From Antedon mediterranea (lineage: Eukaryota > Animalia > Echinodermata), in assembly GCF_964355755.1 (NCBI RefSeq), contig NC_092672.1, positions 36,276,437 through 36,340,436 of the forward strand: 64,000 bases of DNA, in the 5' to 3' direction. The notes below the pieces were generated by a model. The model was not told the origin of the DNA. It ran no database searches and was given only the letters and a program-made list of their open reading frames with translations. This document shows positions 1 to 64,000 of the stretch, in pieces. A program made the position numbers and the translations under genes. Every line of letters begins with the position of its first letter. Position 1 is the first letter of the stretch.

Positions 1-3000
1 CATAATCAGCGATCACGAAATCTTAATGGTACATTTTGTAAGCCTGACAATTCATCACCTTCATTAAACAGTCAATTTGAAGTAAAAAACAGTGCTATTG
101 ATGATATTTATGTCTGTAAAGTATGTAATGATGTTATGTCTTTGTCTATGTTAGAGACTAAATGTTGCCATACTTTTTGTGCAAATTGTTTGTCCCAACT
201 GTTTTGTACACTAAAAGCAGATGTAATTCCTTGTCTTCAATGTTTGTCTCCTGTTTGCATTGTTGATGTGAAATCGCCATCGAAACTAAGCCAGCAATCA
301 TTGAGCTGAGATGCCAAAAGTGCTCGGACACACTTTTGTATCCAGAATGTCAAGATCATACTTGCATATCAAACTGCCAACTAAAGGTTAAAAAAATTAA
401 AAAAGCAGTAAATGAGATCAACGAATCAATCAATGAAGTGATACCTAATCAACTTGAAAAATTAGCTCATAAAGTAATTCACAAGTCTCTGAAGAAAAAC
501 AAGGAAATTACTTTAAACACAAATGGCAGGGTAAGTCAATTACAATTTTAAAATAAAAAAATACTGAAATATTAATCAAACTAAATTATAATGTTAATTG
601 AAATTTTATAAGCAAATTGTATTACTTTTAACCAGCCATTGAAAGTTACTGTTATTCCTAATGCAACAAAGTCAAGCAATGATGTGAGTCAACGAACTGT
701 AAAGCGAAGAACATCAGAGGTTCAGCGACTGAGGAAAGCAGTATCTGTAGGTGGGGAATTAAGACAGTTATCCGATGAAGTGAGTCACCTTCCTTCCAAA
801 CCTCCAAATCAAGATGTAGATGATAGCTTGGCGATGAAAGTTGACTGTGGTCTTGGTTGGCAACAAATTAGAAAGCTAAGAAGGTAAATAAAACAACTTT
901 GATTAGATAATATGATAATATAAGCATCACCAACATGTTTATTTAAATTGGCAAGTATCTCCGTTATTTAAAATGTACTGTTTTTACAAATTCTATTAGG
1001 TATTTTTTACCTGGGTTTATATCGTCAGAAAGACAAATGCAAGGTCGACAAGAAGAATTAACTCTTGATTTTATCGATGAAAAGATGATTCCCCTGGTTT
1101 TTAAATGTGATGGTGCAAATGGTAAAGATGGGTTTTTAGAGAAGATGGCTCCTGTAGTAGTAGTGAAAAATATCCATGACTTTTTATTTACACACCTGGA
1201 AAAACATGAAGAGTAAGTATTTTTTGGTAATCTAATCAGTCGCAAGTGTAACAATATTTTGTGTTGATTTATAAGGACAGTTAAACATAATATTTTGTAT
1301 ATACTTTTGTTTCTAGATTGCACAACATCAAACCAAAGGATGGGGAGATCCTGATCAAATTTGGTGGCGATAAAGGTGGCGGGTCCACAAAATTTGAGTT
1401 ACAAATTTGCAGCATTGACAAACCCAACGCCTTGCACAACATCCTTGTCGTGCTGATGTTTAATGCACCAGACTACACCACTAATTTATCTAGAACACTC
1501 CCACTCATCAGCAAACAAATCACAGATTTGAATGGACAAGAGTGGAGGTAGGATTAAATATATCTTAATATAATTTACAAAACATCATAATTACCTGAGT
1601 CATACATGAAATCTGCAATTAACATGTGTTTGTTCTATTTGTTTTTTAGAGGTTATAAACTGCGGGTCTTCTTTTTTGGAGATTATGATTTTCTAGTCCG
1701 AATATATGGGCTATATTCACCTAATGGTAAGAATAGAATTATAGATTAATTAGAAAATATGTTATGATTAATATATATTGTATGTATTGATATCACTGGA
1801 TGTATTCCTATTCCAGGAAGATACTGTTGTTTGTTTTGCACATCAACAAAAGATGACATAAACAAGGGAATTAAAAGGGAACCGAGATGTCTACAGAATA
1901 TGTCTGAAGATTATGCCAAATTTATTGACTCTGGGTCAAAAGAGGACAAAAGTAAGGATGTTTCTAGAAACATTGTACGGGCGCCAATGGTTAATGTAGA
2001 TATTGACCATGTAAGTTTTGATTTTACATTTTAAAACAACATTACATAATAAAATAATACATTTTATATAAACACTCATCATAACTAACTATAATTCTAA
2101 TAATGCAAATTAATGGTATTATTTCCTTTTCAAATAGGTATCAATACCATGTCTTCACATTTCACTTGGAGTTTTTAAAAAACTTTATGATTTGCTGGAA
2201 TGTGAAGCCCATGAGATGGACAAACAACTCTATAAGTTCAGGTATGGAAATAGAGTACATTAAAAAAAACAGTGTACCAATCAAAGATTCACTAATATAA
2301 TAGTAAATAATTTATGCATTTCAATAATGAAATTGTAACTACTAATTGTTTTTTAGACAACATAATCCATCAGCAGAGAGCAGAAACAATTTTGAGCTCT
2401 GCATTGCTCAAAGTGCCTTAAAACTAGAAGCAAGCAAAAAACAAATTGCGATACTAGAAGATGAAATAGTTACTATCGAGGACAATATGACTATTGCCCA
2501 GCTGGGACAGTCTGCCAGTGCCATTTCATCAAAGACTCAGAAAATTAAAGAACTCGTAAGTAAAGTAAAAAATCACGGACTAAGAGTGGCTAATGAAATT
2601 TACAAGATTTTTAATTATAACTAAAAATATATATAATTAAAAATATTGCATGTACTTTTAGAAAGAAACAATAGAGAAAGATCAACTAAAACATGGTATG
2701 GGGCCCATTGCATGTTCAATGGATTTGGTGCTGAAAGAAAATCGAGTAGACCGAAGAGCATACCACGGCAAGGCTTTCAATGGCAATCACGTCCATAAAT
2801 GTTGTAAGGTAAATTGCACATTTAATATCTAAACAATTTTATTGTTTAACATACTTTTATGTAATTTGATAATTTAACCTATTATTTTATTACAGATAAA
2901 CATCATTGCAAAACTTATGGATAAATTCAAAGAAACACTTGAGAGTCAGAGTATGGATATACCAATCAAACATGCACAAGCATTGACAATTCAGGCAAAG

Positions 3001-3505
3001 GGAATTGATGCCAAATTCACTCCACTTTTCCATAAATTTTCGGCAGTGGAACAAAAAATTAATCATACCCGGCCAGTTACCGACTATGAAATAAATGAAA
3101 TTGGTAAGCAGAATATTATACATTTCATTTAGATATTTCATTAAAATATGTAAATTATAAAAAACACAATATATTTTTTTTTTGATAGACAACGACATCA
3201 AGGATTTTTTTATAGAGTACAGGAAATATGGTTATAACATCTCACCTAAACTGCACATGTTGGAGGTGCATGTTGTACCAACCCTTCGAAGATGGCATGT
3301 TGGACTAGGCTTGCTCAGTGAGCAAGGTGGCGAGCAAATTCATGCAGCATTCAATCGACAGAGCCGCAACGTCCATGGCGTCAATTCAGAAGGCAAGAAA
3401 ATGAAATCCATAATGAAAAATCACATGGTGTACACAGTCCCCGAAATCCATCACAGAATAGTTCCACCTAAAAAAAGAAAACACAGTAAGTATAATGAAG
3501 AATGA
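1..3505 (+). pseudogene. Spliced RAG1-related (Chapaev-type) DDE transposase gene; 5' end lies outside the window; one frameshift near 290-309
   Basis: Exons read manually, all GT-AG and phase-consistent: <1-530, 636-883, 1000-1212, 1317-1547, 1650-1726, 1817-2010, 2138-2241, 2357-2555, 2662-2808, 2896-3103, 3189-3505. Motifs: C3HC4 RING (CKVC..CCHTFCANC..CLQC, 115-243), second zinc motif CQKC..HTC, NGRP at the exon 1/2 junction, KFGGDKGGGSTK (D at 1369), FGDYDFL (D at 1681), GRYCCLFC, PCLHISLG, AYHGKAFNGNHVHK, PKLHMLEVH, GLGLLSEQGGEQIH (E at 3332). Frame 1 stops at 307-309 while the zinc motif continues in frame 3. Confidence 0.88.
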
Positions 3506-3989
3506 AACTCTAATTAGACATCTAAATATGTTTTTGAATTATTTTTATTCTCATTTTCTATTTCTATTATTCTGGTATATGATTAATTACAGAAGTATTT
3601 GCAACAATTATTTAGTCAACAATGTTATTAATAATGTATTTATTGTAGGTACTGAAGAATGAAGATTCAATTGACATGGACTTGCAGACAGTAACACAAT
3701 TTTTGTGTTGCAAGTATCAACAGAGAGTTTTTTGTAAATGAAGAAGCAGGGAAAATTTTCATTTCAACATTTTTTTTGCAATATTATTGATAATCAAACT
3801 GATTTTTTAGTCGAGAAACATAGTTTTGTAGTTGCATTTTTTACTACATAATTTAGCAATAAAGTTGTTTTGTGAAGCTTTTTGCTATGCTACACTGGTG
3901 AAATTATTCCCTGAGAACTGCGTCAAAATTTGTCATTGTGATTAAAGAATGAGAATTTATTGTATGTAAAAAATTTACAAATAAAATAT

Positions 3990-4330
3990 TCTATACAAGG
4001 TTTATTGATGATTTAAAAAAAATGTATGTTGCAAAAAATAAATGCAGGTTTTTAATTTATGATATTGATAATGAAATTAAAAACCATTTTAAAAATTTAA
4101 ATAACACTAAACACTCATTTATTTAATGACTGGTTATAAATTAAAGAATTATCAAGGTTTATTGATGATTTTTGAAGAATTTATAAATGATGCAATAAGA
4201 AATGCATATTTTTATTATGATTTGAATTGTATTTAATTAAATTTAATAAGTAGCCATGTTAAAATGTAAATAACACCAATTATTTATTGACTGGTTGAAT
4301 AATATAATTGATTTTCGAAGAATTTATTGT
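3990..4330. repeat. Degenerate ~155-bp AT-rich tandem duplication downstream of the transposase
   Basis: CAAGGTTTATTGATGATTT occurs at ~3997 and ~4153, and AAATAACAC at ~4098 and ~4268. Confidence 0.5.
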
Positions 4331-5189
4331 TATATATAATGGAGTAAAGAAAACTTCATGGTTATAAGTCTAGCCCTACCATTAACAATGCCTAAAGCTG
4401 GACTTATTTTATATATTATTAATTAGCCTAGGCCTACATATACTATGTATTGCCTACCTTTACTATTTAAATGTTTTACATACTAATAATATTAATATTA
4501 TTATTAGGCTTAGGCCTACAAGACAACCTAGGCTAGTACTACTAGTTGTTGTAGTAGGGCCTACTAGTACTACTACTAGGCCTAGTACTAGCTTGGTCTA
4601 TTTAGGCCTATATTATTATTCTATTTTATTAATATTATTATTATGCTGTTCAATAATGTTGATTTTTCTTCTACTAGAATAGGCCTAATTAACAAATAAA
4701 AAAAAAATTAGGCCTACAGTAATAATATAGTGCTTTCCTTATTTATTTACATACACACGTGTAGCTAGGCCTAGATAATAGTGCAAGATCTGAAAGCGAA
4801 ACGTCGTGAAATGATCAATTCTCGGGCGCGCATACGCGCTAGGCCCACTACACGGTATACACTCTTCCCAGGAGCGCCGTGAAGTTGGTTACTTATTCCT
4901 TATTCGACATTCGTCGATGGAAGTTGGTTCCTTATTCGACGTTCGACATTCGCTAGGCTAGGCCAAAATTTCGAAAATGATAATTTCCCAGCGGTAAATA
5001 TGCCGTGCGCCACCAACCAATCTCCTGCTGTTACTTATTCCCTATTCGACATTCATTAGTGAAGTTGGTTCCTTATTCGACGTTCGCTAGGCCGCGGCCG
5101 ACCGGCTGGCCCAAATTCGTACCAAAGTAGACCTAGTCTAGATGTACCTATTTTATCACAGATTTACATTTTTTAGTTCCGATATTACG

Positions 5190-8100
5190 ACCATACCAAC
5201 GCCTCGGGCCAGGTTCACAATAGTATAGATTGACGTAGTATGGTCCTGGAATTCCAGAAATGTGCCACTTGCCCGGACCCAGATCGGGCAAGTACGGATT
5301 TTAAAGCAATTTAAAATGCGTATTTTTAGCATTAATTTAGTAAACACCACTTTTAAAGTGGCCATATGACCACACACCGACGCCTCGCGTCGGGTACACA
5401 ATAGTATAGATTGACGTAGTATGGTCCTGGCATTCCAGAAATGTGCCACTTGCCCCGGCCCAGTGCGGGCAAGTATGGATTTTAAAGCAATTTCAAATGC
5501 GTATTTTTAGTGTTATTTTACTAAGTATTAATAGCACCACTTTTAAAGTGGCAATATGACCACACCCCGACGCCTCGGGCCGGGTTCACAATAGTATGGA
5601 TTGACATAGAAAGGTCCAGACTTTCTAGAAATGTGCCACTTGCCCCGGCCCAGTGCGGGCAAGTACGTGTTTTAAAGCAATTTAAAATGCGTATTTTTAG
5701 TGTTATTTTACTAAGTATTAATAGCACCACTTTTAAAGTGGCCATCTGACCACACCCCGACGCCTCGGGCCGGGTACACAATAATATAGATTGACGTAGT
5801 ATGGTCCTGGCATTCCAGAAATGTGCCACTTGCCCCGGCCCAGTGCGGGCAAGTACGTGTTTAAAAGCAATTTTAAATGCGTATTTTTAGCATTAATTTA
5901 CTAAGAATTAATAGCACCACTTTTAAAGTGGCCATATGACCACACCCCAACGCCTCGGGCCGGGAACACAATAGTATAGATTGACGTAGAATGGTCCTGG
6001 CATTCCAGAAATGTGCCACTTGCCCCGGCCCAGTGCGGGCAAGTACGTATTTTAAAGCAATTTTAAATGCGTATTTTTAGCATTAATTTAGTAAACACCA
6101 CTTTTAAAGTGGCCATATGACCACACCCCGACGCCTCGGGCCGGGTACACAATAGTATAGATTGACTTAGTATGGTCCTGGCTTTCCAGAAATGTGCCAC
6201 TTGCCCCGGCCCAGTACGGGCAAGTACGACGTGTTTAAAAGCAATTTCAAATGCGTATTTTTAGCATTAATTTACTAAGAATTAATAGCACCACATTTAA
6301 AGTGGCCATATGACCACACCCCGACGCCTCGGGCCGGGAACACAATAGTATAGATTAACGTAGTATGGTCCTGGCATTCCAGAAATATGCCACTTGCCCC
6401 GGCCCAGTGCGGGCAAGTACGGATTTTAAATCAATTTAAAATGCGTATTTTTAGCATTAATTTAGTAAACACCACTTTTAAAGTGGCCATATGACCACAC
6501 CCCGACGCCTCGGGCCGGGTACACAATAGTATAGATTGACGTAGTATGGTCCTGGCTTTCCAGAAATGTGCCACTTGCCCCGGCCCAGTGCGGGCAAGTA
6601 CGGATTTTAAAGCAATTTAAAATGCGTGTTTTTAGTGTTATTTTACTAAGTATTAATAGCACCACTTTTAAAGTGGCAATATGACCACACCCCGACGCCT
6701 CGGGCCGGATTCACAATAGTATGGATTGACGTAGAATGGTCCGGACATTCCAGAAATGTGCCACTTGCCCCGGCCCAATGCGGGCAAGTACGTGTTTTAA
6801 AGCAATTTAAAATGCGTATTTTTAGTGTTTTATTTTACTAAGTATTAATAGCACCACTTTTAAAGTGGCCATATCACCACACCCCGACGCCTCGGGCCGG
6901 GTACACAATAATATAGATTGACGTAGTATGGTCCTGGCATTCCAGAAATGTGCCACTTGCCCCGGCCCAGTGCGGGCAAGTACGGGTTTTAAAGCAATTT
7001 AAAATGCGTATTTTTAGTGTTATTTTACTAAGTATTAATAGCACCACTTTTAAAGTGGCAATATGACCACACCCCGACGTCTCGGGCCGGGTACACAATA
7101 GTATAGATTGACGTAGTATGGTCCTGGCTTTCCAGAAATGTGCCACTTGCCCCGGCCCAGTGCGGGCGAGTACGGATTTTAAAGCAATTTAAAATGCGTA
7201 TTTTTAGCATTAATTTAGTAAACACCACTTTTAAAGTGGCCATATGACCACACCCCGACGCCTCGGACCGGGTACACAATAGTATAGATTGACGTAGTAT
7301 GGTCCTGGCATTCCAGAAATGTGCTACTTGCCCCGGCCCAGTGTGGGCAAGTACGGGTTTTAAAGCAATTTAAAATGCCTATTTTTAGCAAAAATTTACT
7401 AAGAATTAATAGCACCACTTTTAAAGTGGCCATATGACCACACCCCGACGCCTCGGGTCGGGTTCACAATAGTATAGATTGATGTAGAATAGTCCTGGAA
7501 TTCCAGAAATGTGCCACTTGCCCCGGCCCAGTGCGGGCAAGTAAGTGTTTAAAAGCAATTTCAAATGCGTAATTTTAGCATTAATTTACTAAGAATTAAT
7601 AGCACCACATTTAAAGTGGACATATGACCACACCCCGACGCCTCGGGTCGGGTTCACAATAGTATAGATTGATGTAGAATAGTCCTGGCATTCCATAAAT
7701 GTGCCACTTGCCCCGGCCCAGTGCGGGCAAGTAAGTGTTTAAAAGCAATTTCAAATGCGTATTTTTAGCATTAATTTACTAAGAATTAATAGCACCACAT
7801 TTAAAGTGGCCATATGACCACACCCCGACGCCTCGGGCCGGGAACACAATAGTATAGATTGACGTAGTATGGTCCTGGCATTCCAGAAATATGCCACTTG
7901 CCCCGGCCCAGTGCGAGCAAGTACGGATTTTAAAGCAATTTAAAATGCGTATTTTTAGCATTAATTTAGTAAACACCACTTTTAAAGTGGCCATATGACC
8001 ACACCACCCCGACGCCTCGGGCCGGGTACACAATAGTATAGATTGACGTAGTATGGTCCTGGCTTTCCAGAAATGTGCCACTTGCCCCGGCCCAGTGCGG

Positions 8101-11100
8101 GCAAGTATGGATTTTAAAGCAATTTAAAATGCGTATTTTTAGTGTTATTTTACTAAGTATTAATAGCACCACTTTTAAAGTGGCAATATGACCACACCCC
8201 GACGCCTCGGGCCGGGTTCACAATAGTATGGATTGACGTAGAAAGATCCAGACTTTCTAGAAATGTGCCACTTGCCCCGGCCCAGTGCGGGCAAGTACGT
8301 GTTTTAAAGCAATTTAAAATGCGTATTTTTAGTGTTATTTTACTAAGTATTAATAACACCACTTTTAAAGTGGCCATATGACCACACCCCGACGCCTCGG
8401 GCCGGGTACACAATAATATAGATTGACGTAGTATGGTCCTGGCATTCCAGAAATGTGCCACTTGCCCCGGCCCAACGCGGGCAAGTACGTGTTTAAAAGC
8501 AATTTTAAATGCGTATTTTTAGCATTAATTTACTAAGAATTAATAGCACCACTTTTAAAGTGGCCATATGACCACACCCCAACGCCTCGGGCCGGGAACA
8601 CAATAGTATAGATTGACGTAGAATGGTCCTGGCATTCCAGAAATGTGCCACTTGCCCCGGCCCAGTGCGGGCAAGTACGGATTTTAAAGCAATTTTAAAT
8701 GCGTATTTTTAGCATTAATTTAGTAAACACCACTTTCAAAGTGGCCATATGACCACACCCCGACGCCTTGGGCCGGGTACACAATAGTATAGATTGACTT
8801 AGTATGGTCCTGGCTTTCCAGAAATGTGCCACTTGCCCCGGCCCAGTGCGGGCAAGTACGACGTGTTTAAAAGCAATTTCAAATGCGTATTTTTAGCATT
8901 AATTTACTAAGAATTAATAGCACCACTTTTAAAGTGGCCATATGACCACACCCCAACGCCTCGGGCCGGGAACACAATAGTATAGATTGACGTAGAATGG
9001 TCCTGGCATTCCAGAAATGTGCCACTTGCCCCGGCCCAGTGCGGGCAAGTACGGATTTTAAAGCAATTTAAAATGCGTATTTTTAGCATTAATTTAGTAA
9101 ACACCACTTTTAAAGTGGCCATATGACCACACCCCGACGCCTCGGGCCGGGTACACAATAGTATAGATTGACTTAGTATTGTGCTGGCTTTCCAGAAATG
9201 TGCCACTTGCCCCGGCCCAGTGCGGGCAAGTACGTGTTTAAAAGCAATTTCAAATGCGTATTTTTAGCATTAATTTACTAAGAATTACCGTAATAGCACC
9301 ACATTTAAAGTGGCCATATGACCACACCCCGACGCCTCGGGCCGGGAACACAATAGTATAGATTAACGTAGTATGGTCCTGGCATTCCAGAAATATGCTA
9401 CTTGCCCCGGCCCAGTGCGGGCAAGTACGGATTTTAAAGCAATTTAAAATGCGTATTTTTAGCATTAATTTAGTAAACACCACTTTTAAAGTGGCCATAT
9501 GACCACACCCCGACGCCTCGGGCCGGGTACACAATAGTATAGATTGACGTAGTATGGTCCTGGCTTTCCAGAAATGTGCCACTTGCCCCGGCCCAGTGCG
9601 GGCAAGTACGGATTTTAAAGCAATTTAAAATGCGTGTTTTTAGTGTTATTTTACTAAGAATTATATAATAGCACCACTTTTAAAGTGGCCATATGACCAC
9701 ACCCCGACGCCTCGGGCCGGGTACACAATAATATAGATTGACGTAGTATGGTCCTGGCATTCCAGAAATGTGCCACTTGCCCCGGCCCAGTGCGGGTAAG
9801 TACGGGTTTTAAAGCAATTTAAAATGCGTATTTTTAGTGTTATTTTACTAAGTATTAATAGCACCACTTTTAAAGTGGCAATATGACCACACCCCGACGT
9901 CTCGGGCCGGGTACACAATAGTATAGATTGACGTAGTATGGTCCTGGCTTTCCAGAAATGTGCCACTTGCCCCGGCCCAGTGCGGGCGAGTACGGATTTT
10001 AAAGCAATTTAAAATGCGTATTTTTGGCATTAATTTAGTAAACACCACTTTTAAAGTGACCATATGACCACACCCCGACGCATCGGGCCGGGTACACAAT
10101 AGTATAGATTGACGTAGTATGGTCCTGGCATTCCAGAAATGTGCCACCTGCCCCGGCCCAGTGCGTGCAAGATGTACGTGTTTTAAAGCAATTTCAAATG
10201 CGTATTTTTAGCAAAAATTTACTAAGAATTAATAGCACCACTTTTAAAGTGGCCATATGACCACACCCCGACGCCTCGGGTCGGGTTCACAATAGTATAG
10301 ATTGATGTAGAATGGTCCTGGCATTCCATAAATGTGCCACTTGCCCCGGCCCAGTGCGGGCAAGTAAGTGTTTAAAAGCAATTTCAAATGCGTATTTTTA
10401 GCATTAATTTACTAAGAATTAATAGCACCACATTTAAAGTGGCCATATGACCACACCCCGACGCCTCGGGCCGGGAACACAATAGTATAGATTGACGTAG
10501 TATGGTCCTGGCATTCCAGAAATATGCTACTGCCCCGGCCGAGTGCGGGCAAGTACGGATTTTAAAGCAATTTAAAATGCGTATTTTTAGCATTAATTTA
10601 GTAAACACCACTTTTAAAGTGGCCATATGACCACACCCCGACGCCTCAGGCCGGGTACACAATAGTATAGATTGACGTAGTATGGTCCTGACTTTCCAGA
10701 AATGTGCCACTTGCCCCGGCCCAGTGCGGGCAAGTACGTGTTTAAAAGCAATTTCAAATGCGTATTTTTAGCATTAATTTACTAAGAATTAATAGCACCA
10801 CTTTTAAAGTGGCCATATGACCACACCCCAACGCCTCGGGCCGGGAACGCAATAGTATAGATTGACGTAGAATGGTCCTGGCATTCCAGAAATATGCCAC
10901 TTGCCCCGGCCCAGTGCGGGCAAGAACGGATTTTAAAGCAATTTAAAATGCGTATTTTTAGCATTAATTTAGTAAACACCACTTTTAAAGTGGCCATATG
11001 ACCACACCCCGACGCCTCGGGCCGGGTACACAATAGTATAGATTGACGTAGTATGGTCCTGGCTTTCCAGAAATGTGCCACTTGCCCCGGCCCAGTGCGG

Positions 11101-13597
11101 GCAAGTACGGATTTTAAAGCAATTTTAAATGCGTATTTTTAGTGTTATTTTACTAAGTATTAATAGCACCACTTTTAAAGTGGCAATATGACCACACCCC
11201 GACGCCTCGGGCCGGGTTCACAATAGTATGGATTGACGTAGAAAGGTCCAGACTTTCTAGAAATGTGCCACTTGCCCCGGCCCAGTGCGGACAAGTACGT
11301 GTTTTAAAGCAATTTCAAATGCGTATTTTTAGCAATAATTTACTAAGAATTAATAGCACCACTTTTAAGGTGGCCATATGACCACACCCCGACGCCTCGG
11401 GCCGGGTACACAATAATATAGATTGACGTAGTATGGTCCTGGCATTCCATAAATGTGCCACTTGCCCCGGCCCAGTGCGGGCAAGTACAGGTTTTAAAGC
11501 AATTTAAAATGCGTATTTTTAGTGTTATTTTCTAAGTATTAAAAGCACCACTTTTAAAGTGGCAATATGACCACACCCCGACGCCTCGGGCCGGGTACAC
11601 AATAGTATAGATTGACGTAGTATGGTCCTGGCTTTCCAGAAATGTGCCACTTGCCCCGGCCCAGTGCGGGCAAGTACGGATTTTAAAGCAATTTAAAATG
11701 CGTATTTTTAGCATTAATTTAGTAAACACCACTTTTAAAGTGGCCATTATGACCACACCCCGACGCCTCGGGTCGGGTTCACAATAGTATAGATTGATGT
11801 AGAATGGTCCTGGCATTCCATAAATGTGCCACTTGCCCCGGCCCAGTGCGGGCAAGTACGTGTTTAAAAGCAATTTCAAATGTGTATTTTTAGCATTAAT
11901 TTACTAAGAATTAATAGCACCACATTTAAAGTGGCCATATGACCACACCCCGACGCCTCGGGTCGGGTTCACAATAGTATAGATTGATGTAGAATGGTCC
12001 TGGCATTCCATAAATGTGCCACTTGCCCCGGTCCAGTGCGGGCAAGTACGTGTTTAAAAGCAATTTCAAATGCGTATTTTTAGCATTAATTTACTAAGAA
12101 TTAATAGCACCACATTTAAAGTGGCCATAATATGACCACACCCCGGCCCCTCGGGCCGGGTACACAATAGTATTGATTGACGTAGTATGGTCCTGGCATT
12201 CCAGAAATATACCACTTGCCCCGGCCCAGTGCGGGCAAGTACGGATTTTAAAGCAATTTAAAATGCGTATTTTTAGCATTAATTTAGTAAACACCACTTT
12301 TAAAGTGGCCATATGACCACACCCCGACGCCTCGGACCGGGTACACAATAGTATAGATTGACGTAGTATGTTCCTGGCATTCCAGAAATGTGCTACTTGC
12401 CCCGGCCCAGTGTGGGCAAGTACGGGTTTTAAAGCAATTTAAAATGCGTTTTTTTAGCAAAAATTTACTAAGAATTAATAGCACCACTTTTAAAGTGGCC
12501 ATATGACCACACCCTGACGCCTCGGGTCGGGTTCACAATAGTATATATTGATGTAGAATAGTCCTGGCATTCCATAAATGTGCCACTTGCCCCGGCCCAG
12601 TGCGGGCAAGTAAGTGTTTAAAAGCAATTTCAAATGCGTATTTTTAGCATTAATTTACTAAGAATTAATAGCACCACATTTAAAGTGGCCATATGACCAC
12701 ACCCCGACGCCTCGGGCCGGGAACACAATAGTATAGATTGACGTAGTATGGTCCTGGCATTCCAGAAATATGCCACTTGCCCCGGCCCAGTGCGAGCAAC
12801 TACGGATTTTAAAGCAATTTAAAATGCGTATTTTTAGCATTAATTTAGTAAACACCACTTTTAAAGTGGCCATATGACCACACCCCGACGCCTCGGGCCG
12901 GGTACACAATAGTATAGATTGACGTAGTATGGTCCTGACATTCCAGAAATGTGCCACCTGCCCCGGCCCAGTGCGTGCAAGTACGTGTTTTAAAGCAATT
13001 TCAAATGCGTATTTTTAGCAAAAATTTACTAAGAATTAATAGCACCACTTTTAAAGTGGCCATATGACCACACCCCGACGCCTCGGGTCGGGTTCCCAAT
13101 AGTATAGATTGATGTAGAATAGTCCTGGCATTCCATAAATGTGCCACTTGCCCCGGCCCAGTGCGGGCAAGTAAGTGTTTAAAAGCAATTTCAAATGCGT
13201 ATTTTTAGCATTAATTTACTAAGAATTAATAGCACCACATTTAAAGTGGCCATATGACCACACTTCGACGCCTCGGGCCGGGAACACAATAGTATAGATT
13301 GACGTAGTATGGTCCTGGCATTCCAGAAATATGCCACTTGCCCCGGCCCAGTGCGAGCAAGTACGGATTTTAAAGCAATTGAAAATGCGTATTTTTAGCA
13401 TTAATTTAGTAAACACCACTTTTAAAGTGGCCATATGACCACACCCCGACGCCTCGGGCCGGGTACACAATAGTATAGATTGACGTAGTATGGTCCTGGC
13501 TTTCCAGAAATGTGCCACTTGCCCCGGCCCAGTGCGGGCAAGTATGGATTTTAAAGCAATTTAAAATGCGTATTTTTAGTGTTATTTTACTAAGTAT
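5190..13597 (-). repeat. Left-arm satellite array, ~45 copies of a 181/190-bp monomer
   Basis: The unit ...GTGCCACTTGCCCCGGCCCAGTGCGGGCAAGTAC..TTTTAAAGCAATT..AGCACCACTTTTAAAGTGGCCATATGACCACACCCCGACGCCTCGGGCCGGG.. recurs throughout. A 9-bp indel gives two monomer lengths. Confidence 0.97.
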
Positions 13598-14336
13598 GTG
13601 AAAGTGTTTATAATAAGTATTGCACGCGTTGGACCGGGGCAAGTGGAACATTTTCTGGATCATACTACATCAATCTAACCCGGCCCGAGGTGTGGTCATA
13701 TTGCCACTTAAAATTGGTGCTATTAATACTTAGTCAAAAACACTAAAAATACGCATTTTAAATTGCTATAAAACACATACTTGCCCGCACCGGGCCGGAC
13801 AAGTGACACATTTCTGAAATGCCAGGACCTTACTACGTCAATCTATACTATTGTGAACCCGGCCCGAGGCGTCGGGTGTGGTCATATTGCCAATTTAAAT
13901 GTGGTGCTGTTAATTCTTAGTAAATTAATGCTAAAAATACGCATTTGAAATTGCTTTAAAATCCGTACTTGCCCGCACTGGGCCGGGGCAAGTGGCACAT
14001 TTCTGGAAAGCCAGGACCATACTACGTCAATCTATACTATTGTGTTCCCGGCCAGAGGCGTCGGGTGTGATCATATGGCCACTTTAAAAGTGGTGCTATT
14101 ATAATACTTAGTAAAATAACACTAAAAAGACGGATTTTAAATTGCTTTAAAACCCGTACTTGCCCGCACTGGGCCGGGGCAACTGGCACATTTCTGGAAT
14201 GCCAGGACCATACTACGTCAATCTATACTATTGTGTACCCGGCCCGAGGCGTCGAAGTGTGGTCATATGGCCACTTTAAATGTGGTGCTATTAATTCTTA
14301 GTAAATTAATGCTAAAAATACGCATTTGAAATTGCT

Positions 14337-16836
14337 GGAGCTATTAGGACAAAAAAGTCAAAATATTTTAATATGCTGTTTATACCGCCCTCCAAATGCA
14401 AATTATGAATATTTTAACTTAATTATTGATTTACTTGAAAAAGTTAGTATGGAAAACACTGAAATTGTACTACTCGGCGATTTTAATATTGATTATGTCT
14501 TAAATGAGAACCTCTCGAAAAATCCTATCAATATGATCGAAAACATGTTTGTTATGACCCAGTTGATTCATGATAAAACAAGAGTTACGTCACACTCATC
14601 AAGTTGTATTGATTTGATACTAACAACAATTCCAGATCAGCACTATTTAAGTGGTGTTGCTAAAATAGCTTTAAGCGACCATTTTATGGTTTACAGCTGT
14701 TTAAAATTTAAGGAAAAAGAAGCTAAACATAAAACAATATATTATAGAGATTATAAGAACTTTGATGAAGGGGCATTCTTGCATGATATTTCCCATTCTC
14801 AGAAATTACAAAATATTCACAATATTAATAACGTTGACAATGCATGGGGTACGTTTAAAAATTGCTTTCTAAATTTAAGTAATAAACATGTGCCTATAAA
14901 AAATTCAAGAATAAAAAATAGATTCTCTCCCTGGATAACTCCTGAAATTATAAAGTTAATGTACAAAAGAGATTATACTAAAAGCAAAGTAAATGTTAAT
15001 AATCCAGGATTAAAAACTGAGTATAGAAGACTTAGAAATCTGGTTAACACTAACATTAAGAAAGCAAAGTATAACTATTTTAATAATGTAAATATAAAAT
15101 ATAAAAATAATCCAAAAAAAATGTGGAACGAGCTAAATAAACTAACTGGTAAAACGAAATCTAACATTAGTAAAACTATTGATTGCGAACATTTTAATGA
15201 ATACTTTACCAACATAGGAGTTAAGATGGCGCAGTCATTTGACGATACGCTGCCAAGTTGGAATAATCCACCTAGTGAATATTCCTTTAATTTTATAAAT
15301 GTTGATGTAAATACCATTAAAAGGAAGCTTTATAATTTGCCAGAAAAAAATTTAGATGTTCTTGATTTTGATAGTAAATTGTTAAGGTTAGCAGCTCCGT
15401 ACATTGCTTATCCATTGTGTCATATTGTGAATCTCTCTCTCATGTCTGGTCTTGTCCCAGCTGATTGGAAAGTAGCAAGGACAACTCCTATATATAAAGG
15501 AAAGGGTAGTAAAGACAGTATGAGCAACTACAGACCAATATCTGTCGTTGCTCATATCGCAAAGATTATAGAGAGAGTGGTTCAGGAACAAATCATTTCT
15601 TTTCTTAGTTTGTTTGATTTGATTAACATTGATCAATTTGCCTTTTTGAAAAACCATTCTACTGTAACATGCTTGCACAGAGTAGTTGATGATTGGTTAG
15701 AAAGTTTTAATGACTCAGAGGTCGTCGGCGCTTGTTTCTTAGATATATCCAAGTGCTTTGACACGATAGATCACTCAATTTTGTTATTTAAGCTTTACAA
15801 ATATGGTTTCCATAAAAATGTTGTTTACTGGTTTAGTAATTACTTAAAAAACAGAAAACAGTTTGTATACTGTAACAATAACAAATCTACACTTAAAGAA
15901 ATCAATATTGGTGTTCCACAAGGAAGTGTCTTGGGACCCATCTTGTTTCTCATTTTCATAAATGATATTTCGCAGTCTATAGTAAATGGAACTTGCAGCG
16001 TTTTTGCTGATGATGTTGTGGTTTACACCTCAGGTGATACTGCTAAGATAGTAAATGATTCATTACAAATAATTATTGATAACATTGGTAAATGGTATGA
16101 TGACAACCACCTCTCTATAAATACTGAAAAAACAAAGGTTATGTTACTAAGAAACAATCATACAGCTGACAGTAATGATTTAAATATACAAATTGGAACC
16201 AGTAAATTAGAACAAGTTGATAGTATAAGGTATCTGGGAGTCGTAATCGATGAAATGTTAACTTGGAAACAAAATACTCAATGTATTAGTAAAAATATTG
16301 GATATAAAATAACAATGCTAGGTAAAATGGCTAGTAGTTTAAGTAAACCGTTACTTGAAACTCTATATATAAGTACAATTCAGCCTTGTAGTGATTATGC
16401 TATAACAGTCTGGGGAAATACGACAGAGTTAAACAAAAATATTTTAAAGCGACATCAAAAAAGAGCTGCTCGAATTGTAACTAACAACTTCGATTATATT
16501 AATGTAAGGGGTGACAACATCATCCAGAACTTATCGTGGCAAACTCTTGAAGAGAAACGAGATTTCTCCCTAGCATGTCTAATGTATAAATGTGTTTACG
16601 GCCTTGCACCAATTAGATTAGTAAATGAAATTGAATTGATTCGCGATATTCACACCCACTTAACACGTGGAGTAGAAAATTTGAATGTAACAATACCTAA
16701 ATACACCCTTAGTAAAATGAATTCGTCCTTTAAAGTTGCAGGCGCAAAAATATGGAACAATTTACCAATTAATATTAAATCGGCACCAACAATTACGTCC
16801 TTTAAGGCTAGATACAAATCTCATTTCTTTTCATAA
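14337..16836 (+). CDS. LINE ORF2 (C-terminal APE endonuclease + reverse transcriptase), uninterrupted, lacking its N-terminus
   Basis: Motifs YRPP, GDFNID, IDLI, SDH, NYRPIS, DISKCFDTIDH, GVPQGSVLGPILF, FADD, YLGV. The nominal TTG start at 14326 is satellite-derived. Confidence 0.92.
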
Positions 16837-16985
16837 AAAACTGACATGTATTATATTTAATTAAGTTTCTCTTTTGTATATTTTGATTAAGACAGGACCA
16901 CAATGTAAAACAGATACACTGTTATCTGATTGTTTTATCCTGTATAAATATATTATTTATTATTATTATTATTATTATTATTTTT
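14337..16985 (+). mobile_element. 5'-truncated non-LTR retrotransposon (L2/Crack/CR1 group) inserted in the satellite
   Basis: The satellite breaks at ...GAAATTGCT|GGAG and resumes after a (TAT)n tail as ...TTTTAAATTGCT. AAATTGCT on both sides is a possible TSD. Confidence 0.93.
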
Positions 16986-19900
16986 TAAATTGCTTTAAAA
17001 CCCGTACTTGCCCACACTGGGCCGGGGCAAGTAGCACATTTCGGGAAAGTCAGGACCATACTACGTCAATCTATACTATTGTGTACCCGGCCCGAGGCGT
17101 CGGGGTGTGGTCATATGGCCACTTTAAAAGTGGTGCTATTAATTCTTAGTAAATTTTTGCTAAAAATACGCATTTGAAATTGCTTTAAAACACGTACATC
17201 TTGCACGCACTGGGCCGGGGCAGGTGGCACATTTCTGGAATGCCAGGACCATACTACGTCAATCTATACTATTGTGTACCCGGCCCGATGCGTCGGGGTG
17301 TGGTCATATGGTCACTTTAAAAGTGGTGTTTACTAAATTAATGCCAAAAATACGCATTTTAAATTGCTTTAAAATCCGTACTCGCCCGCACTGGGCCGGG
17401 GCAAGTGGCACATTTCTGGAAAGCCAGGACCATACTACGTCAATCTATACTATTGTGTACCCGGCCCGAGACGTCGGGGTGTGGTCATATTGCCACTTTA
17501 AAAGTGGTGCTATTAATACTTAGTAAAATAACACTAAAAATACGCATTTTAAATTGCTTTAAAACCCGTACTTACCCGCACTGGGCCGGGGCAAGTGGCA
17601 CATTTCTGGAATGCCAGGACCATACTACGTCAATCTATATTATTGTGTACCCGGCCCGAGTCGTCGGGGTGTGGTCATATGGCCACTTTAAAAGTGGTGC
17701 TATTATATAATTCTTAGTAAAATAACACTAAAAACACGCATTTTAAATTGCTTTAAAATCCATACTTGCCCGCACTGGGCCGGGGCAAGTGGCACATTTC
17801 TGGAAAGCCAGGACCATACTACGTCAATCTATACTATTGTGTACCCGGCCCGAGGCGTCGGGGTGTGGTCATATGGCCACTTTAAAAGTGGTGTTTACTA
17901 AATTAATGCTAAAAATACGCATTTTAAATTGCTTTAAAATCCGTACTTGCCCGCACTGGGCCGGGGCAAGTAGCATATTTCTGGAATGCCAGGACCATAC
18001 TACGTTAATCTATACTATTGTGTTCCCAGCCCGAAGCGTCGGGGTGTGGTCATATGGCCACTTTAAATGTGGTGCTATTACGGTAATTCTTAGTAAATTA
18101 ATGCTAAAAATACGCATTTGAAATTGCTTTTAAACACGTACTTGCCCGCACTGGGCCGGGGCAAGTGGCACATTTCTGGAAAGCCAGGACCATACTAAGT
18201 CAATCTATACTATTGTGTACCCGGCCCGAGGCGTCGGGGTGTGGTCATATGGCCACTTTAAAAGTGGTGTTTACTAAATTATTGCTAAAAATACGCATTT
18301 TAAATTGCTTTAAAATCCGTACTTGCCCGCACTGGGCCGGGGCAAGTGGCACATTTCTGGAATGCCAGGACCATTCTACGTCAATCTATACTATTGTGTT
18401 CCCGGCCCGAGGCGTTGGGGTGTGGTCATATTGCCACTTTAAAAGTGGTGCTATTAATACTTAGTAAAATAACACTAAAAATACGCATTTTAAATTGCTT
18501 TAAAATCCGTACTTGCCCGCACTGGGCCGGGGCAAGTGGCACATTTCTGGAATGCCAGGACCATACTACGTCAATCTATATTATTGTGTACCCGGCCCGA
18601 GGCGTCGGGGTGTGGTCATATGGCCACTTTAAAAGTGGTGCTATTAATTCTTAGTAAATTATTGCTAAAAATACGCATTTGAAATTGCTTTAAAATCCAT
18701 ACTTGCCCGCACTGGGCCGGGGCAAGTGGCACATTTCTGGAATGCCAGGACCATACTACGTCAATCTATACTATTGTGTACCCGACGCGAGGCGTCGGTG
18801 TGTGGTCATATGGCCACTTTAAAAGTGGTGTTTACTAAATTAATGCTAAAAATACGCATTTTAAATTGCTTTAAAATCCGTAGTTGCTCGCACTGGGCCG
18901 GGGCAAGTGGCATATTTCTGGAATGCCAGGACCATACTACGTCAATCTATACTATTGTGTTCCCGGCCCGAGGCGTCGGGGTGTGGTCATATGGCCACTT
19001 TAAATGTGGTGCTATTAATTCTTAGTAAATTAATGCTAAAAATACGCATTTGAAATTGCTTTTAAACACTTACTTGCCCGCACTGGGCCGGGGCAAGTGG
19101 CACATTTATGGAATGCCAGGACTATTCTACATCAATATATACTATTGTGAACCCGACCCGAGGCGTCAGGGTGTGGTCATATGGCCACTTTAAAAGTGGT
19201 GCTATTAATTCTTAGTAAATTTTTGCTAAAAATACGCATTTTAAATTGCTTTAAAACCCGTACTTGCCCACACTGGGCCGGGGCAAGTAGCAAATTTCTG
19301 GAATGCCAGGACCATACTACGTCAATCTATACTATTGTGTACCCGGCCCGAGGCGTCGGGGTGTGGTCATATGGCCACTTTAAAAGTGGTGCTATTAATT
19401 CTTAGTAAATTATTGCTAAAAATACGCATTTGAAATTGCTTTAAAATCCATACTTGCCCGCACTGGGCCGGGGCAAGTGGCACATTTCTGGAATGCCAGG
19501 ACCATACTACGTCAATCTATACTATTGTGTACCCCCGACGCGAGGCGTCGGTGTGTGGTCATATGGCCACTTTAAAAGTGGTGTTTACTAAATTAATGCT
19601 AAAAATACGCATTTTAACATTGCTTTAAAATCCGTAGTTGCTCGCACTGGGCCGGGGCAAGTGGCATATTTCTGGAATGCCAGGACCATACTACGTCAAT
19701 CTATACTATTGTGATCCCGGCCCGAGGCGTCGGGGTGTGGTCATATGGCCACTTTAAATGTGGTGCTATTAATTCTTAGTAAATTAATGCTAAAAATACG
19801 CATTTGAAATTGCTTTTAAACACTTACTTGCCCGCACTGGGCCGGGGCAAGTGGCACATTTATGGAATGCCAGGACTATTCTACATCAATATATACTATT

Positions 19901-22739
19901 GTGAACCCGACCCGATGCGTCAGGGTGTGGTCATATGGCCACTTTAAAAGTGGTGCTATTAATTCTTAGTAAATTTTTGCTAAAAATACGCATTTTAAAT
20001 TGCTTTAAAACCCGTACTTGCCCACACTGGGCCGGGGCAAGTAGCAAATTTCTGGAATGCCAGGACCATACTACGTCAATATATACTATTGTGTACCCGG
20101 TCCGAGGCGTCGGGGTGTGGTCATATGGCCACTTTAAAAGTTGTGTTTACTAAATTAATGCTAAAAATACGCATTTTATATTGCTTTAAAATCCGTACTT
20201 GCCCGCACTGGGCCGGGGCAAGTAGCATATTTCTGGAATGCCAGGACCATACTACGTTAATCTATACTATTGTGTTCCCGGCCCGAGGCGTCGGGGTGTG
20301 GTCATATGGCCACTTTAAATGTGGTGCTATTACGGTAATTCTTAGTAAATTAATGCTAAAAATACGCATTTGAAATTGCTTTTAAACACGTACTTGCCCG
20401 CACTGGGCCGGGGCAAGTGGCACATTTCTGGAAAGCCAGGACCATACTAAGTCAATCTATACTATTGTGTACCCGGCCCGAGGCGTCGGGGTGTGGTCAT
20501 ATGGCCACTTTAAAAGTCGTGTTTACTAAATTAATGCTAAAAATACGCATTTTAAATTGCTTTAAAATCCGTACTTGCCCGCACTGGGCCGGGACAAGTG
20601 GCACATTTCTGGAATGCCAGGACCATTCTACGTCAATCTATACTATTGTGTTCCCGGCCCGAGGCGTTGGGGTGTGGTCATATGGCCACTTTAAAAGTGG
20701 TGCTATTAATTCTTAGTAAATTAATGCTAAAAATACGCATTTGAAATTGCTTTTAAACACGTACTTGCCCGCACTGGGCCGGGGCAAGTGGCACATTTCT
20801 GAAAAGTCAGGACCATACTACGTCAATCTATACTATTGTGTACCCGGCCCGAGGCGTCGGGGTGTGGTCATATGGCCACTTTAAAAGTGGTGTTTACTAA
20901 ATTAATGCTAAAAATACGCATTTTAAATTGCTTTAAAATCCGTACTTGCCCGCACTGGGCCGGGGCAAGTGGCATATTTCTGGAATGCCAGGACCATACT
21001 ACGTCAATCTATACTATTGTGTTCCCGGCCCGAGGCTTCGGGGTGTGGTCATATGGCCACTTTAAATGTGGTGCTATTAATTCTTAGTAAATTAATGCTA
21101 AAAATACGCATTTGAAATTGCTTTTAAACACTTACTTGCCCGCACTGGGCCGGGGCAAGTGGCACATTTATGGAATGCCAGGACCATTCTACATCAATCT
21201 ATACTATTGTGTACCCGGCCCGATGCGTCGGGGTGTGGTCATATGGTCACTTTAAAAGTGGTGTTTACTAAATCAATGCCAAAAATATGCATTTTAAATT
21301 GCTTTAAAATCCGTACTCGCCCGCACTGGGCCGGGGCAAGTGGCACATTTCTGGAAAGCCAGGACCATACTACGTCAATCTATACTATTGTGTACCCGGC
21401 CCCAGACGTCGGGGTGTGGTCATATTGCCACTTTAAAAGTGGTGCTATTAATACTTAGTAAAATAACACTAAAAATACGCATTTTAAATTGCTTTAAAAT
21501 CCGTACTTGCCCGCACTGGGCCGGGGCAAGTGGCACATTTCTGGAATGCCAGGACCATACTACGTCAATCTATATTATTGTGTACCCGGCCCGAGGCGTC
21601 GGGGTGTGGTCATATGGCCACTTTAAAAGTGGTGCTATTAATTCTTAGTAAATTATTGCTAAAAATACGCATTTGAAATTGCTTTAAAATCCATACTTGC
21701 CCGCACTGGGCCGGGGCAAGTGGCACATTTCTGGAATGCCAGGACCATACTACGTCAATCTATACTATTGTGTACCCGACGCGAGGCGTCGGTGTGTGGT
21801 CATATGGTCACTTTAAAAGTGGTGTTTACTAAATTAATGCTAAAAATACGCATTTTAAATTGCTTTAAAATCCGTTCTTGCCCGCACTGGGCCGGGGCAA
21901 GTGGCATATTTCTGGAATTCCAGGACCATACTACGTCAATCTATACTATTGTGAACCTGGCCCGAGGCGTTGGTATGATCGTAATATCGGAACTAAAAAA
22001 TGTAAATCTGTGATAAAATAGGTACATCTAGACTAGGTCTACTTTGGTACGAATTTGGGCCAGCCGGTCGGCCGCGGCCTAGCGAACGTCGAATAAGGAA
22101 CCAACTTCACGAATGAATGTCGAATAGGGAATAAGTAACAGCAGGAGATTGGTTGGTGGCGCACGGCATATTTACCGCTGGGAAATTATCATTTTCGAAA
22201 TTTTGGCCTAGCTAGCCTAGCGAATGTCGAACGTCGAATAAGGAACCAACTTCCATTGACGAATGTCGAATAAGGAATAAGTAACCAACTTCACGGCGCT
22301 CTTCCCAGGGGCGAAGGGTGTACAAACGGCATCGTAGAAAAAAAACTAACCATAACAAAAAATTTTTACTTTTCATACACGTTATTTAATAATTTCTCAT
22401 TATATTAATCTAAATTATGTTTTAATCACTGGTGGAAAACAATGTATCCTTCATTACCCAAAAATCATGCACATTTTCATGTAAAAACATAAAAATTAAA
22501 GGACATACCTTGATAACGACCTTCTCCAACAATGTGACAGCGTGCAACCTTGAATACGGGTTCTACAAGTTTTTTTACGTCACCAACTGTTTTATTCTCA
22601 TGAATATTCAGCGATATCGTGAATTAACACAAATCTATTGGTCGACAAAGTTCATTAAATATTCACATGTGTTGTCTTGTTTACTCAGAGGTTTGCATGA
22701 GAGCGCGCCCTCTATAGTTTTTTCGTTTAGCGATATAGG

Positions 22740-22767
22740 ACTTTTTGTCAATAGTGAAGACACCGTG
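22740..22767 (-). other. 12-RSS-like terminal sequence: heptamer CACGGTG, 12-bp spacer TCTTCACTATTG, nonamer ACAAAAAGT
   Basis: Reverse complement of actttttgtcaatagtgaagacaccgtg. It matches CACAGTG at 6/7 and ACAAAAACC at 7/9 positions, with exactly 12-bp spacing. Confidence 0.65.
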
Positions 22768-23036
22768 AGAAATAGTCGACGCAAGATGGAGACTATTGGG
22801 TCACATACTTAGACAAGACTCAGGTACACCAGCCAACACAGCAATAAGCTATTATTTCAGCAACACTACCAATATAAAATTTCGAGGAAGACCAAGAACC
22901 ACCCTACCAATAACTCTCCAACGACCTACCTACCCTTTATAAACAAAACACAAACCTCAAGTATCCCGGACAATTGAAAACTGGAAGATACTGGTAAAAG
23001 AGATTTACGGAGCAGCAGAGGCAGTAATCATCATCT

Positions 23037-23108
23037 GACATCATCATGTCCATATATGGGCACATCACTTTTTTTTTTCACATAGTTTGATAGTGTGGAC
23101 AGAGCTTT
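23037..23108. mobile_element. Truncated copy of a ~145-bp MITE family (TIR AAGCTCTGTCTACACTATCAAACT)
   Basis: Ends in AGTTTGATAGTGTGGACAGAGCTTT. The core CCATATATGGGCACATCAC is shared with copies at 40948, 42585 and 59140. Confidence 0.7.
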
Positions 23109-23129
23109 ACATACAATAATATAATATAT

Positions 23130-24385
23130 ATAAACCACATTAACTATGACGTTCAAATACATGACGACTAAAAGAAAGCAAATGCAAACTAGATACACCG
23201 CGACGAGCTCTATACAACAACAAAAAAACGATATACACGTTGATATATTGATATTGTACATACATTTAAATCCATTCTTTGCATAAGGAGGCAAAATTAT
23301 AGTTAAATATTAGTATTAAATAAAATTAATATTTTTAATAAAGATAGGTCAAGTTACATTCGGGTCTGATAGTAATAATAAAAGGAATAAAGATGTTTTA
23401 AAGGAAAAGGTTAAACAATAGATGAATATAAAGATAATTAAATATTATGTTGTAAGAAATCCAGGACGAGTTGCCTTTAATTCTAAACAACCATCTAAAA
23501 CGTAATAATGTATTAATGGTCAACGTATTATTGGAGGGTGGTTTCGTCGAACAATATTTGTACAATGAATATCCTAGATATAGGCCTAATTACCATCATG
23601 GATAACGTTCATGAAGATGAAGATAGGGAGGTGATAGGGGACACAATTCAAGGGACGAACGCACACCCCGGGAAAACTCACGAATCATGACAGACTTTAA
23701 ATCATCATTAGTATAATATTTGAATATACCTGCCTATTAAGGGGAAATGTCTTGTGAAACGAATGAAGGATATGTTATGCATAAGGCCAACGCTTCGAGA
23801 CATTATTAACACGTTTTTTTGGTGCCAAGGTGTCCCCTTAATAGGGGTTACTTTAATATTCAGCCAAGCTCTAAAATATGAGCGAGGGGAAATAGACAGT
23901 ACACATTACTTACTGTGCATTTGTCCCATTTTCGTTCGGACGTAACAATTTACACATGTTGTAATGGTCGCGTGTGGTGTTTACATTTGGAATACGAAAA
24001 CACCCAAAGCAACGTACGAACGTATAAAACTGAACTTACCTTGTAATGTGTTCTATTCACTTATTTGAGAGAATCCGTCTTAAAATTATCTATGGAATAA
24101 AGACAATCCAGAGCTGCAATACGTGACACGGCTTGCTTAGTTATGAAAACGTCATAAGGCGTTGCATATAGGCCGCACTGTAAGTGTTTAGATGCTATCT
24201 CAATATCATACGCAGTTCATATTTTTCTGCATCATCATTATGCAATGGAGTAAAATATCGATATTACCATGGTGGCACATGAATGATATTGTTTAGGTTT
24301 ATTGTGTGTACTAACCCAGTCGATAAAAAATGTTTTAAAATTATCTGCGCATGTCAATTTCTTATATAGTATAACCAGTTTTGCC
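23130..24385 (+). repeat. Diverged direct duplicate of 47740-49510
   Basis: Collinear shared strings: ATGACGTTCAAATACATGAC, GGAGGCAAAA, CGGGTCTGATAGTAAT, CCAAGGTGTCCCCTTAATAGGGGTT, CAATATCATACGCAGTTCATATTTT. Confidence 0.85.
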
Positions 24386-26147
24386 CAGAAATGAAATTGT
24401 TCGAAAAACAAATCTTTGTAGCCTAGTCCTTCATGGTTTGTTTAAAAAAGGGAAAGTGTTATTTCGAATGAAGCAGCCTTGTCCACGAACCGTCTTCTCA
24501 TACACTTTCGTCCGATGACCATTCCACCGATGCTACGTCATTCATGGTAGGAATTGTTGTCACACCTGGTTATGCAAAAACTCCCTTCGACTGCTTGCCA
24601 TAAAAACTGAAAGCATTTTCGATTTTATTTCATTTGGTAGCTTGTAGGCCTACTGAACCAAATGAATTCATGGTTTGGCCTTACGATAGAGAAAGCTGCG
24701 TTCTGGTGTTACGCACGTGAATTCACTCATAGTTTGGCCTTACGATAGAAAAAGCTGCGTTCTGGTGTTGGCTTCTTGCATACTAAATATGTTATTTAAA
24801 ATAAATAGAGGATGTGAACGTTATATTGTACGTTGTCTATCTTTTTGATCTATTTTGTCATTGCACGCCGTTTCAAACATGTCATGATTTCACTACTGAA
24901 TATAATATTTGTATACAATGTAATGAGAAAATCTGTTTTTAAAAGTTTAGTTTAAGAATTGATTATTGTTTTGTACTGATAATCAATAAATGTTTGTTTT
25001 TGTTTTAAATCTTGCTACCTGTTCATTTTTAAATACTGTATTAATACCGTAATATCCTTGGTTATAATGCCACTTCAGGTTTAATCCCACCCCCTATTTT
25101 ATGTCTGGTTTCACAAACAGGCATATCATTGGATATAGTCCCATTGACTTTTGGTCTGGATATAGGCCTCTCTCTAGCCAGTTCAGATCAGTCTTTACAA
25201 GAAATTTTTAACAATTATTTTTTCCCTCAACCAGGATTTCCCCAGGTATAGTCCCACACCCCAAAATAAGCCCAATTTCGTGTTCTAGGGGTGGGGTTAT
25301 ACCAGAGGATATACACTGCAACTAATCTAATGTTATAGCCTACAGGTTATATTTATATATATATATATAATAAATTAATTAAATATGTCTTTTTAACCCA
25401 TTGGTGATAGTTATCTTTGACAGCTCTTATCTCTCCTCAGTGCTCACTTTTTATGTTTCAATGAAAGGAATAAATAAATAAACCATATATGGCTTAACTG
25501 TTTCAGCTGAAATAGACTGCTGCTTAATGTTATGATAAAACACAAACATTTGAATTTATATAAACATTTATATATTTTAATACACCTTGCAGCATACAAT
25601 AACTTTGTAACAAAACAATAATTGTAAGCGTTATACAGTATATATTTTACAGTTATTCCAAGTAATAACAATAAATATTTCTTACAAAAAACGTTGCTCG
25701 CTTATTGACGTAACAGTTTTAAAGATATTGTCCCTCTGAAAAATATTTTTTATTTCAAATTTGTTTTTGAATGTGTCATTTTATTGTCACATAATAGTTA
25801 TTTTACCTGAAAAAATGTAATTAAAAGCAAAAAATACTTCAATTGTTTCGTTTCGTTTCGTTTATTTATTTTTTTCCACTCACTCTTATATATATATATA
25901 TCATTTACATTTACATAACATATATTAAATGTGGATGGATGGAAGTCACAGTAAGTTCACTGAACTTTAAGTCGTGACTCCCGTATGCCTATAAGTATAC
26001 TAACATTGCTACAGAGTAGACTAAAATATGAATATATAATAGTGAAAGTACATAAAATCCAAAAAAAATAAAAAAATTAAATTATAGAAGTTAAGATAAA
26101 CCAGGCAATTATATAATATAATGATAAAAGGGATAATGATAACAATA

Positions 26148-27186
26148 GACCCCATTTACACTTCATCGACGATTTCTTAGCCGGCCCGAAGTCGGCCCGA
26201 CGCCGGCTTTCTTTTTAGCCTGCAATGTGTTTACACTTACCCAAAAAGCCGGCCTCGGGCCCCTACTATTGTGTTTACACTTGATGCTCGATGATACGAT
26301 TTCGCTACATTCACGTCATATCCGCTCATGTGCGTCTTAAAAAGTTAAAAATTGTCGATCTACACTAGGCCTATCAACTTTATCAAAAAAGAATCAAATA
26401 ACGGTATTTAATATGGATCAAAACAATTGTATTATTGCTTTACTACTAATGTTTGCGTCTCGTTTTCTAAAGAATAGTAGTAGATAATACGCCTTTTTTA
26501 CGAAACGGAAGACATCTTCGATCGATCGATGAAAACACAAACAATGCCGTTCAACGAAGCGTAACTAACAGAAATAACATAGCGTTTTCAGCCTATTTTC
26601 GGAGGATAAGTTACTTAAAAATTCGTAACTCCTCAACGGACAGTCGTATGGACAAAATTTGTACTGTAAAATGTTCTTTAAAGATTAGCCTATATAACTG
26701 TGTGATTAAAAAAAATTAAAAATTTTTTTTTTCACTTCTTAAGTCCATCGAAAAAAACACCACAGTTTATAAGCATAGGCGCCGCATGGTGTCCTGAAAT
26801 CCCATGAAAACGCTATGTTATTTCTGTTGGTTACGCTTCGTTGCACGGCATTGTTTGTCATAGATCGAAGATGTCTTCGTTTCGTGAAAAAGGCGTATAC
26901 TATCTTCACCAGTTTAATTTCAATGAAGAATTTCCGATTCATCAGCAAAAGCTATAGTTGACCCAGAACGTTCATTTTATGACCGCGAGTGTTTACACTA
27001 TACGAAGTGCCGGCCCGAAGCCCGCAATTGCCGGCCCGAAGCCTACTCTAGACTAGGCTCAAAATTGAGCCGGCTCGAGGCCGGCTCGGTTGTTCCCAGA
27101 GTGTTTACACTTGTGCACTTTTGGCTCGGAGCCGGCCTCGAGCCGGCCTCGGGCTCGCTAAAAGCTGAAGTGTAAGACCCCATTTA
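26148..27186. mobile_element. Non-autonomous DNA element in the LINE 3' UTR (TTACACTTCA...TGAAGTGTAA; GCCGGCCCGA subterminal repeats)
   Basis: Inverted ends plus repeated GTGTTTACACT and GCCGGC(C/T)CGA motifs at both ends. Confidence 0.7.
26490..26895. mobile_element. TA-flanked MITE with ~100-bp TIRs, nested in the previous element
   Basis: 26490-26590 (CGCCTTTTT..GAAGACATCTTCGATC..CAGAAATAACATAGCGTTTTCA) is the imperfect reverse complement of 26805-26895; TA lies on both sides. Confidence 0.75.
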
Positions 27187-30100
27187 GAGTACAATATGAA
27201 ATATAATTAAATACGGTATAATAACAAGTATAACGATACAATGTAGCGGAGATTATTGAATACCAGGGTGAAGGATTTAATGCCATGTATCACCACCAAA
27301 TAAATAAGGATAAAATATTCTGACACCATTTTGTGTTTGAAATTAGATTTAAAACTAGAAAAGGAAGATTTCTGTTTAAGTTCATTTGAGAGTGAAGTCC
27401 AAAGTTTGGGACCAAAATAATACATAGAAAATCGTCGAGCCTTAACATTTAAATTATCAAGGATATAATTGTTACAGAGGATCGGGTTTTATAGGAATGG
27501 CGTTCGTCAATTCTTGTAAATAAAGCATTAAAATGTGAAGGCAGTAAATTGTTAGATAAACGGTACATAAATGAGGCAACTTGTAATTTATTTAAATCAT
27601 AAATGTTTAAAACGTTAAATCTTTTAAAAAGTAATTTTGTATGGGCTCTAAATGATTCTCCCGCGCAAATCCGAAGTGCACGTTTTTGTAGTTTAAAAAG
27701 GCGGTCAATTTGAGTTTTCTCTAGACTTGTACAGGGGCATAACGTATTAAATTTATCTAGAGTAATTGCCCAACATGAATTGGCATAAGAAAGGTAAGGC
27801 AAAACTAAAGTATTATAAAGGGTTAATAAGGTTTTTTGAGGGAAGATATGTTTTAATTTGTTCAATATTCCAACATTTCTAGAAACTAGATTACTGATTT
27901 TATTTATATGTATAGTTTCCAAGTCAGAGAGGCATCTATGGTTACTCCTAAAAATTGTGTTTCATTAACTCGTTTGATCATTTTATTATCAATGTATATT
28001 TGTTCATTTAAAGAATTTGAAATTTTACGTTTAGAAAATATTATATAGTTAGTTTTGAATGTATTAAGAGTTAATTTATTGTGTTTGAGCCAATTTGAAA
28101 CTTTAAGTAACTCATCATTGACAATTTTAAACAAGGTATTTAATTTAGGATGAGAGAAAAAAATATTTGTGTCGTCAGCAAATAAGATAAAATTTAGTAA
28201 TTTAGAGCTGTTTGGTATATCGTTAACAAAAATCAGGAATAAGAATGGTCCAAGAATCGATCCTTGGGGAACACCACAGGTTAAACGGGAATAGGAAGAG
28301 TTAAAATTATTTAAGGAAGTAAACTGAACACGATTGAAAAGGTAGCTTTTAATTAGTTTTAAAGGAAGGCCTCTGATACCGTAATTTGAAAGTTTATGAA
28401 TTAAAATATCGTGGTTAATAGTATCGAAGGCCTTAGATAAATCAAGGAAAATGCCAACAGAAAACTTATTTTTACTCAGGGCAATTGTAATTTTGTCAAA
28501 AATATCTAATAAAGCAAGATCTGTTTTTCTTTTTCCTGAAACCATATTGGCCTTTAAATAAAATGTTATGTTTAGTTAAAAAGGAAGAAATTCGATTATG
28601 CATTATTTTTTCAATTAATTTTGAGAAACAAGGAAGTAGGGAGATTGGTCTGTAGTTATTGAAATGATGAGGATCTTCTTTCTTGTAGATAGGGATGACT
28701 TTAGCTATTTTAAAAGAATCAGGAAAAATACCGGTTTGAAAAGAAGTATTAAAAATGTGAGTTAAGGGTTTGCATATAAAATTAGAAACACGTTTAATAA
28801 TTTTATTGGAAAACCCATCAAACCCAGGAGATTTATTATCTTTGAGGGAAAGTATTATACTGACAACTTCATGTTCGGTTACAGGACTAAGAAAGAGAGA
28901 GTGCACACATGGACGAGGTAGGGTAGAAGTATAATTATCATTATCCGACACATGTATTTTGTTAACTAAATTTGGCCCTATACTAGTAAAATAATTATTG
29001 AATTCAGTTGCAATTTGTTGAGGATTATTTAATTCAATGTCATTGTTAATAAAGTGAGAAGGAAACGGTTTACGAGATTTCTTGCCGAGGACTCCATTTA
29101 TTGTTTGCCAGGTTTTTTGGATGTTATTTTTATGGAATTCAAATTTGTCACTGAAGTAATTCTTTTGGGCAGTACGAAGGATTTTGGTAAGTACATTTCG
29201 ATATTTAACATATTTATCTTTGTCCTTTTGCTTTTTAGATATAAGAAATGTTTTATATAATTTGTGTTTTTTGTCGATAGATTTAATTAAGCATTTAGTT
29301 ATCCAAGGTTTTTTTTTTCCCGAATATTGCGTCTGGAACGAGTGGTTTTAATGTTGTTATTATATAATGTATTAAATTGTCTGTCAGACAATGTGGTTTT
29401 TGAGTTATAATTAAACGTTTCTTTTCTCTTTTTATGTGAATTTTGTTACAGAAGTGAATAACTTTGATATGAAACAGTCTCAATTTAGTTTATTTTATTG
29501 CTAAGGTCAAGTCTGGGGGTCACTTCATCAGGCCTTTCAAGTGTGAAGTACCATATTTCAAACAAAAACTTTCATGGACTGTTTTGATAATAATTCAATG
29601 ATTATCTGACAGCGAAATACATTATTGTCATGGGACTCATAAATACCAGAAATGCAGCTGGTACCTATAAATTATATTCGAGTTTCAATTTTAGCAAAAA
29701 TGTCAAAGTGTAGTACTATAACTGCTGCTTGATTTCATCTAATAAATGAGTCATCTCGTGTGACGAGGGGCTAGAGCAGCAGCGTGAAAAACGACGCAAA
29801 AAATCAGCATTATAAAAACTGTGAAAACAGTAAGAATTATTATTATACATTTTTAGATTTACATAAAAAAAATATAAATACAATAAATCTGTAACAAAAC
29901 AATAATATTGTAAGCATAAAAAATTGCACAAAAAAATCAGTATTATAAAAACTGTGAAAAAACTCTTATACATTTTTTATTTGATTTTATACATAAAAAA
30001 GTATTACATACCATACCATACATATGTAAAGACGATTGGTATAGATATTTATATAATAGATATAAGTGAACTAGAAGCTAGGGGCATAAATTAGTCTTTA

Positions 30101-30269
30101 TTAATTATTAATTACGATTTTAGGATAGATATACTTAAATAATGCTAAAAATATATATATTGAGTGAATTTTCTCCAACTTAAAAACATTGTAATAAATA
30201 GTTGATCTGAGAAATAATACTATGTCCGAGAAATACTGTATTAAGCTCTGTCTACACTATGCTATATTA

Positions 30270-30800
30270 TGCTATAAATATTTATTGTGGAATTGTTAGA
30301 ATTGAGCATTTACTACTGGGTAAATACATTAAACAGTCTATTTCAGTTAGATACCCCACTGTAGGGTTAAAGAAGGTTATCTATGTGTTATCTATTGTAT
30401 CAAACATTATTGGGTTATTTCATTGGAATATTGGAATTGTGTTAGATAGTAAACGTTAGTCATAGTAAACAACGTTTTTAGTATTGACTTTTCGTAAATT
30501 GAAAACTTTGCGGATAAACATAATATCAGCAATAAATATGCATTACTGATGGACCAACAGACAGGGTTATATCCGTGGTAATAATCTGTTAACGTTGAAA
30601 TGACGTAACCAATTACGATGACAGAGACAGCAACACAGACGCCGGCAGTACTGGAGTTCACCAGCAAACCACAGGGTGGCCAACAGCGGATAAAAAAAAT
30701 GATAGGTGTGACAGCATAAAATTATGCCAGAAAAGATGCTAGACACAATTTTCACCCAAAAATCTTGTACCAGAGGGAGGTATGGGTATGGACCATCATT
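30270..30800 (-). pseudogene. Decayed paralog fragment of the 719-aa membrane protein gene
   Basis: LVNSSTAGVCVAVSVIVIGYVISTLTDYYHGY aligns with LVNPGTAGVFVGVALILIGYIFATITDFYNGY of the 37307-39466 ORF. Frameshifts and stops surround it. Confidence 0.75.
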
Positions 30801-31335
30801 TCACAATCTTTGCACGATTTTCTTTTTGTCCTTGCAATTGCATGTTACGTCATGTCTTTAGAGTGTTTAATTGGTGGATAGTAGTAATAGTAGAGATGAC
30901 CAACCAGTCATAAATATTGATTACAAGCAGGTTCGTAATTTTTAATAAATTATTAACTTTACTTTAATTGTCTAGTTATTTGGACATAGGCCTAATAAAA
31001 GTATGACACGCTTTAAAAAAAAAAGTGGTTTTTTTTAACCTAAATCGGGTAGACGAACCAGGTGTTGGTTTTCCAATTTGGACGCAACGCAAGGGCGTAA
31101 GCGCGCCGCAAGTAATTTGACCAATCACGACGCGATGAATCATCCGAACTTTCGCCTGTGATTGGTCGTGAGGTAATTTACCGATTGATCGTAATCAAAA
31201 CGGTACTGGGTTTGGTCTACTAGCGTTCCTGCTCCCAGCAAGTTCATCCATTCATAGAAAAAAATAGATATAAAGAAGAAAAGCAAGAGACTATGGAGCG
31301 GCTATTCCCTATACTGTTCCAAATACCGTGAATAT

Positions 31336-31975
31336 TTGTGGTTAGAGGTTTCAGATGGTAATAACTTTATTATTGTAAGTGTTATTTATAGAAAGCCAAA
31401 CACTAGTATACATGAATTTCACAACGGGTTAATAAATGTTCTTAATTCTATAAAAATAGATAAACATCAATGTATTCTGCTAGGAGACTTTAATATTGAT
31501 CTGTCCAAATCGGACGATGATAAGTCGATAGATGAATTTTCTACAGCCTTAACTTGTATTAATTTAAATCAAATTATAACAGTTCCTACAAGGATTACGA
31601 AATCGTTATTATCCTTTCACTTATTTAGTTTTTTCAACATATCACCCCTGTTCTCCGTCGTCTCCATTGGCTCCATGTTGAAAAAAGCGTATTGTTTTCA
31701 AAGTTCTTTTATTTGTTTTCCAATCCATTCATCATTTTTGTCCCCAGCGTATATTTCAGAGTTAATCAAGTTTCGCTCGGCGACCTGTACTCGTTCCCTC
31801 AGGTCAACGTCTGACTATCCACGGTGTAGATTGAAGTCATGTGGGGATCGATCTTTCATGGTCCCTGCTCCAAAATTGTGAACTCTTTGCCTTTGGTGAT
31901 TCGTGAGTCTCCCTCCGTTTCGATCTTCAAAGCTCACTTGAAGACGTAGACTCACTTGTTTCGTTCTGTGTGAAT
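31336..31975 (+). mobile_element. LINE remnants: APE endonuclease fragment joined directly to an L2-type ORF2 3' end
   Basis: YRKP..GDFNIDL..PTRIT runs to ~31600 and is followed by a frameshifted LHWL..SPAYISELI..RSLRS..GDRSF..APKLW-like C-terminus. Confidence 0.75.
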
Positions 31976-32937
31976 TCATTATTTTTTCATATACATTTTA
32001 TTCATTTTATTGTTTGATAGGCAGGACAGTCAGTATGACACTTGTGAATAAATAGCTAGCTTGTCTTGACAAGTTAGTGAAACAGTGTGGTGATGTGAGA
32101 TTCCGTTTTCGGACTTTTTTTTTCTGTTGTCTTGGTCAATTTATTCGGTTTTCTTAGGCTATTTCGTAGTTTATTTTACATCAACATTTTCATTTTCACA
32201 CTTGTGCTAAACAGCGCATAGAGACTATTTTGTATTTTGCGCTATATAAATTTAAAACCATTAGCCATTATATTTAGCATTTTTTGGTACCCTGAAACTA
32301 AAAGTCTTCATTACTGTTTTTGTCCTGTTTCCGGTTCCCGTGTTGTCCTGTTTTCTTTTTCAGTTTCTATGGGCTGCCTTATACAAGCTTCGCTTTTTTG
32401 AAAAAAATTTTAATCATATTTAGGCCTACTGTTAATTTTTATTTATTATGAAATTATAAGAGAAATAAATGTTACTTTGATTGATTAATTTAAAGTGTCA
32501 TTCAAGGGGAAAACGCCTCGTGTCGTTTACTCGAAAGCTTTTTTTTCAAATGGTGTAGTTTATTTGAATAGGCTTACATCGGTAAAAATGCATTTAATCA
32601 ATAGAGCACGTTTCAGGCAATTTTGAGAATTTCAAAATTGTACAACTTTTTTTTGCTCTCACCTCTCTTTCCCAAATGTAGTCAATGTGGTTGACAGTAT
32701 ATGCCTATATTATTGTATTTCGTATTGATTTTATGATACTATAAACGTAGTGGTCGTTTGTTGAGTTTTTTTTAATAGCAACTGGCATTTCAATATTCAG
32801 TCTCTATATAGGCCTATTTGTTCAAATTGCATATTAACGTGCACGCAATTTAAATTTACAATGTTTAAAAAAATAATTAACAGGACAACGATTTTAACCT
32901 TTATCGAACTTTTGAAATACCCTTCATGAGAACTGAA

Positions 32938-33285
32938 CATTTCAAAATAACAGATTATTACCACGAATATAACCCTCTGTCTGTTGGCCTATATCAGTAA
33001 TTCATATTTATTGTTGATATTATGTTTATCCGCAAAGTTTTCAAGTTACAAAAGTCAATACTAAAAAAGTTGTTTACTATGACTAGCGTTTACTATCTAA
33101 CACAATTCCAAAATTCCAATGAAATAACCCAATAATGTTTGATACAATAGATAACACATAGATAACCTTCTTTAACCCTACAGTGGGGTATCTAACTGAT
33201 GGCTTTGTCCAGAAATAGACTGTTTAATGTATTTACCCAGTAGTAAATACCCAATTCTAACAATTCCACAATAAATATTTATAAG
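32938..33285 (+). pseudogene. Inverted duplicate of 30270-30600 (second relic of the membrane-protein paralog)
   Basis: Near-continuous reverse-complement match to 30270-30600; it begins TDYYHEY. Confidence 0.65.
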
Positions 33286-35099
33286 ATAATTGTTTACAGC
33301 GGAAGATTAATTCCTAGAGATAAATAGTTAATAAAATAATTAACTTTTCGTTAGTAATAATACAATACTATAAAAAATATTATGATTATGCAATACTTAG
33401 GCTATATAAGTCTGTAATTATTCAATGTTACTAATTTGTACAACAAAGATCCAGTACGCAGATCGACAACAGGCAAGGTAAGTTAAATTAAAATGTATCA
33501 AATGTGTTACCATTTGAGTGTAGGAGGTAACGATTTAACTGACCAATTGGGGGTGTAATTAATGGTTTTTATAGATTTTGATCCTTTAGTCACTGTTTTA
33601 TTATATATTCTCTCCCCGTTTTTCGTTGGTTGAACCAGGGAGTTGTAAACTATGTTAGGCCGTCAAAAATATTTATAACTACAACAAATTAAAGTATCTC
33701 TTTGGAGATCCCATTTCGTGAATAAACTGAAAGATGACGAGTCTCTAGTGCGCGCGCGTACGTACAATTGAAGAACTACTAGTGCTGTTCCATTCCGCGG
33801 CCGTACCACGCCGCAGGGAGCTTTCGCATCGGGACGGTAAACAATGGGGGACGGTAATTAACAGAGCGTGATGCAGACCATGTAGGTGCTGGTTTGGTGG
33901 GCGTGCTGGAAAAGTTTCTACGTTAGCCTGACCGTAAGTCTAGGGCCTGTTTCTGCTGAGCAGGAATAATCGGTTAGTAACCGATTATTTTTTTAATCGA
34001 TTATTTTTGGGCAGCAGAAACGGCGCAAAATGACATAGGCCTAACCGATAAAAAAAATAACGTATAATCCATTGCGAGTTTTACCGATTATTGCGTGTTT
34101 TAACCGATTATTGACCGCAACTCCGTGAGTATGGCAATCCTCACTCACAAAGTAAGCTGTTTATTTGCGCGATCGACGATCAGCAAAACGAAGATGTGAT
34201 AAACATTTGATTGTTATTATTTTGTGGGGGAGAATTATACCGAGAGACTCCAGGAGGGGAATAGAGTTCTGCGAATTCTGCGTTAACTTTTGGTTTGCGC
34301 TTGCATGTCCTTTTTTAGGCCTGTCGTTTTCGGTAGAGATACATAATTACGTAGCCTAGTAGGCTACTAGTAACTAATAGTAGGCCTAGTTAGTAGAGTA
34401 GTACAAACAGCGAAACGAACTTGCTCGCCGATGTGCCCTTATCATCAGGGCCGTACCCAGGATCTGTCAAGGGGGTTCGGACACTGAATTTAGGACACCC
34501 CTGAGGGGGAGAATTTTGTTAAATGACACCCCTAGATGGCCGGAAATGGTACTCTCGCACATAACATTCATGATAAATGGCACCTCTAATTGGTCGGAAA
34601 AGACACTCTCATGCAGCATGCTACCAATGAGCAAAACAATCGTATTCGTACTTTTTTCCTCCTTCCTCACACACGTGAACTATTTAACCGCCGATTGTTT
34701 GATCATTCACTCGGTATTTTGTTTTGCGTTCAATTTCAATGTGAACGTACGCCTAGGGGAATCCCCGAAAAAAGCACAATTTGTGTGAGAAGTCAAATTC
34801 AATGCTTGTTATAGCTCTACCTATTATTTATTTACAGCAATTTGTTGAGGAAATCAATATTAATCAATGTAAATAGATGGTATTGATACAGTTGAGCTAC
34901 GTATCGGCTGGTAGCCCTAGAAAAAAATAATCGGATGCTATAATGTAAACTACAGTACATGATACCATAGATATTATAGTGTAATATATTAATATTCACT
35001 ATAATCCTCTATGATGATGATACACTATACTTCATAGCCACACATAAATATTGTAGTTAACCGCAGCGTTCCATTTTGTATGTACGTCGGAAGGCTATA

Positions 35100-35580
35100 C
35101 CGTAAATCTTCTAATAGTAACCCACACTCTAATATAGTAATCCTCCTTCTAATATCCAACCTTATAAGTCAATCTATAATAATAATCCACTACTCTAATA
35201 GTAACCCATGGGGTTAATATTAGAGTCACAAAAGCTATTGACAAAATAAAATTATGAAGAGTAGTCGTTTATGATGCAGCCGTATTTTGAAAATAAGGAG
35301 ATAATGCATGTTGATCTCGGGAGTAGGGGAGGATTGAGTGTTTTTGAGTTTATAAAATAAAGTTAGAGTTCAAACAAATTTGTTTATTCGTAATGTTTTA
35401 TTATTTTACTATGATTTGCTGAACGGAATAGTTGAGGTGAGTTACTATTTTCAAGTGCCTAAATTAAGATTAGTAATAGTGACTCACTACTCTAATAGTA
35501 GGCTAATCCCCTTCTATTAGTAACCCACCCTAAAAAACAATCAAAGAATAAACCCAGGGTTACAATTAGAATATTTACGG
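35100..35580. mobile_element. Tc1/mariner-pogo-type MITE
   Basis: TA|CCGTAAATCTTCTAATAGTAACCC ... GGGTTACAATTAGAATATTTACGG|TA, with internal CTCTAATAGTAACCC repeats. Confidence 0.85.
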
Positions 35581-36099
35581 TATACTTTATGCATGAAATA
35601 ATTTTAATCCATGCTTTATGCATGCTGACTTCCGTGGTCTAAACAATATAGGTACGCGGTTGTCTCTGGCGGTGTCCTTACGAATCGTTCGTGCACCAGC
35701 TCACTGTATGCGAGTACGATACACGCGTCAATATCATGTTATGTCCCGGGATTTCAGGTGAAAATCGGCAATTCATTTGCAACTCTTGGAAATTTACGAC
35801 GTATCGCTCGACGTACGCTTATACAGCGAAGAATGTATCGAGTTATTCACGAACGAGTTTAGGAATTTTTCAATTTAGATTTGCGCCGTTCAAAGGATGA
35901 ACTGAAACATTATTAAATTAAAACCTTACAAGAGGCGAACGAGGATTCTTATTTTTATAATGAATCTTAAAGAATGAAAGTCAATTCACAGCCTACAACC
36001 TAGTATATGATATACATAAATTATGAGGTTTTTAGTTAAACCATTTCAAAAATTGAAAAACTTAGGCCTACCGCGTGCATTCGCTTCGTACTGATCGAT

Positions 36100-36705
36100 C
36101 ATTTTCACGCTGCTGCTCTAGCCCGCTACGTCCCATTAGGACTACTCAATCAGAAGCTAAAGCAAGCAGCAGTTATAGTTCTAAGGACAGACAGTTTTGT
36201 GAAAATGGAAACTCCACTATGATTTATTGATTCCAGCTGCTACAGTAGACCCAAAAAACGGCTGGGAAAGAGTCTATTAGGACATGTCATGCTAAAATTA
36301 CAAATCCCTAAGCATTTCTGGTGGTATATTCACTGTCAGATATTCATTGAATTATTATCGAAACAGTCCATTAAAGTTTGTGTTTGTAATAGGATACTTC
36401 ACAATTGAAATATCTAGGGTGATGAAGTGACCCCCAGATTTGACCTTAGCAATAAAATTAACTAAAGTGACAGAAATTGAGTATTCACTTCTGTAACAAA
36501 AAAGTAATATTTATTCACATATAAAAAATGAAAAGAAACCCAAAAACCATTGTCTGACCGACAATTTAAGTATTTATTGCTTTAAATTACATTTTTTTCA
36601 GGTAAAATAATTATCTATTATGTGACAATAAAATGACACATTCAAAAACATTTGAAATAAAAAATATTTTTCAATAAGCGAGCAGCGTTTTTTGTAAGAA
36701 ATATT
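36100..36705 (-). repeat. Inverted duplicate of 25670-25846 + 29375-29790 (uninterrupted version)
   Basis: Reverse-complement matches include TTTTCACGCTGCTGCTCTAGCCC, GATGAAGTGACCCCCAGA.TTGACCTTAGCAATAAAAT and TATGTGACAATAAAATGACACATTCAAAAACA. Confidence 0.85.
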
Positions 36706-36988
36706 TCTTGTTTGTTATTGTTCTTTGTCTATTATATTTATATGGAGGCATAAAAGATAAAACTACCTCCATGATTAGACCGAACGTTGTATTGACAAAT
36801 TGTAGCCCCGATAAGAACGGAACGTATACTGAGCTTATACGCATGCGCAGATTATTAATAATAATAATAGTTGTATAATAACCGTATCCTTTTACATGTA
36901 CCGTCCCCCTTTCGTCTACCGTCCCGATGCGAAAGCTCGGTAATGTTAAAGAGTCGCTATCCAACCGGGTTTGAACAATACCATGAAA

Positions 36989-37066
36989 GCCCCAGTGGTC
37001 TAATGGTTAGGACATCTGCATCAAGCAGAAGATTCCGGTTCTCATTCTCACAGATTTCCTCATCTT
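36989..37066 (+). mobile_element. tRNA-derived SINE / tRNA pseudogene remnant
   Basis: GCCCCAGTGGTCTAATGGTTAGGACA (A box/D arm) and a degenerate B box GGTTCTCATTC. The anticodon arm is shortened and the acceptor stem 3' half is missing. Confidence 0.6.
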
Positions 37067-37306
37067 ATCGTTTCAAATTAATTAATACATTTTCAGTATT
37101 TCACCGGGCAGTTTAGAATTAATGTTCTTTGCATATATTTATATATATATAAACAAATCAGGCAAAGAACATTAATTCTAAACCGCCCGGTTATCTATAT
37201 ATAACACAGGCAAAGAACATTAATTCTATTTATTTAATGGCAATAAAAACGACTAGGCCTACTAATTTGTTTTATTTTCAGAGTCATTATATTTACTCCT
37301 CAAACT

Positions 37307-39466
37307 ATGACACGTTCTCGGAGCATCTTACTTCTTCTAGCAGCCATGTGTATTGTGACGTCATTCAGAAACATCTCTGCAAGCATCCAATCCAATAACA
37401 CTTGTCTACTGGAGATGGATGGCACAGATGTCTTGCAAGAACTCATGAAAGGTGATGCTGTCTTTATCAACATAAAGTTGTTATCTTTTGTTGATCCTTC
37501 TGATTCTGTTGGAATGGATTTCTATAAAAATACAACAGTGATTGACGTCAACCACTGGGTTTTGATTTTCGGGAAAACTGGTGAATTTTTTTTGTCTTTT
37601 CCTTTTGATTTTGAATACCTGTCACTTGGAACTCTAACTCATGGTGTAGAACACATCTCCTTAATCGTCACATCAGTACCCGAGTGTTTCTTGGATGTTG
37701 ACAACGAAGATAAACTGAACATAATTGCCAAGTCTTTACTTCAACTAGAAAGTCATGATGACGATGTGAAACAAGATGTTTGCATTGAGCGACAGAATAC
37801 AAACTATAAGTTTTTAGCATCAGATGTTCACATCGCTTACCTGCGTTCTTACAGTTTTCTTCAAAAGAGTACGTACTTTGAATGCTGGCATATTTCAGAA
37901 GATGATGGTTCAATTGAAGTTCGTTTATTTGAGAAAAAGCTCTTGCTCAAAATGTGCATGTGGCTTGGTTACGTATTCACTTTTTTTTCTATATGGTTCC
38001 TGGTCTCCTTTTTGAGTCGCGTAAATCCAATGATTAAGAATAAAAAGAAATACTTCAGCTTACGAACCAATCTACCAATGGGCTTTAAATACTTTGTATT
38101 GAATAAGGGAAATCAGTATCCATTTATTTTCGTTTCACGTTGGCTGATATTATTGGTACTTGTCGGATTGTTTCAATATATACCATACATTATTGCACAT
38201 GTCTCTGACAGTGATAATTTTACTCGTCGTTGGGCAGCAATCATTAACCATGACCTTATTCAAGAGAGGACGTTGTGGGGTTGGACTATTTATGTCAATT
38301 TGGTATATTTAATTTTTGGGATTATTCTGATGATAACCGGGTTAAAATATAAAAACTGGTTTGAAACTAAGTACATAGAGAGCCAATTTAATTGTAGCGA
38401 TTCTTTTTTGAAAGTTTCAAAAAATAATTACAGTGGCTTATACAAACTATCATTTGTAATGAAAGAAAAGATTAAGGTGGCCATATCATTTTCACATTGG
38501 AAGCACGGGTTAAAAGTGTTTTGGAAAGCGTTGTTTTTAAAAAAATCTAAAGTACTACAGTTAATCTTAGCACTAATACTTGTGATACCGTTCTTAGGTA
38601 TCTACACATATGGCACTCTCAGTTATTCTATCCCGTTCACTTACTTTTTACATCGTTTTTTAGCAACAAATGGTTGTACCATTAAAGACCTTTTTATATT
38701 TTTTGGTCTCTTTGTTGTGGAGATGGCTCTGCTTATTAAATGTTGGTTTACCTCTGAGTATATCTTTGGGATCATATGTTACTTTTTCATTGGTTTGTTG
38801 GTGAACCCTGGTACGGCTGGCGTCTTTGTAGGTGTCGCTTTAATTTTGATCGGTTACATCTTTGCAACTATAACAGATTTTTACAACGGATATGTGGTTC
38901 TCTTACAGCAAATAATATCGGTATTTGATGAGTTAATTAAAGACAATAAGGTGGAGGTATCTAATGAAAAAGTGTCTTCTTTTCCAAAATATACACATCA
39001 TCAGAATGGTGATGACTATGAACTTGTTTCTCGTTGTAATGCCTCCAACACACCACCACCAATTGATCGAAGTAAGCCTATAATCTGGCAAGAGACTGAA
39101 GGGTTAACTGTTGTTGAAAATACTCTCTTTGATTTGTTTGTTAAGAAGTATCGGCCGACCGAAATCCAAATTCTGACTACCTTTTTCCATCTTCTAATCT
39201 TGTTTCTAGTGAGTTGGGTAGGTTTTTCAACGCTAACGCTTATCGAAGATTTTACTGAGTTAAACCAACAAGTGAAACTATTTGCAGCTGTTTTTATTGC
39301 TGGTATTGTACCCTTTTTTGTAAAAATAATGTGTAATACAGCAGAAGACGAAAGTAAACAAAACGTACGACAACAATTTATTAAGCGCGATATTAACCAT
39401 TACTTGAAAAAACAAGGCAATATTGACCAGACTGGTTGGTCAGGTTTCGAACTGACAACATTTTGA
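37307..39466 (+). CDS. Uncharacterised multipass membrane protein (signal peptide, ~190-aa Cys-containing ectodomain, ~9 TM segments), single coding exon
   Basis: A 719-codon open frame in AT-rich DNA with a hydrophobic N-terminus (ILLLLAAMCIVTSF) and many hydrophobic stretches. A splice acceptor TTTTATTTTCAG ends at 37281, just upstream of the ATG, and AATAAA lies at ~39506. Confidence 0.88.
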   Translation: MTRSRSILLLLAAMCIVTSFRNISASIQSNNTCLLEMDGTDVLQELMKGDAVFINIKLLSFVDPSDSVGMDFYKNTTVIDVNHWVLIFGKTGEFFLSFPFDFEYLSLGTLTHGVEHISLIVTSVPECFLDVDNEDKLNIIAKSLLQLESHDDDVKQDVCIERQNTNYKFLASDVHIAYLRSYSFLQKSTYFECWHISEDDGSIEVRLFEKKLLLKMCMWLGYVFTFFSIWFLVSFLSRVNPMIKNKKKYFSLRTNLPMGFKYFVLNKGNQYPFIFVSRWLILLVLVGLFQYIPYIIAHVSDSDNFTRRWAAIINHDLIQERTLWGWTIYVNLVYLIFGIILMITGLKYKNWFETKYIESQFNCSDSFLKVSKNNYSGLYKLSFVMKEKIKVAISFSHWKHGLKVFWKALFLKKSKVLQLILALILVIPFLGIYTYGTLSYSIPFTYFLHRFLATNGCTIKDLFIFFGLFVVEMALLIKCWFTSEYIFGIICYFFIGLLVNPGTAGVFVGVALILIGYIFATITDFYNGYVVLLQQIISVFDELIKDNKVEVSNEKVSSFPKYTHHQNGDDYELVSRCNASNTPPPIDRSKPIIWQETEGLTVVENTLFDLFVKKYRPTEIQILTTFFHLLILFLVSWVGFSTLTLIEDFTELNQQVKLFAAVFIAGIVPFFVKIMCNTAEDESKQNVRQQFIKRDINHYLKKQGNIDQTGWSGFELTTF

Positions 39467-40440
39467 CAAACCCATTCATTAATAGAATAATCGTCCTATT
39501 ATATCAATAAACCTGTTTAAAACATTCTGATGAAAATAACGAGAATTTACGCTAGGCAAATACGGATATAGTTAACGGATCGTTAACACTCCCGGCGTTG
39601 TACTGTACGTCGGAACAATGTATTGGTCCTCTACTCCCTGTGTGTTTACTGTGGTTGTTAGTGTCAAGTAAATTGCTATGCAAATGGCTACCGCCATAAG
39701 ATAAGAACCAAAATTCTGTAGAATAAAAATCAATATCTATAGAAAATTATTATACTTTAGATTAATAGTGTTGTGTGAAGTAATAGCAGTACATTAGGAT
39801 TAAGAATGAAAGTGATCCTTAGGCCTATATTGTTACCTTTGTGATTACATTGAATACGGAACTTATAGTAGGCCTACCATCTATTTTGTTGGTTTGTCAG
39901 TTTTAAGTTGAATTTAGCATTTGGTCTGTCGGGGAAGAATAATCTCACTCTTTCGACAGAAGAGTTCCCCTTCTGTACTTTTGATAAATACTTCAATTCA
40001 GCTATTTTGCAACGTGTAGGCCTATGTTTTATGTTTTTATATATATATTAAAGATATAACCGATTATTATATATAGGTTACCGTATACAGACGCTTGTCC
40101 ACACTATAATTTTAATTTTTTGAGATTAAGCTAAGCGTTGTATGCGTTAATTAAGCGTTGTTGTTTGTTTATGTTTTTTACTAAAGACATGCTTAAATAA
40201 GCACCAATCAATATAGAATACATATAACATAAATATTTAAGTTTGTAGAAACATTTATTTTAGTATACACTCAGTTCGTAAAAAAATACAATTGTAAGCA
40301 ATTATATTGTTATATTTGACAGTAAATTATTCCAAGTAATAAAAAAACGACGCAAATTAAACAGTAAGAATTATTTATAACAATAACATTCTTTGATTTA
40401 CATAAACAATACTGTTGTGTAGAAAAGCAGATTATTTACT

Positions 40441-40555
40441 GTATATTTTTAATAATGAAGATAAGTAACATTTTTAAATGTTACTTATCTTCATTATTAA
40501 AAATATACTATGCATAGTAAGCATATTAAGTCATTAAAATGACTTAATATGCTTA
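40441..40555. repeat. Two adjacent perfect hairpins (33-bp and 18-bp arms, 2-nt loops)
   Basis: GTATATTTTTAATAATGAAGATAAGTAACATTT-tt-AAATGTTACTTATCTTCATTATTAAAAATATAC; TAAGCATATTAAGTCATT-aa-AATGACTTAATATGCTTA. Confidence 0.9.
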
Positions 40556-40947
40556 TATTTATATTATAGTTATTAATTATATAATATTTGGCCTACTATT
40601 ATTTAATTGTTGGTGAAAAAACTGTGAAAACAATAAGAATTCTTATTATACATTTTTTGATTCACATAAAAAAAATATGAATACCGTAAAATTGTAAAGA
40701 AGATTGGTATAGATATTTAACAATAGATATAAGTGAACCAGAAACTAGGGCATAATTATTCTTTATTAATTATTAATATTTACGATTTTAGAATACATAT
40801 ATTATATACTTAAATTATGGCTTCCATGCTTAAATAACACTCTAAAAAATATATTGTGAGTGAATTTTCTCAAAAAATAAAAGCGTGTACATTGTAATAA
40901 ATAGTTGATGAGAAATAATACTGTCTGAGTCTGAGAAATACTGTATT

Positions 40948-41091
40948 AAGCTCTGTCTACACGTACTATCAAACTTTATGTGACAACAAAATGTGATGTG
41001 CCCGTATATGGACACGATGATGTCATATCACTACCATATTTGGGCACATCACCTTTTTTGTCAAACTAGTTTGATAGTGTAGATAGAGCTT
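40948..41091. mobile_element. Complete ~145-bp MITE (PIF/Harbinger Tourist-like, TWA flanks)
   Basis: AAGCTCTGTCTACAC..TATCAAACT ... AGTTTGATAGTGTAGATAGAGCTT. Related copies at 42585-42712, 59140-59250, 23037-23108 and 30243-30260. Confidence 0.8.
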
Positions 41092-41251
41092 TAGTAACAT
41101 AATTATAGACTAAAAAATCTTTTCCATAGAGGGCGGTAGAAAATCATCATTGTTATAATTAATATGAACCAAATTCGTTCATGGTTTGGTTACGATAGAA
41201 AGTTGCGTTCTGATGCACGTGTTTCTCTTTTCTTTGGCTTCTTACATACTA

Positions 41252-41881
41252 AGCGTGGTTCCCACTGGCGACGCAACGTAACGCAACGCTACGACGTATT
41301 GCCTTTCACACCTGTTCCGGCACGGTTCCGGTCCGGCGAATCGAACGCCAATGTTTCGTTTTCACGACGCTCCACGCGGCCAAGCACCAATCGATATGCG
41401 CGTAGCCGCGTAAAAACGAAACATTGACGTTCGATTGGATTTGCCGTCGCCGGACCGGAACCGTGCCGGAGCAGGTGTGAAAGGCCCTTTAAGCCTGGTT
41501 TCCATAAAATCGCTACACGACACAGAGCGTAGCGATTCTATGGAAACGCTAGAATTTATCGAGGATCTAGTACGCGAGCGCTAAATATTCTTTGGTACGC
41601 GTATACGATTCATCGCGGACAAAATCGGCAAAGTTGAACATGGTTGAACTTTGCCGATTTGACTGCGAAGTCTGCCTTCCCGATTGCGTCGGCGACATCT
41701 GCGCGTGTAGCGATTTTAATGGAAACGCTGTTGCGATTTTAATGGAAACCAGGCTTTACAAGTAGGAACCGACGACGCAACAGTGCTGAAAATCGCAGGT
41801 TTGATTTCACGCAGGCGGGGGAAAACACAATTATTGGAAGGACATTTTCTTACGTTGCGCGTCACTAGTGAGAACCAAGCT
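41252..41881. mobile_element. MITE (AGCGTGGTTCCCACTGGCGACGC...GCGTCACTAGTGAGAACCAAGCT) containing two other MITEs, 41301-41485 and 41491-41756
   Basis: Three TIR pairs: the outer pair; GCCTTTCACACCTG.TCCGGCACGGTTCCGGTCCGGCGA with its reverse complement; AAGCCTGGTTTCCAT..ATGGAAACCAGGCTT. An empty site is seen in the duplicate at ~24781. Confidence 0.85.
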
Positions 41882-42044
41882 TAGGCCTAAATCTTATTTT
41901 TATTTAAAATAAATAGAAGATGTGGACGTTATTTCGTGTTCTAGGGGGTGGGATTATCTAATGTTATACATGTTATATTTATGTATTTTTTTGATCTTAT
42001 TATATAAGGTGTACAACTATAACTCTTTGGCGATAGTTGTCTTT

Positions 42045-42712
42045 TGCTCACTTTTTATGTTTCACTGAAAGGAATAAATAAATAAACCATACTGTCTCAG
42101 TTGAAATAGACTGCTGCTTAAAGAGATTGATAAAACACAAAAATTTGAATTTATATAAACATTTATATATTTTAATACACCTTGCAGCATACAATAAATT
42201 TGTAACAAAACAATAATTGTAAGCGTTATACAGTATATATTTTACAGTTATTCCAAGTAATAAAAAACGACGCAAAAAATCAGCATTATAAAAACTGTGA
42301 AAAACAGTAAGAATTCTTATTATACATTTTTAGATTTACATAAAAAAAGTATGAATACCACCGTACCATAAAATGTAAAGATTTGTATATATTTAACAAT
42401 AGATATAAGTGAACCAGAAACTAGGGCATAAATTAGTCTTTATTAATTATTACTATTTACGACTTAGGATAGATATTAACATACTTAAATCATACCTGTA
42501 TGCTTAAATATCATTGGATGAACTTGTACTTTGTAATAAATCGTTGATTTGAGAAATATCACTATGTCTGAGAAATACTGAATTAAGCTCTGTCTACACT
42601 ATCAAACTTCATGTGACAAAAAATGTGACGTGCCCATATATGGACACGATGATGTCATATCACTACCATATTTGGGCACATACACAGTATACAGTAGTGT
42701 AGACACGGAGCT
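42045..42712 (+). repeat. Segment duplicated at 25440-25670, 29790-30260 and 40615-41050
   Basis: Near-identical short ORF translations (25444-25671 vs 42048-42275). Shared strings AAAACGACGCAAAAAATCAGCATTATAAAAACTGTG and ATAGATATAAGTGAAC. Confidence 0.85.
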
Positions 42713-43664
42713 TCAGCAACAATCACAGACTCGCACATCTTTTCTATAGAGGGCGGTAGATAATATTTTGCAGTTGAATCTGTAATTGCACTTTTCCCAA
42801 AATCTAAATACTGTATTATGAAAGAATATTCCCTGGATAATAAATACTACTAATGATTATTACAGTATAATTATAAATAATACAAATAAATAGGATAATT
42901 ACAATATAAATAATTAATTCAAATTATCATAATAGATCTAATCTATGTTTATGTTTTAAAATAATTGCACATGATTATATTTGCTGCTGCAATACTTCAT
43001 TTTGACCCACTAAAATAAAATGCAATACTTCCCAGCCTGTACGTCCATGTTATATCTATACTAGTAAACAGCTTCGGGAATAGTAATTCATTTATAGGCA
43101 TCCTTCCCATATCATTAAAATGTAGGCCTATTATTTACAGTAAGACGGGCCTATTATAAAAATAAGCTTATTTCAAATAAATGCTTTAGAAGAAATTACA
43201 TTCTTCATGATATAAGCACAAAGGTAGCAATTGTAAATGTATATACAGTGAAGTAATTGGTATGCATTCGTTAACTGTATTTTTGTTTCTTTTTAAAACA
43301 CGATTGGCACACGACTTGTAATTTTGTTTTCATCTAAATCCTAATTTGGCATATTTTTGTCTAAAATCTTGAAGTTGTCCATAGTAAACGGCAGCCCATA
43401 GTTTTACGTCATCAGTTAGGGTGAGAATACGCCAGAAATGGCTAAAATACCGATTACAACTACGGCGAAAGCGATGAGGCAGATTAGGAAAATCGTTACT
43501 CGTTTTCTCTAATGATATAAAATATATAAAAGTTAGATAATTTATAATTTAATATTTTACGATAAATAAGTACATTACAGTTAATTCATTTGCTGATAGG
43601 TTTTATTGCACATAATTTAAAGTTAATCGTACGTACGTATATTAAGCTCAAAAGCGAAATTAGG

Positions 43665-44085
43665 TGGGTTGACCAATCACAGGCGAAGATCTGATGATTC
43701 GTCGGGTCGTGATTGGTAAAATTACTTGCGGCGCGCTTCCGTCGTTGTGCTCAGAGCCATATATACATGGTTTTGTGCGCAGGAGGTTGTGCATTGCGTC
43801 CCAAGTGGAAAACGAACCAAAACAAACGTTCTCCTGATTGGCCTACCCGATTTGGGTTGGAAAAACCCCACCTTTTTTAAAGCGTGACAAAATCTTATAA
43901 GGCCTATATCCAAATAACTAGAAAATTAAAGTAAAGTAAATAATGATTGAAAACTATACGAACCTGCTTGTAATCAATATTTATGACTGGTTGGTCATCT
44001 CTACTATTACTACTATCCACCAATTGAACACTCTAAAGACGTGACGTAACAAGCATTTGTAAGGACAAAAAGAAAATCGTGCAAA
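43665..44085 (-). repeat. Inverted duplicate of 30810-31170
   Basis: ACCTGCTTGTAATCAATATTTATGACTGGTTGGTCATCTCTACTATTACTACTATCCACCAATT is the reverse complement of ~30868-30932. Confidence 0.85.
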
Positions 44086-44154
44086 GTAAAGGTTATGAAA
44101 GGAACTATCATTAGAAGGATACAATTCAAGTAGAAGGGAGTCGTCGTAGGGTCA

Positions 44155-44287
44155 CATAGGCGGATCCAGGTTGAGGGGGGAGGGAGGGGGTGAACATTGT
44201 GCAATGATGCATGAGACATAAGGTTAAAGTTCAAAACTTTATTTTACAAGCCCCCTTTGGTTTTCATAAATCCTGGATCCGCCAATG
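44155..44287. mobile_element. Short MITE with TIR CAT(A/T)GGCGGATCCAGG and duplicated target GGTCA
   Basis: GGTCA|CATAGGCGGATCCAGG ... CCTGGATCCGCCAATG|GGTCA. Confidence 0.75.
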
Positions 44288-44559
44288 GGTCACTTGGGGC
44301 GTTAATAAGCCTACCAGAGTTGTGACACAAATACTGTTATTAACTGAATGGATTTAATAAGTATGTATCAGCATCACAATTAAGATCAAATTATGAATGT
44401 TCACGTTTACATCGTTTGGTACATACTTCTACTAAGAGGTATAGGCCTACGGTAAAACAACCCCAATCCCCCATCCCACCCCACTACAAAGTTTCCCCTT
44501 AATACAGTCGAGCAGCAAAGTGCTCATTTAACCGTTAAAACGCTGTTTTTTAACTGCGC

Positions 44560-44820
44560 AGGTCACTGAGCATCGCCAAGTTATAGTGACTTCCGGTTCG
44601 CTTTTCACTTCGCGGCAAGCATTTTGCATGGGAATACCCTTACAAATCTGCTGCAATTTCCACCATCCGGGTTAAATTATATCTTTCTATATTTGGAAAT
44701 TGTTACTCCTAATATGGAAGATTATTCCCGCCACAAAATTTTGGTATAAATAGCCTAGAAAAGGACGACAGAGCTTATTGAAGAAAAAAGTGCAGATGGA
44801 GGTGTTTGTTGAGGTAGGCT
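44560..44820 (+). promoter_or_regulatory. Candidate housekeeping-type promoter and first exon
   Basis: ETS site GACTTCCGG at 44589, a pyrimidine-rich start-like CGCTTTTCAC, donor GAG|GTAGGC at 44813/4, and a strong acceptor TTTTTTTTTTCTTTCAG ending at 45723. Confidence 0.35.
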
Positions 44821-46744
44821 ACATGATTTATTTGTTTGGTTTCGTAGGGAATCCGGCACTTTTCTCATCAGCACGGAACCTTTATAAAAACTTAGTGGTT
44901 GGTTATTAGGTTATTAATCTATCTTTTCTGAAAGTTTAAGCTTGGTTCAGCTTGTGGGACGGATTCAATATCCGTTCAAAGCTGGGGATATATTCTAAGC
45001 AGACTCCATCTTGGATTCGTATGTTTAGTACAGGCCGTGTGGTTGAGTAATTTCAATCCTTCAAAATCACTATGTGCAATCCGTTTTTAAACCAGTTAAT
45101 ATACCAAAATATGTTATTAGTAGCTTTATTATTTTTGATTTGGTGCTAGTTTGGTAAATATTGCAATATAAATTGTAGATTATTTGGTTGTAAAAAAATG
45201 TACCCAACTTGTAGTATTATCTAGGCCTAGGCTAGGCCTAGCCCATTTGACGGAAACCCAGTGCTATTTGTAGGCGGATAGAGAGGGCCGCAGGCTAGTT
45301 TTTAGTGGCATATCGCCGACTTATTATAATCAATGTGAAGCCATATTATTATTATGTTTAAAATGTTGAATCTATATCCACTGGATTATGGATATATATC
45401 GTCGGATATTTAAAGAAAGGCCTAGGCCTAGAACTTTTGATTTATTTAATTAATTTAGGACTATATTACGGGAAATTCTTTGCCAAAGAAAAGAAAATAC
45501 GTTGTGGCTGTTGGAGGTTTGTAAATATATGACAATAATGTAGCCTAGGCTAGGAAGGACTGTAGGTAGGATGAGGTAATTTGGATGGTCATACATATGA
45601 TATTTATATATACAGTATTGTGTATAGTAGTGATCATGGCGACAAAATTTAGGATGACTAAAGTTGACATTAAAATTATTTAACTATGAATAGCTCATTA
45701 TTGGTGTTTTTTTTTTCTTTCAGGTTTCTAAGAATAAACTATCCGACTTGTGATTCATCTTGTGCTGCAAAAACAATCCTATTTTGATATTTGTAAATTG
45801 ATGTACGTAACAGATGTCTTTAAAAATAAAAAAAAAATAAAAATTTTTATTATCGCGATGATTTAACTCAAATATTGACATATATAACTTGATATTTTAG
45901 CCTGAGCAAGATAGTTTGATAGGCATATTTTACTTCGATGTAAATAAGATATTACATGTTATACTGTATGTAAAATACTTTTTTGTAAATAAAATTATTT
46001 AATGGTGGTTAATTTATTAACTTGTTAATTTGTTTGTTAGTTATGATGTTATACTATTAATTATTTAGTTAGTAACCAAAGTGGATTCGTGGCAGTTGCA
46101 ACTTGACTGTAATATGCATATATATAATAATATTTACTTCTTCTTGGATAAAGTTAAAGCAAAATAAGCAATAATAAAAATTAAATATTTATTTTGCCAT
46201 AAAGAAAGCAAAAACTAAACATACAGTACTATATGTACAGTAATACCATGGACCTATAGGTCCATGGTAATACATACTGTAGTATTGAGCACCAGTAGCA
46301 GAGACGTCTGGACAATCGAATATAATCGTTATCAGCTGTCTGGGTACCCAAGGCTAGTGCTAGAAAATGGCGAAAATTCGTGTATTCATTCGCCGTCAGC
46401 GAAATGAATCCGGCACTTTTCTCATCAGAAGCAAATCAACAAATCATTTTATCAGTTTGTTTTGATATATAATCTGAATAATATATATTAAAATGGCCTT
46501 GGTTCAAGCATGTTTAACAGGTAAAATCAGATTTTTTCCTACCTAGGCCCCTTAGCACTGCGGTACCCTACGCCGTGTGGGGGAACCGATCTCGGCAGTA
46601 TTTCTTAAGTAGCCTATCTTTCGTAAAATTCTTAGTTGAATTTTATTAATATAAATTTAATTGTATGAATATGCTATTTAAATGTTATTGAAATTTTTTT
46701 TTGCTACATTTTGTAATTCCGCACTACTTGCTTTATCGCGATTC

Positions 46745-46757
46745 CAAGATGGCGGCA
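46745..46757 (+). promoter_or_regulatory. YY1 consensus site
   Basis: CCAAGATGGCGGC. Confidence 0.35.
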
Positions 46758-49700
46758 ATTCAAATTTTGATTTGGTAATAATTCGCGAGGTCAACCACTT
46801 TGCTGCCCGACTGTAATAGAGTGTCCCCTGCAGTGTATTAAACATTTCCAAACATGTGTTATAGGAAATTGTCCTTTGAATAAGTGTGTCCCGAACGAGC
46901 GGGGTCTACTGTTGAGGTGGGTGGTTATAGAGAATGCGTTTAATTCGTGAATAACATCATGCAAAAGTAAATTGAACCCTGATCAAACAAACGCATGCAT
47001 TTACCCAAAATATGAAGAAACGGGTTTAAAGAGCTTGCTTTATTATTAACTGGAATAAAATCCATTTTTGTAAAAGTTAAAGTAATTTTCCCATTGAAGC
47101 AAATCCCCTAAAATAAAAGTAAAAGTTACATTTAAAACATGCTGCGTAACAATCACTATGGTAATAACTTTTGAAATACATTACAAATAAATAATTAACA
47201 CAATAATTCATGTATCGCTCATAACCCCGTATGAATACATCAATGAATTATTAAATTGAGTCGACCATTTATTTTATTGTAAGTATAATCATATCACGTG
47301 TTAGCCTCGATTATAAATCCTATATGTTTATTTTGTTGATCTCTAAAAAGTGTCGATGGTCATCATAATCACAAGAGACACTTTCTTTAACGACAGGCGG
47401 ATCAAAGGGGAAGACGGGGGATGTGATTACGATGCAAAAGATGGGACATCAGTGCTTAATCTCACAATATATAGGGCCTATACCCCACCCTGCATCTTCT
47501 CAATAATGGATCAACCGCTGTGTTGGAACATTGAATTATGAATGAATGGGAACCTTCTCTGCAACAACTCCCCCTTTCCTGCACCCCCCCCCCTCCTCAC
47601 TCTCTACTTAATATAGATGTGTATTCCACCGCAACAGCCGGCCGGCCCTACCTTTTTCAATTCAGTTTATTTGTTTATCATGCTCTTATTCAACAATACA
47701 TTAAAGACACTGATATAATATAATAAATAAATAAACCAAATTAAATATGACGTTCAAATACATGACTACATATAATAATATCACATGCAAAACTAGGTAC
47801 ACCGACGTGCTCACAAGCATACAGAGAAACGTGAATATGCAATTGTGGATATATTGTTATTGTACATACATTTGCGTCCATTCTTAGCATAGGAGGCAAA
47901 ATATAGTTAAATATTAGTATGAAATAAAATTAATATTGTTAAAGATGGGTCAAGTTTCACATCCGGGTCTGATAGTAATCAAAGTAATAAATAAAGATGT
48001 TTAAGGGAAAGGGTTAAAAAACATGTGATAGATGAATATAAAGGTAATTAAAGATTATTTTGTAAACAAATATCAGAGAGGGCTGCCCCTTTATTATATA
48101 AACAACCATCAGAAATTTAATGTATAAATTAGTTATAATGGTCAACGTAGGCCTACAATTGGAGGGTGGTTACGTCGAACAATATTTGTAAATACACAAT
48201 ATTAAATACAATTACCACCAGGGATAAGGATAACGTTCATACCCACCCTGCAGATAGATTTGGGGGGGGGGGGGGTGGGGACGAACGCACACTCGTGAAA
48301 ACCCGCAAGTCACGAATCATGATAGACTTTAAATCATTATTAATATTTGAATAGACAATACCATCCTATTAAGTGGACATTTTCCTATGAAGCAAACGAA
48401 TGGTTATTATATTATTTATACTACATAAGATCAACCCCTCGAGACACCCCTTTAAATAGCTTGTTTGGTCCCAAGGTGTCCCCTTAATAGGGGTTGCTGT
48501 AATATTTCAGCTCTAAAATATGAATGGTGAGTGGGCAATAGACAGTATACGTGTTATTACGTGTATACTATCAACTGTGCATTTGTCCCATTTTGAAATA
48601 CGAAAACATCCAAAGCAGCGTAAGAACATAAACCAAACTGGACTTACCTTGTAATGTGTTCTATTCACTTATTTGAGAGAATCCGTCTTAAAATTATCTA
48701 TGGAATAAAGACAATCCAGAGCTGGCATACGTTACACGGCTTGCTTATAGTTATACTAAACATAACATCATAAGGCGTTGCATAGTAGATACGTGTTTAA
48801 TATACAGTTTATATAAACACGCCAAATTTATATTTACATGAGTCCGCCCACAGAATTATTACTGGTACCATAATTATAATAAGGAGGATAAATTCAGGTT
48901 ATTCCATTATTCTTGTAGGTATATTAATATTATTTTATGGAGATAAGTAATTTATTTGTAACTTAATAATATTTAAATGGTAATAGTACTTAAAGAGTAA
49001 AGCACAGTAAAAATATATAAATTACGTATTTATATACAGTACACCACGTGCTTTTAAAATAAGGTGGTTTTAATTGTTTATTGTTGGAAGATATTAATTA
49101 ACAAGTTATTGATCAGTGTAGTACGTCTGAATAATGCACGCAGTGAAACATAACGATAATACTAGCATACTGAATAGGCCTAAATATTAACAAAAAATGT
49201 TCCCAGCATGAAAATAATATTTTGGAAATCACAATATTTTGTAATAATGGAATAATAATAGTATAATTACATGGCCGCGTCTATAAAGGCGAACTTACCG
49301 TTTTGTCGTATTTCAATGTGTATTTACTGTAATATTTAGATGCTATTTCCAATATCATACGCAGTTCATATTTTCAACCCATGTAATTTATCTGCATCAT
49401 CAATCCGTTATGCAAATGAGCAAAATATCGATTACCATTGATGGCAGACGAGAGTGCGATTGTTTGTGTCCATTCATGTGTGTATTGATCCAGCCGCTAA
49501 AAATGTTTTAAAATTTAATACCGACCTTTTTATTTTTCTGATCGATAACGCAATACACGCATAATAATTATAATATTTTCATGATTAGGCCTACCATAAC
49601 ACAATTTTACATACGCATACGCAGATAAAGTTCTGCACGTGTTACCTCAATTTGTCTTGAAAAGTCAATATTTTTATTATTTTTTTAAATCCATGTACTT

Positions 49701-50099
49701 AACAGTATCTAAATTATGTCTAAATTTGGTCATTTTTCGAGAGAACTATATATAGTACAGGGATTTTTTCCAAAAAATTTAAAATTTTTACCCACGCTTT
49801 TATTTGCGACAAACTGGTTACGGTACAATGGCTCTATAAGATGTTACAAAGCAATATATGCGCATATATAGCGATATTATTGCATAATAATAGCATTTTA
49901 AAACGTCGCTATTTTGGGCATTTTTACTACTATAGTAGGCCTACAGAGATTTTTTCGCAAAAAATGGCAAAATTTTGACCCTTTTATTTTTCGACAAAAC
50001 TGGTTACTATGGCTCTATAAGATGAGCAATATATGCGCATATATAGCGATATTATTGCATAAATAGAATTTTAAATAATCGATATTTGGGGATATTTTG

Positions 50100-53000
50100 T
50101 TTTTTTGACATAAATGGTTACTATAGTATAATAAACATGCGCAGAGTCGTATAATGGTTCTGCGCATGTCAACTGTGCTATAGTAACCACTTTTGACATA
50201 AATGGTTACTATAGTATAATAAACATGCGCAGATGCGAATAATGGATTCTGCGCATGTCAATTGTGCTATAGTAACCAGTTTTATCGAAAAATAAAAAAG
50301 TCGAAAATTTGCCATTTTTTGAAAAATTCCTGTACTATAGTACAGGGAAATTTACGAAAAATGGCCGATTTTCGACCCTTTTATTTTTTAACATATATGG
50401 TTACTATAGTATAATAAACATGCGCAGAGTCGAATAATTGGTTCTGCGCATGTCAATTGTGCTATAGTAACCACTTTTGACATAAATGGTTACTATAGTA
50501 TAATAAACATGCGCAGATGCGAATAATGGATTCTGCGCATGTCAATTGTGCTATAGTAACTAGTTTTATCGAAAAATAAAAAGGTCGAAAATTTGCCATT
50601 TTTTGAAAAATTCCTTTACTATAGTACAGGGAAATTTACCAAAAATGGCCGATTTTCGACCCTTGTATTTTTTGACATAAATGGTTACTATAGTAAAATA
50701 AACATCCGCAGAGTCGAATAATGGGTTCTGCGCATGTCAATTGTGCTATAGTAACCACTTTTGACATAAATGGTTACTATAGTATAATAAACATCCACAG
50801 ATGCGAATAATGGATTCTGCGCATGTCAATTGTGCTATAGTAACCACTTTTAATTTTCGACCCTTTTATTTTTTGATATAAATGGTTACTATAGTATAAT
50901 AAACATGCGCAGATGCGAATAATGGGTTCTGCGCATGTCAATTGTGCTATAGTAACCAATTTTGACATAAATGGTTACTATAGTATAATAAATATGCGCA
51001 GATGCGAATAATGAGTTCTGCGCATGTTAATTGTGCTATAGTAACCACTTTTATCGAAAAATAAAAAGGTCTAAAATTTGCCATTTTTTTTTTAAATTCC
51101 TGTACTATAGTACAGGGAAATTTACGAAAAATGGCCGATTTTCAACCCTTTTATTTTTTGACATAAATGGTTACTATAGTATAATAAACATGCGCAGAGT
51201 CGAATAATGGGTTCTGCGCATGTCAATTGCTCTATAGTAACCATTTTGACATAAATGGTTACTATAGTATAATAAATATGCGCAGATGCGAATAATGGGT
51301 TATGCGCATATTAATTGTGCTATAGTAACTAGTTTTATCGAAAAATAAAAAGGTCGAAAATTTGCAATTTTTTGAAAAATTCCTGTACAGGGAAATTTTC
51401 GAAAAATGGCCGATTTTCGACCCTTTTATTTTTTGACATAAATGGTTACTATAGTATAATAAATATGCGCAGATGCGAATAATGAGTTCAGCGCATGTCA
51501 ATTGTGCTATAGTAACCAGTTTTATCGAAAAATAAAAAGGTCGAAAATTTGCCATTTTTTGAAAAATTCCTGTACTATAGTACAAGGGAAATGTTCGAAA
51601 AATGGCCGATTTTCGACCCTTTTATTTTTTGACATAAATGGTTACTATAGTATAATAAACATGCGCAGAGTCGAATAATGGGTTCTGCGCATGTCAATTG
51701 TGCTATAGTAACCACTTTTGACATAAATGGTTACTATAATATAATAAATATGCGCAGATGCAAATAATGGATTCTGCGCATGTCAATTGTGCTATAGTAA
51801 CCACTTTTGACATAAATGGTTACTATAGTATAATAAACATGCGCAGAGTCGAATAATGGGTTCTGCGCATGTCAATTGTGCTATAGTAACTACTTTTGAC
51901 ATAAATGGTTACTATAGTATAATAAACATGCGCAGATGCGAATAATGGATTCTGGGCATGTCAATTGTGCTATAGTAACTAGTTTTATCGAAAAATAAAA
52001 AGGTCGAAAATTTGCAATTTTTTGAAAAATTCTTGTACTATAGTACATCGAAAGTTTCGAAAAATGGCCGATTTTCGACCCTTTTATTTTTTGACATAAA
52101 TGGTTACTATAGTATAATAAACATGCGCAGATGCGAATAATGGATTCTGCGCATGTCAATTGTGCTATAGTAACCACTTTTGACATAAATGGTTACTATA
52201 GTATAATAAACATGCGCAGAGTCGAATAATGGGTTCTGCGCATGTCAATTGTGCTATAGTAACTACTTTTGACATAAATGGTTACTATAGTATAATAAAC
52301 ATGCGCAGATGCGAATAATGGATTCTGGGCATGTCAATTGTGCTATAGTAACTAGTTTTATCGAAAAATAAAAAGGTCGAAAATTTGCCATTTTTTGAAA
52401 AATTCTTGTACTATAGTACAGGGAAATTTTCAAAAAATGGCCGATTTTCGACCCTTTTATTTTTTGACATAAATGGTTACTATAGTATAATAAACATGCG
52501 CAGAGTCGAATAATGGGTTCTGCGCATGTCAATTGTGCTATAGTAACCCCTTTTGACATAAATGGTTACTATTGTATAATAAATATGCGCAGATGCGAAT
52601 AATGAGTTCTGCGCATGTTAATTGTCTTATAGTAACCACTTTTATCGAAAAATAAAAAGGTAAAAAATTTGCCATTTTTTGAAAAATTCCTGTACTATAG
52701 TACAGGGAATTTACCAAAAATGGCCGATTTTCGACCCTTGTATTTTTTGACATAAATGGTTACTATAGTAAAATAAACATCCGCAGAGTCGAATAATGGG
52801 CTCTGCGCATGTCAATTGTGCTATAGTAACCACTTTTGACATAAATGGTTACTATAGTATAATAAACATGTGCAGATGCGAATAATGGATTCTGCGCATG
52901 TCAATTGTGCTATAGTAACTAGTTTTATCGAAAAATAAAAAGGTCGAAAATTTGCCATTTTTTGAAAAATTCCTATACTATAGTACAGGGAAATTTTCGA

Positions 53001-55830
53001 AAAATGGCCGATGCGCTATAGCACAAAAGGGGTTACTATAGCACAGATGCGCATATGCGAATAATGGATTCTGCGCATGTCAACTGTGCTATAGTAACCA
53101 CTTTTATCGAAAAATAAAAAGGTCGAAAATTTGCCATTTTTTGAAAAATTCCTGTACTATAGTACAGGGAAATTTTCGAAAAATGGCCGATTTTCGACCC
53201 TTGTATTTTTTGACATAAATGGTTACTATAGTAAAATAAACATCCGCAGAGTCGAATAATGGGTTCTGCGCATGTCAATTGTGCTATAGTAACCACTTTT
53301 GACATAAATGGTTACTATTGTATAATAAACATCCGCAGATGCGATGCGCATGTCAATTGTGCTATAGTAACCACTTTTAATTTTCGACCCTTGTATTATT
53401 TGACATAAATGGTTACTATAGTAAAATAAACATCCGCAGAGTCGAATAATGGGTTCTGCGCATGTCAATTGTGCTATAGTAACCACTTTTGACATAAATG
53501 GTTACTATAGTATAATAAACATGCGCAGAGTCGAATAATGGGTTCTGCGCATGTCAATTGTGCTATAGTAACCAATTTTGACATAAATGGTTACTATAGT
53601 ATAATAAACATGCGCAGATGCGAATAATGGATTCTGCGCATGTCAATTGTGCTATAGTAACTAGTTTTATCGAAAAATAAAAAGGTCGAAAATTTGCCAT
53701 TTCTTGAAAAAATTCCTGTAATATAGTACAGGGAAATTTTCGAAAAATGGCCGATTTTCGACCCTTTTATTTTTTTATATAAATGGTTACTATAGTATAA
53801 TAAACATGCGCAGAGTCGAATAATGGGTTCTGCGCATGTCAATTGTGCTATAGTAACCAATTTTGACATAAATGGTTACTATAGTATAATAAATATGCGC
53901 AGATGCGAATAATGAGTTCTGCGCATGTTAATTGTGCTATAGTAACTAGTTTTATCAAAAAATAAAAAGGTCGAAAATTTGCCATTTCTTGAAAAAATTC
54001 CTGTAATATAGTACAGGGAAATTTTCGAAAAATGGCCGATTTTCGACCTTTTATTTTTTTATATAAATGGTTACTATAGTATAATAAACATGCGCAGAGT
54101 CGAATAATGGGTTCTACGCATGTCAATTGTGCTATAGTAACCAATTTTGACATAAATGGTTACTATAGTATAATAAATATGCGCAGATGCGAATAATGAG
54201 TTCTGCGCATGTTAATTGTGCTATAGTAACCACTTTTATCGAAAAATAAAAAGGTCTAAAATTTGCCATTTTTTAAAAAATCCCTGTACTATAGTACAGG
54301 GAAATTTACGAAAAATGGCCGATTTTCGACCCTTTTATTTTTTGACATAAATGGTTACTATAGTATAATAAATATGCGCAGAGTCGAATAATGGGTTCTG
54401 CGCATGTCAATTGTTCTATAGTAACCACTTTTGACATAAATGGTTACTATAATATAATAAATATGCGCAGATGCGAATAATGGGTTCTGCGCATATTAAT
54501 TGTGCTATAGTAACTAGTTTTATCGAAAAATAAAAAGGTCGAAAATTTGCCATTTTTTGAAAAATTCCTGTACAAGGAAATTTTCGAAAAATGGCCGATT
54601 TTCGACCCTTTTATTTTTTGACATAAATGGTTACTATAGTATAATAAACATGCGCAGAATCGAATAATGGGTTCTGCGCATGTCAATTGTGCTATAGTAA
54701 CCACTTTTGACATAAATGGTTACTATAGTATAATAAATATGCGCAGATGCGAATAATGAGTTCAGCGCATGTCAATTGTGCTATAGTAACCAGTTTTATC
54801 GAAAAATAAAAAGGTCGAAAATTTGCCATTTTTTGAAAAATTCCTGTACTATAGTACAGGGAAATTTTCGAAAAATGGCCGATTTTCAACCCTTTTATTT
54901 TTTTACATAAATGGTTACTATAGTATAATATACATGCGCAGAGTCGAATAATGGGTTCTGCGCATGTCAATTGTGCTATAGTAACCACTTTTGACATAAA
55001 TGGTTACTATAGTATAATAAACATGCGCAGATGCGAATAATGGATTCTGCGCATGTCAATTGTGCTATAGTAACCACTTTTGACATAAATGGTTACTATA
55101 GTATAATAAACATGCGCAGAGTCGAATAATGGGTTCTGCGCATGTCAATTGTGCTATAGTAACTACTTTTGACATAAATGGTTACTATAGTATAATAAAC
55201 ATGCGCAGATGCGAATAATGGATTCTGGGCATGTCAATTGTGCTATAGTAACCAGTTTTATCGAAAAATAAAAAGGTCGAAAATTTTCCATTTTTTTTTT
55301 AAATTCCTGTACTATAGTACAAGGGAAATTTTCGAAAAATGACCGATTTTCGACCCTTTTATTTTTTGACATAAATGGTTACTATAGTATAATAAACATG
55401 CGCATAGTCGAATAATGGGTTCTGCGCATGTCAATTGTTCTATAGTAACCACTTTTGACATAAATGGTTACTATAGTATAATACATATGCGCAGATGCGA
55501 ATAATGGGTTCTGCGCATGTTAATTGTGCTATAGTAACTAGTTTTATCGAAAAATAAAAAGGTCGAAAATTTGCCATTTTTTGAAAAATTCCTGTACAGG
55601 GAAATTTTCGAAAAATGGCCGATTTTCGACCCTTTTATTTTTTGACATAAATGGTTACTTTAGTATAAAAAACATGCGCAGAGTCGAATAATGGGTTCTG
55701 CGCATGTCAATTGTGCTATAGTAACCACTTTTGACATAAATGGTTACTCTAGTATAATAAATATGCGCAGATGCGAATAATGAGTTCTGCGCATGTTAAT
55801 TGTGCTATAGTAACCAGTTTTATCGAAAAA
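50100..55830. repeat. Tandem array of two palindromic modules, A (~89 bp) and B (~106 bp), in A(n)B order; degenerate flanks 49515-50100 and 56790-56870
   Basis: A: GGTTACTATAG..ACATGCGCAGA..TCTGCGCATGT..CTATAGTAACC. B: AAAAATAAAAAGGTCGAAAAT..GCCATTTTT..CCTGTACTA|TAGTACAGG..AAAAATGGC..ATTTTCGACCCTTTTATTTTT. Confidence 0.95.
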
Positions 55831-55979
55831 TTGTGGGAAATGTGATTCAATGTGATTTCAATTATGAAAGTTACCTATTATGGACAGAAAGTACCCTATT
55901 ATGGACAGAAAAGTAATCTATTATGGACAGATTTCACCAACCCCGCCGCTCCAATTAATATGCACTGATATTGCTATAT

Positions 55980-56790
55980 GTGCACGTATTATCATCTTAT
56001 GATGACAGTGATGAGTCTAATTATCGCAACCAAGTTAAACGAGTTGTAGACTGGTGTTACGAAACAATCTGAAAACAATCTGTTCTTGAATGTATCTAAG
56101 ACTAAAGAAATGGTTGTAGACGTAAATCACTTAATATCAAATATAATATCCAATATTTATTAATGGTATATCAGTTGAGTTTGTAGAAGAATTTAAATTC
56201 TTGGGTATTTATATTTCAAATGATCTGAAGTGGCATATTAACACACGTAACATTATTAGAAAGGCCCAAAGAAGAATCTACTTCCTACGTAGACTTAAAT
56301 CATTTGGTATAAACTCTGAAATAATGTCGTCCTTCTATTGGTCAGTTATAGAGAGTGTCATAACGTATTCTTTAACGGTATGGTTCGGTAGCACTACCGA
56401 AAATGAAAAGCGTGACCTAAATAGGATAGTCAAGACCGCATCGCGTATAATTGGATCTGCACAATTGCCTTTGGAGAACATATTTTCGGATCGTCTTCTG
56501 AAAAAGGCAGTGGCTATCAAAGATGATCAATTTCATCCGGCCTCTAGTATGTTCCAGTTGATGCGCAGCGGTCGGCGATTTCGTTCTATTAAGGCCAATA
56601 AGGCACAAATAGTTTCTTTCCAGGATCTATTAGAGCCTTAAACATAATGTAGACACTTTTTTGTAATGTTTTTGTTTTTGAGTTCATGTTGTGTCAGTTG
56701 GATATTGTGTTCTGACAACAGAGCAAACAGAATTTCTATGTTTTTTCTTAAAACAAATGATAATTAATGATACTTGACTTGACTTGACTT
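55980..56790 (+). mobile_element. 5'-truncated Rex1/Babar-type LINE fragment with (GACTT)n tail
   Basis: LNVSKTKEMVVD..FKFLGIYISNDLKW..KAQRRIYFLRRLK..VIESVITYSLTVWFG..SGRRFRSI; tail ACTTGACTTGACTTGACTT at 56773-56790. Confidence 0.85.
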
Positions 56791-57169
56791 ATTTGTCATG
56801 GGACCACTTTATGTCGAAAAATAAAAAGATCGAAATTTGGTCATTTTTCGACAAAATCCATGTACTATAATTACTCTGTCTCTCCCTGTTTTTTAGATTG
56901 AATAGGCCCAGATATGGCCTACGCAAGTACAGGTATTGCTTATATTTGAACACCAGAGCATAGCGTACAAAGTCCACATGGGTTCTTATTTACAAATGAA
57001 CCGTGTCAGTTTTTTACGCTTACAAATGCATTGCAAAATGAATTCTTAAAGTCTATATTACAACACAATGTTAATGTGGCCATACTGAGAATGAAGATAG
57101 AGCAGACTTCCTCAAGAACGTTGTTAAAATAAATAATATAGAATGATGACGTCATTACATAGATCTATA

Positions 57170-60100
57170 ATGCGGGACCGGTTAGACTCTCTACACAGGG
57201 TAAGACTAATATGCTTATTTGAAGCGGCCCTTGTTCTTTTAGAGGTATGCAGTAGGTCTAGCACCTCTTTTGACGCCGCCCGTCTAGTACCAGTGACGGT
57301 ACATCAATGTAATGTTATTAATAGTCTCAAATACATTATACACCGTATTACTATATTATTAATAATAACATACCGATATTATGAAAGTAGGCCTACAATA
57401 TAGTAAATCAAGTACCTATATAAAATCTTGGCACGGGTCAATGTTTATATCTTGTAGGCCAACGAATAATACATACAATATGTGATTCAGTGTTTATAAT
57501 AAATGTAGTTAAGTTCTAATTCATTTTTTGTTGCTAATTTAACTGGTATTCAGATGGCCGATATGAAGGAGAACAATCACACTTCGTATTTGATCACTGG
57601 TGGTTTCATGGAAGAATTTTTTGAAAGGGTAAGACGAGTTTTATAATTATTGGTTCAGTGAAGATTTAGAATTATCCACAATTCACGTTAGGACAATGAG
57701 TAGATAACGACGCTAAACCATAATGATGGTGAGCTTAAATGATAATGATAAAGTAACATTTTAATGCACTTTTTTCATTGGTAACACAGGTCGACGAAAT
57801 AGCATGCAAAATCGATCAGGTGACTGATTTAATTGAAGCTTTGGAGTGCAATTATAGCACTATATCATCGTCTTCAAAACGAGAACGAGGTTGGTGGATC
57901 TTACATTTATAAAGTACCAGTCTACGACCTTTGTGCACAACATACTATGTCGAATTGTTCACGGTTCTCACAGGACGCAACGCAATAACGTAAGCGCACC
58001 GCAAGTAGTTGACTAACACACGGACGACGCGAGGATCATCATCCAAACTGTCGCTTGTGATTGGGCAAATCACTTGCGTTTCGTCTGTGTCGTTGCGTCC
58101 TAGTGGGACTAACAAACCCATGATTAAAACTACAATTACACGCATCATACAAAACTTGTGTTAGTCACTAATTTGTATGGTAACTTCAAAAAAGTACTAT
58201 ACCGTACATGATCTCATAAACTTTATTTATGTATTTCGTTTGTTGTTGTCATTAACCGACACCTGAATTTATTTGTTTACTTAAAGAATTAGAGCAAATG
58301 GTTGATGAACAGGCTGATGTTATAAAACGGCATTTGAGAGAAGCTAACTTATTATTTAAAGGTAACAGAAATACATTACCTTCTATATTCGGTCGTCAAT
58401 GTTTTTGCATCTTCTGGGGCCCCAGAAATAACATATTATGGTGACGTCTGTTGCTTTTGGAGTCCAAGGCAATTTTTTTTTATGTCGAATAAATGAAAAT
58501 GAAATTAAATCGTTAATTAACGCTTTTTATTTTTGTATTAAAATATTTAGGTATCGAAGTAGAAATCAAAGCTGCTGAAGAAACTTCAAGACATTCCACT
58601 GAACACAGAATAAAACACATGCAGGTAACAACTTAGTTTCCGTTAGCGCAATTTGTCCGTATTCGTGCGCAATCGCAGTATGCAAACAACAGAATGAAAT
58701 ATACAGATAAAAGCGTAGTTGACGACTGACGTCATAATGCAAACAGGTACGCGTAGTAAGCGCTGCCTTAAATACGACCAATGTAAACGCGTACAATTAG
58801 GTCTACACGCAGCGGTTAAGGCAGGTCTACTTGCAAGATTAATATGAACGGTTGTATACACAAATGTTTGCAGAATACGACGTAAACTCGTAGAAGTTAC
58901 TTGAATACCGTTTGGGGTACGCACCTCATCACTATTTTTCATACTCATTTAGCTAAAAATAACATTACACCATTTATTGCAGTACATGTATCTGGAATGG
59001 CGACTGAATAACGCCATGAATGAATTCAATGTCTCACAAAACGAGCAACATGAAAAACTAAAAACAAGACTGAAACGAGAAATTCTAATAAGTAGGTGAC
59101 ATTCTACATTCAGTCTCATCTTTTTACTCAGTTTGTAAATCCCTGTCTACACTAGCAAACTTTATTTGACAAAAAATGTGATGTGCCTATATATGGACAT
59201 GATGATGTCATATCACTACCATATTTGGGCACATCAACTAGTTTGATAGTGAGAAAGATCATAAGATTACTTCAAGTTTTCCATGGGTTCCTTTTTCTTC
59301 CTTTTTCCTTCAGTTCCACAATCTATTGGCAGGGTAGAGTAGATATAAATATAGATACTGATTAAAACTCTGCTACCGAAACAGGTTCCTCCTTAATATT
59401 GACCTAATAATACATTTCTCCAAAAAGACCTAAAATACTAAATAGTATGTGATTATAACTTGAGTTGGGTAAATGAACAAATACACCCATATATTCCATA
59501 TTCTATTCCAACATTTCTGTGAGGGAACAAAGATTAATAAATTTCTTTTATTCTCAGCTGAAGAAAAAGTATCAGATGAACAAATTGACGAAATGATTGA
59601 ACATGGTAACTTTTCAATGTTTACATCAAATGTAAGTTGGAAAAAACATCTTCTTCAAAGTAAATGTTGGTGTGAATATGATATCAGCAGATACCATGTA
59701 CATTTCTAGTGGAACCAACGACTTATGCTACTTTGGTGAACCTATTACAAAGAAATTTTACCGAATTTTAAAAATATCTAATAGGACGGGTCGCAGTCCG
59801 ACACAAATGCAATAGCTATGTTAGTTAGAAAGTTTGGTTGTTATTCACAAACTATATTTTATTTCTATTAGATAATTGTAGAAACAGAGAAAGCGAAACA
59901 AGATTTGGAAATAATTGTAAACCGTCATAACGACATCTTGACGTTAGAAAAGAGAATTACTGAAATACATAGTATGTTTATGGATCTTGCGATACTTGTA
60001 GAAAGTCAGGTAAGAACAAAATAAAAGAATCATTGATGGATAAATGAATAAACAAATTAATAAATGAACTAAAGGCCAATTTTCACAGACGAGCGGTAAC

Positions 60101-60636
60101 GGTAATTTAACAATATATTATAAGTAAATTGGCCTTTCTAAACATAACTAATATAGAAATTCATGCCCTTCCACGCAGTACACTTTTTCCTCTGTGGGGA
60201 AGAGCCGTCGTCTCCATTGCGTTCGCGCACATGCGCAGTTGTGGAAGGGACACATGATGTATCGGAACTGGTTGTATATTCACAGGGGGATATGGTAGAC
60301 AACATTGAACGTAATGTAGTAGAAACCCATGATTACGTAATATCTGGAGGAAAACAACTAAAGGATGCGAGGAATTACAGAGACAAAGCTCGACGGGTAA
60401 TATACAAAGAAATATCTTGGTCCACCTTAAACACTCTAATTCAATCTAGATGTTTTAACACAACAGATACAATTACTCAGTATCAAATATATTTATTCAA
60501 CAAACATATAGTGTAGAAATTATTTGTGTATTTATATTTTAAAATACTTTTTTTTCAGACTAAATTCTACTGTATTGGTTGCTGTTTAATTTTACTGATT
60601 GTTGTTGCTATAGTTCTACTGATAAAGTTCGCTTAA
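57170..60636 (+). CDS. Syntaxin-1-like plasma-membrane Qa-SNARE (~287 aa, 10 coding exons), divergent paralog
   Basis: Exons 57170-57199, 57554-57628, 57790-57889, 58287-58361, 58551-58624, 58983-59091, 59558-59631, 59872-60009, 60286-60396, 60559-60636, all GT-AG and in phase. N-peptide MRDRL, FMEEFF, Habc helices, SNARE motif [37 protein letters not shown], and a C-terminal [19 protein letters not shown]. Confidence 0.92.
57960..58115. mobile_element. Intronic MITE of the GACGCAACGCAA family
   Basis: GGACGCAACGCAA..GTAAGCGC.CCGCAAGTA..CTTGTGATTGG..GTTGCGTCCTAGTGGGA. Related sequence occurs at 31070-31170 and 43665-43820. Confidence 0.6.
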
Positions 60637-62374
60637 AGAAAATTGGAATTTACTAAACGGATCGTCATACATCAAAGCTGAGATAAATTATCAAACTAAA
60701 CCTCAATATTATCATTCGTTAATTACGTCACGAATAGATCATTTGACACGCACGCGTAGCATAGCATGTTTATCATCAGCGTTTAAACGCGCGCGTCGAA
60801 TTGTGTGTTCCTCGTGACATCACTGACGACTTATATCAGATCCATCAAGAGTAGCGAGATGCTAAACTTCTAAGAAACTGCAAATAAAAAGCTTACTGGC
60901 TGAATACACAACTTAAAACCTGAGTACTGCTATAACTATATACATACTAAATATGATTTTTATTTAAAATAAATAGAAGGTGTGAACGTTATTGTCTATC
61001 TTTTTGATCTATTTTGTATTATGGTCGTGGCACGCCGTTTCAATTGATAACTATTTCATTGACATCAAATAGAAATACGTCGGCGGACTCTTTCTAAGCT
61101 GAAAGGGTTTGTTTGATTTTCATGCTTATGGCCACACACTAATCATGATAACAAATAAGAAGAATATATGCATTCAAAGTTCATTTTAACACAAAAAATC
61201 GTTCAACTAATAAAAATATCCTCCCCATTCAACTCATAAACATTCACTATTTGTATGATAAAACAAATTAAGTTCGACAATATAAAATTAAAATCTACTT
61301 TGATATTAAAAAAAAATTTACAAAATGGTAAAATACATAAAGTCACATTACAATATACTTACAATTAAAGATAGCTGTCTGCAACTGTTTATTTTGACAT
61401 AAGCAAACATTAACCTATAAGTACGATACTTTAATGGAATGTAGAATAGATATTTATACAGTGACTATACTATACAGTAATTTGCTGAAGAAGTCCTATA
61501 CACATATATTAGAGTGGTACATTTCGGGAGTTCTTAGACTTTGTTTCCATTCATTGTGTCGGGCGTCATATCTTGACGCACAGTATTTAAATGACGCATA
61601 TTGCAACGAAACCTCTGAACCAAAGCCTCTGAACGCACTGACAAACTCGGAAACGCATCTTCGAACGTAGACTTTCACATGTTTCGTTTTTCAGAGGATT
61701 ATTAGCAGCACAACTAAGACTATTAATCCAATGGCCACAAAACAACAGGCTGCGATGTATATTTTCTTCTGTCAAGACAAACGTAAACAAAATGTTAATT
61801 AAAAGCATGCAAGGAATGGATACTAACTGTTATTAGGACTAATATACTTTGCTTTTATTAATTAATACGATGCCTTTTTTCTGGACATCGGAAATTTAAA
61901 TTCATAATGTATACACACAATTTAAATAACAGGTCAGAATCACGATGGAAATGCTGAATGACATTTAATAAGTAAAGATAGTGCGAGTTTCAAAAGCAGA
62001 TGGTAGTTTGAAATGTGTATTTGTTATTTATAGTATAAAAGCAGAAAAATGTAATAATAAAAAACTTACCATTTTTTATCGTACAGTAATAATTATACAG
62101 TATTATTACTGTAGCCTACACTAAACAAGCGGCAAATAGTGGAAGATGTGGTATAGATCTTCCTTGATAAATACACGCAAACTTGCATTTAACGAATACT
62201 TTGAATAAATTGCGATGGAAATGATAGAAAACAATGGTGATAACAATGATCACAGCGATAAAGATAAATAAAATACGGTTGAAAATTATATAATGGTAAC
62301 AACAAAATACCAAGATACTAAATTCATTCCCCCGCCCTCAAATAAAGTGTTGATGTTGATAAAATATTGATGCA

Positions 62375-62620
62375 AATGATGATGATGATGAAGAATTGAT
62401 GATGTTGATAATGATTATGATCATGATAATGTTGATGATGATAATGTTGATGGTGATGATAATGTTGATGATAATGATGTTGGTAATGTTGATGATAATG
62501 TTGATGATAATGTTGATGGTGATGATAATGATGATGACATTAAATGATGTTGATGATACGTTGGTATCGTCTTGTTAGTGATGTTAGTGATCATGATTAT
62601 GAATTTGATAATGACAACAA
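62375..62620. repeat. (GAT)n / GATGATAATGTT low-complexity microsatellite
   Basis: Read directly from the sequence. Confidence 0.9.
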
Positions 62621-64000
62621 CGGCAATGACAAAAGACAAAAAGTATAAAGCTGATCGCCGATCAAGTAATATAGAAAGAATACTTTAATATCTATATACA
62701 TATCTTAGAAAAGAATTCTACACACAAGTCAAACAAAATCAACTTTACATTATCGTTATAATAAAATAATATCGATTAAAGAAATATAAAATTTACACTC
62801 AAATTGTAACACTTTGACAAGTATAACTAATGCATTTTAGTAAACTATCGGTATTTTATATCTTCAGTGTTGTAGACTAAAGTTTCATTTTATAAAAGAA
62901 TGTTATTGGTATGTAGATGGCGTCAAAACGACAAAAAGACGACATAATTTGTTTAAAAAAATATCAGTTTTGCACCAAGAAAGTAAAAAAAAATTTGAAT
63001 TGAAATCGGGACGTATTAACTATGACATTACCAGATAGGAGTCACCAACGCAGGAATTTATTTTCAGTTACTGTCGATAAGGGGCGCTCTCTAAACACGA
63101 TTTAGTTTATGTCGATCATTAAATTGTACAAATAGGGAACTCTTTCCTGGTAAAACTAATGTTTTAAGTTTCACCAACTAAATCTTTCTGAATTATTATT
63201 CTTTAAACATTTGATAATTTTTTCCTACATTTCCTTTTTACTATTATCATTTGTCTATTTAGTTCAACAATGTATTTTGTACTTTAGTACTGTTGGTTTA
63301 CTTCAGAATAAAATAGAAATAAATATGATGAGTAATTCTAATAGCGTAATAATACTTTTAATTATTAAAAACATACAAAATACATTATTATTATTATTAA
63401 ATATTGGTAGTGTTGCTCGATAATTGAAATTAATCAAAATAATCTTCAATAAAATAGATGAAGACGTCAAGAAATAGAAACAAAGCAACCGGAATAAAAC
63501 CCATCGCAATGTAAAAACTAATATAATTAACTACAATTATAAATTACTGTTGATTAAATAAGAATGGTTTGTGTACATTTCTACATCTTCACCACCCACA
63601 GTTTTTATTAATTAATAATCGTTTGACCTAGGTGACCTCTGATGGCTAGTTTTATGTAACATGTTGTACCAACCTACAATTTGCTAATGTCTATTTAACG
63701 GACTAAAGTGACAATCTGCGGAATCAACTATAAGAAACATCATTATTTATCTTATTCTTCAAAGTTAATGGTTTTCCAACTTTAAAAAAAACTCATATAC
63801 TATTGGTGGATACCATGATTAATGAAATTATTACAATGATCCAAAATAGACATAAAGATTGAAAGAACATTTAACGTACACATGGCGCACCGTGGAATGT
63901 TATGTACACTCAAGTTACTAGTCAAAATATGCAACTAAAATTTAGCAATATATACAGTAAAGGTGTAGCACCAAAGTAGGTCGTTCGTTGGTAACAATGG

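Follow-up and report, generated by a model that had tools for sequence, protein, structure and literature searches.

A disrupted Chapaev transposon in Antedon mediterranea with an RSS-like right end, and RSS-register spacing at the ends of its relatives

The 64-kb stretch of Antedon mediterranea DNA analysed here (the window) carries a transposon that belongs to the Chapaev family, and not to Transib or RAG1L. Our preferred reading, to which we give a probability of about 70%, is that this is a disrupted single-gene cut-and-paste transposon with its right end at position 22767, and that its RAG1-fold transposase likely reads the ends in two parts. At each end, these parts would be the CACRG block at the terminus and, one or two helical turns inwards, a 9-bp motif; a transposase dimer would cut at the CAC ends by chemistry of the RAG/Transib type, the distal motif would be bound by a region resembling the nonamer-binding domain, and, in families with unequal ends, the pairing of a short with a long end would be preferred, as it is by RAG.

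The transposase gene (1..3505, plus strand, as are all motifs given below for it) comprises 11 predicted exons (1-530, 636-883, 1000-1212, 1317-1547, 1650-1726, 1817-2010, 2138-2241, 2357-2555, 2662-2808, 2896-3103 and 3189-3505), and all ten introns between them are GT-AG introns of 85-127 bp. From 267 the frame stays open as far as the stop codon, with a single frame break at approximately 289..306, between a RING-like finger and the next zinc motif; the start of the gene and the left end of the transposon fall outside the window. The RAG1-like motifs named in the original prediction are all present in the spliced gene. A C3HC4 RING-like zinc finger lies at 115..245 (RING families match at E values of 9e-4 to 4e-3, below their curated cut-offs, whereas the relatives P0122 and P0144 each pass a RING cut-off), and a TNGR|P motif, split by intron 1 (519..638), begins the region that stands in the place of the RAG1 nonamer-binding domain; the family consensus is TGGQP, with the G in 53 and the P in 47 of 56 relatives. 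The first catalytic Asp (GGD, 1369..1371) is found in all 80 relatives that cover the site, and the second (GDY, 1681..1683), 70 residues past the first, in 79 of 81. Also kept are the zinc ligands CxxC (1828..1839; both Cys in 81/81) and HxxxxH (3254..3271; 68/69 and 68/68), as well as EQGGE (3320..3334), both Glu of which are present in 67/67. The last exon aligns with RAG1 at an E value of 1.6, and in that alignment the second Glu of EQGGE falls opposite what we take to be the RAG1 catalytic Glu.

The 3' part of the transposon is interrupted by a 17.4-kb foldback (4873..22300), the arms of which consist of tandem units of ~190 bp, and which is flanked by a 9-bp duplication, CTTCCCAGG, at 4864-4872 and 22301-22309. 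With the foldback removed, the distance from the stop codon to the transposon end is 1,825 bp, in agreement with the ~1.8 kb originally noted between the stop codon and CACGGTG-N12-ACAAAAAGT. The proposed link between gene and terminus is likewise upheld, by a 60-bp contig that spans from the last exon into the terminal region (26 letters fall on one of its sides, short of our standard of 31) and by the same layout in relatives. Because of the frame break and the 17-kb insertion, the window copy is likely inactive.

Position 22767 is the true right end of the transposon. Contigs from five of seven sequencing runs stop matching exactly there, as had been predicted both for the terminus and for homology among copies, and over the 3' terminal segment (22310..22767, plus strand) the contigs of other samples differ by only one to three letters before ending at the same base. 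Two flanks other than the window's own are seen beyond 22767, and a contig of the flanking repeat begins to match at 22768. Truncation of the window copy by this repeat was considered and rejected, since three different flanks are seen beyond this one base.

Read on the minus strand, this end consists of the terminal heptamer CACGGTG (22767-22761), which the run contigs confirm and which shares its CACRG start with relatives, a 12-bp spacer (22749..22760) and the nonamer-like ACAAAAAGT (22748-22740). The heptamer matches that of the RSS at 6/7 and the nonamer at 7/9 positions, and the spacer is exactly 12 bp. A nonamer at 23-bp spacing on the same end was rejected, having seven mismatches. When RSS-like sites are defined by CAC, at most one heptamer mismatch, at most two nonamer mismatches and a spacer of 12 or 23, this site alone passes in a scan of the whole window. 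Simulation gives an expectation of 0.27 such sites in the 46.6 kb of non-repeat sequence of the window, with at least one in 36 of 150 runs; the motif by itself is thus only mildly unusual, and what counts is its location at a proven end.

The assignment to Chapaev rests on the match of the gene to DUF1280, together with relatives that have CAC ends, 4-bp duplications and no room for RAG2. DUF1280, which excerpts of PMC3985635 attribute to Chapaev transposases, is matched on exon 4 (E 1.2e-13, domain search) and by all 12 long relatives, to which the gene is 25-32% identical; five of these 12 also have a Chapa-like RAG1_imp_bd match, and the Chapa part of the window's gene would fall upstream of position 1. 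The hallmarks of Chapaev, as described in excerpts of PMC4079192, fit the window's family: the gene codes for a DUF1280 DDE transposase with CxxC, LH and HxxxxH, and, of the 5'-CAC...GTG-3' termini, the right one is shown and the left one is a candidate only. We took a target site duplication of 3 to 4 bp as marking Chapaev and one of 5 bp as marking Transib. Among 92 candidate end pairs of relatives, 20 have a perfect 4-bp duplication (14 different tetramers) and none has one of 5 or 6 bp. Membership of Transib would entail significant sequence similarity to the RAG1 core/Transib and neither RING nor Chapa; a RING-like finger is present, there is no profile match, and RAG1, BbeRAG1L and HzTransib are absent among the solved-structure matches of family profiles built from 20 and 95 sequences (E up to 1 and 0.5, respectively). 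Likewise, a RAG2L gene, which in RAGL/ProtoRAG is placed between the ends and tail to tail to RAG1L, is not found: the 1,825 bp, at 72% A+T, contain no RAG2L frame (the longest plus-strand frame has 114 codons, the longest minus-strand frame 69), and in nine of nine complete relatives only 446-848 bp separate the match from the right end. The predicted absence of a RAG2 partner is thereby supported; the predicted RAG1-related identity is not supported as written, the gene coding instead for a Chapaev transposase whose sequence is distant from those of RAG1L and Transib. The loci all show ~26-50% identity to the window's protein across the matched stretches, and they include no close relative with both ends. 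Viral contigs held no relative (0/36 and 0/27 pattern matches confirmed); the metagenome scan covered a clade more distant than the closest relatives.

The relationship to RAG1 emerges in a structure model, made for the relative P0160 and not for the window's protein. RAG1 is its best fold match (Foldseek E 2.7e-15), with model residues 362-1018 aligning to RAG1 390-1007 at an identity of about 16% (range 11-18%). The full comparison gives Z 24.9 over 525 aligned residues (rmsd 11.1), in a range that includes RAG1 390-459, and the core alone gives Z 24.8 over 460 (rmsd 3.7). The Chapaev family transposase is thus predicted to combine a RAG1-like core with a region at the place of the RAG1 nonamer-binding domain, a combination that also characterises RAGL/ProtoRAG.

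Conservation of the nonamer-like bases across family members had been set beforehand as a test, and it failed: aligned ends of relatives agree with the RSS nonamer at two to six of its nine positions (0/18 above 6/9), compared with 7/9 for the window's end. It is the spacing that is conserved, and not the RSS-like letters. A motif, GRCAYTTAG, which on short ends stands in the register of ACAAAAAGT, occupies the RSS12 register at one end and the RSS22/23 register at the other in eight of 11 two-ended families. Its spacing in most two-ended relatives is 11-13 bp at one end and 22-23 bp at the other, and its C lies at 21 and 31-32 from the end, the absolute registers of the RSS. This asymmetry occurs in three separate branches of a tree composed of DUF1280 relatives only and carrying no outgroup, and in both polarities, being reversed in L011 and L012 (3' end short, 5' end long). 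An unbiased scan of nine duplication-defined families finds offset 11 at position 19, a result reached by none of 300 shuffles, and a motif sampler used on 29 ends with no positional prior places 11 sites at 18-22, 17 at 28-30 and one elsewhere. Offsets of 10-11 score 62/81, against 32-43 for nine other offset pairs. Three of the 11 families do not show the 10-11 offset. When each family is scored on its own and the offset left free, the best offset is 10-11 at p<0.05 in only 3/11; with the search range fixed after seeing the data, p<0.01 is obtained in 7/11 families and not in the other four. The families are not independent, because 8/11 belong to a single clade and share an assembly prefix. 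A target duplication is lacking in L011 and L025, and the ends of L012, a single copy, are defined by one 4-bp duplication; of 29 loci that were re-examined, L012 alone gave a convincing pair of ends. Two unconfirmed candidates, a 3' end in L003 (CACAGTGTCTT...AAAAAGT) and a long-type 5' end in L004, were left uncounted.

The predicted heptamer/12-bp/nonamer end survives as a bipartite end with a 12-bp spacer, its RSS-like nonamer letters not being kept in relatives. The register and four letters of the window's RSS likeness, the R-C-A and A7 that are common to the Chapaev distal motif and the RSS nonamer, come from the family scaffold. As the window's site scores 1.3 bits on the family motif, its homology to that motif rests on register and 6/9 letters; the central AAA of ACAAAAAGT is particular to the window's family and is likely the product of drift.

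As for the predicted matching left end, with a nonamer at 12 or 23 bp, only a candidate has been seen, which is probably the partner end of the window's family. It aligns gapless over 22739-22772 with 4 differences in 34, and is thus 12-spaced, not 23-spaced; a subterminal motif, CCCTCTATAGTTTT (22708..22721, plus strand), recurs in it in opposite orientation relative to the terminus. Its interpretation as a 23-spaced end was rejected, as its loose letters fail to extend a heptamer; a 23-spaced partner would probably give too short a match for detection by contig matching. Of a 12/23 RSS pair, the window thus offers heptamer, 12-bp spacer and nonamer on one end, and given the spacing of the candidate its family may have come to have two short ends (12/12). 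If so, left ends should read as the 29-bp inverted repeat followed by ATACCCCC, with a 4-bp duplication.

In its strong form, the original prediction amounts to a RAG2-less element of RAG1L/Transib grade with a true RSS heptamer and nonamer, a 23-spaced left end and a position near the ancestor of the RSS. The 6/7 and 7/9 matches at exactly 12 bp, the likeness of NGRP to RAG1 GGRP, the rank of RAG1 as best fold match and a short 3' end like those of L011 and L012, which have long 5' ends, all fit such an element, but a DUF1280 match and duplications of 4 bp are typical of Chapaev, the profile searches of solved structures return no RAG1, BbeRAG1L or HzTransib at E up to 1 and 0.5, identity in the fold match is only 11-18%, no relative's end of 18 exceeds 6/9 to the RSS nonamer, and the candidate partner end is 12-spaced. 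As a statement of family membership it is largely refuted, and we consider it very improbable. On another view, the terminus is an ordinary Chapaev one, formed by an inverted repeat of 29 bp, that resembles an RSS by chance, the offset motif of relatives being then a host-factor site or promoter element with no role in end pairing. The 0.27 sites expected per 46.6 kb, the spread of CACRG across the superfamily, the weak motif score of the window's end, the lack of visible asymmetry in its family and the three of 11 families with no 10-11 offset speak for this; we nevertheless find it improbable, since the same two registers recur in three distant branches and both polarities, one would not expect a promoter element on each of the two ends with a shift of one turn, and the modelled protein appears to keep a region that aligns with the RAG1 nonamer-binding domain.

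If, as under our preferred reading, the distal motif is a transposase site, its history can be told in two ways. One-turn asymmetry may have evolved independently in Chapaev, some Transibs and RAG, given that a hinged dimeric DNA-binding domain reaches sites only at whole-turn steps; this is compatible with most of the preferred reading and differs on history only. Polarity flips between branches, the apparent symmetry of the window's family, the two long-type ends of most Transib families (according to excerpts of PMC1131882) and the labile architecture of Transib ends (10.64898/2026.08.26.747230) are in its favour. We think it rather unlikely all the same, as the absolute registers match those of the RSS, beyond the mere difference, RCA and A7 are common with the RSS nonamer, and the proteins are homologous over the core and nonamer-binding region. 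Alternatively, and here we are tentative, putting the chance a little below even, the heptamer / 12-or-23 / nonamer-equivalent code of Chapaev was inherited from the common ancestor of Chapaev, Transib and RAG, with Chapaev as the RAG2-less outgroup of the other two and a nonamer-binding-like domain reading the code. In that case the 12/23 architecture would be older than Transib, than RAG1L and than the capture of RAG2, one protein could enforce it, and the window's end would show that the Chapaev motif is able to drift to a near-canonical RSS nonamer.

Among known systems, the closest is Chapaev itself (non-Chapaev3; DUF1280; CMC/CMCT clade). Excerpts of PMC4411706, PMC4079192, PMC3985635 and PMC12730594 describe the same DUF1280 core, DDE triad with CxxC and HxxxxH, RING finger (RING-like in the window's gene), CAC..GTG ends and single gene, and the window's relatives have a Chapa-like N terminus and 4-bp duplications as well; bipartite RSS-register ends and one-turn asymmetry are absent from the descriptions compared, and the window's family differs further in the RSS-like A-tract of its motif and, possibly, in two short ends. 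Transib (HzTransib; Transib5 and Transib2_AG with 12/23-like ends) shares the lack of RAG2, the CAC heptamer with a distal motif (excerpts of PMC1131882) and, in the P0160 model, the predicted fold (Z 22.8 to 6pqx), but differs in its 5-bp duplications, in having neither Chapa nor RING and in the A-rich consensus of its nonamer, and has no sequence-profile match with the window's family. RAG1 and RAGL/ProtoRAG share the RING and core layout, the modelled fold including the nonamer-binding region (Z 24.9) and the heptamer-spacer-distal motif design, the ends of PflRAGL-A differing by 10 bp; according to PMC10629977 and PMC7204232, RAGL carries RAG2L tail to tail and makes 5-bp duplications, whereas the window's family has ~16% identity, no RAG2L and relatives with 4-bp duplications.

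For Transib, ends that combine a heptamer, a nonamer and 12/23 spacing in elements without RAG2 have already been published, as excerpts of PMC1131882 show, and according to a 2021 review some Transib families are the only known case of 12/23 asymmetry beyond V(D)J recombination (PMC8355894); excerpts of a 2023 paper add the 10-bp asymmetry of PflRAGL-A, and there the first RAGL is proposed to have had unequal ends already (PMC10629977). We found no paper on RSS-spaced Chapaev ends in a literature search that left the original Chapaev reports outside. The suggested bearing on the origin of the 12/23 rule accordingly persists as a family-wide spacing, though not as RSS sequence: the one-turn long/short asymmetry suggests that the design behind the rule is older than RAG and Transib, and the same two registers in the more distant and RAG2-less Chapaev would either push it back a further step or mean that it evolves repeatedly. 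Young multi-copy single-gene Chapaev systems, short/long in both polarities and perhaps in one case symmetric, would allow direct tests of a RAG2-less 12/23-type rule.

The foldback in the window copy also contains a 5'-truncated LINE (14335..16985, plus strand, ends approximate), recognised by an RVT_1 match (E 2e-36) and a TTA tail.

Public contigs from seven different sequencing runs bear on the right end of the element, and in five of these (X4, X5, X6, X7 and X9) they match exactly to 22767 and then diverge, as the original prediction had anticipated; the contigs from X1 and X11 end early, at 22723 and 22750, and are uninformative on the terminus. The bases after 22767 begin TAATG in samples S2 and S3, TGGTG in S5 and AGAAA in the window (S2, S3 and S5 come from a single study, and S1 may be the source of the window), and the match of one X11 contig, from the flanking repeat, starts at 22768. 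That three different flanks follow a single base implies separate insertions, which in turn point to recent movement. We conclude that the element is a recently mobile Chapaev transposon and that 22767 is its real right end. In 22768-23010 and 23036-23110, the repeat that holds the element reaches a summed contig depth in the tens of thousands, and a short repeat beside it reaches millions.

The transposase gene is spliced as first described, with 11 exons within 1-3505 and a single frame break near 289-306; its ten introns are all GT-AG and measure 85-127 bp. Gene and end are separated by a foldback at 4873-22300, flanked by two copies of CTTCCCAGG, and once this is taken out the stop codon lies 1,825 bp from the end. 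The longest minus-strand frame in that interval is 69 codons, which leaves no room for RAG2 and bears out the proposed lack of a RAG2 partner; all nine complete relatives have 446-848 bp between the match and the right end. A 60-bp contig from X9, in which 26 letters that match 3440-3465, in the last exon, without a difference are fused to 22507, looks like an internally deleted copy linking gene with end, though 26 letters fall below the 31-letter standard for a bridge. The foldback is 17.4 kb long with a 9-bp duplication, each arm combining a unique end of about 330 bp with dozens of tandem units 181-195 bp long. Its interior showed no transposase, only a 5'-truncated LINE at its centre (14335-16985, plus strand; an open 843-codon frame, RVT_1 E 2e-36, TTA tail).

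At an E cut-off of 0.001 the last exon matched 817 clusters, named relatives being from lancelet, molluscs and Hydra, and 21 long relatives share 25-32% identity with the spliced protein. Exon 4, like all 12 of 12 long relatives, matches DUF1280, which PMC3985635 equates with Chapaev transposases; five of the 12 also match RAG1_imp_bd at the N terminus, and three match a RING family. PMC4411706 describes two Chapaev subgroups that have a Chapa plus RING layout and whose cores have no more than a distant relationship to other Transibs. Profiles of 20 and of 95 relatives, run against solved structures, gave matches from which RAG1, BbeRAG1L and HzTransib were absent. The predicted structure (mean pLDDT 85) of P0160, the best-scoring full-length relative (30% identity), had RAG1 as its top match (E 2.7e-15), followed by BbeRAG1L and HzTransib, with Z of 24.9, 23.2 and 22.8 at 14-16% identity; the best alignment joins model residues 362-1018 to RAG1 390-1007 and includes the nonamer-binding region, with limits taken from PMC1131882. 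Catalytic and zinc residues are close to invariant among relatives. The NGRP motif likened to the RAG1 nonamer-binding domain is present in the window, and the family consensus there reads TGGQP. Aligned to P0160, exon 2 (636-883) lacks about 14 residues of the relatives' nonamer-binding-like region, either a family trait or a lesion.

Of 280 pattern hits in a metagenome scan for relatives, 169 were confirmed; the best 80 of these 169 loci group into 12 multi-copy families plus 23 single loci, with copy boundaries that coincide with CACRG. Among 92 candidate end pairs defined by one rule in these best 80 loci, a perfect 4-bp duplication occurs in 20, a 2-bp one in seven and a 3-bp one in two, and a 5- or 6-bp duplication in none; PMC4079192 gives a 3-4 bp duplication with CAC..GTG ends as the Chapaev hallmark. 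Past the inverted repeat of about 13 bp, a second motif is common to both ends, at an offset. Scanning all offsets and windows in the nine duplication-defined families gave offset 11 at position 19 (40/81), a value reached in 0/300 shuffles (shuffle maximum 39). A motif sampler without positional prior, applied to 29 hand-picked ends (four chosen by pattern alone), returned GRCAYTTAG, whose start falls at 18-22 on 11 of the ends, at 28-30 on 17 and at 15 on one. The offset is 10-11 in 8/11 two-ended families. Of the 11 as a whole, eight come from a single assembly prefix and a single clade. When the scored interval is fixed post hoc, offsets 10-11 reach 62/81 against 32-43 elsewhere, and 7/11 families have p<0.01; when the offset is left free per family, only 3/11 have a best offset of 10-11 at p<0.05. 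In RSS register, spacers are 11-13 on eight short ends and 22-23 on ten long ends, the latter including the 3' end of L060, which was put at 29 by hand against the sampler's choice of 19. The 5' end of L074 (285-330) has GCAAAACC at positions 19-26, an RSS-nonamer-like variant near the short register; a candidate 3' end in L003 (3950-3995) opens with an exact RSS heptamer, CACAGTGTCTT, its AAAAAGT tract lying 3 bp farther in than that of the window; and in L024 (10643-10881) a same-family 5'-type end with the same facing, 238 bp past the 3' end, may belong to a short copy that is adjacent or nested.

How does the RSS-like end of the window compare? The CACGGTG-12 bp-ACAAAAAGT reported on the minus strand from 22767 is present, and is unique in the window at up to one heptamer and two nonamer mismatches. 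Simulated sequence holds 0.27 such sites per 46.6 kb, so the motif taken alone is only mildly unusual. The nonamer letters are not conserved in relatives, with 7/9 matches to the RSS nonamer in the window versus 2-6/9 in relatives, and so fall short of the conservation that the original prediction had set as a test, although the position is conserved; the best family-motif site in the window, GACAAAAAG at position 19 (short-end register), scores only 1.3 bits. From these comparisons the spacing and RCA..A scaffold read as family traits and the central AAA as particular to the window's family, and the canonical RSS look of this end is partly luck. Position 22724 is T in every run covering it and C in the window; with the T, the minus strand reads AACAAAAAA at 22719-22727, a further A-tract that lies two turns (22 bp) inside the first.

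A second contig, present in X5 and X7, aligns without gaps to 22739-22772, differing at four of 34 letters, and is bordered on either side by unrelated sequence. The 14-mer CCCTCTATAGTTTT of the window end recurs in its inner letters, oppositely oriented relative to the terminus, and the tract that opens these letters matches the inner tract of the relatives' long 3' ends at 7/8 in five of nine and 5/8 in the other four, versus 0-4/8 for the nine other relative ends. This contig is probably, though by no means certainly, the left end of the window's family. Its spacing is 12 bp, as at the right end, and 12/12 may therefore describe the family, though a left end with 23-bp spacing, which contig mapping would probably miss, may exist instead. 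A 5-bp duplication would fit poorly if the candidate end belongs to the TAATG-flank copy. A palindromic core, CTATAG (window 22708-22721 and candidate end), is 39-44 bp away from the candidate end but 51-56 bp away from the right end, and so offset by 12; an inner asymmetry may remain even with a symmetric outer motif.

By analogy with RAG and Transib biology, we infer that a transposase dimer would cleave at CAC ends while a hinged nonamer-binding-like domain grips the distal motifs, unequal spacers favouring the pairing of one short with one long end. For the origin of the 12/23 rule, the relatives offer a testable lead in their registers of 12 versus 22-23. RAG2-less Transibs with heptamer/23/nonamer ends, some of them 12/23 pairs, are already published (PMC1131882), the ends of PflRAGL-A have a 10-bp asymmetry (PMC10629977), and 12/23 asymmetry beyond V(D)J recombination is, according to PMC8355894, known only in some Transibs. 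The literature searched, covered by title, abstract opening and passages and without the original Chapaev reports, yielded no description of spaced motifs in Chapaev ends. Shared ancestry has a live rival in convergence, under which end asymmetry arose separately. L011 and L012, on separate branches of a quick tree without outgroup, have the long end at 5' (no duplication was found for L011, and L012 is a single copy). Such polarity flips, together with the apparently symmetric family of the window, show distal-motif asymmetry to be labile, and convergence therefore has to be taken seriously. In the same tree the window's protein falls inside the relatives, with long branches to all loci.

Elsewhere in the window, a single-exon frame at 37247-39466 (plus strand, 739 codons) is hydrophobic, probably multi-pass membrane, with no Pfam match at E 0.1. 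LINE-like fragments, judged by eye from translations, lie at 27449-29347 (minus), 31258-31881 (plus) and 56147-56641 (plus), and near-identical minus-strand translations recurring at about 51000-55000 indicate a tandem array.
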